The notes: generated by a model not told the origin, from the sequence alone. Positions 1 to 64,000 are shown, numbered from the stretch's first letter. The stretch is DNA of 64,000 nucleotides from Spirochaetia bacterium (GCA_963662265.2 CAXXHA010000035.1:128001-192000), one strand, 5' to 3'. Made by a program: numbers and translations.

Positions 1-579
1 TTTTTCCGTACAGGAAGCTGGTTCTGTTACCAGCAGTTTAATATTGTCCCTGATATTGTTACCTTTGCCAAAGGGGTGACCTGCGGATACCTTCCCCTGG
101 GAGGTCTCATTGTTTCCGGGGAAATTGCAAAGTATTATGATAACCACCCGTTTCCATGCACACTCACCAACGGAGCCCATCCGACTTCATGTGCGGCAGG
201 CCTTGCCTCTGTAGATGAATATGTGAGGCTTGATATTGAAAAACAGGTTAAAGTGACAACTCCTATCATGGCTGAAAAGCTTAAGAATCTCAAAGAGAAG
301 TATATATCGGCAGGAGAGGTTAGAAGCATTGGTCTTCTGGGTATTCTTATTCTCTCCCGAGACAGTGATAATACAGCTCTGACAGAAGGAAGCACAGGCC
401 CCGGGAAAATCATGTCCGAGGTAATGGGGCTTTTTTATAAACACGGCCTTTCAACGTACCACACTCAGAACATGGTTTCTGTTTCTCCCCCTCTGACAAT
501 AACTCCGGATGAGCTTGATGAGACATTTGCAAGGCTTGAGAAGGTGCTTGAAGAGATAGATAAGAAGTACTGCGTGTAA
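1..579 (+). CDS. Class III PLP-dependent aminotransferase, C-terminal part (5' end outside window)
   Basis: The frame is open from base 1 and reads FFRTGSWF...PDIVTFAKGVTCGYLPLG, the class III PLP-lysine motif; C-terminal VSPPLTI is typical. Confidence 0.9.
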   Translation, partial: FFRTGSWFCYQQFNIVPDIVTFAKGVTCGYLPLGGLIVSGEIAKYYDNHPFPCTLTNGAHPTSCAAGLASVDEYVRLDIEKQVKVTTPIMAEKLKNLKEKYISAGEVRSIGLLGILILSRDSDNTALTEGSTGPGKIMSEVMGLFYKHGLSTYHTQNMVSVSPPLTITPDELDETFARLEKVLEEIDKKYCV

Positions 580-642
580 CCGCAGTTAAAGGCAACCTGG
601 AAAGCGTCTGATTGTAAGCAAATAGAAGAATCAAGAGACTGT

Positions 643-912
643 ATGAACATTGACAGGAATGAAATAATTAAAAATATTTGTTACACAGAACTCGTGTATG
701 GTAGAATAAACAGGAAGCTTGGAACCAGCTATTCCAGGAATGAAATTGAGAAGCTGATTCTTAATTTATTGAAAAATACTTCCTCAACTGGTTATTCGAG
801 AATCGGCAAGAATTATTATATAACAAATACTGATGAAAAAATCAGGGTAACAGTTAATTCAAATACTTACAGGGTAATAACTGCTGACCGGTTAAAGAAA
901 GAGTCTCTGTAA
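643..912 (+). CDS. Small conserved protein, DUF3781-like
   Basis: 89 aa with YTELVYGRINRKL...GKNYYI...RVTVNSNTYRVITA, resembling DUF3781 from memory. Confidence 0.65.
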   Translation: MNIDRNEIIKNICYTELVYGRINRKLGTSYSRNEIEKLILNLLKNTSSTGYSRIGKNYYITNTDEKIRVTVNSNTYRVITADRLKKESL

Positions 913-991
913 TTGAAAATCTCAATCTGAATCATTTTAATCAGGTCTGAGAATGAATCGTCCCGGTATCGGACAGCTGTAAGGAGAAATA

Positions 992-1630
992 ATGGTTGAT
1001 ACTACAAATCAGAGAAAATACTATCTGTATGTTCTTGATACACTGGCTGACTGGGAAATCGGGTTCATTACTGCAGAGTTAAGCAGCGGAAGATTTCTTC
1101 CTGGAAACACAGGAGTTGATCTTGTAAGGATCGGATATACTCCGGACCCTGTTACAACAATGGGAGGAATGGTTATTACACCGGATAAGGCAATAGAAGA
1201 TATTGAATTCAGTGAAGATGATCTGCTTATCCTTCCCGGAGCTGCTAATTGGGCTGATAAGAAGAATAACAGAATAATAGATATTGTATCAGATGTGATT
1301 GATAAAGAGGTGATAATTGCCGCAATATGCGATGCTACAGTAGCACTCGCCAGGAAGGGGCTGTTGAATAACCGTAAGCATACCAGTCATGATAAGGAAT
1401 ACCTTAAAATGATCTGTCCTGAATATAAGGGTGATCAGTATTTTATAAACAGTCCAGCTGTAGCTGATGGTAATTTAATAACAGCAACAGGTATTGCGCC
1501 GCTGGAATTTTCATACGAGGTTTTTAAAAAGATCAATGTAATGAAAGAGGAAACACTTGAGGCGTGGTATAAGTTATATAAGACTCAGGAATCAAAATAT
1601 TTTTTCAGCCTGATGGAATCGCTTAAGTAA
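992..1630 (+). CDS. DJ-1/PfpI family protein (YdeA-like)
   Basis: LADWE N-terminal motif, LILPG and AAICDA nucleophile elbow; RBS AAGGAG upstream. Confidence 0.88.
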   Translation: MVDTTNQRKYYLYVLDTLADWEIGFITAELSSGRFLPGNTGVDLVRIGYTPDPVTTMGGMVITPDKAIEDIEFSEDDLLILPGAANWADKKNNRIIDIVSDVIDKEVIIAAICDATVALARKGLLNNRKHTSHDKEYLKMICPEYKGDQYFINSPAVADGNLITATGIAPLEFSYEVFKKINVMKEETLEAWYKLYKTQESKYFFSLMESLK

Positions 1631-1812
1631 AATATCTGAAGATAATATAAGCGGCAGCTTATGCCTCTGTAAAAAATCCGGCTATATGAAAATACTGATA
1701 TAGGTATTATTCAATAATTGTTTGCCGGGTAATCTGGTCTATTCCTTTGAAAGATGACTTAAATTCAGCAGAGCGGGATCCTGTCAGGTCTGCTTATATA
1801 ATAATTATCACT

Positions 1813-2379
1813 TCAGCAGCATCTCCACTTGTTGAAACTTGAAATCTCATCAATCGGTTTTCTGATCCGATCCGAGGTTTCCATTTCCTTCTGTTTTTCT
1901 GTAAGGTCTGAAGTATCTCCCGGATATCCAAGTGCGATAACAGTAATAATAATATAATTTTCAGGGACATGAAAAATTCCTCTCAGCATTTCAGAATCAA
2001 ATCCTGCCATAGGGTGCGCGAGAATGCCCTCTTTCTGTGCCTGAAGCATCAGGTTCATTACTGAAAGTCCTGTATCGAAAAGCGCATAGTTCCTGTTGTC
2101 GGGAAGGGAGCAGTCAAGATCAATTCCTGCAAGAGCTATAATTATGGCTGGCGCTTTTTTTGCCCAGCTGTTTGCCCCTGACAGGGCTTTGTGAATTTCA
2201 CCAAGAATATCTGATTGATCTGCGATTATATATTTCCACGGCTGTTTATTGAAGCAGGAGGGGGCAAGGCTTGCTGCTTTTAGTATGTTGTTGAGTTTTT
2301 CTCTCGGTATTTCTTCTGAGCGTAATCCTCTGTATGCTCTTCTTTCCCTTATCTCTCTCAGTATTTCTGCTTCATGCAT
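1813..2379 (-). CDS. Nitroreductase family protein
   Basis: RRAYR, APSCFNKQPW, DTG...LQA and ALGYP motifs; RBS AGGAGG. Confidence 0.92.
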   Translation of the reverse strand: MHEAEILREIRERRAYRGLRSEEIPREKLNNILKAASLAPSCFNKQPWKYIIADQSDILGEIHKALSGANSWAKKAPAIIIALAGIDLDCSLPDNRNYALFDTGLSVMNLMLQAQKEGILAHPMAGFDSEMLRGIFHVPENYIIITVIALGYPGDTSDLTEKQKEMETSDRIRKPIDEISSFNKWRCC

Positions 2380-2547
2380 TGTATGCCTCCTGAAAATCTG
2401 CCAGGGTTATTTTAAATAATAACTGTGCATATATTAATAATAAATGTTAATTGCGTAATGCGCAAATATAATCGGCAAGAACATGTTATGTGTGTGAATT
2501 AAGTTATTTTTAATAAGCTGTTGATTTATTACTGATAGACCTTAAAT

Positions 2548-2579
2548 AAAAAAACCTCTGTTCATTCAAGAACAGAGGT
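2548..2579 (-). terminator. Intrinsic terminator after fabF
   Basis: 10-bp stem ACCTCTGTTC/GAACAGAGGT followed by a T7 tract on the minus strand. Confidence 0.8.
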
Positions 2580-2605
2580 ATGACTTTTTCAAATCAGGGG
2601 GAATC

Positions 2606-3847
2606 TTATATTTTTGAAAGAATAATTGTTGAGTTATGTCCTCCGAATCCGAATGAATTGGAGATAACTGTTTTTACATCTTTCTCAACAATCTCTGTAT
2701 TCAGTGATTTAAGCGGTATTTCCGGGTCCTGATTAAAAATATTTATATTTGCTGGAATTACTCCCTTAACAATTGTCATTGCGCTTATAATTCCTTCCAG
2801 TGCTGCTGCAGCGCCAAGGAGGTGCCCGTGTATTGACTTTGTGCTTCCTACGCAGATGTTGTCATCTTTTCCATTGAGAAGTTTGTATATTGCCTTTGTT
2901 TCTGCCAAATCTCCAACAGGGGTTGAAGTTCCGTGTGTGTTTATGTAATCAATATCTTCAACATTGATTCCGCCCATTTCGACTGCCATTTTCATGGATG
3001 CATGAGCACCCTGTCCTGATGGATCCGGGGCAACAAAGTCATATGCATCTCCTGACATGCCTACAGATATGAGTTCGCAGATTATGTTTGCTCCCCGTTT
3101 CACTGCATGTTCATAATCTTCAAGGATAAATACACCTGCACCTTCACCCATTACAAAACCGTTTCTGTCTGCATCGAAAGGACGTGATGCTGTTTTGGGG
3201 TCATCATTTCGTGTTGAAACTGCTCTCATGTTAGAAAAACCGCCAACAGCAAGGGGATGTATTGTACTTTCAGTGCCTCCCACAACCATTGCATCTGCCA
3301 TTCCTGCCTTGATTGCAAGGGCAGACAGTGCAAAAGCATGGTTTGCTGTAGCGCATGCTGTCTGTGTACTGAAGTTTGGACCCTTGAATCCGTGAAGCAT
3401 ACTTACAAAACCTGCTGCCATGTTGCCGATTGAGAGGGGAATATAGAAAGGACTTATTCTTCTCGGTCCTTTGGTTTCAAGCGCTACTGAGTTGTCGTGC
3501 TGAACCTTGAGTCCCCCGATACCGCTTCCTATACTCACCCCCACTCTGAAGGGGTCATCTGTTTTCAAACCTGAAGATTCAATTGCCTCTTTTGCAGCAA
3601 CTGCAGCATAGTGGCAGTAAAGATCCATTCTTTTGGCTGTTTTAAGCTGTTCATCTGTATAATAAAGTTTATGGTCAAAATCTCTGATTTCCGCTGCTAT
3701 CTGGCAGGGGATATCGGACGGATCATATTTTGTTATTCTGTCTACTGCAGATTTTCCTGAAAGTACCCCTTTCCAAGTCTCTTCCACATTCTTGCCGAGA
3801 GGATTTATAGTTCCCATCCCGGTTATTACTACTCTTTTATTATTCAT
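2606..3847 (-). CDS. fabF: 3-oxoacyl-ACP synthase II
   Basis: RVVITGMG, TACAT (catalytic Cys), HGTST, GHLLGAA and SNSFGFGGHN motifs. Confidence 0.96.
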   Translation of the reverse strand: MNNKRVVITGMGTINPLGKNVEETWKGVLSGKSAVDRITKYDPSDIPCQIAAEIRDFDHKLYYTDEQLKTAKRMDLYCHYAAVAAKEAIESSGLKTDDPFRVGVSIGSGIGGLKVQHDNSVALETKGPRRISPFYIPLSIGNMAAGFVSMLHGFKGPNFSTQTACATANHAFALSALAIKAGMADAMVVGGTESTIHPLAVGGFSNMRAVSTRNDDPKTASRPFDADRNGFVMGEGAGVFILEDYEHAVKRGANIICELISVGMSGDAYDFVAPDPSGQGAHASMKMAVEMGGINVEDIDYINTHGTSTPVGDLAETKAIYKLLNGKDDNICVGSTKSIHGHLLGAAAALEGIISAMTIVKGVIPANINIFNQDPEIPLKSLNTEIVEKDVKTVISNSFGFGGHNSTIILSKI

Positions 3848-3969
3848 ATAATACCTTCCTGGATTAAATCTGCATAAAAGTTAACATAAGTTGTTGGCAA
3901 TATCTTATAATATTATCTTTACTTTTTGTGCTATTGTCTGATTTGTATAATTATGAGAAAGTAATATAT

Positions 3970-4797
3970 ATGAAACTGCTGTTTTTTATCAGGACAATAG
4001 AAGTAAATAGCCGGAGCCGGATAAATATTTCCAGGCATACTCATGATTTTCATGAGATTTTATACTGTTTTGAAAGTGATTCTGACAAAATAAAACCTGG
4101 TGACCTCTATTTTTATCCGGCCGGGCAGCCTCATAAAGATAATTTACCAGCCTCTTCATCGGTGAAACTATATCAGGTCTATTTTTCAGAGGAACTTTTT
4201 TCTGCCTCTGTTAATATTGAAAAGGAAGCCCTGTTTATTCTGGGACAGATTAAAATATATGTTAAGAAGCAGAATCTTGTGGGATTGTCCAGAATAGGGA
4301 CAGAAAGGCTTACAAAACTGTTTGAAAATATGTTATGGGAATTTAACAGCAGGTACAGGGGCTATTCCTGGACTATTAGGCTGAAGCTTATAGAACTGCT
4401 CATCACAGTAGTGCGGGACAAGAAATTTACTATACCTATCCGGAGTGAAATGGGGCAGCCTCTTTCAAACAGCCATATTCAGGATGTTCTTTTGTATCTT
4501 GAGGCTGACTATATGAACAGGATCACTATTGAAGATATTCTGAAGTTCTGCCCGTTGAGCAGAAGCCATTTCCATTCGCTGTTCAAGAAGGAAACAGGTA
4601 AGACTTTTATTCAGTATCTGAATGAACTGAGGTGTGACAAAGCAGGTAAGATGCTGATTTCAACTGATGATACAATTCTGGATATTTCTCTTGAAGCCGG
4701 GTTCAATAATCTGAGCCATTTCTGTCACACGTTCAAGGATGTGAAAGGTGTATCTCCAGCAAAATACCGGGAACAGTATGGAAAGATACTGGAATAA
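3970..4797 (+). CDS. AraC family transcriptional regulator
   Basis: N-terminal cupin-like HTHDFHE; C-terminal double HTH ending GFNNLSHFCHTFK...GVSP. Start placed at ATG 3970, downstream of TATAAT 3946-3951. Confidence 0.92.
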   Translation: MKLLFFIRTIEVNSRSRINISRHTHDFHEILYCFESDSDKIKPGDLYFYPAGQPHKDNLPASSSVKLYQVYFSEELFSASVNIEKEALFILGQIKIYVKKQNLVGLSRIGTERLTKLFENMLWEFNSRYRGYSWTIRLKLIELLITVVRDKKFTIPIRSEMGQPLSNSHIQDVLLYLEADYMNRITIEDILKFCPLSRSHFHSLFKKETGKTFIQYLNELRCDKAGKMLISTDDTILDISLEAGFNNLSHFCHTFKDVKGVSPAKYREQYGKILE

Positions 4798-4846
4798 TAT
4801 TTCCCGGTTCAGGATATTCTCTTTGCATAAATAAAAATATTTTTAT

Positions 4847-5746
4847 CTATATTTCTTTGTCAGATTTATTGTCTCTGTTTTGATTACTATCAGTATCAGA
4901 AAATTCAGAATTATATTTTGCAGTACATTCAGGACACAGTCCGTGTGTGAATTTTATATCGGAATTTTTCTGCATATAATGATCAATCTTTTCCCAGTAT
5001 CCTTTGTCATCCCTGATTTTATGGCAGTGAGAACATATTGGAAGAAGTCCTTGGAGAACTTTGACATCATTCTGGGATTTTCTGAGTTCTGTTTCTGCTC
5101 TGTAGCTGTTAAGTACTATAAACGATATATATAGAAGGAATACCATACCAAAGTTGAGAATTACAGATATGCTGTTTATAATTTGTGCATTCATGAAATC
5201 AGATTCATAAATATTGCCGAAAAGATAATAGCCCATTCTGAACAAATGTGCTGTCATTAAAATAAAAGTAGATGTTGGAAGCGGCAGATAAACAGTGTTG
5301 AATGTTGTTTTCAGTTCTTTTACTGAAAAAAAAGTGATTTGCAGGTTTATATAGGCCGTAAGCAGTGAAAAAAGAATAATTCTGAGACTTACATCATTTT
5401 TGTAATAAGTAAAATAAATAAAAAATATGATAAACAGTATCAGCAGGGAAATATCTGTTTTTTTTGAATGTTTCTTTTCGCAGAAATGAAAAACAGACCA
5501 GAGTATCATATATTTACTGAGAACAATAAAAGTATTGGCTGTTACAACAGAAGGAAAGACAGGTATATAATGTCTGAGTCCCAATAAAATCAACCCTAAG
5601 CTGTTGACGACTGCGCCTGCTGTAAATGTGCCGAATCCCGGGTATGTTTTGTGTATTTTTAGTACATAAATCAGCAGTGCTGCTAAAATGATTCTGGAAA
5701 AAGAATTCATGACTATGATTGTTCTCAGGTCAAAAAAAGTTTCCAT
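4847..5746 (-). CDS. Multi-pass membrane sensor-like protein with Cys-rich C-terminal tail
   Basis: About 7 hydrophobic segments, then LLPICSHCHKIRDDKGYW...THGLCPEC. Confidence 0.75.
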   Translation of the reverse strand: METFFDLRTIIVMNSFSRIILAALLIYVLKIHKTYPGFGTFTAGAVVNSLGLILLGLRHYIPVFPSVVTANTFIVLSKYMILWSVFHFCEKKHSKKTDISLLILFIIFFIYFTYYKNDVSLRIILFSLLTAYINLQITFFSVKELKTTFNTVYLPLPTSTFILMTAHLFRMGYYLFGNIYESDFMNAQIINSISVILNFGMVFLLYISFIVLNSYRAETELRKSQNDVKVLQGLLPICSHCHKIRDDKGYWEKIDHYMQKNSDIKFTHGLCPECTAKYNSEFSDTDSNQNRDNKSDKEI

Positions 5747-5983
5747 AAATTGTCCTTAAATAAAGGATATGACTTAAAGTGTTAATTTTCCAGAAAACAG
5801 ATATACAATGTTGAAAGAATATAATTTCAACTTTGTTTATACTTTCAGTTTTAAATACTGTTTTTATATAATATTATTATTTATAAAAACTACTGTTTAC
5901 AGTTTCGGAGAACTTGAAAAGATAAGCTGTTAGTTTATTTCTGTTTATTCAGAATATTATATTTCCCGGAGGCATTTGAAATC

Positions 5984-7282
5984 ATGAAATATACAAAGGA
6001 TTTTGCGCTTGTTTTATCCGGAGGTGGTGCAAAAGGGGCATACCAGATTGGGGCCTGGAAAGCTCTCAATAATGAAGGATTCAGTTTTAATGCTGTTTCA
6101 GGAGCTTCTGTCGGATCTCTTAATGCTGCCCTTGTTGCCCAGGGCGATTTTGAGAAAGCTGACCGTTTATGGGAAAAGATCGAGATAAAAAATGTTGTAG
6201 ATGTCCCTTCTGATCTTGTTAAGGACGGAAAGATAAATCTTACAGCAAAATCATTAAAATCTCTTACTCATAACTGGCAGAAGGGGCTGCTTATTGACTC
6301 AACTCCTTTAAAGAAGCTTCTTGACAAGGAACTTGATGAGGAGCTGATAAGGAAGAGAAAGGTTGATCTTGGAATTGTTACTATTAACAGGTCTACATTC
6401 AAGACAGTGGAAATATTTCTTGACCAGGTGGAAAAAGGCTTTCTTGCAGATTACCTGTATGCAAGTGCATCTTTTCCTGCATTTAAGAATGCGGAAATCA
6501 GGGGGGATAAATATATTGACGGCGGTATTTATGACAACATACCGTTCGGAATGATAAAGCGTAGAGGCTACAGGAAAATAATCATTATTGATATATCCGG
6601 TCCGGGACATAACAGGAAACCTGATATCATAAATACAGATACTATCTATATAAAGAATTCGATAGAACTTGGCGGTGTACTTGATTTCAACAGGGATACT
6701 TTGAAAAAATCTTCACTTCTGGGATACCTTGATACAGCTAAGGTTTTCGGCAGCAACGAAGGTATCAGGTATTTCTTCAAGCCGGATTTCCATATAGTGA
6801 AAAAGCTTGAATATATTCTGCAGAAACCGGCGCTCCAGGAATTTATAAGTATTATGTCGGACAGGAAAATAAATCCGCTTTCCCGTATTCTGCCTGAAGA
6901 GTACAGGGAATGGAGATTTCCTGTTTTTTCACTCCTGGAGTGTGCTGCTCAGGCAGTCGGAATTGAAAGAGTTGTTTTATATGAATTTAATGATCTGATT
7001 GAACTTATCTGGAAAAAATTCATGGAAATAGATCATAACCTTTTTATAAATGATATAAGTATGCCCTATTTTGATGAAATGGGCAGGGTAATCAAGGAAA
7101 TAACATCTGGTAAGTCTATTACTGATTATCCCCCATATGCCTACTATAAAGGGGCCGCTGTTATTACCGGAACGGAAAAACTGACAATAGAAAAAAATGC
7201 ATTGTTTGTTTTCTTTCCCTATCTGAAAGGTGCTGTTGTTTTCAGGAAAATTCTTGCTGAATATTTTAATGCTGAGGAGTAG
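5984..7282 (+). CDS. Patatin-like phospholipase
   Basis: GGGAKG, GASVG (GxSxG) and DGG motifs. Confidence 0.93.
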   Translation: MKYTKDFALVLSGGGAKGAYQIGAWKALNNEGFSFNAVSGASVGSLNAALVAQGDFEKADRLWEKIEIKNVVDVPSDLVKDGKINLTAKSLKSLTHNWQKGLLIDSTPLKKLLDKELDEELIRKRKVDLGIVTINRSTFKTVEIFLDQVEKGFLADYLYASASFPAFKNAEIRGDKYIDGGIYDNIPFGMIKRRGYRKIIIIDISGPGHNRKPDIINTDTIYIKNSIELGGVLDFNRDTLKKSSLLGYLDTAKVFGSNEGIRYFFKPDFHIVKKLEYILQKPALQEFISIMSDRKINPLSRILPEEYREWRFPVFSLLECAAQAVGIERVVLYEFNDLIELIWKKFMEIDHNLFINDISMPYFDEMGRVIKEITSGKSITDYPPYAYYKGAAVITGTEKLTIEKNALFVFFPYLKGAVVFRKILAEYFNAEE

Positions 7283-7287
7283 AAATA

Positions 7288-7773
7288 ATGGAGAAAGTTT
7301 TTATCACTTTAATTACAGCCGGAGCTGGAGGCCTTATTGGTCTCAAGCTGAAAATCCCTGCAGGCGCGCTTATCGGTGCCATGGTTGCAGTCTCTGTATT
7401 TAATATCTTTTCCGGTAATGCCCGGATTCCCTCAGAGCTTAAATTTATTGCCCAGGTAATTCTCGGGGGAATTATCGGGATGAGCATAAACATGGAAGCT
7501 GTAAAGGGGCTTAAGACTGTTATTGTTCCTGGACTTATTCTTGTTGCAGTTCTTTTTGTTTTTTCTGTAATAGCAGGCCTGATTATTGCAAAAACGACAG
7601 GAATTGACCTTTATACAGCCCTGTTCAGCTGCAGCCCGGGAGGGTTGTCTGAAATGACAATTATTGCCGACTCATACGGGGCTGACCTTTCAAAGGTGGT
7701 GCTTATTCATATAATCAGAATAATGAGCGTTATACTGTTCTTTCCTGTTATCACAGCCTTTCTGGCCAAGTGA
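7288..7773 (+). CDS. AbrB-family membrane protein (single repeat)
   Basis: IPAGALIG and PGGLSEM motifs in a hydrophobic protein. Confidence 0.8.
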   Translation: MEKVFITLITAGAGGLIGLKLKIPAGALIGAMVAVSVFNIFSGNARIPSELKFIAQVILGGIIGMSINMEAVKGLKTVIVPGLILVAVLFVFSVIAGLIIAKTTGIDLYTALFSCSPGGLSEMTIIADSYGADLSKVVLIHIIRIMSVILFFPVITAFLAK

Positions 7774-7948
7774 CAGGGAAATTATTTAATGTATTTTTCT
7801 GAATAAAAAGATTTAAAGTTTAATTTGCAGACCGCCATACACATCAGCCTGCGGCGGAATTGTTGATTATATGGTTTTGCTGATTTCTGCAGGAAGTTTA
7901 AAAAGCTCAGGAGCAGATTCCGTGAATTGCGGAATCTGCTTTTTTAAG

Positions 7949-8833
7949 TTAACTTTCAGACTCTGTAAGTCTTATTCCATCTTCCTCAATACTTATTTTT
8001 TTCTTTTTGTAGAGTGTTCCTGTTACCCTTTTAAAGCTTTTCTTACTCATGTGAAGTGTTTCCCTTATTTCATCTGGAGAGCTTTTATCATGAAGAGGGA
8101 GAAATCCGTTGTTGAGTTCAAGCGTCCTTATTAGTTTCTGCTCAGCTTCGGCGTTTGCTTCTGTAAAGCCCTGTTTGACAAGCGATGCGTCAATCCTTCC
8201 GTCATCTCTCAGCTTCTTTATATATCCTGTAAATCTGTCCCCTTTTTTAAGGGGTGAATAGATTTCATTCTGATATATTATCCCCCTGTATCTGTTGTTG
8301 ATGATTACATTGGCGCCCAGGTTTGTAAATTTATAAACAAGCATGTCTGCTTCATTGTTAGGTTCAAGCCCTTCAGCTTCTTCCTGTATATATTTTCCTA
8401 TTTCTGTTGTTGCGATAACGCTGTCTGATGATGGATCCTCTATTACATAGACAAGAAGCCTGTCCCCTTTTTTCGGAAGGTTTTCCGATTTTCCTTTTCC
8501 TCTCCATGTTGACGGGGAGGCGCTCTGAAAATACCTTTTTGGAAGAAAAAGGTCCTTGTCTATTCCCCAGTCGAGAAAAGCTCCGAATTCCGATACAGAG
8601 ACTACTTCCAGGTATCCGAATTCATTGATCTGTGCAAAAGGCTTTTTTGTTGTTGCGCATAATCCGTCATTGTTTTTATAGACAAATGCTTCGACAGTAC
8701 TTCCCGCAAGACTTCCTTCCGGAAGCTCTTTTGACCGTATAAAGATATTTCCGTATTTTTCCCCGTCGAGAAAACATTTTTTCCCTTTTATCTGCACAAT
8801 TTTTAATTCATTTATTTTTCCGATTTGTATCAT
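7949..8833 (-). CDS. CvfB-like S1-domain RNA-binding protein
   Basis: GAFLDWGIDKDL motif and C-terminal winged helix DKSSPDEI...SKKSFKRVTGTLYK. Confidence 0.9.
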   Translation of the reverse strand: MIQIGKINELKIVQIKGKKCFLDGEKYGNIFIRSKELPEGSLAGSTVEAFVYKNNDGLCATTKKPFAQINEFGYLEVVSVSEFGAFLDWGIDKDLFLPKRYFQSASPSTWRGKGKSENLPKKGDRLLVYVIEDPSSDSVIATTEIGKYIQEEAEGLEPNNEADMLVYKFTNLGANVIINNRYRGIIYQNEIYSPLKKGDRFTGYIKKLRDDGRIDASLVKQGFTEANAEAEQKLIRTLELNNGFLPLHDKSSPDEIRETLHMSKKSFKRVTGTLYKKKKISIEEDGIRLTESES

Positions 8834-9025
8834 ATTTCCTGCCTGCGGATATTATTATCTGCTGTTATTTTTAAAATTGTTTATAAATATTATCTGCCAT
8901 TAAAATTATCAAGGTCAAGTGTTACTTGTCATGTTTAACGTTTATGACTGGTTTAAATCAATTTATATTTCATTGTTTTGCTGAATACTGCTGACTGAGT
9001 TGTCAGTGAAGCTGTTTTTCTGAAA

Positions 9026-9634
9026 TCAGATAATCCCCTTGATAAATGACAGAAGAACATCAAGAGCCCTTTCGTTGTTTCCCCCTTCCGGGATAATAAT
9101 ATCTGCCTTTGTTTTAAGAGGCTCAATAAACTCCTGATGCCCCGGCCTGACATATTCCATATACTGTTCAATGACAGAATCGAGAGTTCTTCCCCTTTCC
9201 TCAATATCTCTTTTAAGTCTTCTTATGAAGCGTATATCATCGGGAGTGTCTATAAATATTTTGAGGTCTATGAGATCAAGTATTTTCTTTTCGGAAAATA
9301 TCATTATTCCTTCAAATATTACCAGTTTTCTCGGTTCTATCCTCACTGTTTCCTCTGTTCTTCTGTGGTGGACAAAATCATACTGCGGCATATCAATGCC
9401 TTTGAAATTTTTTAATGCTTTTAAATGCTTTCTTATGAGATCAGAATCAAACGCATCCGGATGGTCGAAGTTGAAAGCTGTAATATTGCTGTTATTCATA
9501 TATTCTGCCGACTTGTAGTAATTATCCTGGGGGATGAATACAAAGTCTTCAACTATTTCTCTGATTTTATTTACTATTGTTGTTTTTCCGGAACCTGAGC
9601 CTCCGGTTATTCCTATTACAAGTGCTTTATCCAT
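9026..9634 (-). CDS. udk: Uridine kinase
   Basis: [26 protein letters not shown] and [12 protein letters not shown] motifs. Confidence 0.96.
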
Positions 9635-9640
9635 AAAGTT

Positions 9641-9669
9641 ATATTATGACATGAGCAGGGCAGTGTAAA
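9641..9669 (-). promoter_or_regulatory. Putative sigma70 promoter of udk (leaderless)
   Basis: TTTACA-N17-TAATAT with 6 nt before the ATG; no Shine-Dalgarno. Confidence 0.55.
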
Positions 9670-9749
9670 GATTTTACAACCTGATCCATCAATAATATTG
9701 TTGCTGATGAACCAGGCCTGGTTTTGAATTGCGGGTCCTGTCAAAATGA

Positions 9750-11039
9750 TCAGTCTACACAGATCTGTATTTCATTACTGGAGAGTTTTTTTCCGAAAGC
9801 ATCTCCCGGAATTGTGAGTTTTACCATTTCTCCCGGCAGGAGGTTTTTTTTCTTTACTGTGTAAATATCCCTGTCACCTGATTTAACCGAAAGAACACTG
9901 TCTCTGAATACTGTATTTACTCTCATGAAGACATCAAAACCTTTGCCGCTTTCAGGAGTTTTAATTTTCTGCGGTACTGTATATGAAATTCCATTTCCGT
10001 TTATTATGTTAATAACGGGGGTTGCGAATACTTTGTCATTCCCCTGTGTCTCTGTTTCTTCCTTTCTCTTTTTGTCCAGTGCTTTAATCCCTGCATGAAA
10101 GCCTGCCTTTCTGCTTTCCTCTGTGACAAAATCTACAAGGTCATGAACATGGACAACATTTCCGCATGCGAATATTCCGCTTACAGATGTCTCCATTTGT
10201 TCATTGACAACAAGACCTCCAGTCCTCTGGTCAATTTCTATGCCTGCTTCTCTTGAAAGTTCATTTTCCGGTATGAGGCCGACAGAAAGAAGAAGAGTGT
10301 CGCAGTCAAACTCGATTTCTGTCCCTTGAACCGGTTTTCTGTTTTTATCAACTCTTGATACTGTTATTTTCTCGATTTTCTCTTTCCCGTGAATGTTTGT
10401 AACTGTGTGTCCCAGGAAAAGCGGAATTCCGTAATGATCCAGGCACTGTACAATATTTCTTGAAAGACCATTGGAATAAGGCATTACTTCAACAACCCCT
10501 TTTACATCCGCTCCTTCAAGGGCAAGCCGCCTGGCCATGATAAGACCGATATCGCCTGAACCGAGTATGAAAACTTTTTTACCCACCATATACCCTTCAA
10601 TGTTTATAAACCGCTGGGCTGTTCCTGCTGTAAATATCCCTGCAGGTCTTGCGCCGGGTATGGCAATGGCTCCCCGTGTTCTCTCCCTGCAGCCCATTGC
10701 GAGAATTATCGATTTTCCGTGAACAGTCTGCATCCCGGTACTGCTTCCCAGGACTAAAACACTCTTTGATTCAGTTATTTTAAGCACCATTGTATCAAGC
10801 ATGAATTCAATGCCGGCTTCCTCTGCCATGTTTATGAACCTCTGGGCATATTCAGGTCCTGTAAGTTCCTCTTTAAATACATGAAGACCGAACCCGTTAT
10901 GAATACACTGCTGAAGAATTCCTCCCGGTTCAACATCTCTTTCTATAATCAATATTTTTGTACAGCCTGTTTTTTTTGCTTCTATCGCTGCAGCAAGTCC
11001 TGCAGGTCCCCCTCCGATTACAATCACCTCATAAGTCAT
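9750..11039 (-). CDS. FAD/NAD(P)-dependent oxidoreductase, second copy of the GlpB-like subunit
   Basis: GGGPAG, GGILQQCIHNGFG, LAMGCRER, GSGDIG and CGNVVHVHDLVDFV motifs; clear paralog of 11598-12866. Confidence 0.9.
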   Translation of the reverse strand: MTYEVIVIGGGPAGLAAAIEAKKTGCTKILIIERDVEPGGILQQCIHNGFGLHVFKEELTGPEYAQRFINMAEEAGIEFMLDTMVLKITESKSVLVLGSSTGMQTVHGKSIILAMGCRERTRGAIAIPGARPAGIFTAGTAQRFINIEGYMVGKKVFILGSGDIGLIMARRLALEGADVKGVVEVMPYSNGLSRNIVQCLDHYGIPLFLGHTVTNIHGKEKIEKITVSRVDKNRKPVQGTEIEFDCDTLLLSVGLIPENELSREAGIEIDQRTGGLVVNEQMETSVSGIFACGNVVHVHDLVDFVTEESRKAGFHAGIKALDKKRKEETETQGNDKVFATPVINIINGNGISYTVPQKIKTPESGKGFDVFMRVNTVFRDSVLSVKSGDRDIYTVKKKNLLPGEMVKLTIPGDAFGKKLSSNEIQICVD

Positions 11040-11056
11040 TTTTTCCCCCTGTTAAT

Positions 11057-11120
11057 AAAAAAAGCCGGAGGGTCCTCTTCTGTTCTGAAGAAAACACCTC
11101 CGGCTCTCGTCTCTCCGCCG
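11057..11120 (-). promoter_or_regulatory. GlpP-type antitermination leader/terminator, copy B
   Basis: Minus strand reads CGGCGGAGAGACGAGAGCCGGAGG...CCTCCGGCTTTTTTT, the same motif-plus-terminator as four other copies. Confidence 0.8.
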
Positions 11121-11245
11121 GATATATCAATATTTATTTTGTTGTTTCATCCGGTATTCTTTTTTATACCGGTACTGTTTTGCTTATATTTAACAGTAGT
11201 TTTCTGTTGCAGATCTCTGATTCTGCATACCCAGCTGTATATATT

Positions 11246-11596
11246 TCACATGTTTCTTGTTACAACTACATTCACCCCTGTATCAAATACATTTTCAAGA
11301 ACCACATCTCCCATGGTGACAGGCGAAGTCACTTCAACCTTGTTGATCAGCTTCATGATTTCAAACTTATACTTTTCAGGTATAGCTTTGTCTGTTTTTA
11401 CCGGTACTACCTTATGGATGCCTCCCCTTATTTTTACAGTTGAGCAGATCATTCTTGTAGGATTTGTAAGTTCCTCTTTTGCGTATAGAATCCCTCTTTT
11501 GCACTTATTGCCGGTTATTACAGGTTCTTCGGGAGTTCCCTCGATTTTAAGCCTGCATCCCATGGGGCATACAATACAGATAAGCTCATTTTTCAT
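11246..11596 (-). CDS. DUF1667 family small CxxC/Fe-S subunit (GlpC-like partner)
   Basis: CIVCPMGC...GNKCKRG motifs; ATG 11596 follows RBS GAGGAGG. Confidence 0.9.
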   Translation of the reverse strand: MKNELICIVCPMGCRLKIEGTPEEPVITGNKCKRGILYAKEELTNPTRMICSTVKIRGGIHKVVPVKTDKAIPEKYKFEIMKLINKVEVTSPVTMGDVVLENVFDTGVNVVVTRNM

Positions 11597-11597
11597 T

Positions 11598-12866
11598 TCA
11601 GCCTTCCTCCTCAGACACAAGATTTATACTAATAACCCCTGTTGTATTTTCAAATGTCTCTTTTTTTACTGTTATTTTAATCATTTCTCCGGGGGTAAGA
11701 TGTCTCTCCTTGAATCTGGCAAGTTCCCGTCTGTTGTTTTCAAGAATAATCAATCTGTCGTTATAGACACGGTCGACTCTCATGAATATATCAAGCTTAT
11801 CAGGCAGGTTTGAATATCTGAATCTGTGCGGAACTGCATATGTGAGTCCTCCCGATGCTTTGAAGTATATATAATCCCCATCCCTTTTAAATTTTCCTTT
11901 AACATAGCTTGAAGCGTTTTTTCCGGCCCTTCTGCTTTCTGCAGTTACGAAATCCACAAGATCATGGACATGGACAACATTGCCGCATGCAAAAATACCT
12001 TCAACAGATGTTTCCATGCTCTCGTTCACAACAGGTCCACCTGTTTTCCTGTCTAGTTCTATACCTGCCTGTTTTGAGAGTTCATTTTCAGGTATCAGCC
12101 CTACAGAAAGAAGAACTGTATCGCATTCATATTCTTTCTCAGTTCCCGGGATAACCTGTTTGCTCATGTCAGTCTCTGCAATTATTACGCTTTCAACCCT
12201 TTCCTTTCCTTTTATCTCAACAATGTTGTGGCTCAAGAGGAGGGGGATGTCGTAGTGGTCAAGGCACTGAACAACATTTCTCGTTAGTCCCTTTGGAAAT
12301 GAGCTTCGCGCAACAACAGCTTTTACCTCACCTCCTTCGAGAACAATCCGTCTCGCCATGATCATCCCGATATCTCCTGATCCCAGTATTACCACCTTTT
12401 TCCCGACCATATAGCCTTCAATATTTATATACCGCTGTGCAGTCCCTGCTGTAAAAACACCTGCCGGTCTTTCCCCCGGGATTGATATAGCCCCTCTTGT
12501 CCTCTCCCTGCATCCCATGGCAAGAACAATTGATTCAGCGCTTATTTCTTTTTTACCGTGAGTATTCATTACCACAATCTCTTTACTGCTGTTTATTGAA
12601 GTAACTATTGTGTCGAGGAGTATTTCGATTTCATCATTAGTCGCCATGTTGATGAATTTCTGTGCATATTCAGGCCCTGTAAGTTCCTCCCTGAATTCGA
12701 ATAATCCGAAACCGTTATGGATACACTGCTGGAGAATTCCCCCCGGCTCTATATCCCTTTCAATGATGAGCACTCTGTCAATGCCGCTTCCTTTTGCTTC
12801 TATTGCAGCAGCAAGTCCTGCCGGACCTCCGCCGATTACAACAATATCGTATTTTTCTTTTTTCAT
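11598..12866 (-). CDS. FAD/NAD(P)-dependent oxidoreductase (GlpB-like subunit)
   Basis: GGGPAG, QCIHNGFG, GCRER and GSGDIG motifs; lies between the glpA-like and DUF1667 genes. Confidence 0.9.
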   Translation of the reverse strand: MKKEKYDIVVIGGGPAGLAAAIEAKGSGIDRVLIIERDIEPGGILQQCIHNGFGLFEFREELTGPEYAQKFINMATNDEIEILLDTIVTSINSSKEIVVMNTHGKKEISAESIVLAMGCRERTRGAISIPGERPAGVFTAGTAQRYINIEGYMVGKKVVILGSGDIGMIMARRIVLEGGEVKAVVARSSFPKGLTRNVVQCLDHYDIPLLLSHNIVEIKGKERVESVIIAETDMSKQVIPGTEKEYECDTVLLSVGLIPENELSKQAGIELDRKTGGPVVNESMETSVEGIFACGNVVHVHDLVDFVTAESRRAGKNASSYVKGKFKRDGDYIYFKASGGLTYAVPHRFRYSNLPDKLDIFMRVDRVYNDRLIILENNRRELARFKERHLTPGEMIKITVKKETFENTTGVISINLVSEEEG

Positions 12867-12882
12867 GGCAAACGCCTCTCTG

Positions 12883-14310
12883 CTATTTTGTCTTTCCGGT
12901 CAGTATATAGGAATTCTTCTTCTCGAGAACAATTTCCTCCCGCGGTGTGTTAAGCTCTCTTGCGAGTATTTCCTGAACTTTCGGGCCGCAGAATCCACCC
13001 TGGCATCTTCCCATGCCTGGACGGCACCTCCGTTTTACTCCATCAAGTGTTTTTGCTCCAACCGGCCTGTGTATTGCATCAAGTATATCCCCTTCTGTGA
13101 TATTTTCACATCTGCAAATTATCCTGCCGTATAAGGGATTCTCTTTAAGAAGTTTTTTCTGTTCAGATTCGCTCCTCTCAAGAAAGAGTTTTCTTTCAAT
13201 ATTCGGATTGAAATCCTTCTTCTTTTTCATTGCCAGTCCCGCTTCTTCGAGAAGTTCAAGCACATAACGGGCTATTGCAGGGGCTGCTGTCAGGCCGGGA
13301 GACTTGATTCCCGCTACATCGAAGAAATTCTCAGTACCGGGAGCTTTTTTTATGATAAAATCTCCTGTATCCGGTTCTGCCCTCATTCCGGCAAAAGTCC
13401 TTATGCTGTTTCTTGTTGTTATTTCCGGGATCAGTTTCTTTGCCCCGCTGCTTGCCTTATCGAGCAGTTCTGAAGTTGTTGAAACATCTTCTGGATCTTC
13501 GAGATCGTCTGAAGAAGGGCCGAGTATCAGGTTCCCGTGAACAGTCGGTGTCACAAGTGTTCCTTTTCCCATTTTATCAGGGCACGGGAAAATAACTGAA
13601 TTAACCATACACCCTTCACATTTATCAAGCAGGAAGTACTGTCCCCTTCTGGGCTTTATTTTGAAATCCTCTTCTGCCGCCATATTGTGTATTTTGTCTG
13701 CAAATACGCCGGCAGCATTTACAACATATTCAGCTTCAACAGAATCTGAATAGCTTTTTATTATGTAATGAGTATCTTTTTTTTCGATTGACGATACACT
13801 GAAGTTGAGCTTGAGTTCACATCCGTTCATTACAGCGTTTTCAATCAGGGAAATTGTCAGGAGCATCGGATCAATTATTCCTGCTGTTTCAGCGAGCAGG
13901 GCCCCTTTTGCTTCCGGGTTTATATGGGGTTCCCTTTTTTTCAGTTCCCCGGCAGAGAGAATTTTCATTCCCTTTATTTTATTGTTTAGACCTCTCTGAT
14001 AGAGTTTTTTAATATGATCAATCTGTTCATCGTCATATGCAACTACGAGAGAACCTATTCTTTTAAACGGTACATCAAGTTCACTGCAGAGCCTGTCAAA
14101 CATGGGATTCCCCTCGGAATTGAATCTGGCCATCAGGGTGTTTTCTTCCGGATCATACCCGGCATGAATTATTGCGGAATTAGCTTTTGATGTTCCACAT
14201 GAAACATCATTTTCCTTGTCTATAACTATTACCTTGAGATTGAACCGGGAAAGATCTCTTGCAATTGCTGCTCCTGTGACTCCTGCTCCTATGATTGCAA
14301 CATCATACAT
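12883..14310 (-). CDS. FAD-dependent glycerol-3-phosphate dehydrogenase GlpA/LhgO-like protein with C-terminal BFD-like [2Fe-2S] domain
   Basis: GAGVTG, TSKANSAIIHAG, SPGLTAAPA, ICRCE and GMGRCQGGFC motifs; glpP is nearby. Confidence 0.85.
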   Translation of the reverse strand: MYDVAIIGAGVTGAAIARDLSRFNLKVIVIDKENDVSCGTSKANSAIIHAGYDPEENTLMARFNSEGNPMFDRLCSELDVPFKRIGSLVVAYDDEQIDHIKKLYQRGLNNKIKGMKILSAGELKKREPHINPEAKGALLAETAGIIDPMLLTISLIENAVMNGCELKLNFSVSSIEKKDTHYIIKSYSDSVEAEYVVNAAGVFADKIHNMAAEEDFKIKPRRGQYFLLDKCEGCMVNSVIFPCPDKMGKGTLVTPTVHGNLILGPSSDDLEDPEDVSTTSELLDKASSGAKKLIPEITTRNSIRTFAGMRAEPDTGDFIIKKAPGTENFFDVAGIKSPGLTAAPAIARYVLELLEEAGLAMKKKKDFNPNIERKLFLERSESEQKKLLKENPLYGRIICRCENITEGDILDAIHRPVGAKTLDGVKRRCRPGMGRCQGGFCGPKVQEILARELNTPREEIVLEKKNSYILTGKTK

Positions 14311-14387
14311 ATAATATCCTCCAGAAAGGTATGCCGGATTACGGCACTATAAAATAACTTTAAACCAATTGATAAATCAAAAAAAGC

Positions 14388-14454
14388 AAAAAAAAGCCAG
14401 ATAAAAAGACACCTGTCCCGGTATCGTTTTATCTGGCTCTCTTTTCTCCAGCCA
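14388..14454 (-). promoter_or_regulatory. GlpP-type antitermination leader/terminator, copy A
   Basis: Minus strand reads TGGCTGGAGAAAAGAGAGCCAGATAAAA...TTTTATCTGGCTTTTTTTT, between a consensus promoter and the glpA-like gene. Confidence 0.85.
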
Positions 14455-14477
14455 TGAAAACTATCATGATTTGATTT

Positions 14478-14506
14478 ATTATATTATACCTGTTTATTCT
14501 TGTCAA
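14478..14506 (-). promoter_or_regulatory. Consensus sigma70 promoter of the glpA-like operon
   Basis: Perfect TTGACA-N17-TATAAT on the minus strand. Confidence 0.85.
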
Positions 14507-14570
14507 ATATATGTTACTATTAGCTTTAAACTACTAATTTTGATTTGATCCGGGGATATTTGTTCTGACT

Positions 14571-15713
14571 ATGATAATAAACATACTGAAATGGACAGGT
14601 TTTATTTATGCTTTGCTGCTGCTTGCAAGCCATGTTGCTGTACTTGCAGGTCTTGCTGTTGTGTTTCGAAAAGAGAATAAAGTAAAGCGATTAAAAAAAG
14701 ACACAGTCAAACACAGTGTTTCTGTAGTAATACCTGCACGTGATGAAGAGGCTAATCTGCCCAGGCTGTTCGCATCTCTCGAAAAACAGACATACAGCGA
14801 TTTTGAAATTGTGCTTGTAGATGACAGGTCGGAAGATGATACATATAAGGTAATGAAAAAATTCCAGTCGATACATCCTGACAGGGTGAAAATTATCAGG
14901 AATGAAAAGACTTTCTACAAAAAAAATCCAAAACAGATGGTTCTTGATATCGGAGCAAAAAATGCTTCAGGTGATATTCTCCTTTTTACAGATGCAGACT
15001 GCCGTGTTCCGGAAACATGGGTCGAGAGTATGTCGCATCCTTATAATGACGAGAAGACAGGGCTTGTATTCGGATCTGTGACAACAGGAGGAGGAAAAGG
15101 TCTTCTTGCTAATTTTCAGCGTTTTGATCACCTTCTGAGGTACCATTATACAGCAGCCTGTGCCGGTCTTAAAAATCCGACCGGGGGCTTCGGGAATAAT
15201 CTTTCGATCAGGGCAAAGGCTTTGTCTGATATCGGGGGATTTTCTGATATTGAATTCAGCGTTACTGAAGATGCCCAGCTTATTGCACGTGTCCGTGATA
15301 CAGGTAAATGGGTTATTGAAGCCAGATCTTCCTGGGATTCTACAGTGTTTACAACACCTGTAACTTCGTGGAAAGAGCTCTCTGTCCAGGAGCTCCGCTG
15401 GAGTACAGGTGCAGTGCATGCTCCTGACTGGAAAGCTTTTGCCGGATATGGTTTTGTAATGTACCAGCTTGCAACTGGTGTTTTTGCATTTATTCCCGCA
15501 CTTCTCAATCCCTTTTATTTCCACTTTCTTCTTTCAGGAATTTTAAGCATGCTTGTTGTTTCAACAGCAGTAGGGATACACCTGGGTATGGACAGGAAAT
15601 TCTGGTTTTATCTTGTGCCATCCCTTATAGTTGCAGAATTCCTGTTTCCAACTATTGTTCTCCTTGCAACATTCAAGCCTGTGATAATCTGGAAAGGGGA
15701 GAAGGTCTGCTAG
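14571..15713 (+). CDS. Glycosyltransferase family 2, membrane-anchored
   Basis: VVIPARDEE, VDDRSED, TDAD, TED and QELRW (QxxRW) motifs with flanking TM segments. Confidence 0.92.
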   Translation: MIINILKWTGFIYALLLLASHVAVLAGLAVVFRKENKVKRLKKDTVKHSVSVVIPARDEEANLPRLFASLEKQTYSDFEIVLVDDRSEDDTYKVMKKFQSIHPDRVKIIRNEKTFYKKNPKQMVLDIGAKNASGDILLFTDADCRVPETWVESMSHPYNDEKTGLVFGSVTTGGGKGLLANFQRFDHLLRYHYTAACAGLKNPTGGFGNNLSIRAKALSDIGGFSDIEFSVTEDAQLIARVRDTGKWVIEARSSWDSTVFTTPVTSWKELSVQELRWSTGAVHAPDWKAFAGYGFVMYQLATGVFAFIPALLNPFYFHFLLSGILSMLVVSTAVGIHLGMDRKFWFYLVPSLIVAEFLFPTIVLLATFKPVIIWKGEKVC

Positions 15714-15831
15714 TTTGAGAACCGGAAGGCCTTTTTTCTTATAAAAGAAAAATCCGGATAGAATCTGTTCTCTTGATTCCTGTGTGAATGTGCTTGTAAA
15801 AATGCTATAATTAAGTTGTTGGAGATTCTTT

Positions 15832-16464
15832 ATGAAAATTATTGATTTGACTCATCCGTTATCTTCAGATATGCCTGTCTATCCAGGCACAGACCAGCCT
15901 CAGTTTAATTCCGGATGTACTTTTGAAAAAGACGGTTTCAGGGAAAAAGAGATAACAATGTTTTCTCATACCGGGACCCATATAGATGCTCCTGCCCACA
16001 TGCTTGAAAAGGGAAAGACCCTGGATAAATTCGGTACTGATAAATTTATTGGAAAAGGTTTTCTGCTTGACTGCCGGGGCAAGCCTGAAATTGATATTAA
16101 TCTGATTAAGGAACATGAAAAAAACATAAGGAAGGCAGATTTTCTTATCATAAATACAGGATGGAGCAGTTACTGGGGAATGGATAAATATTTTTCTGGA
16201 TTTCCTGTCCTGACACAAAAAGCTGCAAAGCTTGTTGCTGACTGCAGTCTTAAGGGATTTGGCTTTGATGCTATTTCTGCTGACCCGGTATCAACAGAAA
16301 GCTATGAAATACATAAAATACTGATGGCTCGGGAGATGATTCTGATAGAGAACCTTTGCAATCTTGACAGTATTAAGCATGAAAAATTTGTTTTTTCCTG
16401 TTTCCCCCTCAATATACAGGATGCTGACGGATCTCCTGTAAGGGCGGTTGCTCTTGCGGAATAA
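15832..16464 (+). CDS. Cyclase family metal-dependent hydrolase (kynurenine formamidase-like)
   Basis: HTGTHIDAPAH, ENL and DGSPVRAVA motifs. Confidence 0.92.
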   Translation: MKIIDLTHPLSSDMPVYPGTDQPQFNSGCTFEKDGFREKEITMFSHTGTHIDAPAHMLEKGKTLDKFGTDKFIGKGFLLDCRGKPEIDINLIKEHEKNIRKADFLIINTGWSSYWGMDKYFSGFPVLTQKAAKLVADCSLKGFGFDAISADPVSTESYEIHKILMAREMILIENLCNLDSIKHEKFVFSCFPLNIQDADGSPVRAVALAE

Positions 16465-16582
16465 GCAAAACAGGATATTGATTGTTTCATGATTATATAT
16501 GGAACTCCTTTTTAAACTGCTTTTTTTTAATGAAAAAGTATAAAAAACCGCTTGTAATATAAAAAGTAAATGGTTCAGTTTA

Positions 16583-17149
16583 TTACATATACCATGTGTC
16601 GTATCGTGTTGTTGAAACGCTGCAGGCGCCGGCGTTGAGTGCTGCCATTATATCTTCCCTGTCTGTTATAAGCCCTCCCGCTATTACAGGAGTTGAAGTT
16701 GAATCTGAAAACTGCTTTATAACTTTAGGCATCAGTCCCGGAAGTATTTCAATCGCATCCGGTTTGTAATCTTTAATAGCCTTGAAGCCGGATTCTATGG
16801 AAAGTGAATCAAGAATGAAAAATCTCTGAACTACAAAAATATTCCTTTCCCTTGCTGCTTTTACCAGTGTTGTCTTTGTTGTTATAATGCCGTCAGTGTT
16901 AGTTGCATCTGCAAGATAATCAAGTGCGTGTACAGATCTTGCAAGTCCATCAACAAGGTCAAAATGGACAAAAGCAAGCTTCCCGGAATCTTTAATTTTT
17001 TTTACCATATCCGGAATTGTTGTTATTGTGGAAGTCAGTATAAATATTATTTCATTATCTGTATTGACCGCCTCTTTGATATCTTCTTCTGTTTTTACAG
17101 CAGGTATAATAGGATTGTTTCTGAATATTTCTATAAATTTTCTGTTCAT
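16583..17149 (-). CDS. glpP: Glycerol-3-phosphate-responsive antiterminator
   Basis: PIIPAV, VHFDLVDGL, DGIITTK, QRFFILDS, EILPG, IAGGLI and VSTT motifs. Confidence 0.93.
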   Translation of the reverse strand: MNRKFIEIFRNNPIIPAVKTEEDIKEAVNTDNEIIFILTSTITTIPDMVKKIKDSGKLAFVHFDLVDGLARSVHALDYLADATNTDGIITTKTTLVKAARERNIFVVQRFFILDSLSIESGFKAIKDYKPDAIEILPGLMPKVIKQFSDSTSTPVIAGGLITDREDIMAALNAGACSVSTTRYDTWYM

Positions 17150-17155
17150 ATTTTA

Positions 17156-17183
17156 ATATTATTTATTATGAAAATGATGTCAA
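17156..17183 (-). promoter_or_regulatory. Putative sigma70 promoter of glpP (leaderless)
   Basis: TTGACA-N16-TAATAT with 6 nt before the ATG; no Shine-Dalgarno. Confidence 0.55.
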
Positions 17184-17227
17184 ACCTTTAGTTGCTGAAA
17201 TAACGATAAAAAATAATCAAAAAACAT

Positions 17228-17257
17228 TTGACAGATCAGAAAGGCGCATGTTTAAAT
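17228..17257 (+). promoter_or_regulatory. Putative sigma70 promoter of the ABC transporter operon
   Basis: TTGACA at 17228-17233 and an imperfect extended -10 (TG-T-TTAAAT), just upstream of leader copy C. Confidence 0.5.
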
Positions 17258-17271
17258 ATTATAGCAATACG

Positions 17272-17340
17272 AGGCAGAGAGTAAGAGAGCCGTAGAGTAT
17301 GTCAGATAGGGATATCTGTATATTCTACGGCTCTTTTTTT
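17272..17340 (+). promoter_or_regulatory. GlpP-type antitermination leader/terminator, copy C
   Basis: AGGCAGAGAGTAAGAGAGCCGTAGAGTAT...ATATTCTACGGCTCTTTTTTT. Confidence 0.85.
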
Positions 17341-17461
17341 GATAAATATTTGTTGAGTTTTTAGAGTTTTAATGAAAAATTAAAAAATTCTTACGATAAC
17401 TTAATTTGGGTATATAATGTATTTATGTAAAAATACATTTACAAATCAAAAGGGGGATTTA

Positions 17462-18550
17462 ATGAAACGGTTATTTTTAATTGTTATGTGTCTCTTCATT
17501 CTTGCTTCCGGTGTCTTTGCCGGCGGAAAAAAGGAAGCAGCTGAAGAAGAAAACAAAGTTCTCAGAGTTCTCTCATGGTCAGGTTATATTCTTCCTGAAC
17601 AGGCTGAGCAGTTTAAAGAGGAAACAGGAATCACACTTGAAATTACTCATTCAAGTAATGAGGAAATGATTTCTAAACTCAGAGCTACAAGAGGCGGCGG
17701 ATATGATCTTGCACAGCCTTCACAGGACAGAATCTCATCAATGGTTCAGCAGTACAAGCTGTATCAGCCTATTGATTATTCACAGATCAATGAAGATCAG
17801 ATTGAGCCAAGTATGCTTAAAGCTGTTAAGGCAAATACACTTGTAGACGGAAAGTCATATGCTGTTCCTCATGTATTCGGAACTTCAGGCCTTATTGTTA
17901 ACAGCGAAAAAGCTCCTGATGTTAAAGACTACAAAGATCTTCTTGATCCCAAATACAAGGGAAGAGTTGCATACAGAATGAAAAGACCTACAATTCTTGC
18001 CATGGGTTTTTCACTCGGTTATGATCCTTTTGCTCTTTTTAGTGACAAAGAAGCTTACCAGAAATACCTTGATGATGTAGAAGCAAAACTCATAGAAGGT
18101 AAAGAAGTAGTTAAAAACTACTGGGAAAACGGAGATGCTCTTCTTGAATCAATGAGATCAGGTGAAGTATGGGCAGCAATGGGCTGGGAACAGCAGGCAT
18201 GGAAACTCTATAAGGAAAATCCTGCAATTGACTATGTAGCTCCAGCAAGCGGTTCAATGCAGTGGATTGATACTTTTGCTCTTCCTGCAAAATCAGAAAA
18301 TGTTGCAGGTGCTTATAAACTTATAAACTTCCTTCTTGATCCTGAGCAGGCTGCTGCTTTTACAAATGCTGAAAACTATGGTACAGCATCAAAAGATGCA
18401 GCCAAGTACCTTTCTCCTGAAGCTGCAGCTAACTTTGACAGGTGTTTTACTCCGGAAGTTATGGCTAACATGAATAGTTATCCTCCTGTTCCTCCAGGAC
18501 TTGAAGAAATGGAAGGTAAAGCTATGGATAGAATCAGGGCTGCTAAATAA
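17462..18550 (+). CDS. ABC transporter substrate-binding protein, PotD/PotF family
   Basis: Signal peptide, SWSGYI, SSNEEM, GYDLAQPS and WIDT motifs; ATG 17462 follows RBS AGGGGG. Confidence 0.9.
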   Translation: MKRLFLIVMCLFILASGVFAGGKKEAAEEENKVLRVLSWSGYILPEQAEQFKEETGITLEITHSSNEEMISKLRATRGGGYDLAQPSQDRISSMVQQYKLYQPIDYSQINEDQIEPSMLKAVKANTLVDGKSYAVPHVFGTSGLIVNSEKAPDVKDYKDLLDPKYKGRVAYRMKRPTILAMGFSLGYDPFALFSDKEAYQKYLDDVEAKLIEGKEVVKNYWENGDALLESMRSGEVWAAMGWEQQAWKLYKENPAIDYVAPASGSMQWIDTFALPAKSENVAGAYKLINFLLDPEQAAAFTNAENYGTASKDAAKYLSPEAAANFDRCFTPEVMANMNSYPPVPPGLEEMEGKAMDRIRAAK

Positions 18551-18603
18551 GTAAAAAACTTTTCTGACATAGTGCAGGGCATCTGCACCATATCAACTTA
18601 ATA

Positions 18604-18676
18604 AGGCAGAGAATATGAGAGCCGGATATTGAGGATGCTGAGTTTGTTTCAGGCACCCCTGTGTCCGGTTTTTTTT
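18604..18676 (+). promoter_or_regulatory. GlpP-type antitermination leader/terminator, copy D (intercistronic)
   Basis: AGGCAGAGAATATGAGAGCCGGATAT...GTGTCCGGTTTTTTTT. Confidence 0.8.
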
Positions 18677-19254
18677 CTGTGTGCAGGGAATACTACATTG
18701 TGATTTTATTCGCTGTAAATTACAGATGTCTGTACCTGTTTTGCTGTTTTCAGGCAGTTTAATCTGTTAAAGATATCTGTTAAAGAAGCATTTAAATAAT
18801 GCTGTTTAAGATGAAGATTAAAAGTTATAATATTTAAGTAATAAAGCATTATTTTTATATATAATTTTAATCAGCAACACTGCTTCCGGCAGTAGACTGG
18901 TACAGCTGATCATAAGGTTTCTGTGCAGTATTATTGCATAAGCTTTATGAAAAAAGTACAGGGTTGCTGGTCTGTAGGGTGTGGATTTTCATGGCAGGTT
19001 TAATTCCATCTAACCTCTACAGGATAATAAGTTTCCAAAAGGTGCATAGTTCATATTTTGTGCATAGCGCCTTCTGGGCCGTAAACCTGCCGCGCGAATA
19101 AAAACGAAGGAATGGACAGCAGGGAAGTTTGTGATATTTCATTTCCTTATACGGCTTTTTAATGAGGGAAATATCCGGTTGATATTCTTACAGGGTAAAA
19201 ACTGCCAGCAGATCTTTACCTGTACTGTTCAATTTTGAATGAAGGTGGTAACAA

Positions 19255-20361
19255 ATGCAGATTGATTTGTCTGTGAAAGAGGTGCAGAAACGATTCGGAC
19301 AGTTTACAGCAGTGGATAACGTCTCTTTCGATGTGGAGGATGGTAAATTCTTTTCAATTCTGGGTCCTTCAGGATGCGGAAAAACAACTCTTCTTAGAAT
19401 GATTGCCGGTTTTTACGAACCGTCAGCAGGAAAAATAGAAATTCGCGGCCAGGATATGGCCAATGTTGAACCGAATAAAAGGCCTGTAAATCTTGTATTT
19501 CAACATCTTGCACTTTTTCCGATGATGGATGTCAAGGAAAATATAGCATTCGGTCTGAAACGACGGGGGGAAAAAGGCCCCGGAGTTTATAAAAAAGTAA
19601 ATAATCTGCTGGAAAGAGTAGGGCTTCCTGACCAGGGCAACAAGAGGATAAATCAGCTTTCAGGAGGTCAGAAACAGAGAGTTGCTATTGCAAGGTGTCT
19701 TATTCTTGAACCTGCAGTACTTCTACTGGATGAGCCTCTCGGAGCACTGGACCTTAAACTTAGAGAACATATGAAAGTTGAACTTAAAAAACTCCAGGTT
19801 GAGGTTGGTACAACTTTCGTTTATATCACCCATGACCAGTCGGAAGCTCTTGTTATGAGTGACAAGGTTGCAGTAATGAACCAGGGGAAATTCGAACAGG
19901 TAGATACCCCTCAGAATCTCTACGGTAAACCTGCTTCTTCGTTTGTTGCCCAGTTTGTAGGCGATAATAACCAGTTTATCGGAAAGCTTTCGAAGAATGA
20001 GAAAGGGCAGTTCTTTGTTGTTACAGATGACAATAATAAATATTTCATAGACTCTTCATGTGATGTAAATGAAAATGACAGGGTTGAAATGTATATAAGA
20101 CCTGAAGCTATGATAATCAATCCATCTTCAGATAAGGAGCTTAACAAGATTAAAGCTGATGTAAAAGCAATTCTCTTTGACGGCGGAAACAGCCGTCTTC
20201 TTGTAAATCCTCTTGGAGGCTCAAAGGATATGATTGTTTCACTTCCTCAGAACAGGCAGTTTGATCATATAAAATCAGGCGACAGTGTTGAAATCGGATG
20301 GGATTCCGCTTCTGCAGCATGTTTTAAGGAGTCAGGAGTAAAAACCTATGATGAACTCTAA
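19255..20361 (+). CDS. ABC transporter ATP-binding protein, PotA family
   Basis: GPSGCGKT, LSGGQKQR and LLLDEP motifs with a TOBE-type C-terminus. Confidence 0.93.
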   Translation: MQIDLSVKEVQKRFGQFTAVDNVSFDVEDGKFFSILGPSGCGKTTLLRMIAGFYEPSAGKIEIRGQDMANVEPNKRPVNLVFQHLALFPMMDVKENIAFGLKRRGEKGPGVYKKVNNLLERVGLPDQGNKRINQLSGGQKQRVAIARCLILEPAVLLLDEPLGALDLKLREHMKVELKKLQVEVGTTFVYITHDQSEALVMSDKVAVMNQGKFEQVDTPQNLYGKPASSFVAQFVGDNNQFIGKLSKNEKGQFFVVTDDNNKYFIDSSCDVNENDRVEMYIRPEAMIINPSSDKELNKIKADVKAILFDGGNSRLLVNPLGGSKDMIVSLPQNRQFDHIKSGDSVEIGWDSASAACFKESGVKTYDEL

Positions 20362-21217
20362 GAAAACAAAAATCAGATGGGGATTTATAATGTTTTTTAC
20401 TCCGGTGGCGCTCTGGCTTGGATTATTAATCATTGTTCCCCATCTTGATCTTTTAAGGATGTCTTTTGTAGGTTCTGATTATCTTGGTGAATCAGGATTT
20501 ACATTGAATCATTACAAGAGCTTTTTTACAGAGCCGATATACTGGCTTACATTTGTCAGGACAGCCATGTATTCTATCATTGTAACTGCAATTGTGCTTA
20601 TTATATCGCTGCCTGTCTCTTTTTATGTAACAAAGATTGCCAATTTCAAGGTTCAGGGTTTTCTGATGGTCCTCCTGCTCCTCCCTTTCTGGGTAAGTGA
20701 GCTTATAAGGGTTTACGGTTGGATGATCCTCCTCAGGGAAAGCGGCGTTATTAATAAATTCATGCTTGCCCTCGGGCTTTGGGATAAGCCTATTGAAATG
20801 CTTTATAACGATACAGTTATGATTATGGGGCTTGTATACACAACAATACTTTTCATGGCAGTCCCTGTAATCGGTGTAATGGAAGGTCTTGATGACTCAT
20901 ATATTGAGGCTGCATATGATCTTGGAGCAAAGAAAATAACAATCTGGAGAAAGATTATAATACCTCACTGCATGCCTGGAATTATGTCGGGAAGTATCAT
21001 GGTATTCATGCTTGTGCTTGGAAGTTATCTGACTCCGAACCTCATGGGAGGTAAGAACTCTCTCTGGTTTACACAGCAGATTTACAACCAGTTTATCCTT
21101 TATTTTAACTGGAACCAGGGATCAGCATTCGGATTTATGCTCCTTTTTATGTCTTCAATAATTATCTGGGCAGCTCTCAAATTAAGTGGTCAGCAGCTGA
21201 GTAAGGTGGTGAAATAG
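20348..21217 (+). CDS. ABC transporter permease, PotB family
   Basis: TM segments, LPFWVS and EAAYDLGA. Confidence 0.92.
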   Translation: MMNSKKTKIRWGFIMFFTPVALWLGLLIIVPHLDLLRMSFVGSDYLGESGFTLNHYKSFFTEPIYWLTFVRTAMYSIIVTAIVLIISLPVSFYVTKIANFKVQGFLMVLLLLPFWVSELIRVYGWMILLRESGVINKFMLALGLWDKPIEMLYNDTVMIMGLVYTTILFMAVPVIGVMEGLDDSYIEAAYDLGAKKITIWRKIIIPHCMPGIMSGSIMVFMLVLGSYLTPNLMGGKNSLWFTQQIYNQFILYFNWNQGSAFGFMLLFMSSIIIWAALKLSGQQLSKVVK

Positions 21218-21218
21218 T

Positions 21219-22076
21219 ATGATTAGAACATTACCAAGCAGCAGACTGTATAAAAACAGTTTTCATATTTTTATAATTATTTATTTTGTGGTCCTGTTTG
21301 CACCGCTTCTTGTTACATGTGTGCTTGCATTCAACGATTCAATGTTTCCGTCACTTCCATGGAACGGTTTTACTCTTGACTGGTTTTTCAGTGACGGTCC
21401 GGAAAAGATAGGTATTTTTCATGATAATACAAACCTGAGAAGTATATTTGTATCATTCAAGGTTGCAATTGCAGTTTCTATTCTTTCAACAATAGTAGGA
21501 ACATGCGCGGCATTTCTGTTTGAGCAGGAAGATTTCAGATTCAAGAATGCTCTTTATTTTCTTATGATAGCACCGCTTGTAATTCCCGGTGTTATTCTTG
21601 GTATATCAATTCTTGTATTTACAAACAACTTCGGCCTTTTTCTTGAAGAAACTTTCGGTCTTGATGTTGAGTTTCTTATGCCGGGATACTGGCTGGTTGT
21701 TTTAGGACAGTTTTCATTTATCACAACAATGGTAGCTCTTGTGGTTTCCGCAAGGCTCAAGAAATTTGACAGGACTCTTGAAGAGGCAGCATATAATCTT
21801 GGAGCCAACAGGCTTGAAGTTATATGGTTTATAACTCTTAAATACCTGAGGCCTTCAATCATTGGCGGGGCTGCTCTCGCATTCCTGATGTCGTTTGAAA
21901 ATTTCAATACGACACTGTTTCTTACTGGATCAGAATCCACTCTTCCCATTACCCTGTATCTTCAGGTAAGGGACGGTTCGACTCCTGTAATAAACGCGAT
22001 TTCATTCCTGCTTATTGTTACAACATCGATATTTGCTGTAATAAACCTTTATGCTTCTTCAAAGAACAAGGAGTAG
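21219..22076 (+). CDS. ABC transporter permease, PotC family
   Basis: TM segments, EEAAYNLGA and SFENF. Confidence 0.92.
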   Translation: MIRTLPSSRLYKNSFHIFIIIYFVVLFAPLLVTCVLAFNDSMFPSLPWNGFTLDWFFSDGPEKIGIFHDNTNLRSIFVSFKVAIAVSILSTIVGTCAAFLFEQEDFRFKNALYFLMIAPLVIPGVILGISILVFTNNFGLFLEETFGLDVEFLMPGYWLVVLGQFSFITTMVALVVSARLKKFDRTLEEAAYNLGANRLEVIWFITLKYLRPSIIGGAALAFLMSFENFNTTLFLTGSESTLPITLYLQVRDGSTPVINAISFLLIVTTSIFAVINLYASSKNKE

Positions 22077-22340
22077 ACCGGAATTTTTTAAACGCTTCTG
22101 TTCCTGCCTGGGTAGAGCCCGGAAATCAGCAGTAATGGAAGCAGAAGGATTAAGATTATTCGCAGGGCGGGTATGATCCCTTATCAGGGGGATTCCTGAA
22201 CTGCTCTGTAAAGATTTTGTCAGGTATTGTTAAGGGTGATAGGCCTGCAACACAAAAAATCCTTACAGAACCATAACCGCGAAGCTTGCGGCGGGGTTGT
22301 TGATTCCTGTATGTTTTGATAAACTTACAGGAAATTATTA

Positions 22341-22405
22341 AGGCTGAGATTAAGAGAGCCGGGCACAGAATGGTACTTAGGGATACCTGTGTCCGGCTTT
22401 TTTTT
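22341..22405 (+). promoter_or_regulatory. GlpP-type antitermination leader/terminator, copy E
   Basis: AGGCTGAGATTAAGAGAGCCGGGCACAG...CTGTGTCCGGCTTTTTTTT, immediately before the DHH gene. Confidence 0.85.
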
Positions 22406-22418
22406 AGGGATGGTGAAA

Positions 22419-23645
22419 ATGGATAACAAAATTGGTGAATTTTTTGAAACTTTGCGAAGCGGAATTTCTGCTCTTAAGAATCATGAATCTAAAGAGCTTT
22501 TTCTTCTTCATCATAATGACTCTGACGGACTGACTTCCGGGGCTATTCTTTTGAAAGCTTTCGAGAGGGAAGGGTATGATGTTAAAAGGTTTTCCCTGGA
22601 AAAACCGTATCCGGATGTTCTGAAAAAGCTTTTTGATGAAAACAGCGGAAAAATAATTGTCTTTGCAGATTTTGCAGGAAAAATAGCTCCCATGCTTTCA
22701 GAATTCAACAGGGGAAAAAATCTTGTTCTTGTTCTGGACCATCACAGGGCAGAACCTGTTTTGAATGATAATACAGTACTTAACCTTGATCCTGATCTTT
22801 TCGGACTCAAGGGAGACAGGGATATTTCCGCTTCTGTGGTATGTTATCTGTTTGCCAGAGAACTGAACAGCATGAATGAAGATCTTGTTCATATTGCCGC
22901 ATTCGGCGGAATCGCAGATTTTTATTATCGTGATGAGGATGTTCATTCTTTCAACAGGGAATGTGTTGAAGATGCATGTGCAATCGGATTAATGAGGATT
23001 GAGTACAGAGACGGCAAAGAGCGGTTTATTATACGCCTGGGGGACAGGGAAGTTGATGTTGTGGAATTCTACCCTCTTCTCGATACACTCGGCGGAGTCG
23101 GATTTTATGACAGGGGGCCTGAGAAGGGGATTGATCTGCTTCTAAACGGTCTTGAGGATAGACATGTGGAAGAAATCAATAAACTGATGTCTGTCAAGGA
23201 AAAGATATTTGAAAAAGAAATAAGCAGGATGATGAAAAAAGACTACCATGAAACTGATGACATAATCTGGTTTGATGTTGAAGACAGGTTTGCTCCCATG
23301 GGAGTTAAAATGATCGGGGTTTTCTGCGAGGAAATTGTTGAAGCAGAGTACATAGATCAGAATAAATATCTTGCAGGTTTTCAGAGAATCCCTGACACAG
23401 TTCCCGGATTCGGCGAACTTGAAATGGGACAGACAAAAGTTTCAATGAGAACTTCTGCAGTTCTTTCAAAGAGGATCCTGGAAAAGGAAATTCCCGGGCT
23501 TAATGATTTTCTTCCGGAAGCAACTGTCAACCTCGGCGGTTTTGCAGATGCATGCCACAGTATTGCTGCTGCAACTACAATAGATATCGGCATGGAAGAA
23601 AAGCTGATGGATGAAACACAGAGAACATTAAACACGAAGAAATAA
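22419..23645 (+). CDS. DHH family phosphoesterase
   Basis: HHNDSDG (DxDG), FADFA, LDHH and GIAD motifs. Start moved to ATG 22419 because the longer ORF overlaps the terminator. Confidence 0.85.
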   Translation: MDNKIGEFFETLRSGISALKNHESKELFLLHHNDSDGLTSGAILLKAFEREGYDVKRFSLEKPYPDVLKKLFDENSGKIIVFADFAGKIAPMLSEFNRGKNLVLVLDHHRAEPVLNDNTVLNLDPDLFGLKGDRDISASVVCYLFARELNSMNEDLVHIAAFGGIADFYYRDEDVHSFNRECVEDACAIGLMRIEYRDGKERFIIRLGDREVDVVEFYPLLDTLGGVGFYDRGPEKGIDLLLNGLEDRHVEEINKLMSVKEKIFEKEISRMMKKDYHETDDIIWFDVEDRFAPMGVKMIGVFCEEIVEAEYIDQNKYLAGFQRIPDTVPGFGELEMGQTKVSMRTSAVLSKRILEKEIPGLNDFLPEATVNLGGFADACHSIAAATTIDIGMEEKLMDETQRTLNTKK

Positions 23646-23687
23646 TTCCAAAACTTTATTTTGGGCATTCTTTCTTCGTGTAGCGAC

Positions 23688-23861
23688 AGAGACTTTTCGC
23701 AAGAAAAGTGCTCGATAGCGTTTAATGTACGAATAATTCAGAGACTTCTCCGCAGGAGAAGTGCTCGAACGAAAGAGACTTTTCCTATGGAGAAGTGTTC
23801 GAAAAATGTCAAAAAAGGTTTTGACATAAGCGGCAGGGGCTTCCTGAAAGGAAGTACTCAA
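23688..23861 (+). repeat. Array of four related hairpins with a bulged purine; candidate structured cis-regulatory RNA
   Basis: Units at 23688-23715, 23740-23768, 23774-23802 and 23835-23861, consensus AGAGACTTYYC-loop-GRRAAGT-R-CTC, with compensatory and G-U changes. Confidence 0.8.
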
Positions 23862-23954
23862 AAGCGAACTGATAGCGATATTAAATTGAAATTGATTCGG
23901 GAACTTTGTTATTAGAAGTACCGTAATTATTACTGTTAACGACAGGAGGATAAA

Positions 23955-24926
23955 ATGGGTAAAGGAAGCGCATTTGGAAAAAACATTCTGATAGGGGATC
24001 AGTTTGTACTTAACGGAGTACCGGCAATTGTATCAGCATTGCCGTATAAAACAGAAACAATTGTTGAAAGAGATGAATCTGTAGACGGATTTGTTGTTGA
24101 GGACAACAGGGTAGAAGTTCCCGGATATAAGAAGAAAAAAGAAGCTTCTTGCAGAAAATCATACGAAATGATGATCGAAGCTATGAGTATTGATCTCAAG
24201 AAGAATCCTATGAGAATAAAAGTTGGCGGTGATCTTCTTGCAGGAAGCGGAGTAGGAGCAAGCGGTGCTATAAGCGTTTCTTTCGGTAAGGCATGCAACG
24301 ATGAATTCAATCTTGGCTATGATGTCCTTGAAGAAAACAGAATCGGCTGGGTTGGAGAGCATGCATATCACGGTATTCCAAGCGGTGTAGATAATACTGC
24401 TTCTACTTTCGGCGGACTCATGATGTATATGATCAGGGACGGTAAGAAAATGTATGAAAGAATTGTTCCTGCCAAACCTCTTTATGTTGTACTTGCAAAC
24501 AGCGGAATAACCTACAACACAGCTCTTCTTGATGATCATATTGACGGTCTTATTGAAAATAATCCGGGCAAATTCTATACAAGTCTTAATAAAGTTACTT
24601 CACAGGTTTATGAAATGAAGAAAGCAATTGAAACAGGTGATCTTCAGGCAGTGGGCGATATTATGGTTGAAAACCATAATATCCTTATTGATATGGACCT
24701 CAGTGCTGACAGGCTTATTGAACTCTGTGACAGGGCAATAAAGATGGGTGCATACGGTGCAAAACTCACAGGCGGCGGAAGAGGGGGGTACATGGTGTCT
24801 CTCGTTGAAAGCCCTGAAATGCAGGATAAGATTGCATCAGATTTTGAAAAGGATGATATTCCTGTGATCAAGGCGCAGCTGGGTCTTGGCGCTATAGATG
24901 ATGCTGATTTCAGGCTTCTTGTATAG
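23955..24926 (+). CDS. GHMP kinase, mevalonate-kinase-like (divergent)
   Basis: GKNILIGDQ (cf. KxILxGEH), GSGVGASGA, PSGVDN and KLTGGGRGG motifs; RBS AGGAGG. Confidence 0.85.
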   Translation: MGKGSAFGKNILIGDQFVLNGVPAIVSALPYKTETIVERDESVDGFVVEDNRVEVPGYKKKKEASCRKSYEMMIEAMSIDLKKNPMRIKVGGDLLAGSGVGASGAISVSFGKACNDEFNLGYDVLEENRIGWVGEHAYHGIPSGVDNTASTFGGLMMYMIRDGKKMYERIVPAKPLYVVLANSGITYNTALLDDHIDGLIENNPGKFYTSLNKVTSQVYEMKKAIETGDLQAVGDIMVENHNILIDMDLSADRLIELCDRAIKMGAYGAKLTGGGRGGYMVSLVESPEMQDKIASDFEKDDIPVIKAQLGLGAIDDADFRLLV

Positions 24927-25374
24927 GAGGTAATGTCAGGGATTTTGTTTCCGGTTATTTATTCCGGAGCAAATTAAATAATGATATATGCATATACAGC
25001 TTGCTGCATATGCTGCCGTAAAGATTCTCCCTGTGAAGGGGAGAATCTTCCGGTAAAAATAATTCTGTAAATATGCGGCTCATGTTTGCAGATGAAACAG
25101 TGGTGGAAAAAATATTTTCTGATTTCAGGGTATTGTGGTGGTGCCCTGGATTCAGGAAATGCTGAATACTTTTGTATTCGGCAGAGTATTTTTTATAAGA
25201 AGTAAAACTGTCTGGAGGCTTGTAATTAACAGCAGTTTTACTTCTGAAAATAAAAGTGATGAACCGGTGTTTATTAGAACACGGGCAAAACGTTAGTCGC
25301 TAAGAAAAAGGCGAGTTTATAGTGCTGTTGAAACCGGTTTATATGGATTAAAAATGGAAAAGAGAGGAGAAAAT

Positions 25375-26499
25375 ATGGCATATCAGGATCAGTATAAAGA
25401 TTGTGAATGGGTCGAATTCGAAGTACTTGAAAGCTTCATGAAAGATGCTCTTGTGGGAATAGGTGTACCGGAAGAGGATGCAAAAATAATAGGTGATGTT
25501 CTTATTGAATCAGACAAGAGAGGAATAGACTCTCACGGTATAGGCCGTCTCAAACCGATTTACATTGAACGAATTGATGCGGGTATACTCAACCCGGAAA
25601 CAAAAATTGATATTGTTACAGACGAGAAAGCTGTAGCTGTTCTTGACGGGAACAACGGTATGGGGCATGTTGTGTCACATAAGGCAATGAGCATGGCAAT
25701 TGATAAGGCCAGGGAATATGGTATCGGTATGACTGTTGTCAGGAATTCAAACCATTACGGTATTGCAGGGTATTATCCGCTCATGGCTATTAAAGAGGAT
25801 ATGCTGGGTATAACAGGAACCAATGCAAGGCCCTCTATTGCACCGACTTTCGGAGTTGAAAACATGCTTGGGACAAATCCCCTGACAATCGGTGTTCCGA
25901 CAGATGAAGAATTCCCGTTTGTAATTGATGCAGCAACAAGTGTTACACAGAGGGGAAAAATCGAGGTTTATGACAGGGCAGGAAAGGAACTCCCCCCCGG
26001 ATGGGTTATAGGGAATGACGGTACAAGCCGTGAAGATACCAAACAGGTACTTGTTGACCTGACAAAGGGAAAGGCTGCTCTTACCCCGATGGGCGGACTT
26101 GGAGAGGCCGGAGCAGGGTATAAAGGATACGGATGGGCAACTGCTGTTGAAATACTTTCAGCTGCTCTTCAGGGCGGATCATACCTTAAGGCTCTAAACG
26201 GATATGATGAGGATGGAAACAGAATCCCCTATCCTCTGGGACATTTCTTCATAGCAATTAATCCTGAAATGTTTTTGGGAAAGGACCTTTTCAAGACAAT
26301 TGCAGGTTCAATCTGCCGGGAACTCAGGAATTCCAGAGTTGCTCCTGGCCAGGACAAGATATATACAGCAGGGGAAAAGGAATGGCTTGCATGGCAGTAC
26401 AGAAAAGACCATGGCTGTCCTGTTCCTAAAGTGCTTCAGAATGAAATGATTGAATTAAGAGACCGATTTAATCTTGATTATAAGTTTGATTTTGAATAG
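25375..26499 (+). CDS. Ldh_2 family (malate/L-lactate/ureidoglycolate-type) dehydrogenase
   Basis: RGIDSHG, NSNHYG, GTNP and GYKGYG motifs; ATG 25375 follows RBS GAGGAG. Confidence 0.92.
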   Translation: MAYQDQYKDCEWVEFEVLESFMKDALVGIGVPEEDAKIIGDVLIESDKRGIDSHGIGRLKPIYIERIDAGILNPETKIDIVTDEKAVAVLDGNNGMGHVVSHKAMSMAIDKAREYGIGMTVVRNSNHYGIAGYYPLMAIKEDMLGITGTNARPSIAPTFGVENMLGTNPLTIGVPTDEEFPFVIDAATSVTQRGKIEVYDRAGKELPPGWVIGNDGTSREDTKQVLVDLTKGKAALTPMGGLGEAGAGYKGYGWATAVEILSAALQGGSYLKALNGYDEDGNRIPYPLGHFFIAINPEMFLGKDLFKTIAGSICRELRNSRVAPGQDKIYTAGEKEWLAWQYRKDHGCPVPKVLQNEMIELRDRFNLDYKFDFE

Positions 26500-26757
26500 A
26501 AATTAAGTGCAGACACTGTCTGCATATTATCCGGTTTGTTTTCTGGTAAAGCTGAAATACTTATTTTCATGGATCAGAATATGTTGTTATGCTTTAAGCC
26601 GGATGCATGTTGTTTATGAACTGTCTGTTTCATCATTCAGATCATGAATAATTCACCGCAATTTATCCTGATTTTACATTCCGCTTTAAATCTGCAGAGT
26701 GTAAAAAATCAACCGTAATACAGGATTGTTGCCTGAAGAATATTTTGGAGAAGAATA

Positions 26758-28041
26758 ATGGATGAACTTAAAAAGAAAGCTCTCTTATATCACTCGGAAG
26801 GGAAACCCGGTAAGATCGAAGTAATCTCAACAAAGCCCTGCCATACAGCAGAAGAGCTTTCTCTTGCATATACTCCCGGAGTTGCAAAACCGGTGCTTGA
26901 AATAGCTGAGGATCCTAGCTCAGCATATAAATATACAGCAAGGGGAAATCTTGTCGCAGTTATCTCCAATGGTACTGCAATACTCGGTCTTGGAGACAGG
27001 GGGGCCCTTGCTTCAAAACCTGTAATGGAAGGAAAGGGTGTTCTTTTCAAGAGGTTTGCAGATATAGATGTATTTGATCTTGAAGTTGATACAAAGGATC
27101 CTGAAAAACTCATAGAAGTTGTGAAGCTTCTTGAACCTACATTTGGCGGGATCAACCTTGAAGATATTAAGGCACCTGAATGCTTTGAGATTGAAAAGAG
27201 GCTGATCGAGGAGTGCGATATCCCAGTTTTTCACGATGACCAACATGGTACTGCAATAATCAGCACTGCAGCCCTTATAAATGCTGTTGAAATCACTGGA
27301 AAGAAAATTGATGAGATGAAGGTTGTTTTCAACGGTGCGGGAGCTGCCGGTATTTCCTGTGCAAGAATGTTCAAGGCAGCAGGAATCAGGGGTGAAAATA
27401 TTCTGATGTGCGATTCCCGCGGCGTTCTCCATGAGGGAAGAAGATCTGAACTTAATGAAATGAAGCAGGAATTTGTCAATGAGACAGAGGCAAGAACTCT
27501 TTCCGATGCTCTGAAAGGAGCCGATGTTTTTATAGGCGTGTCTGTCCCTGACTGCGTGACTGCCGAGATGCTCAATACTATGGCTGAAAATCCTGTAGTT
27601 TTTGCAATGGCGAATCCAAATCCTGAAATTACATATGAACTAGCAACTTCAACAAGAAGCGACGTGATTATGGGTACGGGAAGAAGCGATTATCCTAACC
27701 AGGTAAACAATGTTCTCGGATTTCCTTTTATTTTCAGGGGTGCTCTTGATGTGAGAGCCTCAAAAATATCAGAAGGAATGAAGATGGCTGCGGCTGAAGC
27801 TCTTGCTATGCTTGCGAGGGAAGAAGTTCCTGAAATTGTCAAAAAAGCCTACGGTGGAAAAGATTTCACTTTCGGAGTTGATTATGTTATCCCCAAACCT
27901 TTTGATCCGAGAGTAATAGAATGGGAAGCACTTGCAGTTGCAAAGGCAGCGTGTGAAGAGGGGCTTGCAAAAGAACCTGTCACAGACTGGGATGCTTACA
28001 GGGCTGAGCTTAAAAAGCGGATGGAGCCTTTCTGGAAGTAG
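26758..28041 (+). CDS. NAD(P)-dependent malic enzyme (no PTA domain)
   Basis: [30 protein letters not shown] and [11 protein letters not shown] motifs. Confidence 0.95.
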
Positions 28042-28321
28042 CAGGTTTTAATACGGGGTGCGGATATACTGGTAATCTGGTTATCGGTACCCATTTATAC
28101 GTAATATTCTGTTATTGAAGAGAAGAATCCGATATATTTAATCAGGCAGAGAAATTAAGCTTAGCTTTTTTGGATAAAGGTAATTAATTCAGTTTTATGA
28201 CCGTGATTCTGCCTTGCATTTTAAAAATGTAATTAAATCAGTAATCAGCAGCAGAATGCCAACTGCTGATTGAATATTTTCTTAAAACCACACCTTTTTT
28301 TGTAGAGAATTAACAATTCTC

Positions 28322-28352
28322 GGGGGGATGTATTATATATCTCCCCTTTTTT
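28322..28352 (+). terminator. Putative intrinsic terminator
   Basis: GGGGGATGTA/TATATCTCC stem followed by a T6 tract. Confidence 0.55.
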
Positions 28353-28763
28353 ATTGTCATACCGGGAATGAACTATTAAAAATGTATATATCAAATATTC
28401 CGAGAATCAAGTTTCTGATTTCCAGATAATTATTTAATAATTTGACAGATTATCAGCGGCATTATTCAAAGTAATTGTGATTATTATAAACCGTACAAAT
28501 ACTCATCCCCCTCATGTACAGGATAATTGGTATTCCCAATGCAGCAATAGTTATTTGAATCCGGGAAAACAGCTGGCTTTTGTAATTAAAGTATGTGGAT
28601 ATTGTGATAAAACAGGACAGATAAAATCCCGGGAAAAAATATTTCCCGGAATATCATGTATTTGTGTATAGTTCAGATATTCGGAATAAGACTCAAAGCC
28701 TGATAAAAGTCTCTGGTTACCTGTAATCAGGCTGTTCTGCAGAGCCTGTATCGGAAATACAGC

Positions 28764-29579
28764 TTAGCCCCGTTTTGCAATAATGTGCTGAACCGCTTCA
28801 TAAAAACCTGCAGCATCATTGTTGTCTGTCACATAGGTGGGGTAGTGCTTCATTATAGGAAGGAATTTTCTTATATTGGCAACTGCAATTGTGTATTTGA
28901 GTTCTTTGAACATAGGCTCATCATTCTGGGAATCTCCAGAAAAGAGGATCCTGTCCTGTACTTCTTCAAGCTCTTTGCCGGTAAAATCCTTCAGAAACAT
29001 CCTGAAGCAGGTAAGCTTGTCATAATCTCCGAACCAGCAGTTTATATGTATGCTTGATATTTTATAGACAGCTTTTTCCTCATCAAGGATAGCGCAGATT
29101 CTGTTCATTTCCTCTTCTGAAAGAGGAGCCACATCTTCGCAGAAATCAATTGCAAGGTCTGCGATTCTGAAGTCCTGGTCTGATGCAATACCTGCGTTGG
29201 GGACTTCCTTAATAACTCTGTCCCTTATCCTGTCGAGTTTTTCCCTTCCCTGTCTTCTTTCTTCATCGCTCTGAAGATATTTTCTTACAACTTTTTTCTG
29301 CTGCGGATCATAGGAAAAATAGAAAGCGCCGTTTTCACCGACTACACCTGCAACAGGCCACATCCTTGCTATATGGTCGCACCAGCCTGCAGGTCTTCCT
29401 GTGACAGGTATTATTTTAATTCCCATATCATGCAGTTTCCATATTGCTTCAAAAGTTGATGCAGGGAGAAGACCGTCAGTTGTTATTGTGTCATCGATAT
29501 CTGTAAAAACATATTCCAGGTTCTTGCAGAGGCTTTCCGGGATATCTTTAATTGGAAGATTTTTCATAATATTTACCAT
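28764..29579 (-). CDS. HAD-IIB family hydrolase
   Basis: DIDDT motif I, VTGR motif II and GDSQND motif IV. Confidence 0.9.
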   Translation of the reverse strand: MVNIMKNLPIKDIPESLCKNLEYVFTDIDDTITTDGLLPASTFEAIWKLHDMGIKIIPVTGRPAGWCDHIARMWPVAGVVGENGAFYFSYDPQQKKVVRKYLQSDEERRQGREKLDRIRDRVIKEVPNAGIASDQDFRIADLAIDFCEDVAPLSEEEMNRICAILDEEKAVYKISSIHINCWFGDYDKLTCFRMFLKDFTGKELEEVQDRILFSGDSQNDEPMFKELKYTIAVANIRKFLPIMKHYPTYVTDNNDAAGFYEAVQHIIAKRG

Positions 29580-29703
29580 CCTGTTGTCTTTTTCTGTTCA
29601 ATATTTCAGGGTGGTGGTTCTGAAAATAATTCTTTTCAGCAGAAATATTTATATGAATAATACCCTTAAACCTGTATTTGAATCAACACATAAAATGTTG
29701 CAT

Positions 29704-29732
29704 TTGACAATAAAAATAAAAGGTGTTTTAAT
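29704..29732 (+). promoter_or_regulatory. Putative sigma70 promoter of the DeoR-family gene (leaderless)
   Basis: TTGACA-N17-TTTAAT with extended TG and 6 nt before ATG 29739. Confidence 0.6.
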
Positions 29733-29738
29733 TTTGAT

Positions 29739-30530
29739 ATGAATGAAACACCTTCTGATAAAATGATTCCTGCGGAAAGGCATAAGAAAATAATAGAACT
29801 TCTGAAACTCAAATCTGCAGTCAAGGCTGCAGATTTGAGTGAACTGTTTGATGTGGCGCCCCTTACAATAAGACGGGACCTCGACCTGCTTGAAAGAAAA
29901 GGTGTTCTTGAAAGGAGCCACGGAGGTGCTGTCCTCCGGCAGAGCATGCGGGATGAGCCTTCCTTTTATCAGAAAGACAACTCTCTCACAGATGAAAAAA
30001 TAGAACTTGCAAAGGCTGTTGTTGAACTGATTGAAGACGGAGATACGATTTTTATAAACTCCGGTTCAACAAACAGGCAGGTGCTTGAACAGCTTGCATC
30101 CGGGGAAAAAAAGGTCAGGATAATTACGAACAACACATGGGCTGTTGAAATATTCAGAAACAGCGATATCGAACTTCTTATTCTCGGCGGAGTCTACAGA
30201 AGCAGCGCCCGCTCTCTTGCCGGAAGTTTCACTTCCGATGCACTTAGAAAGGTTTTTGCAAACAAGGCTGTAATCGGCGTGGACGGTGTGAGTCTTAAAC
30301 ACGGCCTTACTACACCGGCAGAGCCTGAGGCAGAAGTTGCGCGGCTTATGATTGAGCAGACATCGGGAGATGTCATTATTGCTGCAGACCATTCAAAAAT
30401 CGGGGTTGTATCAAATTTTCTCATATCTACAATTGATAAGGTAAGCTGTATTGTTACAGACAGAAAGGCAGAGACGCTTATTGATGATGAGGAGTTTGAG
30501 AAAAACGGGACACGGGTGGTGTTTTCCTGA
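29739..30530 (+). CDS. DeoR/GlpR family transcriptional regulator
   Basis: TIRRDL...RSHGGA HTH, NSGST, ITNN and DHSK motifs. Confidence 0.94.
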   Translation: MNETPSDKMIPAERHKKIIELLKLKSAVKAADLSELFDVAPLTIRRDLDLLERKGVLERSHGGAVLRQSMRDEPSFYQKDNSLTDEKIELAKAVVELIEDGDTIFINSGSTNRQVLEQLASGEKKVRIITNNTWAVEIFRNSDIELLILGGVYRSSARSLAGSFTSDALRKVFANKAVIGVDGVSLKHGLTTPAEPEAEVARLMIEQTSGDVIIAADHSKIGVVSNFLISTIDKVSCIVTDRKAETLIDDEEFEKNGTRVVFS

Positions 30531-30768
30531 TTTAGTATGAATAAGTTATGTATTTTGTAAAAATATCAATCACTTTATTTGTAAGCTTTAAAATAAAAGA
30601 ATAATTCGTTGTAAACTAATATCCGTACTCAAAAAATATGGTTTTATTCTGATTTCTGTGTAATAATCAAACTATAGTTATTAATATTAATGATTAAAAG
30701 TAAATACTGTTATTATGTTGATCTGTTTGTAAATAAGCAGTTGGCAGCAGAATAGAATTAAAAAGTTT

Positions 30769-33700
30769 ATGAAACATGAAATATACCAATTTCAAAAAAA
30801 TAGAATATTGAATAGAACTTCCTCTTCAATTAGGCCTGATGAATTTAACAAAATGCTTGAAGAATACAATAAGGTTAATTGTGAATATCTTATTCAACCT
30901 GTTTTGTATGAAGAGTCTGGAAATACAGGTATTCTTTCATATGAGAAAGATTTTATTGTTCCATATAAGAAGATAACAGAATATAAAAGACTGACTGATA
31001 AGGATTTTATTTCATTGTGTATATCTGCAGTTGAAGCAGTAGGCGCTCTTTATGAATGCCGCTTTGCTGCATGTACAATACATCCTTCATCCCTGTATTG
31101 TCTACCTGACTATACTGTTAGACTGCTTCTCCCCGGATTTATACCTGTAGAGGATGAACGGGAATATCTTTTCTACTCTGCTCCTGAAGTATCAACTCAG
31201 ACAGATTTTGATAACGTTGAATCAGTAAGCAGAATGATTTTCTACTCTCTGGGGCTTATCTTATATGAAGTGTTTACTGGAGAAAAATTATGCAGCTCAA
31301 ATGAAGTTCTTGAAACATTTCACAGGAAAATGACAGACCGGAAACTGATTTCTTCTGGAAAAAAAAGTGTGTTGAATATCTTTGATAAAATGACAGCACT
31401 TAATCCGCAGGAGCGGTACCATTGTGCTTCAGAAATAATACATGATTTAAAATACTGTCTTAAAAAATGTTCAAGTTCAGAATCAGAAGAGGCAGCGCTG
31501 GAATTCCATGAAGAGAGAGATTTTTCATTTTCAGTTTTCAGAATATCACGTGAGATTGAGGGACGTGAAAAAGAGACAGCTTTGCTGGAAAAATCATTCA
31601 GAGATACAGCAAATGGAAAAAGCCGTATTGTTTTTGTTAGCGGATATTCAGGCATCGGAAAAACATCTTTAGTAAGCAATTTTCTTGAAATTATTCACTC
31701 TGCTTCCGGTTTTATCTTAAAAGGAAAATTTGATCAGTATAATAACAGTCCATATACTGGATTTGTTCAGATATTCAGTACTCTTTTTGGAAAGCTTCTT
31801 CAGTTTGATGAAGATAAACTGTCGTTATACCGTGACAGAATAATAAAACTTCTCGGAAGAAACGGAAAACTTTTAACAGATATTGTTCCTGTGCTTGAAA
31901 AAATTACAGGCTGTTATTCAGAACCGGAAGTAACAGGTGCTGTTGAAGTTAATAATTATATTACATATATGTTTCATAAGCTGCTTTCTTTATTTGCATC
32001 TTCTGAAAAACCTATTGTAATATTTCTTGATGATCTTCAGTGGTGCGATAGAGCGTCATATTATCTTTTAAATTATATACTTAATCTGTTTCATTTGTAT
32101 GATAATATTTTTATTATTGCTGCATATCGTGATAATGAATTAAATGATGAATTAAAAACAATTGTAAAAAGCGCTGTAAAGAGAAAAGAAAATTATTTAA
32201 GTATTTCTTTAGATTCTCTTTCTGCTGATCATACAGGAGAGATTATTAATAAAACATTTAATATTAATAATGCTTTTCTAAAAAAAATAGTTTATGAAAA
32301 AACTGATGGAAATCCGTTTTTTATAAATCAGTTTCTTTTAAACTGTGTCAGAGAAAAAAGTATTTATTTTAATGAAAATACTCAATCATGGGATTATGAT
32401 ATAAATGTAATTGATAAAGTCCCCCCTGCTGCTGATATTTGTCTGGTTTCCCTGGAAGCTGGGCTGAAAAATAATTCTGAAATGATCCAGCTGCTCAAGA
32501 TAATTTCCTGTAACGGAGGCTCCTCTTTTGAGAAGGAAATATATGAATTATCCGGATTGAGTATGGAAAGATATGAGAAAGCTTTGTATTTAGCGCTGGA
32601 TGCCGGATATCTTAAATTTACAGGATCAGATAATGAGAAGATATCATTTTCGCATGACCGTATCTACCAGGCATCATATTCTCTGATTCCAGACAGTAAA
32701 AAATATATATATCATAAAAATACAGCTGAGTACCTTATCAGATCACTCTCAGATAAGGAAACAGAAAACCGCATTTTTGATATTACTGATCAGCTTATAA
32801 GATCATATAAATTGAAACCTGATAATGAAATTGTTTCTGATAGCCAGGTTTTATTTCTTGCCGAATACTGCTTCAGAGCAGGAGATAGAGCTCTTTCAAT
32901 AGCCGCATGGCAGTCTTCTTTAAAGTATTTCAAAACAGCTCTTGAGGTTTTTTCTGATACAGAGTGGATAAATCATTATGATTTTTCATTAAAACTTTAT
33001 ACAAGGGGTGCAGAATCTGCTCTTCTAAATCAGGAATATGAATTGATGGGAAAACTCATTTCCAGAGTTAAAGAAAAGGCCCATGATATTCTTGATATCA
33101 TACCTGCTTTGAAAATTCGGGGAATGTCATATATGGCAAGAGCAAGGCTTCCAGATGCCGTAGACCTGGGGAAACAGATACTTTTGCTTCTTGGAATAAA
33201 GATTCCTGAAAAGCATATCAAATTACATACTTTCATAGAGAGTTTAAAAGTCCGTTTTTATCTTAAATATGGCAATCGGAATGATCCTGAAACGGATAGA
33301 AAAACAGCTGTTCTTCTTGATTCTCTTATATTTACTTTTTCTCCGGCATACCTTGCTGCCCCGGAACTGTTTCCTGTAATTGTTCTAAAACAAATACCGT
33401 TATACGGAATGAATAAGACACATCCATTGTATCCTTTTTCAATGATTCTTTACAGTTTGTATCTGATTGCATCGGGAAATATTGATATTGCATATAAATA
33501 TGGTAAAGAAGCTCATGATCTGGTAGTAAATAATAATCATACTTACTTAATTCCTAAAATAAATTTTCTTTTTTCTCTATTTGTAAAACATTGGAAAGAT
33601 CCATTATCAGAATCTATGATGCTTTTCCGTGAAGGTTATAAAAATGGTATTTCATCAGGTGATTTTGAATATGTAACATATTGTATGAGTGCTGAGACTA

Positions 33701-35874
33701 TGAATTACATTTTTTCAGGTGATTATCTTCCGGAAGCTTTCAAGCAGATGTCTGATAATTACAGAGCTGTGAAAAATATGGGACAACAGCGTAATATGGA
33801 AACTATGAATATAAATAATTTAGTTGTTAGTAATTTATTGGCAATTACAGGAGACTGGAAAAGTCTTTCTACAGATACTTTTAATGAGGACTCAAATCTT
33901 GAAAGTCGGAAGGCTATAAATGAAACAAGCTATATTGGTATCTATTATCTTTATAAAATGATTTTGTCTGTCTGCTATGGGAATTATTCTGATGGAGCGG
34001 AATATCTTGATAAAGCTAAAGAGTATATAAAGGCTACAGTAGGGCAGACTTCAATTCAAGCATATTGTTTTTATTCTGCAATAATTAATTCGGAAAATTA
34101 CCGATTAAACAATCAGAGAAGTCGAAAACAATTGGAAGGAATTCTTTTTTCAATAAAGAACCTTTCTCAATGGGCAAAGCATTCTCCTGAAAACCAGCTA
34201 CACAGACTTTATCATGTAAAAGCTGAGTATTACTCAATTAAAAAAAAATATGATAAAGCATCCATGTATTTTAAACTTGCAATTAAAACTGCAGGAAGGA
34301 ATGGTTATATAAATGAGAAGGCTCTTGCGCTTGAAAGATTTGCTGAGTTTTATTTTTCCCGAAAAATGGAAAATGAGGGTGTCGGATATGTCGTTGAATC
34401 GTTTAACGCCTACAAAAAATGGGGAGCAAAAAGAAAGCTAATTCTTATGAAGGAACAGTATCCTGAAATACTTTCCTCATATAACACTCTGCTCCCCCAT
34501 GAGGAAAAAGAACGAATTACTGTTTTTACAGATTTTATTGACCGAGATGCGCTTGCAAAAGCAACCGGTACAATACTGTCAGAAATAAAGCAGTCTTCAT
34601 TATTTGAAAAACTTCTGACTATTCTTCTTCAGTATGCGGGTGCAGAAAGCGGCTATCTTTATGTTACGGTCAATGGAATAGACCGGTTTGCTGCTTCTGC
34701 CGAAACGGTATCAGGGAAAATATCAGTAAGAACTGTATCCTGTTTCGGATCTGAAAAAATATCAAAAGAAAATTCTTTTTATAAATCTATTGTTAATTAT
34801 ACAGGAAGAACTCATGAAATCTTTAATCTTCCTTCTGATAATCCTGAAATTAATCCAGGCTTGTTTTCTGATTATAAGGATATTTCGGTTCTCTGTATTC
34901 CAATAATCCGGCAGAGTAAAAAGCAGGGGATAATACTGCTTGTAAATACAATAAATCGATCAGGTTTCAGTAAAAAAACAGAACAGATGATAAAAGTTAT
35001 TGCATCCCAGGCATCAATTGCTCTTGAAAATGCAAGACTTTATTCAGAACTTGAAAAACAGATAAATATTCAGAATGATCTTAAAAAGGAGGGGCGGGTT
35101 CAGATTCAGAAACTTATGGATTCTGATAAGTTTGCATCAATCGGCTTTCTTCTTGAAGAACTTGCACATGAAATAAGCAATCCTAACCAGGCCGTTCTTT
35201 TGAGATCTTCATACCTTGAAGATGCATGTGAAAACATGATGAAACTTGCTGATGAATATTATGAAGAGGAAGGTGATTTTGATGTCGGAATAGAAATGTA
35301 TTCCGAATTCCGTAAAAATTTCCCCGAAGCCTTAGCTGCAATTACATCATCTTCAAGGCAGATAAATGCAATAATAAAAAACCTGAAAAGCTATATAAAA
35401 AATGAAAATATTCATGAAATAAATCATGTTGATCTGAATGAAGTTGTAGAAGAAACTGTCAGGCTTTCTTCTTTTTTTATCAGAAAAAAAACTTCCCGGT
35501 TTTATTTTAACAGGGGGAATGTCCCTCCTGTAGTTGGTAACTTTCAGAGACTTCAGCAGGTCATGCTTAATCTTATTCAGAACAGTTGTCTGTCGCTTTC
35601 TTCTCAGGACAAATGTATTAATATAAAAACAGAGTTTGACTGTCAAAGAAAATATGCTGTTATCACAGTAAATGATGAAGGAGAAGGGATATCTGAAGAG
35701 GAGGTGTTGAGAGCTAAGGAAAGATTTTTTACTACAAGAGGGAATAGAGGAGGAACAGGGTTGGGGCTTTCTGTATCTGATTCCATAATAAAAGAACATG
35801 GCGGAGAACTTATAATCTCATCAGTTCCTGGTGAAGGTACTGAAGTAAAAGTCTGCCTGCCTGTTGAGAAATAG
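30769..35874 (+). CDS. Hybrid sensor 1: degenerate Ser/Thr kinase-like, AAA ATPase, helical repeats, GAF and histidine kinase domains
   Basis: Walker A GYSGIGKT, Walker B FLDDLQW, GNPFF, H-box LAHEISNP and G-boxes DEGEGI and GTGLGL. Confidence 0.9.
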   Translation: MKHEIYQFQKNRILNRTSSSIRPDEFNKMLEEYNKVNCEYLIQPVLYEESGNTGILSYEKDFIVPYKKITEYKRLTDKDFISLCISAVEAVGALYECRFAACTIHPSSLYCLPDYTVRLLLPGFIPVEDEREYLFYSAPEVSTQTDFDNVESVSRMIFYSLGLILYEVFTGEKLCSSNEVLETFHRKMTDRKLISSGKKSVLNIFDKMTALNPQERYHCASEIIHDLKYCLKKCSSSESEEAALEFHEERDFSFSVFRISREIEGREKETALLEKSFRDTANGKSRIVFVSGYSGIGKTSLVSNFLEIIHSASGFILKGKFDQYNNSPYTGFVQIFSTLFGKLLQFDEDKLSLYRDRIIKLLGRNGKLLTDIVPVLEKITGCYSEPEVTGAVEVNNYITYMFHKLLSLFASSEKPIVIFLDDLQWCDRASYYLLNYILNLFHLYDNIFIIAAYRDNELNDELKTIVKSAVKRKENYLSISLDSLSADHTGEIINKTFNINNAFLKKIVYEKTDGNPFFINQFLLNCVREKSIYFNENTQSWDYDINVIDKVPPAADICLVSLEAGLKNNSEMIQLLKIISCNGGSSFEKEIYELSGLSMERYEKALYLALDAGYLKFTGSDNEKISFSHDRIYQASYSLIPDSKKYIYHKNTAEYLIRSLSDKETENRIFDITDQLIRSYKLKPDNEIVSDSQVLFLAEYCFRAGDRALSIAAWQSSLKYFKTALEVFSDTEWINHYDFSLKLYTRGAESALLNQEYELMGKLISRVKEKAHDILDIIPALKIRGMSYMARARLPDAVDLGKQILLLLGIKIPEKHIKLHTFIESLKVRFYLKYGNRNDPETDRKTAVLLDSLIFTFSPAYLAAPELFPVIVLKQIPLYGMNKTHPLYPFSMILYSLYLIASGNIDIAYKYGKEAHDLVVNNNHTYLIPKINFLFSLFVKHWKDPLSESMMLFREGYKNGISSGDFEYVTYCMSAETMNYIFSGDYLPEAFKQMSDNYRAVKNMGQQRNMETMNINNLVVSNLLAITGDWKSLSTDTFNEDSNLESRKAINETSYIGIYYLYKMILSVCYGNYSDGAEYLDKAKEYIKATVGQTSIQAYCFYSAIINSENYRLNNQRSRKQLEGILFSIKNLSQWAKHSPENQLHRLYHVKAEYYSIKKKYDKASMYFKLAIKTAGRNGYINEKALALERFAEFYFSRKMENEGVGYVVESFNAYKKWGAKRKLILMKEQYPEILSSYNTLLPHEEKERITVFTDFIDRDALAKATGTILSEIKQSSLFEKLLTILLQYAGAESGYLYVTVNGIDRFAASAETVSGKISVRTVSCFGSEKISKENSFYKSIVNYTGRTHEIFNLPSDNPEINPGLFSDYKDISVLCIPIIRQSKKQGIILLVNTINRSGFSKKTEQMIKVIASQASIALENARLYSELEKQINIQNDLKKEGRVQIQKLMDSDKFASIGFLLEELAHEISNPNQAVLLRSSYLEDACENMMKLADEYYEEEGDFDVGIEMYSEFRKNFPEALAAITSSSRQINAIIKNLKSYIKNENIHEINHVDLNEVVEETVRLSSFFIRKKTSRFYFNRGNVPPVVGNFQRLQQVMLNLIQNSCLSLSSQDKCINIKTEFDCQRKYAVITVNDEGEGISEEEVLRAKERFFTTRGNRGGTGLGLSVSDSIIKEHGGELIISSVPGEGTEVKVCLPVEK
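31387..32049 (+). repeat. Near-identical block 1, partner at 36472-37134
   Basis: Direct repeat at offset 5085 bp with only scattered substitutions; covers the ATPase core. Confidence 0.9.
32500..33374 (+). repeat. Near-identical block 2, partner at 37585-38459
   Basis: Direct repeat at offset 5085 bp with only scattered substitutions. Confidence 0.9.
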
Positions 35875-35880
35875 TATAAT

Positions 35881-38800
35881 ATGATAAATAAAATATATAA
35901 ATTTGAAAAAAATGATAAATTTAATAAAGATGTATTTTATCAGAAACTGAATGAATACAATAGCGTTGAATGCTCCTCTCTTATCAGTCCTGTAATATAT
36001 GATGAATCAGGTAATACAGGGATACTGTCATCTGAGGATGATTCTTTTTTCCTCTATAAACCGATTGCAGAATATAAAAAATTAACAGATGAAGACTTTA
36101 TAAAATTCTGTATATCTGCTGTAGAGGCGCTTTCTGATCTCCATAAAAGTGGATCAGATTTTGGAACGATTCATCCGGTATCAATTTATTATCTTTCTGA
36201 CGGCCCTGTCAGGTTCCTTCTTCCCGGATTTATTCCGCTAAATGATGAGAGTGAATTACTTTATTATGCATCCCCCGAAGCATTGGCTGATTCCGGGGAA
36301 GAGGAAAGGTCTGGTTGTATAAAAGACTACTATACACTTGGAATAATATTGCTGGAAATATTTACAGGTGAAAAGAAATATTTATTCAATACTGCACTTG
36401 AAACATTTCACCGCAAGATGACAACTGTGACTTCCCCTGCATCAGGGGAAGGTATATTTAATATCTTTAATAAAATGACAGCACTTAATCCGCAAGAAAG
36501 GTACCAGAGTGCTTCAGAAATAATACATGATTTTAAATACTGTCTTAAAAAATGTTCAAGTTCAGAATCAGAAGAGGCCTCGCTGGAATTCCATGAAGAG
36601 AGAGATTTTTCATTTTCAGTTTTCAGAATATCATGTGAGATTGAGGGCCGTGAAAAAGAGACAGCTTTGCTTGAAAAATCATTCAGAGATACAGCAAATG
36701 GAAAAAGCCGTATTGTTTTTGTTAGCGGATATTCAGGTATCGGAAAAACATCTTTAGTAAGCAATTTTCTTGAAATTATTCACCCTGCTTCCGGTTTTAT
36801 CCTAAAAGGAAAATTTGATCAGTATAATAACAGTCCATATACTGGATTTGTTCAGATATTCAGTACTCTTTTCGGAAAGCTTCTTCAGTTTGATGAAGAT
36901 AAACTGTCGTTATACCGTGACAGAATAATAAAACTTCTCGGAAGAAGCGGAAAACTTTTAACAGATATTGTTCCTGTGCTTGAAAAAATTACAGGCTGTT
37001 ATTCAGAACCGGAAGTAACAGGTGCTGTTGAAGTTAATAATTATATTACATATATGTTTCATAAGCTGCTTTCTTTATTTGCATCTTCTGAAAAACCTAT
37101 TGTAATATTTCTTGATGATCTTCAGTGGTGCGATTGCGCATCTTTTAATCTTCTTAAAAATCTTTATAAAACTCTTTATATGTATGAGAATTTACTGATA
37201 ATAGCAGCCTACCGAGATAATGAAATAAACAGTGAACTTGAAAAAATATTAAAAGTCTGTTCAGAGGGAATGATTGATTATCTTAATATAGAACTTTCTT
37301 CTCTTTCTCCTGAGCAAACCGGTTGTATTCTTGATAAATCATTTTCTATAAACGATATTGTATTCAAAGAAATAATACACGAAAAGACAGATGGCAATCC
37401 TTTTTTAATCAACAGTTTTCTATCAAGCTGCTTTAATAAGAATTATATATATTTTAATAAAGATAAATGTATCTGGAATTGGATAAAAGAGGAAATTGAA
37501 AAAGAACCGTTCGCAGGGGAGATTTATAAACACTTTTCAAATACTGTTAAAAAATATGATCCCGACATGATTGAGCTACTTAAAATAATTTCCTGTAACG
37601 GCGGCTCCTCTCTTGAGAAAGAATTATATGAATTATCCGGATTGAGTATGGAAAAATATGAGAAAGCTTTGTATTTGGCGCTGGATGCCGGATATCTTAA
37701 ATTTACAGGATCAGATAATAAAAAGATATCATTTTCTCATGACCGTATCTACCAGGCATCATATTCTCTGATTCCAGACAGTAAAAAATATATATATCAT
37801 AAAAATACAGCTGAGTACCTTATCAGATCACTCTCAGATACGGAAACAGAAAACCGTATTTTTGATATTACTGATCAGCTTATACGAGCATATGAATTAA
37901 AACCTGATAATGAAATTGTTTCTGATAGCCAGGTTTTATTTCTTGCTGAATACTGCTTCCGAGCAGGAGATAGGGCTCTTTCAACAGCAGCATGGCAGCC
38001 TTCTTTAAAGTATTTCAAAACAGCTCTTGAAGTTTTTTCTGATACAGAGTGGATAAATCATTATGATTTTTCATTAAAACTTTATACAAGGGGTGCAGAA
38101 TCTGCTCTTTTAAATCAGGAATATGAATTGATGGAAAAACTCATTTCCAGAGTTGAAGAAAAGGCCCATGATATTCTTGATATCATACCTGCTTTGAAAA
38201 TTCGGGGAATGTCATATATGGCAAGAGCAAGGCTTCCAGATGCCGTAGACCTGGGGAAACAGATACTTTTGCTTCTTGGAATAAAGATTCCTGAAAAGCA
38301 TATCAAATTACATACTTTTATAGAGAGTTTAAAAGTCCGTTTTTATCTTAAATATGGCACCCGGAATGAACATGAAACGGATAGAAAAACAGCTGTTCTT
38401 CTTGATTCTCTTATATTTACTTTTTCACCGGCATACCTCGCAGCCCCGGAACTGTTCCCAATAATAGTTCTCAAACAGTTACCACTGTATGAAAAAAATA
38501 CAAGTTATCCTCTTTATCCTTTTTCTTTGATTCTTTACAGTCTTGTTTTATTTGGTTTAAGTAAAATTAAAGTTGCTTCTGTTTATGCTGAAAATGCTTT
38601 CAAGATTACTTTACAAAATAATAATAAATTTCTTTTACCTAAAATATCATTTCTGTTTACCCAGTTTTTAATTCACTGGACAATGCCATTATCCGAGACT
38701 ATAAAGTTTTTCCAGAAGGGATATAAAGATGGTCTGGTGTCCGGTGATTTTGAGTATGTTGGCTATACACTTGCCTGTGAACTCAATAATCGTTTATATA

Positions 38801-40962
38801 CTGGTGAATACCTACCTGATTTCTTAAAGGATGCTGATGATAAAATACTACTGGCCGGCTTGATTGGACAGGAAAGAAATGAAAAAGCCTGTGTTTTTTT
38901 CAAATTAATTGCTTTAAATCTGACTGGATTAACTGAAAATAGAAATGTTATTTCGATAGCGGAATTGAATGAAGATGAATTGCTTTTAAATATTACAGAA
39001 TCAAATGATAACAGCTTTATAGCTTTATTTTATCTTTTAAAAAGTTTTATAGCATATTTATATGGTGACAAGGAAAAAGCTTTAAATCTTATTATTAAGT
39101 GCAAGTCATATAAGAATGGATTGGCTGGGCAGTTTTCATATACTGTATTTTACTATTACAGGGCATTAATCATGCTTGATTGTTTTTCTGAATCCGCTGG
39201 TTGTGATAATAATGAAGTTTTTAAGGAAGCGAAAGTCTCTATAAAAAAGATCGCAAACTGGGCAAAGTACTCTCCTGAAAACCAGCTTCACAGGCTTTAT
39301 CTGGTTAAAGCTGAATATTATTCAGTTAAAGAAGAGTTTAAAAAAGCATCTGAATATTTCAGGCTTGCAATAGAAACAGCTGGAAAAAACAATTTTATTA
39401 ATGAAAAAGCTCTTGCTCTTGAAAGATTTGCATTATTCTATTTGTCCCGCGGAATGAGAAGCGAGGCATTCGGCTATATTATAGAGTCTTTCAAAGCATA
39501 TAAAAAATGGGGCGCCAAAAGAAAACTTATTATAATGAAGGAGCAATATCCTGTAATCTTAACAGCATATAACACTCTGCTTCCTCATGAAGAAAAAGGA
39601 AATGATGTTTTTACCGAGATTGTAGAGCATGATGCTCTTGTAAAAGCAACAGGAACAATACTTTCTGAAATCAAACAATCTTCATTATTTGAAAAACTCC
39701 TGACAATTCTTGTTCAATATTCCGGAGCTGAACAAGCTTATTTATATCTTACAGAAAAAGAGTATGACAGAGTCTCAGCATTGGCAGAAACTGTTTCAGG
39801 AAATATTACAGTTAGAATAATTAATAGTTATGATTTTTCACTTTCTGAAAAAAATGATTATTACAAACCAATTGTTAATTATACAGGAAGAACGCTTGAG
39901 ACTGTATGTATTCCTTCTGATGGTTCCGGTTGTGAATCAGAATTGTTTCCCAATTATAAGGATATTTCAGTACTGTGTATGCCTATAATCAGACAGAAGG
40001 AAAAGCAGGGAATTATTCTTCTTGTAAATAGTCTTAACAGATCAGGATTCAACAGAAAAACCGAGCAAATGATAAAAGTCATTGCATCTCAGGCATCAAT
40101 TGCGCTTGAAAATGCAAGACTTTACTCTGAGCTTGAAAAGCAGGTTGATATTCAAAATGAACTTGAAAAGGATAGGGATATACAGTTTCAGAAGCTTATG
40201 GATTCTGAAAAACATGCATCTATAGGAGTTCTTCTTGCTGAACTTGCGCATGAAATAAACAATCCTAATCAGGCTATTCTTTTAAGGTCTTCCTATCTTG
40301 AAGAGACTGGCGGGAATATTATGAAACTTGCTGAGGAATATTATGAGGAAGAAGGCGATTTTAATGTCGGGTCAGAAATGTATTCGGAGTTCCGTTTAAA
40401 TTTTACAGATGCATTATCTGCTATTTCATCATCTTCAAGACAAATTAATATAATTATTAAAAACCTTAAAAACTATATAAAGTCAGCTAATAATCCAGAA
40501 ATGAATATTGTTGATCTGAATGAAATTATTCAGGAGACAGTTAACCTTGCATCGTTTTTTATCAAGAAAAAGACAGATAGGTTTTATTTTGTCCCGGGAG
40601 ATGTCCCCGTAATCCTCGGAAATTATCAGAGACTTCAGCAGGTAGTGCTTAATCTGATTCAAAACAGCTGTCAATCGCTTTCTTCAAGAGGAAAAAGTAT
40701 TTCGATCCATACAGAATATGACAGTCAAAACAAATGTGTTGTTCTGATAATAGAAGATGAGGGGGAAGGAATTGAGGCAAAATTGCTTTCCAGTGTAAAG
40801 GGACGTTTTTTTACCACAAAAGAAAATAAACGCAGTACAGGGCTCGGGCTTTCTGTATCTGATTCTATAATAAAGGAGCATGGCGGCGAACTCCTGATAT
40901 CATCTGTTCCGGGAAAGGGTACAAATGTAAGGGTAATGCTGCCGGTTGAAAGAAATGACTGA
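35881..40962 (+). CDS. Hybrid sensor 2, tandem paralog of 30769-35874
   Basis: Same architecture: GYSGIGKT, FLDDLQW, LAHEINNP and STGLGL. Confidence 0.9.
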   Translation: MINKIYKFEKNDKFNKDVFYQKLNEYNSVECSSLISPVIYDESGNTGILSSEDDSFFLYKPIAEYKKLTDEDFIKFCISAVEALSDLHKSGSDFGTIHPVSIYYLSDGPVRFLLPGFIPLNDESELLYYASPEALADSGEEERSGCIKDYYTLGIILLEIFTGEKKYLFNTALETFHRKMTTVTSPASGEGIFNIFNKMTALNPQERYQSASEIIHDFKYCLKKCSSSESEEASLEFHEERDFSFSVFRISCEIEGREKETALLEKSFRDTANGKSRIVFVSGYSGIGKTSLVSNFLEIIHPASGFILKGKFDQYNNSPYTGFVQIFSTLFGKLLQFDEDKLSLYRDRIIKLLGRSGKLLTDIVPVLEKITGCYSEPEVTGAVEVNNYITYMFHKLLSLFASSEKPIVIFLDDLQWCDCASFNLLKNLYKTLYMYENLLIIAAYRDNEINSELEKILKVCSEGMIDYLNIELSSLSPEQTGCILDKSFSINDIVFKEIIHEKTDGNPFLINSFLSSCFNKNYIYFNKDKCIWNWIKEEIEKEPFAGEIYKHFSNTVKKYDPDMIELLKIISCNGGSSLEKELYELSGLSMEKYEKALYLALDAGYLKFTGSDNKKISFSHDRIYQASYSLIPDSKKYIYHKNTAEYLIRSLSDTETENRIFDITDQLIRAYELKPDNEIVSDSQVLFLAEYCFRAGDRALSTAAWQPSLKYFKTALEVFSDTEWINHYDFSLKLYTRGAESALLNQEYELMEKLISRVEEKAHDILDIIPALKIRGMSYMARARLPDAVDLGKQILLLLGIKIPEKHIKLHTFIESLKVRFYLKYGTRNEHETDRKTAVLLDSLIFTFSPAYLAAPELFPIIVLKQLPLYEKNTSYPLYPFSLILYSLVLFGLSKIKVASVYAENAFKITLQNNNKFLLPKISFLFTQFLIHWTMPLSETIKFFQKGYKDGLVSGDFEYVGYTLACELNNRLYTGEYLPDFLKDADDKILLAGLIGQERNEKACVFFKLIALNLTGLTENRNVISIAELNEDELLLNITESNDNSFIALFYLLKSFIAYLYGDKEKALNLIIKCKSYKNGLAGQFSYTVFYYYRALIMLDCFSESAGCDNNEVFKEAKVSIKKIANWAKYSPENQLHRLYLVKAEYYSVKEEFKKASEYFRLAIETAGKNNFINEKALALERFALFYLSRGMRSEAFGYIIESFKAYKKWGAKRKLIIMKEQYPVILTAYNTLLPHEEKGNDVFTEIVEHDALVKATGTILSEIKQSSLFEKLLTILVQYSGAEQAYLYLTEKEYDRVSALAETVSGNITVRIINSYDFSLSEKNDYYKPIVNYTGRTLETVCIPSDGSGCESELFPNYKDISVLCMPIIRQKEKQGIILLVNSLNRSGFNRKTEQMIKVIASQASIALENARLYSELEKQVDIQNELEKDRDIQFQKLMDSEKHASIGVLLAELAHEINNPNQAILLRSSYLEETGGNIMKLAEEYYEEEGDFNVGSEMYSEFRLNFTDALSAISSSSRQINIIIKNLKNYIKSANNPEMNIVDLNEIIQETVNLASFFIKKKTDRFYFVPGDVPVILGNYQRLQQVVLNLIQNSCQSLSSRGKSISIHTEYDSQNKCVVLIIEDEGEGIEAKLLSSVKGRFFTTKENKRSTGLGLSVSDSIIKEHGGELLISSVPGKGTNVRVMLPVERND

Positions 40963-42373
40963 AAAAAATAAATATCCTGATTATCCTGTACTTCTTATTG
41001 ATGATGAGGTGGAAGTTCTTAAGGCAGAAAGTTCTATTTTGAAATTTGCAGGAATTGACAACATTATAACCTGCAGTAACAGTAATCAAGTTATGGAAAT
41101 TGTTGCAAAGGAAAAACCTGAACTTATTCTACTTGACCTTGCAATGCCGGGAGTCAGCGGCAGGGAAATACTTGCAATGGTCAGGGATGAATATCCTGAA
41201 ACCGCAGTAATTATTGTGACAGCATCTGATGATATTAAAAATGCAATAGAATGCATGAAGGGAGGGGCAGCTGACTATATGGTAAAAGCTGTTGAGAAGG
41301 AAAGGCTTATAAGCGGTGTTAAAAATGTCCTTGAAATTAATAGTCTAAAGCGTGATTATATGAATCTTAAATCCCGTTTTTTTATCTCTTCCTTAAAATA
41401 TGAAGAAGCATTTTCTGATATAATTACATGCAGCAGAAATATGAAAAAAATATTTTCTTATTCTGAATCCATTGCAAGGAGCAGCGAGACAGTTTTTATC
41501 TCAGGTGAAACAGGGACCGGCAAGGAGCTTCTTGCAAATGCGATCCACATAATAAGCGGCAGAGATGGAGAAATGGTAACTGTAAATACAGCAGGACTTG
41601 ATGATTCTGTTTTTGCAGATACACTTTTCGGCCATAGAAAAGGAGCCTACACAGGGGCATTGGAGTCGCGTGGCGGTCTTGTTCAGAAAGCAACTGACGG
41701 GACGCTGTTTCTTGATGAGATCGGAGACCTTTCTCTTTCCTCCCAGGTAAAACTTTTAAGGCTTCTTGACCAGCATGAATATTATCCTATGGGTTCGGAT
41801 GTCGTAAAGAAATCTGATGCAAGATTTATTGTTGCAACAAACAGGAGTATGAAAAAGATGGTGGAAGAAGGCAGTTTTAGAAAGGACCTTTATTATCGGC
41901 TTTCAACTCACGAAATATCCATTCCTCCGCTAAGGGAAAGAAAGGATGATATTAAAATACTTCTTAATTATTTTCTTGATGCTGCCTGTGACGAGCTTGG
42001 TAAAACACGTTCTTCATATCCTCCCCAGCTTGAAACGCTTCTGGAAAACTACTTTTTTCCGGGCAATGTAAGAGAAATCCGTTCAATGGTATATGATGCT
42101 GTCAGCTGTCAGAAGGGAAATATGCTCTGTATGGAATCATTCAGAGAAGCGATTGGAAAAAGAGAGTCTCTTGATTCTTTTGAACATTCCTCTGTTTTTG
42201 ACTGCGGTTTAAGTAAAGCGGATAAAATTCCGACACTGCATGAGGCTGACTGGATATTAATTGATGAGGCTTTAAAAAGGTCCGGCGGAAACCAGACAAT
42301 TGCCGCGGGGATGCTGGGGATTACAAAGCAGGCGCTGAGTAAGAGACTGCAGCGGCGGGAAGGTGGGGAGTAG
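40955..42373 (+). CDS. Sigma54-dependent response regulator (NtrC family)
   Basis: Receiver domain (IDDE, LLDLAMP), GETGTGKE, GAYTGA, LFLDEIGD and Fis-type HTH; overlaps the stop of sensor 2. Confidence 0.95.
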   Translation: MTEKNKYPDYPVLLIDDEVEVLKAESSILKFAGIDNIITCSNSNQVMEIVAKEKPELILLDLAMPGVSGREILAMVRDEYPETAVIIVTASDDIKNAIECMKGGAADYMVKAVEKERLISGVKNVLEINSLKRDYMNLKSRFFISSLKYEEAFSDIITCSRNMKKIFSYSESIARSSETVFISGETGTGKELLANAIHIISGRDGEMVTVNTAGLDDSVFADTLFGHRKGAYTGALESRGGLVQKATDGTLFLDEIGDLSLSSQVKLLRLLDQHEYYPMGSDVVKKSDARFIVATNRSMKKMVEEGSFRKDLYYRLSTHEISIPPLRERKDDIKILLNYFLDAACDELGKTRSSYPPQLETLLENYFFPGNVREIRSMVYDAVSCQKGNMLCMESFREAIGKRESLDSFEHSSVFDCGLSKADKIPTLHEADWILIDEALKRSGGNQTIAAGMLGITKQALSKRLQRREGGE

Positions 42374-42531
42374 ATGGTTCCCTATGGGGCTTGTGTTTGC
42401 TGATTATGGTTAGTTGTCATAACAGATTTATTGTTAATAATATTCTAATGTATTTTGTAGTTTGTGATGAATAACAATAAGTCTTCTCCCTATATACTAT
42501 GAATCAGGCCTTTTATGATAGATTTTAATGG

Positions 42532-42664
42532 GTCAATAAATGTTTATTATTTACTATATGTCAACAAAAGTTGTCAGATATAAATATTGAAATTTTAACT
42601 GTATAATATAAATCCTTTTAGTATAAGAAAATATATAACTTTCAGACCCGGCATTAAATTTGCT
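42532..42664 (+). promoter_or_regulatory. Sigma54 promoter P1 with paired upstream activator sites
   Basis: GG(42650)-N10-GC in CCGGCATTAAATTTGCT; sites GTCAATAAATGTTTAT (42532) and GTCAACAAAAGTTGTC (42560). Confidence 0.75.
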
Positions 42665-42708
42665 TATATGAATAAGTAAATTATCAATTATAAAAATCGG
42701 GAGTTATT

Positions 42709-43246
42709 ATGAAAAAACACAACAATATATTTTATGGATACAAGAGTCCTTCTTTTCGATTTAAACTGTATTCAGTATTATTTCTTTTAACCGCCACAGT
42801 ATCAGTAGTTTCACTTGATAAGGGAGATGAAGCAGCCAATTTTGCAAATATTGATCTATCTGGAAATTTTGAATTCTCAAAAAATTATATTGGAAAAGAT
42901 TGGGTGATAATGGACTTTTTTGCTACTTACTGTATTCCCTGTAAAGAGGAGATCCCTGAACTTGAAGCTCTTTATTCAGAATTCTCTGAAAAAGGACTAA
43001 GATGTTTTGTTTTTTGCAACAGATAAAAACGGGAAGAATGTTGTCGATCCATATTTTAAGGCAGTCCCTACAACGTTAAAAGTTCTTCTTGATAATTACA
43101 TGGTAACAGCAAAGCGCTTTAATGTTGAATCAATTCCTACTGTTTTTCTTATAAATCCGGAAGGTAAGATCGCTTTTAAAGCAGTTGGCTATAAAAAAGA
43201 ATCAATTGAAAAAATGCATGCTATATTGTCAGAAGCATTGAAATGA
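42709..43246 (+). CDS. TlpA-like thioredoxin/redoxin, split by one +1 frameshift
   Basis: DFFATYCIPC and SIPTVFLINPEG motifs; removing one T from T6 at 43010-43015 joins the two ORFs. Confidence 0.8.
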
Positions 43247-44154
43247 ATAGAATAATTCTGGTTCTTCTTTGTTTGTTCTTTATTCTGATCAGCATTGCCT
43301 ACTCAGCTGGTTCCGGGGAAAAAAAAGTTGATATATATTACTCTTCATCTCTTAACGGAAATCTTGACGGCTGTGACTGTAAAGACCACCCTAGAGCAGG
43401 TCTTGTAAAGCGGGCACATTATTTAAGAAATATAGAAAGAATAAAGTCCCTGCTTCTTGATGCTGGTGATGTTTTTGATTCTTATGAAGATTCTCTTCTT
43501 TCTGATTATATAACAGAGAGTTATGTGGAACTTGGTTATGATCTTGTTGCTATAGGAGATCAGGAACTTTCAAACGGGACTGAATATCTTTTAAAAAAAG
43601 TTAATAAAGGGCTTTTCAGGTGCAGCAACTTACAGCTTAAAACTTTATCAGGGGCGTTTAAGAAAATAACATCACCTCCAATTATAATTAAAAGGGGTGG
43701 GATAACTTTTTCTGTTATATCATTAATTGATCCTTCTGTGTTCATGTTTTATTCTGGAGAACTTAAGAAAACAATAAAAACAGATAATCCTGAATCATCT
43801 CTGTCTGATCTTCTAAAAGATAAAAAGGTTCAGTCTTCAGAAGTAAGAATACTTGTCTTTCATGGAACAATAAAATATGCTCGTATGCTTGCTAAAAGAT
43901 TTCCTGATCTTGATATTATTATTGCTGGGCATGAGCAAAAGTTAATTGATATGGAATATGTCGGAAATACTGTAATTTTATCTCCGGGGGAGGATGGGAA
44001 CAGGCTGGGGAAACTGACTGTTACATATACTGAAGAACAGCTTTTTTTAAAAAATAACTTTATTTTATTTGAATATATGAAAGATCCTGATGATGGCAAT
44101 ATCCGAATGAAGATTTATAAATATCTTGATGAAATGAAAAATAGGCTTAGGTAG
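43243..44154 (+). CDS. Secreted UshA/5'-nucleotidase-like metallophosphoesterase domain with CxC motif
   Basis: Signal peptide, GNLDGCDC...GLVKRA, LDAGD, IGDQE and IAGHE motifs; no C-terminal nucleotidase domain. Confidence 0.78.
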   Translation: MNRIILVLLCLFFILISIAYSAGSGEKKVDIYYSSSLNGNLDGCDCKDHPRAGLVKRAHYLRNIERIKSLLLDAGDVFDSYEDSLLSDYITESYVELGYDLVAIGDQELSNGTEYLLKKVNKGLFRCSNLQLKTLSGAFKKITSPPIIIKRGGITFSVISLIDPSVFMFYSGELKKTIKTDNPESSLSDLLKDKKVQSSEVRILVFHGTIKYARMLAKRFPDLDIIIAGHEQKLIDMEYVGNTVILSPGEDGNRLGKLTVTYTEEQLFLKNNFILFEYMKDPDDGNIRMKIYKYLDEMKNRLR

Positions 44155-44205
44155 TTAGATTTAAAAAACAGCTGCCGGATATGACAGCTGATTTAATGAA
44201 ATACT

Positions 44206-44669
44206 TTAATAAATGTGTATGTATCGGGGAGCTTCATCTCCAGTATAATTCCAGCCGCTGCTGTTCCCATATTTGTCATAAATCCGAAGTTGCCAGTATA
44301 CGTCATTACCTGCAGTTAATGTTGTTGTAAATTGATATTCGGACTCAGTGACCGGATGCACTGCTGCAGAGGGGAGATCGTTTAACTGATAAAGCCCATC
44401 TGAAATCATATCTTGCAGCATTTTTAAGGTCAGGCCAGTCAAAAAGCGGTGTTGTGTCATTTGTCCAATCTAAGGGATGCCAGTTATATACACTTTCAAT
44501 ATCTCTTATTTCATAATCGCCTTCTCCTGTGACAGGATCGGTGTTTTTTTACCAGACACCATCCCTGATAATCTTCGCCATCCTTATCATATGGATTATC
44601 ATACCCGTGGCATGATAATATTAAAAATATAATGCTTATAATTATTATTAATTTAGAAAGTAATTTCAT
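44206..44669 (-). CDS. Hypothetical lipoprotein, reconstructed across two +1 frameshifts
   Basis: ATG 44669 overlaps the upstream TGA and gives MKLLSKLIIIISIIFLILSC (lipobox). Removing single bases at 44544-44550 and 44381-44383 gives one ORF through TNDTTPLFDW to YWQLRIYD. Confidence 0.65.
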
Positions 44670-45787
44670 TGTTTTTCCTCCAGTGTAGATAGTTTACTTT
44701 TCAGTGTTATAATCTTGTTTTGGAAATCATTGGTTTTATCTTTTTTAAACCACATGATTGCTGATGTGATTAAAAATATATCGCCTGTAGTAATATATAT
44801 GATCCATAATTTATCATAAGTCTGGGTATCCTCTGTGTGTTTTTTCAATGTCTTCCTTGAAAATGGATTTTGCATAATTATCATAAGCTTCATCACTTTT
44901 CTCCTTGCAATAGTAAGCAGCACCAACAGATGCTATTCCCGCCCCTGTAAATACATATTTCAGGGACCTTTCTCCTCTTTGCTGCTTTTTTTTCTTTACT
45001 CAGCTTTTTCTCGAAGTAGGCTATTTCATTATTCAATCTGTTTTTTTTCTGTAATTCTGTCATACTCAGCCTTCTTCTTTCTGGACTTAGTAAGCAGTTT
45101 GTCAGCACGTGATTCAAGGTCTGCAAATGTGTATTTGCTGTCAATCATTGTTTTCAGGTGTTCTTCAACTTCTGAAGGGAATATTGATATGTCATCTTCC
45201 GAGATTGTTGTATATCGTGATTCAAGTTCCTCCTGCGTTGTAAGGAATACAGCGTATGTATCTTTTCTAAGCTCATCGCTGTAAGCAGTTGCGCTTGCTT
45301 TTTCTGTCTGTTTAAGTCCTGCTAGCTTGTAGGCAAGATCATCTGCAGAGTCAGGAAGTTTATCCATGGATGTAAATACAACTTTTTCCGCCTTAAGATT
45401 CTGCCCCAATGTTACATCGATGATTTTTGCATTTAGGGACAAAACCTGTTCCTACGCTTGAGAGTGTTTCCCAGTACTATTTTTTTCTGCTGCCAGGAGT
45501 TTTCCTATTTCTACAGCGCAGTTTTCATCTGTACAGCCTGTGAGTGTAAAAGCCTGCGCATTGAGTATTTCCTCTATCTGGTTCTGTTCTATTACAACAA
45601 ACTCTTCTGTCTGAACAAGTGCTGTTTCAAAAAGGCTTGATGCTGTTACTGCTTCTATTTCTGATACACCTACACCGCTGAACGGGATTACCGCCATTCT
45701 CGGTTTGTCCTGGGAGTAGACTGCAGATGCAAGGGAAATAAATAAAATCACATTTAGATATGTAACATTTCTTATAACTTTATTCAT
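44666..45787 (-). CDS. Secreted CsgG/TolB-N-like domain protein with coiled coil and C-terminal hydrophobic segments, split by several +1 frameshifts
   Basis: Signal peptide and RMAVIPF...VIEQNQIEEILNAQ...GCTDENCAVEIGKLL. The corrected frame continues AEKIVLGTLSSVGTGFVLNAKIIDV and joins the four ORF fragments. Confidence 0.7.
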
Positions 45788-45811
45788 GTTAATACTCCTT
45801 ATGATTATAGT

Positions 45812-45948
45812 TAGCAGGATTTGTGCCAGTGGTTGTTTTATTGTAAAGTTATGTTTTATAAGGAGTTATTTAATAATTTCCTTTATACATGTCATTATTA
45901 TGACAATAAAAGTTGACTTGGATTGTCGTAAAGAGACATTTTATTGAC
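45812..45948 (-). promoter_or_regulatory. Sigma54 promoter P2 with paired upstream activator sites
   Basis: Minus strand CTGGCACAAATCCTGCTA (GG at 45827-45826); sites GTCAACTTTTATTGTC (45917-45902) and GTCAATAAAATGTCTC (45948-45933). Confidence 0.8.
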
Positions 45949-46093
45949 AATAATATATTTTCGTTTTTTAGGAATATTATTCCTGGATGAAATAATCGAA
46001 GGTTTTATTATGATTTGTAAAATAAAAACTTGATTTCCGTTGAAACCTGTCCATATAAATATTTTTGCAGTTATTTTGACTGCGGAGAAATCT

Positions 46094-47600
46094 ATGAAAA
46101 AGTTTTTTTTTATCTTTCTTTTTTATTATTACTGTTTCTGCTTCTATTCATTGTTATGAAATATCTCAGTCTTCTTGGGATATTGGAACATTATCTTCAA
46201 GTTCCGGAATAAAAAAACTGGAAATTGAAATATATAATAATTCTGGAGAAAAAATAAAAATTGATATTATATCAACCTGCAGCTGTTTGTATTCAGATAA
46301 ACAAAATATTAAACTTTCAGCTGGTAAATCAGTTTCTGTTGTGTTTTTTTTTTGATCCTCTGGAAGAGAGAGGCAAAATATCCAAATACATGATTCTCCG
46401 TTCAACACAGGTCGGATTTTCTAAAGCTTTATTTGAAGTAACAGGTTTTGTTGAATCAGAATCAATTTCTGAAATTGTAAAAAACGGGCTTGATAATAAA
46501 AGCAGTTTTAAAGCTCTTGTAGAAAAAAATAATACTGAAAATACTGATATATCTGATAATGATGTATATATTAAATATTTTTACTCTGAAGGCTGTCGGA
46601 GCTGTTTACGGTTTTTTAAATGTTACTGTTCCTTCTCTTGAAAAAAAGTCTTAACAGAAAGATTTATGTTGATAGGCTGAATATTCTTGATGAAGAAATA
46701 TATAAAAAATATATTTCTGTTCTTTTTAAATTCGGCAAGGAGTATAATGCTGATATCCCTGCACTTTTAATAGATGAAAAACTTTTTAATGGTGAAGAAC
46801 AAATTACATCCGAATTTGAAAATGCGGTTAGAAATTATAAGGGGCTTTCTAAAATTCCAGATACTGAAACTAATACAGTAAAGGAATTTGTAATTGCTTT
46901 TATGCCTGTTGTAATAGCTGGTTTTCTTGATGGAATAAATCCATGTGTATTTTCAACACTTTTATTTCTTATATCAAGCCTTGTTCTTGCAGGAAAAAAA
47001 AGACAGGAGATTTTTTTTATAGGTATTTTTTTATTCAGCTTCAGTTTTTTTTAACTTACTTTTTAATAGGTCTTGGTCTTTTTCACGGATTGAGAAGTGC
47101 TTCTGTTTTCCCAGTAGTTTCTGAAATAATTAAATGGATTCTGATATTTTTTCTTTTAATAATTGCAGTGCTGAGTCTGTATGATTTTTTTCAAATCAGA
47201 AAAGGCCGTGCTGTTGATATTGTACTGCAACTTCCTTCCTTTTTGAAACTTCAGATCCACAGTGTAGTAAGAAAGCAGGCTAGAAACACCTCCATTATCG
47301 CCGGATCAGTTGTGCTGGGATTTCTTGTTTCGTTATTTGAACTTGCCTGTACAGGACAGATTTATTTTCCAGCAATTGCTTATATGCTTAAAACAGGGCA
47401 GAGAAGCGGGTATTTTTATTTAATAATTTATAATGCAAGTTTTATATTACCTCTTATGTTTGTATTTTTTCTAATCTACAAGGGAACAGGCTCTAAAGTT
47501 ATCACTCAGTTTTTTCAGAACCATATGGCAGGTATAAAAATATCTTTGAGTCTTTTATTTTTTTATTCTTAGTGGAGTTGTATTTTTTTTTAAATTAAAG
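46094..47600 (+). CDS. DUF1573-like, CxxC thioredoxin-like and CcdA/DsbD-type membrane domain fusion, split by about seven +1 frameshifts (3' end approximate)
   Basis: Fragments give a signal peptide, STCSCL, FYSEGCRSC, GFLDGINPCVF and FELACTGQIY; every break lies in a homopolymer run. Confidence 0.7.
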
Positions 47601-47628
47601 GTTTTCATGTTAAGGAAGTTTTTCAGTT

Positions 47629-47765
47629 GTCAACTAATGTTGTTTATAATTTAGTTTGTCAACTTTTATTTACAGTACTACTCGTATGTATAAATGTATA
47701 TTTTGTTGTAAATTGTTTTACAATAAACAGTTATCAGAAATGTAATAATTGGTCTGAAATTTGCA
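47629..47765 (+). promoter_or_regulatory. Sigma54 promoter P3 with paired upstream activator sites
   Basis: TTGGTCTGAAATTTGCA (GG at 47751, N10, GC); sites GTCAACTAATGTTGTT (47629) and GTCAACTTTTATTTAC (47658). Confidence 0.75.
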
Positions 47766-47809
47766 TAGTAACCTTTGAAGAATAATTAAATTATCAGAAG
47801 GAGATTATT

Positions 47810-48394
47810 ATGTTTAAAAAAATGATTATTGTTTTTGCAGCCTTTTTTGTTATTACTGCATGCGGATCCTCTCCAGCTCCAGCTCTTCTTGCAGCGCCTT
47901 CCCCTCACCCGCAAAAGCAGAATACAGATGTTCCCCAGTTTTTTCTACTGCCTCCTGTTGCAGAAGATGCGTTCTACGGGGTTGGATCTGCAAAAATGTC
48001 ATCAATTGATATGTCAAAGACAATGTCTATCTCAAGAGCGCGTGATGATATTGCAAGACAGGTAAATCTTCAGGTTAAGAATGCAATCACAGATTATGCA
48101 CAGGAAGCTGGAGCAAACAGTTCACAGACAATAAAGTTTGTTGAAACAGTTTCCCGGCAGATAGCAGAAGCAAAACTTCAGGGAGCAAAACCTAAGGAGA
48201 TGTATGTTTCAAAAGACGGTACAATTTATGCTCTTGTTGAATATCAGATTTCAAATTTTAAATCAGATGCAGATGAAATATTTAAACGTAATGAGGAAGC
48301 TGCATTTTCTGAATTCAAGGCAGCTCAGGCTCTTGAAAAACTTGATATGGAATTAAAGAATAATCCGACTAAATCTGTTCCAGTAACAGAGTAG
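47810..48394 (+). CDS. LPP20 family lipoprotein
   Basis: Lipobox ITAC, FYGVGSA...ARDDIARQ...VKN and DGTIYALV; RBS AAGGAG. Confidence 0.8.
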   Translation: MFKKMIIVFAAFFVITACGSSPAPALLAAPSPHPQKQNTDVPQFFLLPPVAEDAFYGVGSAKMSSIDMSKTMSISRARDDIARQVNLQVKNAITDYAQEAGANSSQTIKFVETVSRQIAEAKLQGAKPKEMYVSKDGTIYALVEYQISNFKSDADEIFKRNEEAAFSEFKAAQALEKLDMELKNNPTKSVPVTE

Positions 48395-48496
48395 TAAAAC
48401 TTGTGCCTTGATATAAGTAATGTAAGTTTTGAATTGAACTAATTAGACAAGTTTATTTAAAAATGTGAATAATAAATAAAATTATAGAGGATTATT

Positions 48497-49291
48497 ATGT
48501 TTACAATCAGTACAAGAAAAGATTATTCCGATGCAGATAAGATATCTGATATTGATCACTTTAGAGAAGTAGATACTGATACATTATCATACGGGAAAAA
48601 AATAAATTTATATAATTTGATTACAGCTAATGAAAAAGTCTTAATCCTTGTACATGGTTACAATAATGTATTGGAAGATACGCTTGAAGCATACCGTCAT
48701 ATACATCAAAGAATTTTTGATTACTCTGTAGGGTATGATAGAGTTATAGGATTTCTGTGGCCAGGGGGTGATTCAAAACTTGATTATCATGTTCCCAGGC
48801 AAAGAACAAAAGAAATTGCACCCAGGTTTGCATATCATTTAAGAAAAATATCAAATGTCTGTAAAACAAAAGTAGATATTATGTGTCATAGTATGGGTGT
48901 GCGAGTGGTGTTTGAAGCGCTTAATTATGTTGATTTTGAAGATATCGGTAATGTTTTTACACTTGCAGCAGCTGTTGATAATGAAAAAATTGAAATAGAT
49001 GAAAAATATTTTGAACCGGGACAAAAAGCTGATAACTTATTTGTTTTTCATTCAAAGCGGGATAATGCATTAAAATATGCTTATAAACTAGGTGATTTTG
49101 ATTCCGCTCTTGGACTTACCGGACCGGAAAATCCTGCTCTTATTCTTGCACATAATAAAAATACAAGAGTAATTAATTGCAGTAAAAAAATATTTAAACA
49201 TGGTGCATACAAGTATAAGAAGGATGTGTACATAACTATAAAAAATCATCTTGAGAACAATTCATATTATCAGATATTTGATACTCTTTAA
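48497..49291 (+). CDS. DUF900 family alpha/beta hydrolase
   Basis: VHGYN, FLWP, CHSMG nucleophile, AAAVD and HGAY motifs. Confidence 0.85.
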   Translation: MFTISTRKDYSDADKISDIDHFREVDTDTLSYGKKINLYNLITANEKVLILVHGYNNVLEDTLEAYRHIHQRIFDYSVGYDRVIGFLWPGGDSKLDYHVPRQRTKEIAPRFAYHLRKISNVCKTKVDIMCHSMGVRVVFEALNYVDFEDIGNVFTLAAAVDNEKIEIDEKYFEPGQKADNLFVFHSKRDNALKYAYKLGDFDSALGLTGPENPALILAHNKNTRVINCSKKIFKHGAYKYKKDVYITIKNHLENNSYYQIFDTL

Positions 49292-49334
49292 AATTATTAA
49301 GTATTGGACAATACATTTAATCAAGGATTTATAA

Positions 49335-50264
49335 ATGATATACATAGTTTCCAACAGGCTTGTTAATCATGAAAAAAATGATGAAGAAGTCTTTTCTGAT
49401 GATTTTGACAATACCGGGTATGAGGTATTGAGGGTTGCAAGAGCTTTTTATGTTGACAGCGGCGAGTGGAGTATTGAGCTTGTTGATGAGGAATTCGGCA
49501 GAGGGAAATCTGATATCCCCCTTTATAAAATATTCAAGGAAGTTTCATTATCCGATAGAAGTTGTGTTGTATATATTCACGGTTATGATTTATCTGTAAA
49601 GGCTATTCTTGAAAAATGCATTGAAATTGAAAGGTATGGTGTAAATGTTATTCTTTTTTTATGGCCTCCAAATCCGGGCCCCCAGTTTTTATTTTCTAAA
49701 ATAAACATTTGCAAAAAAGCCCGGAAAAATGTCAGAAGATCTGTCATTGCTCTTGAAAGGTTTTTTGAAATATTATGTGACTTTTCAGAAGTTAACGGCG
49801 ATTCGGGACAGCTGAAAACACTTGCTGTTAACGGACTAGGGAACTATCTTCTTCAGTCTCTTGTTGTAAGTCCTGATTTCGATTTCCAGTGCTCAGTTTT
49901 TAAAAATATTCTTATTCACCAGGCCGATGTTGACTGTATAGGCCATGAAGTATGGCTTGATAAGCTTGGAAAAAAAAGCAGAGTGATTGTCACTATTAAT
50001 GAGACAGACAGTCTTCTTGATTATTCCAATACAGGCAGTCCTGAAAAACTCGGTAACTGTAACCGTTATATGGTGTCAAAATATGCAGGTTATTATGATT
50101 TTACAGAAGCTGATGGTGCTGAAAATGAAAACCGCCTCTGGGGTGATCCTGCGAAAAGAAACAAACATATAAGAGATTTTTTTACAGATGTTTTTACCGG
50201 TACAAAGATAAGAAGAAACGGTATAGGGTTTAACCCTGTTGATAACTGCTTTGAAGTGATATAG
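49335..50264 (+). CDS. DUF900-like alpha/beta hydrolase homolog lacking the catalytic Ser
   Basis: IHGYD, FLWP and QADVD are present, but HSxG reads NGLG. Confidence 0.72.
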   Translation: MIYIVSNRLVNHEKNDEEVFSDDFDNTGYEVLRVARAFYVDSGEWSIELVDEEFGRGKSDIPLYKIFKEVSLSDRSCVVYIHGYDLSVKAILEKCIEIERYGVNVILFLWPPNPGPQFLFSKINICKKARKNVRRSVIALERFFEILCDFSEVNGDSGQLKTLAVNGLGNYLLQSLVVSPDFDFQCSVFKNILIHQADVDCIGHEVWLDKLGKKSRVIVTINETDSLLDYSNTGSPEKLGNCNRYMVSKYAGYYDFTEADGAENENRLWGDPAKRNKHIRDFFTDVFTGTKIRRNGIGFNPVDNCFEVI

Positions 50265-50654
50265 GATTAACTCTTCCAGACTACACATCCCCGCCAAGTC
50301 TTTTTATATGCTCCGATTTCCCGATTCCTGAATAAGGATTTTCCATTACTGCCTTGTAAGATCAAAGCATTTTAACTAAAGTGATTTTTAGTTTTTTCTG
50401 ATCCATGTAATGTCTTTTTCTTCCTGTGTAGAAATATTAAGAGTACATGATATGGATAAATTTTTCTTTCAGGCTTCATTCTTAATTTCCTGTATTTTTA
50501 ATACAAAATCAATTCTTAAAAAATCATAAAAATATAATTCTTAATCAGTATGTGCGTATCGATAAACCTTGACTTTTATTTGCAAATGCTGATTAATAGT
50601 CCCGGTTGTTAAACTTTTATTCATAAATTTTTACTTATTTGAGGATTAGATAAT

Positions 50655-51344
50655 ATGAAAAAGTTGCTTTTTTTGCCGCTTATACTTGTTCTGCTGACTG
50701 CTCTAGCTATTGGTCTCGGGGCAGCTGTAAAATATGATTCAGATCCTGAATATTCGCTTGGAAGCACACTCCTTGTTGATGGTGAAGTTTCAGATGTTAT
50801 CAGCATTGAAAACAATTCCGTAACTCAGTTGAACTCAGGATCAGGTGCTGGTAATGACAGCCTGATTGGCTACAGGCTGACTGCAGGGAATTTGGCGGGA
50901 TCTTTCGCTAATGCCATATACAGTACATTTGATATAGGATCAGATGATAAATTTACATTTTCACTCGGCATCCCTTCTGAAAACTGCCTGGTATCCTTTC
51001 CTGACGGAGGCTATGTAAAATCATTCAATCCTGATGCAAGGGTAGCTGTCACAGATATTCATGCTTTCTTTTCAGACAGCAGAACTTATGATAACAAAAT
51101 CATATACGGCAGTTTTTCCGGCAGGAACAATTACAGGGCAGATCTTTACATTTATTCGACAGAAAGTACAATGCTCACCGGTTCAGTTCCTGGTGATAAG
51201 GGTTTGACCGTGTACAATGTCAAACTTATGGCCGGGTGGAACAGGGTTCTGCAGATCAAAAAAGATAATCTTCTTCTGATTACAAACGGCGAGAATAAAG
51301 AGGGTAAATGGATACGGATAAAGAAGCTTAAGATGGAGTTGTAA
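50655..51344 (+). CDS. Hypothetical exported protein
   Basis: 229-aa ORF with an N-terminal signal or anchor; RBS GAGGA. Confidence 0.7.
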   Translation: MKKLLFLPLILVLLTALAIGLGAAVKYDSDPEYSLGSTLLVDGEVSDVISIENNSVTQLNSGSGAGNDSLIGYRLTAGNLAGSFANAIYSTFDIGSDDKFTFSLGIPSENCLVSFPDGGYVKSFNPDARVAVTDIHAFFSDSRTYDNKIIYGSFSGRNNYRADLYIYSTESTMLTGSVPGDKGLTVYNVKLMAGWNRVLQIKKDNLLLITNGENKEGKWIRIKKLKMEL

Positions 51345-51367
51345 TTTCAAAAAGATAATTTATTTTT

Positions 51368-52432
51368 TCAGGCAGACAGCCTGAATATAAGCTGTGTCCT
51401 GCTTTCTGCTCCTGTTTTGTTGAAGATATTCCATACATGTCTTTTTACTGTTGATTCTGCTGTCTTCAGCCTCTGTGAAATATCCCTGTTTGAGAGGCCC
51501 TGGTAGATATATTCTATAATTTCTGCTTCCCTGTTTGTTAAACTGTACCTCTGTTTTATAGTGTTGATATCAAGTACCGGTAATCCTTGTTCATTGTGTT
51601 CATACAGAGTTACTGTGTATTGCGGTTCTCCTGGCAGAAGCAATCTGTATTCCGGTGATGAGATTATCCCCATTCTTAAATTATATCTGTATTCGTCCTT
51701 ATCCAGGTATATTTCTGATTTTCCCGGAAGACTGATCTGGTTTTTGAAAAAATTGAATCTTTCTGAAAATATTCTTGAATTTATACTGTTTCCTTTTACC
51801 GGGTTTTCCGAATATTTTTCTCCGAAAAGATTACTGAATGCCTGCTTTATTTTTTTGCCGCAGGATACAACCTCCCCGTAATTATTCAGGTAGGCAATGC
51901 AGTCGCTTCCGGTTTCTGGGTATAGTGTTTTTCTGAAACTTTCTTCCAGAAATGAAGCTGCAAAGTTGAATATTTCCACATCATTTTTTGAAAATCTGCT
52001 GCTGTTAAGACCTGCTCTCGCAACTCCGAAAAAACCTGATATCCTGTTGTTTATTCTTATTGGAACATAACAGCCGTCGGAAGCCGGTCTTGTTTTCTGG
52101 GTCTCATGAATAAATTCTCTGGAATGGGGGACTTCCTTGTCAAGAAGCTCTCTGAAAACTACTGTCCTGTTTGATTCGATCATGTTTTCAAGGATAAAGT
52201 CTTTTTCGAACAGTGATTGATATACATCATTGAATTCATCAGGATTGTTTGATATCTGCAGGTTTTCCTGTATCCTGCTGTTATTGAAAACAACAGTTGC
52301 AAAATACTGAATATCCAGAAGCCTGCAAATATCCGGGGTAAGTTCTGTCAGGAATTTCCTGTCCAGTTGTTCAGAATATATTTTATTGACAATCTTTTTT
52401 ATAATATCAGACTGCCGCTTATTGATAATCAT
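51368..52432 (-). CDS. LuxR-family HTH regulator with N-terminal GAF/autoinducer-binding-like region
   Basis: C-terminal LTNREAEII...GLSNRDIS...ESTVKRHVWNIFNK. Confidence 0.9.
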   Translation of the reverse strand: MIINKRQSDIIKKIVNKIYSEQLDRKFLTELTPDICRLLDIQYFATVVFNNSRIQENLQISNNPDEFNDVYQSLFEKDFILENMIESNRTVVFRELLDKEVPHSREFIHETQKTRPASDGCYVPIRINNRISGFFGVARAGLNSSRFSKNDVEIFNFAASFLEESFRKTLYPETGSDCIAYLNNYGEVVSCGKKIKQAFSNLFGEKYSENPVKGNSINSRIFSERFNFFKNQISLPGKSEIYLDKDEYRYNLRMGIISSPEYRLLLPGEPQYTVTLYEHNEQGLPVLDINTIKQRYSLTNREAEIIEYIYQGLSNRDISQRLKTAESTVKRHVWNIFNKTGAESRTQLIFRLSA

Positions 52433-52470
52433 AATACCTGCCTGTTGTTCACTTTAAAAAAAATTATTCA

Positions 52471-52499
52471 ATAATGTACAACTAAAGTTGTATTGTCAA
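52471..52499 (-). promoter_or_regulatory. Sigma70 promoter of the LuxR gene with a palindromic operator in the spacer
   Basis: TTGACA-N17-CATTAT; palindrome TACAAC-TAAA-GTTGTA at 52477-52492. Confidence 0.65.
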
Positions 52500-52730
52500 G
52501 CTTGAAAAAGAGTGTAAAAATATTAATACTTTTACTGCCCTGCAGTGAAAATTTAAATAAGAAAGTTGATTTAAAATTCTGGTAAAAATGTGATTAAAGG
52601 ATACAGGGTGTCATAAACGGCACCCTATATTTTTGCCTTTTTTAAGCTGAAGTCACAGTTTTATGGGCAGCTCTGCTTCAGTTTGTTCGATTTCTGAACA
52701 CAGTACTTTATTCTTTAATAAGACTTTAAA

Positions 52731-52759
52731 TTGACACAACTCACCAATATAAATATGAT
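52731..52759 (+). promoter_or_regulatory. Putative sigma70 promoter of the GDPD gene (leaderless)
   Basis: TTGACA-N17-TATGAT with 6 nt before ATG 52766; no Shine-Dalgarno. Confidence 0.7.
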
Positions 52760-52765
52760 CAGATT

Positions 52766-53476
52766 ATGATATTTGCACATAGAGGGGCATCCCGATACAG
52801 GCCGGAAAATACACTTGCAGCTTATGAATATGCTTATGAACTGGGTGCAGACGGAATTGAAATTGATGTACAGCTGAGCCGTGATAATGTTCCGGTTCTT
52901 TATCATGACTGGTCGTTTGACCGTATTACCGGGCATCAGGATCTTGTTACAGAGATGAATTCTTCTGATATAAAAAAACTTGATGCCGGATCTGCCTTTT
53001 CTGATGATTTTAAAGGTGAACAGGTCCCTTTTCTTGATGAAGCACTTTCTATTATTCCGGAAGGTAAGCTTGTTAATATAGAAATAAAAAAAACAGCCTT
53101 TGAAGACAGACCTCTCGAAGAGATTGTTCTTGAAACAGTGAGTAAACACAGGCTTGATGACCGTGTTATTATATCTTCCTTCAATCATTATTCTCTTAAA
53201 AAGGTGATGGATATAAATCCTGATGTGAAAAGGGCGCTTCTGTTTAATTCAATGCCTGTAGAGGTTGTGTCATATGCGGAGAAGTTTGAATGCTACAGTT
53301 TCCATCCAGCATTTGTTTATGTAAACCGGGAGGATGTCCTGTCTCTTAAAAAGTCGGGGATAAAAGTATATCCATGGGTCGTTGATATTCCTTTTTATGC
53401 TGAAAAACTGATCAGTATGGGTGTTGACGGCCTGATAACCAATATTCCGGATCTTCTGAAAAAACAGGCAGAGTAG
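52766..53476 (+). CDS. Glycerophosphodiester phosphodiesterase (cytoplasmic, UgpQ-like)
   Basis: AHRGAS...PENT, EIDV, HD, NIEIK, ISSF and GVDGLITN motifs. Confidence 0.94.
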   Translation: MIFAHRGASRYRPENTLAAYEYAYELGADGIEIDVQLSRDNVPVLYHDWSFDRITGHQDLVTEMNSSDIKKLDAGSAFSDDFKGEQVPFLDEALSIIPEGKLVNIEIKKTAFEDRPLEEIVLETVSKHRLDDRVIISSFNHYSLKKVMDINPDVKRALLFNSMPVEVVSYAEKFECYSFHPAFVYVNREDVLSLKKSGIKVYPWVVDIPFYAEKLISMGVDGLITNIPDLLKKQAE

Positions 53477-53655
53477 CAGTTAATAGTTCTTTTGAATTTT
53501 CAGGATATTTCCATTTTTCTGAATAACAACTATTCTTTTCAGAGCTTTAATTCATCTGAATATTTTATGGTGATTTTTTCATCTGCAGGGGTTTTTAATA
53601 ATTCTTTTTACCGGACATATATGGAAAAAATACTGTTTGATAAATATTGTGTATA

Positions 53656-54192
53656 TCAGAATTCAATGCCTTCCCTGGCATCTGTACCTTCGCTGTAGTA
53701 ATGTTTTATTTCTTTTATTTCGCTGACAAGGTCTGCTTTTTCTGCGAGGAAGCTACTGCATCCCCTTCCTGTCAGTATAAGTTCTGAAGACAGGTTCCTG
53801 CTCTTAAAGAGTTTTTTAATCTCTTTATCTGTGATCAGTCCCAGGCTGTGGGCTGTTACTGCCTCATCAAGAATTATCAGGTCATATTCCCCTTTTCTGA
53901 CAATAGTCAGGGCTTTTTCAAATCCTTCATGTTCTTTCTCTGTTTCTTCCCTGTCAGGAGTACCTTTAATAAACCTTCCGGTACCGAATTGTTCTGCTGT
54001 GATTTTCTGTTTCCCCTCAAGTGCTTTGGAAAGAAGATTGAGAGTTTTTATTTCGCTGTAATTTCCTTTTTTGATAAACTGCCCGAGATAAACAGATTTG
54101 CCTGCGCCTATTGCCCTTAATGCCAGTCCGAGCGCTGCTGTTGTTTTTCCCTTCCCGTTGCCGGTATATATATGTATGAACCCTTTTTCCAT
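53656..54192 (-). CDS. cobO: Cob(I)alamin adenosyltransferase, CobO/BtuR type
   Basis: YTGNGKGKTTAALG, QFIK, ILDE, LTGR and GIEF motifs; likely start MEKGFIH at 54192. Confidence 0.92.
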   Translation of the reverse strand: MEKGFIHIYTGNGKGKTTAALGLALRAIGAGKSVYLGQFIKKGNYSEIKTLNLLSKALEGKQKITAEQFGTGRFIKGTPDREETEKEHEGFEKALTIVRKGEYDLIILDEAVTAHSLGLITDKEIKKLFKSRNLSSELILTGRGCSSFLAEKADLVSEIKEIKHYYSEGTDAREGIEF

Positions 54193-54454
54193 ATTTATGA
54201 TTATAACCCAGGTTATAAGCTTTGTGTCCCCTCTATTCAAGAAGTACTTCAATTCAATGAAAAACAGATTTTTACCGCGAGGTCAGTTGATCATAGCTGA
54301 TTGTAAAAATCATGACAAACAGACTGCCTAATAATGATGTTGAAAGATATATGACGGGAACAGAAAATACTCTGCCTGTTCCCATGTGTATAAAGGTGTT
54401 TGTATTTTTATATATTCTGCTAATTGATTGCCGTATTTGTAAAAAATAATAATT

Positions 54455-55378
54455 CTATTGAAGATCAGTCATTGTTTTTGATTTTATGAACTCCCTGACC
54501 TCATCAAGTTCCGGTATGGATGTCATCCCTCCCTTTTTGCAGGCAGACAGGGCTGCTGCTGCGGATGAGAATCTTAAGTTATCTTCAAGGCTCATTTTTT
54601 TCAGCAGTCCGTAGGCATATGCCCCGTGAAAAATATCTCCTGCCCCTGTTGTATCAACAGCCTTGACTTCAAAAGAAGGCATGATAATAATCTCATTATC
54701 TTTTTTGTAGATCATTCCCTTCTCTCCGATTGTAATTACTATGTTATTGGGGCACAGTTTTTCCAGCATTGAAAATGCCTTCCTGTAGTTGTTGTCTGAT
54801 TGAAGATTTTCAAGGCCTGTGAATGTGCATGCAAACTTTTCCGAACATACAAGGTGGTCCACTTTCGGTGCAAGTATTTCTGTTTCACTTCTGAAAGAAC
54901 CTGCATCAAGAACAGATTCAGCGTCCGGAAAAATCTCCATAGCTCTTTCTGATGTATCAAGTTCATAGCCGTCAAAGAGAAGTACTGCCGGGTTGTATTT
55001 TTCAAAAGTCACATTGTCCGGGTTATTTATCTGGTCCAGTTTGTTCCTGTTGATAAGTGTCCTGCTCCCGTTAAGTTTGTTGACAGTGATGATTGAAACA
55101 GCGCTCTCAACTTCAGGGTCCATGAAAAGGTTTGTTGTATCAACACCCCTCTTTCTCAGTGCTTCCTCTGCACTTTTTGAATATATATCATTGCCGGTAA
55201 GGGAAACCAGTACAGATTTTTCACCCCACTTTGCAATCAGGTATGATGCATTAGCAGCAGGCCCCCCTCCGCATTCATTGAATTCATGAGACATGTATTT
55301 CATATTTTCTTCAGGATATCCGTCTATATAGGCTGTGATATCATAGGAAGTATTACCGATGCATATAATTTCATTCAT
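54455..55378 (-). CDS. PfkB family carbohydrate kinase
   Basis: GGPAAN and DTTGAGDIFHG motifs. Confidence 0.93.
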   Translation of the reverse strand: MNEIICIGNTSYDITAYIDGYPEENMKYMSHEFNECGGGPAANASYLIAKWGEKSVLVSLTGNDIYSKSAEEALRKRGVDTTNLFMDPEVESAVSIITVNKLNGSRTLINRNKLDQINNPDNVTFEKYNPAVLLFDGYELDTSERAMEIFPDAESVLDAGSFRSETEILAPKVDHLVCSEKFACTFTGLENLQSDNNYRKAFSMLEKLCPNNIVITIGEKGMIYKKDNEIIIMPSFEVKAVDTTGAGDIFHGAYAYGLLKKMSLEDNLRFSSAAAALSACKKGGMTSIPELDEVREFIKSKTMTDLQ

Positions 55379-55521
55379 TTATAAGCTCCTTTCAGAAATC
55401 TTCAGCAAATATTTGCCGTTTTAAAGCATTTTATATCAATAAAGATAAATGTTTTCGGCTGAATTATATTACGGGATAATGAGAGATAAACTAAAAAAGT
55501 TTATCAGGATCTGTTTACTGA

Positions 55522-56496
55522 CTACCCTAGCTGGTAGAAAACAGGCACAAGAATTGGCACTATCAGGGACAGCACTGCTCCGCTTGTAATTGAAAGGGGA
55601 ACAACCTTGTCTCCGCAGCTTTTTTCAATAAGCGGAAGTGTTACATCCATGCTTGTGGCCCCTGCAACACCTATGCCGATATTTGGAAAACGTGTTGTAC
55701 TGAGGAACGGTATTGAAAGAAGCGCAATAGTCTCTCTCATGATGTTTATCAAAAAACCTGCAGAACCCAGAACCGGATCTCCCATATCTGTAATTATCAC
55801 ACCTGAAAGGGAATACCAGCCGAAGCCTGATGAGAGTGCTAGTGCCTTGCCAGGGCTTATAGACAGCAGTCCTGAAACAGCGAGTCCTCCGAGCAGGGAA
55901 CCTATAATAGTTCCAGCGGGAAGCAGTATTGTATCGGGGTGAGCAAGAGCTTCCTTCAGTGTTACATTATTATGGACAAGCTGAATACCTATCATGAAAA
56001 GGAGGATGTTCAACAGCCATGATGTTATGTTTTCTCCTGTAAACTGAGGAAATGCCTTTAAAAAGAATCCTGATGCAAAACCTGCAAGAACAAGCACAAC
56101 CAGTTTTGCAGGATCTTTAAAATGTGCGATAAATGTATTTATGTAATGCTGAAGATCTTTTTTTTCAGTTTCAGCTCTGTTGTTTACTGTAAATCCAGAC
56201 TCTGTTTTTTTCCCAGAGAAAAGGTTCTGAAAGTGATATATGACTGCCAGTACAATTACAGTTCCTGCAACAGTTGCAAGAGCAAAGGTTACTGATACGA
56301 TTCCTATCTGTTTGAGCGCTCTTCCGATTTCTTCATTCCGTCCAATTCTGAATCCCATGAAAAAAAGAAGCGAGAAAAGTGATATATTTACAAGAATTTC
56401 CACTGTTTTTCCTGCCGGAACCAGTTTTAATTTTGCAACTAACATTCCTGCAAAGAGGAATAATAAAATTACTGATATAGATGTTAATGCTGCCAT
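55522..56496 (-). CDS. LysO (DUF340) family lysine exporter
   Basis: SGFGWYSLSG, NIMRE and GATSMDVTLP motifs. Confidence 0.88.
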   Translation of the reverse strand: MAALTSISVILLFLFAGMLVAKLKLVPAGKTVEILVNISLFSLLFFMGFRIGRNEEIGRALKQIGIVSVTFALATVAGTVIVLAVIYHFQNLFSGKKTESGFTVNNRAETEKKDLQHYINTFIAHFKDPAKLVVLVLAGFASGFFLKAFPQFTGENITSWLLNILLFMIGIQLVHNNVTLKEALAHPDTILLPAGTIIGSLLGGLAVSGLLSISPGKALALSSGFGWYSLSGVIITDMGDPVLGSAGFLINIMRETIALLSIPFLSTTRFPNIGIGVAGATSMDVTLPLIEKSCGDKVVPLSITSGAVLSLIVPILVPVFYQLG

Positions 56497-56502
56497 ATCA
56501 GC

Positions 56503-56531
56503 AATCTAGCATATAATTTTTTATGCTTCAA
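56503..56531 (-). promoter_or_regulatory. Putative sigma70 promoter of the LysO gene (leaderless)
   Basis: TTGAAG-N17-TAGATT with extended TG and 6 nt before the ATG. Confidence 0.5.
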
Positions 56532-56657
56532 TTATACTGAGTCTTCAACTGAATCAAATAGCTGCCTCTTATATTTATTCAAGCTTGACAGATGCAGAGT
56601 GTATATTGTTTAATTATGCTGTATAATTATTCAATACAATAAAAAAGGGGATTTTAA

Positions 56658-57419
56658 ATGAAAAAATTATTAATTTTTCTGCTTGTTCTTGCTGTTGCGG
56701 GTTCTGTATGGGCTGGCGGAAAAAAAGAAAAAACTGATGATGACGGTGTTCGTGTTATCACTATAGCTTCAGATGCTACATGGCCGCCGATGGAATTTGT
56801 TAATGAGAACAAGGAAATTGTAGGGTTCAATGTTGATCTAATGAAAGCCGCAGCAGAAGCTGGCGGATATAAAGTGGAAATTCAGAATACAGCCTGGGAC
56901 GGAATTTTTGCTGGTCTTGCTAACGGAGCCTATGATGTTGTTTGTTCTTCAGTAACAATTACTGAGGAAAGAAAGAAGAGTATGGATTTTTCTATTCCTT
57001 ATGTAAATGCCGGTCAGGTGCTTGTTGTTGAGAAAAGCAATAATTCTGATAAATCTCTTGCAGATATGAAGGGTAAAGAGGTTGGTGCTCAGATCGGAAC
57101 TACAGGCGCTATAGAAATCGGCAATACTGACGGAGTAACACTTAAAACTTATGATGAAATCGGTCTTGCAATCGCAGATCTTGCAAACGGAAGAATCTCA
57201 GGTGTTGTTGCAGACGGTCCTATAGCTGCAGACTTTGTTCTTCAGAATGCTGAATATAAAGAAAGTCTCAAAATTGTAGGCGAGCCTTTTACTGAAGAAT
57301 TCTACGGTGTTGCAATTAAAAAGGGGAACCAGGAAGTTCTTGATATAATCAATGACGGACTTAAAAAGGTTCTGGAATCTGATAAAATTGAAGAGCTTAA
57401 AGATAAGTGGCTGAGATAA
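56658..57419 (+). CDS. Polar/basic amino acid ABC transporter substrate-binding protein
   Basis: DATWPPMEF, WDGIF, TITEERKK and QIGTTG motifs. Confidence 0.94.
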   Translation: MKKLLIFLLVLAVAGSVWAGGKKEKTDDDGVRVITIASDATWPPMEFVNENKEIVGFNVDLMKAAAEAGGYKVEIQNTAWDGIFAGLANGAYDVVCSSVTITEERKKSMDFSIPYVNAGQVLVVEKSNNSDKSLADMKGKEVGAQIGTTGAIEIGNTDGVTLKTYDEIGLAIADLANGRISGVVADGPIAADFVLQNAEYKESLKIVGEPFTEEFYGVAIKKGNQEVLDIINDGLKKVLESDKIEELKDKWLR

Positions 57420-58192
57420 AAAAAACAAAAATAGAGGTTACCGACGGTACTCTTATCCCCGGGAAAGGTGAGCATTCCGTGTTTTCTGCATGGAGAATAG
57501 CCTTTTTCGGGGCTATTGCTCTGATTATTATTCTCCCGGTTGTAAAACCTGATCCCTACCTTGAAATCCTCAAGTTTATTCCTGACGGTGTTGTTGCAAC
57601 TTTCAAGGTAACAGTCCTGTCAATTCTGCTCTCTACTGCTATAGGGCTTCTTGCAGGACTTGGGCGGATTTCGAGAATTACTCTGATCAATAGAATTGCT
57701 ACTGTCTATGTCGAAGTTGTAAGGGGAATACCTCTCCTTGTGCAGCTTTTTTATATTTATTATGCTCTCGGGAAACTTGTCCAGGTGCCCCGGCTTACAT
57801 CTGCGGTTATTGCAATGGCTTTCTGCTACGGCGCATACATGGGTGAAATATTCAGGGCAGGTATTCTCTCAATTCCAAAAGGTCAGATGGAGGCATCTCT
57901 TGCACTGGGAATGAGCAGGGCTCAGGCAATGAGGAAAGTTATTCTTCCGCAGACAATAAAAGTAATACTTCCTCCTATCGGTAATGAATTTATAGCACTC
58001 CTGAAAGATTCATCTCTTGTATCTATTCTTGCAGTTTCAGACCTGTTGAGGCGGGGAAGAGAATATGCTTCAACTTCATTCATGTATTTTGAAAGTTATA
58101 CAATGGTTGCGCTGGTTTATCTTGTGATAACATTGTTTCTTTCAAGAATTGTAGCTATTATGGAAGAAAGGCTGGGACGTAATGAGAAGTAG
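57407..58192 (+). CDS. Amino acid ABC transporter permease
   Basis: [15 protein letters not shown] and LKDSSL motifs. Confidence 0.94.
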
Positions 58193-58925
58193 TGAAAAAC
58201 CAATTGTCAGAATAAATAATGTAACCAAGAATTTCGGGACTGTTGAGGCTCTTAAAAATGTAAGCCTTGATGTTAAGACCGGGGAAGTTGTTCTTATTAT
58301 CGGGCCATCAGGCAGCGGAAAGAGTACACTTCTCAGAAGTGTTAACAAGCTTGAAAACCTGACAACAGGTGAGATATGGATTGATGATGATCTTCTTACT
58401 CATCATCAGTCGGACATAAGAAAGATCAGGGAGGAGGTTGGGATGGTTTTTCAGAACTTCAACCTGTTTTCCCATCTTACAGCACTTGAAAATATAACAC
58501 TTGCTCCAATGGTTGTTAAAAAAATAGGTAAGGCTGAAGCAGTTAAAATTGCGGAAGACCTTCTTGCAAGGGTAGGGCTTTCCGACAGGGCAGGTAATTA
58601 TCCTGATCAGCTTTCAGGCGGTCAGCAGCAGAGGGTTGCTATAGCAAGGGCTCTTGCCATGAATCCCAAGGTTATGCTTTTTGATGAGCCTACCAGCGCT
58701 CTTGACCCGGAGATGATAAAGGAAGTTCTTGATGTAATGCTTCAGCTTGCAAAAGACGGAATGACAATGCTTGTTGTTTCCCATGAAATGGGTTTTGCGA
58801 GGGCTGCTGCAGATACTGTAGTCTTCATGGATGAGGGGGAGATAATTGAAAAAGGCTCTCCCGATGATATTTTTGATAATCCTCAGGAAGAGAGAACCAA
58901 AAAGTTTCTCAAACACATCCTGTAA
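58182..58925 (+). CDS. Amino acid ABC transporter ATP-binding protein (GlnQ-like)
   Basis: [16 protein letters not shown] and [10 protein letters not shown] motifs. Confidence 0.95.
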
Positions 58926-58950
58926 TACTTTAATCTGAATATTGTTTATG

Positions 58951-58977
58951 AGGCTGTCTGTAAAGGACAGCTTTTTT
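58951..58977 (+). terminator. Intrinsic terminator
   Basis: GGCTGTC/GACAGCT stem followed by a T6 tract. Confidence 0.75.
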
Positions 58978-59172
58978 ATTTTCTTGTTGGAAATCAGAAA
59001 TAATATTATTTTCAGGATTGATAATAATCACTGTTCTGATATAGAGTATCAGTTTAACCGGATATGAAATATCTCTTGCTGCTCCAGTGCTTTAATTATT
59101 GTATCTGAAGCAATAATAATGAATTCGGCTGTAAAATTTTTTTTATTCCTGTTCCCGTGTTATAATTAAAGG

Positions 59173-59321
59173 ATGTAGTTCACCGGTATCTGTACACTAT
59201 CAGCAGGATCTGGTGTGTGTTACTCCGAGTGTCCATTTATTATCCCGATGTACAAGAAGGGATAACTGTACCATTGATCGCCAGTATCTGTCGCAGGTGT
59301 GGACAATAACGGGGAGCTATA
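59173..59321 (+). ncRNA. Candidate multi-stem leader RNA upstream of the aminotransferase
   Basis: Extended -10 TG-T-TATAAT at 59158-59166; nested helices 59174-85/59310-21, 59230-35/59300-05 and 59240-46/59259-65. Confidence 0.35.
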
Positions 59322-59352
59322 CAGGAAGTATTTTTTGTGAAAGGTGGAAGAA

Positions 59353-60696
59353 ATGAATAAACCCCAGATGTCTGCCCACTTCAAAGGGCGAAAACCTTCG
59401 GCAATCAGAATGTCGCAGATTGAATTTTCAAAAAGAAAAGACAGTGTTAAAGCTATCAATACCGCTATTGGTAATGTAACTCTTCCTACGCATCCAGCCA
59501 TGCAGGAGAGGATGTTTAATCTTGATTCTGATGCCTCTCCGTTTAAAAACGGTGTTGTTAAATACACAGCCACAGTTGGAGAAAAAGAAGCGAATGATGC
59601 TTTTCTGAATGTAATTGCATCAAGCGGATTCAAGACAGATAAACTATATTCACAGATTACTGACGGGGGAAGCCAGGCGATGGAACTGGTTGTTCTCGGC
59701 CTCTGCGGGGAAGCCGGAACTGATGACAAGCCTCTGCTTTTAATTGATCCTGCATATACAAATTATCTTTCCATGGCAAACAGGGTTGGCCGTAAAATTG
59801 TTTCTGTGAAACGAACACTTCAGGAAAACGGAAAATTTACACTTCCCGATATTAAAGATATCGAAGAGGTTGTCATGAAACATAAGCCCGGAGCTCTTGT
59901 TGTTATCCCGTATGATAATCCTACAGGACATTTTTACAAGGAAAGTGATATGGCTTCCCTTGCCGGACTCTGTGTGAAATATAACATGTGGATGGTCAGC
60001 GATGAAGCATACAGGGAGCTTTATTATGATGGTGACAGAACGGTAAGTATCTGGGGTATTACTGATGATCTTGTTCTCGGAATAGAGGGACGGAGGATCA
60101 GTATTGAAACCACATCCAAGGTATGGAACTGCTGCGGACTTAGAATTGGGGCCCTTGTTGCAGATAATGAAGAATTTCATACTCAGGCTGTTGCTGAAAA
60201 CACTGCAAACCTATGTTCAAGCGCTATCGGGCAGTATATTTTCGGCGCTATTGCACATGAATCAAGGGAAGACCTTGTAAAATGGTATGAAAAGATAAGG
60301 TCTTACTATAAATCGATGCTGACAGACTTCTGCAATGATCTTAAATCAAGACTTCCCGGAGTCATTGTTTCGAGTCCTGATTCCTCAATTTATTCAGTTA
60401 TTGATGTAAGAAATATTGCAAAACCGGGTTTTAATGCACTTGATTTTGTACTTTACTGTGCCAGGGAGGGAAGTGTTGAGGTTGATGGTGAATATTACAC
60501 ACTTCTTGTCTCTCCGATGTCTGGGTTCTACAGTGTTGCCCCCGGAGAGAATAATCCGGGTATGACTCAGATGAGGGTCTCATATGTTCCTGTTAAAGAG
60601 GATATGAAGAAGACACCGGAGCTGTTTGAGAAGCTTTTTACAGAATACAACAGCAGGATTGAGTCTGCCGCAGGTGCTGCTGCCGAGAAAAAGTAG
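59353..60696 (+). CDS. Class I/II PLP-dependent aminotransferase (aspartate aminotransferase-like)
   Basis: DNPTG, SDEAY and TTSKVWNCCGLRIG motifs. The start could also be GTG 59344. Confidence 0.9.
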   Translation: MNKPQMSAHFKGRKPSAIRMSQIEFSKRKDSVKAINTAIGNVTLPTHPAMQERMFNLDSDASPFKNGVVKYTATVGEKEANDAFLNVIASSGFKTDKLYSQITDGGSQAMELVVLGLCGEAGTDDKPLLLIDPAYTNYLSMANRVGRKIVSVKRTLQENGKFTLPDIKDIEEVVMKHKPGALVVIPYDNPTGHFYKESDMASLAGLCVKYNMWMVSDEAYRELYYDGDRTVSIWGITDDLVLGIEGRRISIETTSKVWNCCGLRIGALVADNEEFHTQAVAENTANLCSSAIGQYIFGAIAHESREDLVKWYEKIRSYYKSMLTDFCNDLKSRLPGVIVSSPDSSIYSVIDVRNIAKPGFNALDFVLYCAREGSVEVDGEYYTLLVSPMSGFYSVAPGENNPGMTQMRVSYVPVKEDMKKTPELFEKLFTEYNSRIESAAGAAAEKK

Positions 60697-60889
60697 GTCA
60701 GTCCAGAATTAAGTAAATGCAGTATTTTTCTGACTATCAGGGGAATGCTGCTTTTTTTATGGCTGAAAAATATTACAGGGATGATGTGCCTGGAAATGGT
60801 AAATTATAAAGGCATTCATAGCTGTCTTTTCTCGGTTTTTCTGAAAAGGTATTGTGCTTTTCTGTATCGCTTGATGCTTCTGATGAAAT

Positions 60890-60921
60890 AAAAAAACCCG
60901 GAAAGCATCTGCTTTACCGGG
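60890..60921 (-). terminator. Intrinsic terminator after aspS
   Basis: CCCGG-(T)-AAAGCA/TGCTTT-CCGGG stem followed by a T7 tract on the minus strand. Confidence 0.75.
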
Positions 60922-60947
60922 CCTGGTATATATGCTGGTGACAGCTT

Positions 60948-62756
60948 TTATTCTGCTGCTTTTTCAGCTACTTCAGCTTCTTCTTTGATTTCCTCTTTAA
61001 AGAGAATTCCAAGTTCATCCAGCTGGTTCTGCTCAATTTCTGAAGGGGAGTCATCAAGAGGTGACAACCCTGCTGTGTTTTTCGGGAACGCTATAACTTC
61101 CCTGATTGAATCTTCTCCTGCCATTATCATTACCAGTCTGTCAAGGCCGGGAGCGATACCTCCGTGAGGCGGTGCTCCGTATTTGAAAGCATTGAGCATG
61201 AAGCCGAATTTTCTTTCTGCCTCTTCATCTGAAAAACCTACAACATTGAAAATTCTCTTCTGAATTTCAGGGTCATGAACCCTGATTGATCCTGATGCAA
61301 TTTCATATCCGTTGAGAACAAGGTCGTAGAGATCTCCCTTAACCGGACCCGGGTCCTGTTCCATTGTCTCGAGATACTGTCCCTGAGGCATTGAGAACAT
61401 GTGATGCGCAGGATCCCATTTGTTCTCATCTTCGTTCCATTCGAAGAGTGGGAAGTCAAGGATCCAGGCAAAAGCAAATGCAGATTCATCGATAAGACCA
61501 AGGTCTTTTCCTAGTTTGCTTCTTACAGCCCCGAGTGAGTTACAGGTTACTTTCCAGCTGTCTGCAACAAAAAGGAGGAGGTCTCCGTTCTCGGCGCCTG
61601 TCTTTTCAATTATTTCCTTTTCCTCATCCTTAAAGAATTTTGAAACACCCCCTTCAAGCCCTTCTTCTCCTGCCTTCATCCATGCAAGGCCTTTTGCCCC
61701 GTAAATTTTGGCAGTATCTTCAAGTTCTGTGATTTTCTTTCTGGAATAATCTGATGCGCATCCTTTTGCAAGTATATACCTTACTGTTCCTCCGTTTGCC
61801 ACTGTGTCCTTGAATACAGAGAAGCTGCATTTTTCAGCGATGTCGGTGAAATCCTTTATCTTCATCTCGAAACGGAGGTCAGGTTTGTCTGAGCCGTAGG
61901 ATTCCATTGCTTCATGATAGCTCAGTCTTCTGAAATTCTCAGGGAGTTTAAGAGAGAGAGTTTTTTCAAAGACATGGCTCATCATTCCTTCTGTGAGGGA
62001 AAGTACATCTTCCCGGTCAACAAAGCTCATCTCTATATCTATCTGGGTAAATTCAGGCTGCCTGTCTCCCCTTGCATCCTCATCCCTGTAGCATCTTGCA
62101 ATCTGGAAGTACTTATCAAGTCCTGATACCATTAAGAGCTGTTTATATATCTGGGGGCTCTGTGGAAGGGCGAATGCTTTTCCGGGGTACAGTCTTGAAG
62201 GTACGATAAAGTCTCTTGCCCCTTCAGGAGTAGATTTTATGAAAGTGGGAGTTTCAATCTCGTAAAAATCCTTATTACTAAGGTATTCCCTTACTGCAAA
62301 TGCTGTTTCATGCCTGAGCCTGATATTGTTTTTCATTTTCTCAGATCTCAGGTCCAGGAATCTGTATTTAAGCCTCAAGTCTTCCTTAGCGTTTGATTTC
62401 TCGTCTACCATGAAGGGGAGGACTTCGCACTGTGAAAGTACTCTTATTTCTTCGGCTTTAATTTCAATTTCACCTGTACTCATATCAGGATTTATCATTT
62501 CATCAGGTCTTTTTCTCACCAGACCCTTTACTGCTATGCAGTATTCGAATTTAAGGTTGTCTGCAAGATTTATAAGATCTTCTGATGCATCCTCATCTAT
62601 TACTACCTGGCTTACACCATATCTGTCTCTTAAATTTATAAAGTGGATTCCGCCGTGGTTTCTGTTTTTATATACCCATCCGTTAAGGGTAACTGTCTTT
62701 CCGGCATCATTTCCGGATAGCTCTCCGCAAGTGTGTGTTCGTTTAAATTCATTCAT
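60948..62756 (-). CDS. aspS: Aspartate--tRNA ligase
   Basis: RTHTCG, TPEGARDF, LPQSPQ, RQPEFTQ and GAPPHGG motifs; likely start MNEFKRTH at 62756. Confidence 0.97.
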   Translation of the reverse strand: MNEFKRTHTCGELSGNDAGKTVTLNGWVYKNRNHGGIHFINLRDRYGVSQVVIDEDASEDLINLADNLKFEYCIAVKGLVRKRPDEMINPDMSTGEIEIKAEEIRVLSQCEVLPFMVDEKSNAKEDLRLKYRFLDLRSEKMKNNIRLRHETAFAVREYLSNKDFYEIETPTFIKSTPEGARDFIVPSRLYPGKAFALPQSPQIYKQLLMVSGLDKYFQIARCYRDEDARGDRQPEFTQIDIEMSFVDREDVLSLTEGMMSHVFEKTLSLKLPENFRRLSYHEAMESYGSDKPDLRFEMKIKDFTDIAEKCSFSVFKDTVANGGTVRYILAKGCASDYSRKKITELEDTAKIYGAKGLAWMKAGEEGLEGGVSKFFKDEEKEIIEKTGAENGDLLLFVADSWKVTCNSLGAVRSKLGKDLGLIDESAFAFAWILDFPLFEWNEDENKWDPAHHMFSMPQGQYLETMEQDPGPVKGDLYDLVLNGYEIASGSIRVHDPEIQKRIFNVVGFSDEEAERKFGFMLNAFKYGAPPHGGIAPGLDRLVMIMAGEDSIREVIAFPKNTAGLSPLDDSPSEIEQNQLDELGILFKEEIKEEAEVAEKAAE

Positions 62757-62763
62757 GATAAGA

Positions 62764-62792
62764 AATCTATCATCTGGAATAAACATGTTCAA
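62764..62792 (-). promoter_or_regulatory. Putative sigma70 promoter of aspS (leaderless or near-leaderless)
   Basis: TTGAAC-N17-TAGATT with extended TG and 7 nt before the ATG. Confidence 0.5.
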
Positions 62793-63047
62793 GATGCATA
62801 TTAACGTAGTTTACGGGGAGTAAAAAAGCTGGTGATTTATATTGTGTTTATCTCTATTGAGAGGTGTATGGATTATGACTATTGGTTTGAATGTTTATAC
62901 AAATTTAGCATTGATTTGAATGACATGGGAGTTTAAATAAGTTATCATTAGGACAGGGCAGATTAAAATTATCTGCAGCCAATATAATGTTTTAAATATG
63001 GTCAGCTGTAAAATAGCTTGCAGCTGATAAAGACCGGAGTTTAGAAA

Positions 63048-63809
63048 ATGCTTAACAGCAATAATATTCCAAAATATGTTCAGATATATAATTATCTTGA
63101 CGGTCTGATAAAAAGAGGCAGGATTAAAGTCGGTGACCGGCTGCCTACAGAGGAAAAGATCGCAGCTGATTTCAAGGTGAACAGGATGACTGTAAGGCAG
63201 GCTATTGATGAGTTTGTAGTCAAGAAGATGGTTGTAAGAGAGCGGGGCAGGGGAAGTTTCCTGGTCAGAAACAGGCCGCAGGAGTACCTGTGGAGCTTTA
63301 ACAACATAACAAGCTTTACAGATTCGATGCTGGATGCGGGAGTAAAGTCTGAATCTGAAAATATCCTGATTGAGCTTTCAGAGGCAGATGACAGGGTATG
63401 TTCGCTTCTTGCCCTTGATGAAGGCGACAAGAGGGTAATACATACGCTCAGAAGCAAATATGCCGAAGATGAGGTTGTCTGCTACGAGAGAAGTTTTCTT
63501 CCCTATAATGATTTCAGGGAAATCCTCGATATGAACATAGAAGGATCTCTTTATCATATACTTGTTGATAAGTTCAATATAAAGCTTGATCATTCCACCC
63601 ATACACTGAGCTCTTCGATAACAGGAGAGGAGGAGAGGACTCTTTTTCAGATAGATGAGAATGTTTCCTGCATGATGGTTGAATCTGTTACCTATGATCC
63701 GGGAAATATCCCTGTTGAAGTCCTCTATACATGCTTCAGGGGAGATAAATTTAAATTCAGGATTGAATCAGGTAAATATATTTATCAGAAAAAAGGGGAT
63801 ATCAGTTAA
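63048..63809 (+). CDS. GntR family regulator (HutC subfamily, UTRA domain)
   Basis: LPTE...VNRMTVRQA...RGRGSF HTH and a C-terminal UTRA-like domain ending FRGDKF. Confidence 0.94.
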   Translation: MLNSNNIPKYVQIYNYLDGLIKRGRIKVGDRLPTEEKIAADFKVNRMTVRQAIDEFVVKKMVVRERGRGSFLVRNRPQEYLWSFNNITSFTDSMLDAGVKSESENILIELSEADDRVCSLLALDEGDKRVIHTLRSKYAEDEVVCYERSFLPYNDFREILDMNIEGSLYHILVDKFNIKLDHSTHTLSSSITGEEERTLFQIDENVSCMMVESVTYDPGNIPVEVLYTCFRGDKFKFRIESGKYIYQKKGDIS

Positions 63810-64000
63810 AAAAGGATTGCCGCGATATTGTTCTGATCTTTTTTGTATCTAATGGCTGATCAGTATCTTTCATTTTTCCCTGTAAATACTTGGAGAATTT
63901 ACATCCTGTTAAGGAAAATAATCCGTCAGGAATTATATATACATATAAACTGTCCGTGTCTTGGACACTCTGGATATTCACATACTGTAAATAAAAAAAA

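Follow-up and report, generated by a model that had tools for sequence, protein, structure and literature searches.

Five copies of a purine-rich motif, each joined to a strong hairpin and U tract, surround a glpP gene in the 64-kb window (the whole stretch of DNA that was analysed, 64,000 nucleotides), and each copy very probably acts as a conditional intrinsic terminator that the RNA-binding antiterminator GlpP can override. Glycerol-3-phosphate (G3P), the likely inducer by homology and by the content of the regulon, most likely switches on genes for uptake and oxidation in this way, in a range wider than is usual. Comparison of sequences across genomes supports the assignment to GlpP, and we infer GlpP binding, the G3P signal and read-through of polycistronic transcripts past the internal copies.

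Five terminator-linked motif copies flank glpP

Five copies had been noted, and all were located, to within 1–5 nt. The core, GAGAN{3,4}GAGAGCC, matches at 11102–11115 (−), 14435–14448 (−), 17277–17291 (+), 18609–18623 (+) and 22346–22360 (+), compared with a mean of 0.09 matches in 100 dinucleotide shuffles of the 64 kb, none of which (0/100) attained five. GGC plus 1–2 nt stands immediately 5′ of every core (5/5), and in all copies a long hairpin, the 5′ arm of which opens at GAGAGCC, is followed by 7–8 U. The minimum free energies of these terminator hairpins range from −29.0 to −36.6 kcal/mol (z of −4.2 to −8.1), and for each of the five, 0/200 shuffles fold as well. An action of the elements at the RNA level, aligned with the direction of transcription, is supported.

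In an alignment of the copies (A1), the invariant columns are those of the motif and the U tract plus just two in the stem interior, which upholds the earlier claim that the interiors differ while the 5′ motif and the pairing persist. A generic repeat scattered genome-wide without relation to glpP had been named as the finding that would overturn the prediction; the strict form, GGC-N1-2-GAGA-N3-4-GAGAGCC, has five matches in 3,770,018 bases, every one at the window sites. Without the GGC, the core has one extra genomic match (C39:5157–5171), which carries no terminator. A covariance model built from the five window copies (R1) scores them at 56.5–80.9 bits in the genome; the next-best match, at 30.8 bits, is the leader of a second glpP operon, and all others score at most 23.4 bits. 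A further model (R2), with all six of these sites in its training set, recovers the same six and then falls to 22.4 bits.

A generic repeat, or a set of ordinary terminators that owe their shared sequence to recent duplication and carry no regulatory meaning, is thus an extremely unlikely explanation of the copies: they do span 11.4 kb, and the second glpP operon has an evidently duplicated leader, but motif and pairing are retained around unrelated stem interiors, no further copy occurs in 3.77 Mb, and the signal turns up again in Clostridia and Fusobacteria as well as in other spirochaete lineages. Orthologous copies also bear compensatory changes, such as GCCGUAGAG/CUCUACGGC here versus GCCGGAGAG/CUCUCCGGU in the related genome G001.

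No covariance model of Rfam 15 matches at its gathering score anywhere in the window, and at E ≤ 1 the region 10900–22600 yields only a chance miRNA match (23.4 bits versus a gathering score of 66; E of 0.5). The leader element family is absent from Rfam and is a new representative of the known GlpP-leader type.

Genes downstream of the elements

On the minus strand, leader 1 (14385..14459; GGCTGGAGAAAAGAGAGCC and a terminator with U8; R1 59.2 bits; −36.6 kcal/mol, z −7.2) precedes a glpA-like operon. A perfect sigma-70 promoter, TTGACA-17-TATAAT (14478..14506, −; 12/12 consensus), the top site in a 16.5-kb scan, has its predicted start ~17 nt upstream of this leader. The first gene (12883..14310, −) encodes a GlpA/GlpO-like FAD-dependent G3P dehydrogenase with a BFD [2Fe-2S] domain (DAO 1.2e-73, Fer2_BFD 1.3e-14), which scores 363 bits against the NCBIfam type 2 G3P oxidase model, below its cut-off of 460, and 153 bits against GlpA. 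It is followed by a pyridine nucleotide-disulphide oxidoreductase, a subunit of the G3P dehydrogenase cluster (11598..12866, −; Pyr_redox_2 1.2e-38), and by the third gene of the cluster, for a DUF1667 protein (11246..11620, −; PF07892 2.1e-32). The same DAO/Pyr_redox_2 gene order after the motif is also found in clostridial loci. Internal copy 2 (11053..11125, −; GGCGGAGAGACGAGAGCC and a terminator with U7; R1 56.5 bits; −35.7 kcal/mol, z −5.8) is situated between the DUF1667 gene and a second Pyr_redox_2 oxidoreductase (9750..11039, −; 57% identity to 11598–12866), 14 nt ahead of the ATG of this paralogue, and is kept in G001 (L003:4769–4844).

Between the two groups of copies, as had been noted, lies glpP (16583..17149, −). 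Its product, GlpP1, belongs to the glycerol-3-phosphate-responsive antiterminator family (PF04309 3.5e-64, 173/173 profile positions) and matches the PDB entries 3kts from Listeria (8.2e-31) and 1vkf (8.5e-20). Its promoter-like site, TTGACA-16-TAATAT (17156..17183, −; 10/12 matches), has no leader element downstream.

On the plus strand, a promoter-like TTGACA-18-TTAAAT with an upstream TG (17228..17257), read by eye and unlisted by the scan rule, stands before leader 3; the paralogous leader on contig C14 opens with the identical TTGACAGAT. Leader 3 (17267..17342, +; GGCAGAGAGTAAGAGAGCC and a terminator with U7; R1 71.7 bits; −36.3 kcal/mol, z −8.1) precedes a gene for a PotD/PhnS-like periplasmic solute-binding protein (17417..18550, +; SBP_bac_8 1.1e-33). 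The probable start of this gene is ATG 17462, and the alignment of its product with the C14 paralogue begins at residue 16; against NCBIfam PotD the protein reaches 130.6 bits, far under the cut-off of 582. Internal copy 4 (18599..18680, +; GGCAGAGAATATGAGAGCC and a terminator with U8; R1 75.7 bits; −33.9 kcal/mol, z −4.4) lies 54 nt past the stop codon of the binding-protein gene and occupies the same junction in 5/5 genomes despite diverged flanks. Beyond it are the ABC transporter genes for an ATPase (19255–20361, +; ABC_tran 6.2e-38) and two permeases (20348–21217 and 21219–22076, +; BPD_transp_1 in both), with PhnT2, PotA, PotB and PotI as top NCBIfam matches, every one under cut-off.

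Internal copy 5 (22336..22408, +; GGCTGAGATTAAGAGAGCC and a terminator with U8; R1 80.9 bits; −29.0 kcal/mol, z −4.2) is kept in 5/5 genomes with varying spacer lengths. It lies immediately 5′ of a gene for a DHH-family phosphoesterase (22389..23645, +; DHH 9.3e-07; probable start ATG 22410 or 22419), for which the closest atlas clusters are unnamed DHH proteins. A GHMP-family kinase gene follows (23955..24926, +; GHMP_kinases_N and GHMP_kinases_C; 142 bits against the mevalonate kinase model, under its cut-off of 163), and the DHH and GHMP genes are paired downstream of the motif in 5/5 genomes.

The PotD-like ABC transporter, the DHH/GHMP pair and the extra oxidoreductase are unusual targets. 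The original prediction had counted the transporter and the DHH gene as non-glp targets; they are real and conserved in five genomes, but their substrates may yet be related to G3P. Among the targets surveyed, the glpA-like operon here and ugpBAE(C) in relatives are G3P genes. The glycerol kinase gene (C16:47312–48787; 728 bits) has no leader of the motif type, and glpF was not found in the genome, which is 90.6% complete.

The elements accompany glpP in related genomes

PF04309 scores over its cut-off in five of 41 relatives, G000 counted among them. As had been proposed, the model built from the five copies was scanned against these genomes: at E ≤ 0.01, R1 matches all five glpP-positive relatives, with 4–6 sites each at the same gene junctions, and one of the 36 glpP-negative relatives (G019), where the match, a plain GC hairpin, lacks the motif. 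A genuine motif element is therefore present in 0/36 glpP-negative relatives. Three sites recur in every one of G001, G002, G006 and G009: the glpA leader, the site that follows the binding-protein gene and the one ahead of the DHH gene. The binding-protein gene has a clear leader of its own in G001, G002 and G006 but only a weak one (18 bits) in G009. In G001, G009 and G006 the motif also precedes ugpB/A/E (NCBIfam equivalogs, 539–560 bits versus a cut-off of 411), with ugpC additionally behind it in G006, and a link to G3P independent of the window locus is thereby supported. In the phylum as a whole glpP is rare (5/401 sampled genomes). Two other spirochaetes with glpP, G246 and G281, have no R1 match at E ≤ 0.1 and bear only the variant GGGC..AGAGUAAGCCC.

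The motif in Clostridia, Fusobacteria and Bacilli

We searched 78 GlpP loci from Clostridia and Fusobacteria. R1 has 43 matches there at E ≤ 1, of which 42 are on the glpP strand; at E ≤ 0.05, R2 finds the element in 29 loci, and the remaining 49 have no R2 match within ~6 kb. The elements share the form GGC-N-(G)AG(A)-N3-5-GAGAGCC plus terminator, the orientation, the multiple copies per locus and the short intercistronic copies of the window. They stand beside glpP and before glpA-like, glpF–glpK, MFS (GlpT-like) and glpP genes; the first downstream gene is DAO+Fer2_BFD in 18 cases, MIP in nine, MFS in two and glpP itself in three. Outside spirochaetes, neither a PotD-type ABC transporter gene nor a DHH gene follows any of the 39 annotated matches. 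A description of these GlpP-linked leaders of Clostridia and Fusobacteria was not found in the literature searched.

Three serial checkpoints along one run of genes had been proposed as a novelty. The internal copies do lie between co-oriented genes, but such serial intercistronic copies are not new, because short copies between co-oriented genes are frequent in clostridial loci and thus common in the family.

In a sample of 150 Clostridia genomes, 44 of which have glpP, R2 at E ≤ 0.001 matches 13 genomes, eight of them glpP-positive; the five matches in glpP-negative genomes are weak partial look-alikes, and matches of at least 34 bits occur exclusively in glpP-positive genomes. Under the stricter filters, just 8/44 glpP-positive genomes are matched. 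Since detection is limited to 29/78 loci and 8/44 genomes, the exact GGC..GAGAGCC form is one subtype and not a universal GlpP site; the invariance of GAGAGCC among the matches is itself to some extent circular, since GAGAGCC went into the model.

Binding of the motif by another factor, either an RNA-binding protein or a small RNA, with the proximity of glpP reflecting shared metabolism only, is unlikely. Neither the DHH/GHMP genes nor the PotD-like targets belong to the classical glp set, and 49/78 GlpP loci elsewhere lack a detectable motif, as such a factor would allow, but the motif co-occurs with glpP across the 41 related genomes, lies on the glpP strand in 42/43 matches in other phyla, and precedes glpP itself in three loci as well as canonical glp genes. 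Moreover, among the relatives compared, the locus contains no other conserved gene for a candidate regulator.

The Bacilli appear to hold a looser GAGA..GAGAG version in the glp leaders of Bacillus and Staphylococcus. The glpF leader of Bacillus sp. N5-665 scores 21.9 bits (R1) and 26.7 bits (R2), and its glpD leader, read by eye, contains GGTAGGAGATTTGGAGAGACC and a terminator; its arrangement, GG(U)..GGAGA..GAGAGACC plus terminator, is akin to the window elements and agrees with the GAGA...GAGAGACC that had been given for Firmicute leaders. The S. aureus glpF and glpD leaders resemble it, with GAGA..GAGA(G/U) on the terminator 5′ arm (by eye), and R1 has no match in S. aureus at E ≤ 10. The suggested tie to the B. 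subtilis leaders, the only ones examined by experiment, comes from these Bacillus sp. and S. aureus loci, partly by eye.

According to PMC9604022, each of the three B. subtilis 5′ UTRs has a GlpP binding site with an inherent terminator behind it, and PMC10573289 describes inverted repeats resembling that of glpD. The window shares with the B. subtilis system (glpD, glpFK, glpTQ) a PF04309 regulator, an intrinsic terminator in the leader and a G3P dehydrogenase target. It differs in its spirochaete host, in a glpK without leader and no glpF found, and in the added PotD-like ABC transporter, DHH/GHMP pair and extra oxidoreductase. Relative to the Bacillus sp. and S. aureus leaders examined, the consensus here is tighter and includes a GGC:GCC clamp.

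A GGC:GCC mini-helix and the proposed mechanism

The GCC that closes GAGAGCC forms base pairs with the 5′ GGC. In alignment A4, columns 7–9 are paired with 35–37 in 155/155 cells, and the C9–G35 pair is CG in 49 and UA in two. In alignment A5 (n = 51), the clamp is GGC:GCC in 48 sequences and GGT:ACC in two, none is mixed and one has no clamp. Three further GGT:ACC cases (L045, G573 and G543) are known, and the GGU:ACC clamp is present in five genomes. Low-scoring matches include imperfect clamps (L074, TGC:GCC; L077:5860, AGC:GCG; L016:6646, TGC:GCC) and two without a clamp (L078 and L129). Clamp covariation, based on these five genomes, suggests a new feature, a marginal mini-helix that would vie with the terminator base. 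The terminator helix is paired in 97.3% of cells and has 58 cells with double-sided changes, compared with 20.5 ± 3 in shuffles, in an alignment fitted to the model.

The terminators fold at −26.2 to −35.2 kcal/mol, and forcing the mini-helix costs 7.4–14.4 kcal/mol. The mini-helix alone is worth only −0.9 to −2.3 kcal/mol, and a protein would therefore be needed. Direct sensing of G3P or a related metabolite by the RNA itself, as a riboswitch that needs no protein, is very unlikely: a conserved RNA signal over a terminator is the usual layout of an expression platform, but a conserved part of 18–20 nt with so weak a 3-bp helix leaves too little room for a ligand pocket, Rfam offers no match beyond the chance miRNA, and in relatives the genuine element occurs only where glpP is encoded.

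For control by GlpP, we propose that without inducer the long hairpin and U tract would halt RNA polymerase. With inducer, GlpP would bind the purine-rich signal, probably reading the two (G)AGA repeats and stabilising the 3-bp GGC:GCC mini-helix around them. Binding would sequester GAGAGCC, the bottom seven positions of the terminator 5′ arm; the residual hairpin would be detached from the U tract, and read-through would thus result. Two copies would act as true 5′ leaders, one for the glpA-like operon and the other for the gene of the PotD-like binding protein. The three intergenic copies would gate the genes for the membrane components and ATPase of the transporter, the DHH/GHMP pair and the extra oxidoreductase.

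Other regulators read comparable signals. In B. subtilis, TRAP is ligand-activated and reads short purine-rich GAG/UAG repeats in single-stranded RNA beside the trp leader terminator; it promotes termination, whereas GlpP is proposed to prevent it. HutP of the same species, as described in PMC7430163 and PMC2425495, is also ligand-activated and reads short purine-rich NAG repeats in single-stranded RNA near the hut terminator. Both proteins are unlike GlpP in having unrelated folds, in using six or 11 repeats rather than two, and in that no clamp helix is described. For BglG/SacY/LicT, PMC7430163 describes a protein that stabilises a weak RAT hairpin overlapping the terminator 5′ arm. RAT is a bulged hairpin of ~29 nt read by a CAT domain under PTS phosphorylation control; the elements here have a 3-bp helix around a 12–14-nt purine-rich loop and a regulator of a different fold. 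At an E. coli ygcP locus R1 has no match at E ≤ 5, and the sequence signal therefore differs there; the YgcP effector is presumably different too.

A second glpP operon with a variant leader

A second glpP copy (C14:22488–23054), the product of which, GlpP2, has 66% identity to GlpP1, is the last gene of an operon for a PotD-like binding protein, a GlpQ-like phosphodiesterase, a HAD phosphatase and GlpP2. The promoter and binding-protein gene of this operon are paralogous to those in the window, and its leader is therefore clearly a duplicate. We tentatively suggest two insulated GlpP circuits reading different RNA half-sites, with GlpP1 reading GAGA..GAGAGCC at the five window sites. If so, a concerted half-site change together with a diverged paralogue would constitute a natural re-specification of protein–RNA recognition and would pinpoint the bases that GlpP reads. 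The leader of the GlpP2 operon is GGCA-UGUG-UAUAA-GUGAGCC, a GUG variant with A to U in both repeats, and it retains the clamp, the terminator and the promoter.

Five motif copies surround glpP

The motif GAGAN{3,4}GAGAGCC occurs five times in the 64-kb window, within 1-5 nt of where the original prediction had placed it. Two matches lie on the minus strand, at 14435-14448 (copy 1) and 11102-11115 (copy 2), and three on the plus strand, at 17277-17291 (copy 3), 18609-18623 (copy 4) and 22346-22360 (copy 5). In dinucleotide shuffles of the window the mean count is 0.09, and none of 100 shuffles contains five. One or two bases separate each match from a GGC on its 5' side, and at each match a long hairpin starts that is followed by 7-8 U (minimum free energies of −29.0 to −36.6 kcal/mol, z scores of −4.2 to −8.1). 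The claim that the stem interiors differ holds in an alignment of the five copies: the interiors are unrelated, and invariance lies in the columns of the motif and the U tract. No Rfam 15 family matched the elements in a search of the window. A generic repeat scattered through the genome would have spoken against a glpP-linked signal; across the 41 contigs (3,770,018 bases, of which the window is C35:128001-192000) the strict motif is confined to these five sites.

The glpP gene itself (16583-17149, minus strand; PF04309, E 3.5e-64) lies between the two sets of copies. To the left, the minus strand has a perfect TTGACA-17-TATAAT promoter (14506-14478), then copy 1, a gene for a GlpA/GlpO-like glycerol-3-phosphate (G3P) dehydrogenase with DAO and Fer2_BFD domains, genes for a Pyr_redox_2 and a DUF1667 protein, copy 2 and a second Pyr_redox_2 gene, the product of which shares 57% identity with that of the first. 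To the right, the order on the plus strand is a TTGACA promoter-like site, copy 3, the gene for a PotD-like binding protein, copy 4, genes for an ABC ATPase and two permeases, copy 5, and genes for a DHH phosphoesterase and a GHMP kinase. The segment between the glpA promoter and glpP (14571-16464) carries a family-2 glycosyltransferase gene and is free of the motif; a comparably long ORF (379-391 aa) adjoins glpP in the four relatives, on either side. An arylformamidase-like cyclase gene (15832-16464) was seen in this genome alone.

Motif and glpP occur together in related genomes

The covariance model suggested with the original prediction was built from the five copies (R1) and scanned over this genome and its relatives, where its matches track glpP. 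The five copies score 56.5-80.9 bits. The next match (30.8 bits) lies on another contig, before an operon that ends in a second glpP, and all remaining matches score 23.4 bits or less. A weak candidate in the window (46982-47056, 23.1 bits) proved to be A/T-rich and terminator-like, lacks the motif and was discarded as a false positive. Among 41 related genomes, PF04309 scores over its cut-off in five (G000, the genome under study, and G001, G002, G006 and G009), and at E ≤ 0.01 R1 finds 4-6 sites in each of these five, a single site in G019 and none in the other genomes. Inspection of that site (G019:C67) and of G002:C1:3773670 reveals plain GC hairpins without the motif.

The junctions 5' of the glpA-like gene, 3' of the binding-protein gene and 5' of the DHH gene carry the element in the relatives as well. 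For the junction 5' of the binding-protein gene, a clear site is present in three of the four relatives and a weak one (18 bits) in G009. The element is kept while its flanking spacers range from ~40 to 265 nt across the genomes. The relatives also carry the motif before a PhnS-like ABC system and before ugpB-ugpA-ugpE, with ugpC in one of them (NCBIfam equivalog matches above cut-off). Taken with the G3P dehydrogenase operon, this ugp link is the best internal evidence that glycerol-3-phosphate would be the signal.

The glpP gene is rare among spirochaetes, being present in 5 of 401 sampled genomes of the phylum (this genome counted), and the nearest GlpP proteins outside the spirochaete group studied here, from Ilyobacter and clostridia, are ~55% identical. 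A Firmicute-type antitermination circuit is presumably at work in a spirochaete. In another spirochaete lineage with glpP (G213), canonical copies are found. Two glpP-containing genomes of another spirochaete genus (G246 and G281) have no R1 match at E ≤ 0.1; by eye, both contain a variant of the form GGGC..AGAGUAAGCCC. This variant, GGGC-UAGAGAAAAAAGAGUAA-GCCC followed by a terminator, lies near glpP (L106:8708 in G281, L107:8287 in G246) and has a 4-bp clamp and a 3-nt insertion.

The element is shared with Clostridia, Fusobacteria and Bacilli

When species-representative genomes were scanned with a GlpP alignment, 80 loci were found; 78 lie outside this spirochaete group and come mostly from Clostridia, with a few from Fusobacteria. 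R1 gives 43 matches at E ≤ 1 in these 78 loci, 42 of which are on the glpP strand, and the matches read GGC-N1-3-(G)AG(A)-N3-5-GAGAGCC followed by a terminator. At E ≤ 0.05, a broader model (R2), trained on 51 matches, finds sites in 29 of these 78, with 27 on the glpP strand, and none in the remaining 49. Looser versions, for example GGAGAUAUGAGACAG with a terminator, can be recognized by eye at some Lachnospiraceae and Fusobacterium loci. No R1 match is present at an E. coli ygcP locus at E ≤ 5, which means that subfamilies differ in their sequence signals.

Clostridia were also sampled at class level (150 genomes, 44 of which have glpP). Here R2 matched 13 genomes at E ≤ 0.001, with low sensitivity; eight of the 13 are glpP-positive. 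Every match of at least 34 bits falls in a glpP-positive genome, and the five matches in glpP-negative genomes were rejected as partial look-alikes.

The Bacilli were compared through records of Bacillus sp. N5-665 and S. aureus that come from a plasmid collection and are in fact chromosomal. In Bacillus sp. N5-665, glpP, glpF, glpK and glpD are consecutive, and R1 gives the glpF leader 21.9 bits, R2 26.7 bits. The glpD leader of this strain reads GGTAGGAGATTTGGAGAGACC and then a terminator, in agreement with the Firmicute leader sequence given in the original prediction. In S. aureus the genes are annotated in the order glpP-glpF-glpK-glpD, and its leaders carry AGAGACGGGAGAUUUC and GAGAAACGAGAGAUUUG on the 5' arm of terminators and receive no R1 score. 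From these Bacillus sp. and S. aureus leaders, the core common to all is two (G)AGA repeats, the second on the terminator 5' arm, of which the GGC:GCC form is a tighter subtype.

Knowledge of GlpP dates back to the 1990s, and the mechanism itself is not new. The glp leaders of B. subtilis are described as consisting of a promoter, a site bound by GlpP and an inherent terminator (PMC9604022), and the glpF and glpT inverted repeats are described as resembling that of glpD, with terminators confirmed by Term-seq (PMC10573289). By testable criteria, the elements described here would belong to this antitermination family, and the window system is predicted to work alike. No published consensus for the RNA target of GlpP was found in a literature search that reached only a minority of subscription journals. 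Judged by title and abstract, the listed papers naming the GlpP family included none on its RNA target, and those listed that pair GlpP with spirochaetes are irrelevant. To the GlpP family the window system adds an extended predicted regulon and a clear, testable RNA consensus.

A proposed mini-helix would compete with the terminator

The GCC that ends GAGAGCC is complementary to the 5' GGC and also to the 3' arm of the terminator. In a 54-row alignment, the three clamp pairs are formed in 155 of 155 cells, with C-G replaced by U-A in two rows; a single U-A at the outer clamp pair stems from the row of the false-positive match at 46982-47056 and is to be ignored. The 51 best matches comprise 48 with GGC:GCC, two with GGT:ACC, one without a clamp and none with mixed pairs, and imperfect clamps occur in some low-scoring matches. 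Three further GGT:ACC cases were found in other genomes, bringing the double change to five genomes, and in each case the terminator 3' arm is also changed, to GGU. Such three-way covariation is to be expected if the same RCC has two alternative pairings.

Folding energies assign only −0.9 to −2.3 kcal/mol to the mini-helix alone. If it is forced, 7.4-14.4 kcal/mol of terminator energy is lost, and the GGC and the U tract are left unpaired. Because the mini-helix is marginal and forcing it is costly, it would require a protein, in the manner of other protein-dependent antiterminators. In the proposed mechanism, a 3-bp GGC:GCC clamp would enclose two (G)AGA repeats and compete with the base of the terminator. 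The cost is highest at the promoter-proximal leaders (13.9 and 14.4 kcal/mol, against 7.4-11.8 kcal/mol at the internal copies), which suggests that the first gate may be the strict one.

A second glpP operon has a variant leader

Outside the window, at C14:19427-23054 (L013:5428-9055), this genome contains a partial paralogue of the window locus. A TTGACAGAT promoter, a variant leader (GGCATGTGTATAAGTGAGCC) and a U9 terminator precede four genes, which encode a PotD-like binding protein (sharing 56% identity with that of the window), a GlpQ-like phosphodiesterase, an HAD-IIA phosphatase and GlpP2, which is 66% identical to the window protein, GlpP1. Clamp and terminator are retained in this leader, and its repeats are UGUG and GUGAGCC; among the 51 matches it alone has GUGAGCC and a spacer without any (G)AGA-like repeat. 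Since the genes are intact behind a terminator of −22 kcal/mol, some factor must antiterminate. An attractive reading, drawn from this single locus, is that GlpP2 with an altered specificity would do so. The GUG variant stands on one locus because a metagenome scan found no GlpP2 orthologue closer than 43% identity. Two full-length glpP genes are also present in G437 (a Marinisporobacter MAG), G438 (Clostridium bovifaecis) and W01 (Bacillus sp. N5-665). All leaders seen in G437 and G438 are canonical, so glpP duplication alone is not tied to divergence of the motif.

The predicted regulon extends beyond glp genes

Annotation of the first gene 3' of the motif in the non-spirochaete loci (42 of 63 downstream ORFs scanned) identified a glpA-like DAO and Fer2_BFD gene in 18 cases, MIP followed by FGGY (glpF-glpK) in nine, plus one in Bacillus, and MFS in two; by position, glpP itself follows the motif in three loci. 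A PotD-type transporter or DHH gene follows none of the 39 annotated matches outside spirochaetes. The non-glp targets that had been claimed, at the PotD-like and DHH junctions, are conserved in five spirochaete genomes, and the predicted target set of the window system is unusual. The pattern points to G3P control of the PotD-like ABC transporter, the DHH phosphoesterase with the GHMP kinase and the second oxidoreductase, as well as ugpBAEC in relatives. The atlas clusters nearest to the DHH protein are unnamed DHH proteins. The glycerol kinase gene of this genome (C16:47312-48787; TIGR01311, 728 bits) lacks a GlpP-type leader, and neither a MIP channel nor an above-cut-off UgpB was found in the assembly, which is 90.6% complete. 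The locus offers six natural variants in one genome and, with the relatives, provides a compact model of clamp and repeats that lets GlpP regulons be predicted from sequence.

Three serial checkpoints had also been proposed. Copies 4 and 5 do follow copy 3 in co-oriented genes; the layout is not special, being common in the family, and in clostridial loci many copies lie 19-100 nt after a co-oriented upstream ORF, typically between glpK and a glpA-like gene. In the window, the distance from the preceding stop codon is 125 nt for copy 2, 54 nt for copy 4 and 265 nt for copy 5. No promoter-like site of at least 10/12 was found in these spacers, where the sole candidate is a 9/12 site at 22150-22177, near copy 5. 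The promoter scan is barely above background (49 sites versus 38.6 ± 5.2 in shuffles), so the internal copies may have promoters of their own.

Several intergenic features accompany the plus-strand genes. A 14-bp hairpin (18564-18596), of a sequence common to G001, is located directly 3' of the binding-protein stop codon and just 5' of copy 4, and could serve as an mRNA 3'-end stabilizer for the binding-protein transcript. The ~575 nt from copy 4 to the ABC ATPase gene (18681-19254) contain no ORF of at least 80 aa and no Rfam match; the corresponding spacer in G001 is ~190 nt (L003:11588-11778). Finally, a 310-nt gap between the DHH and GHMP genes (23646-23954) holds an 84-aa TTG ORF (23661-23915), and in G001 this gap is 24 nt.
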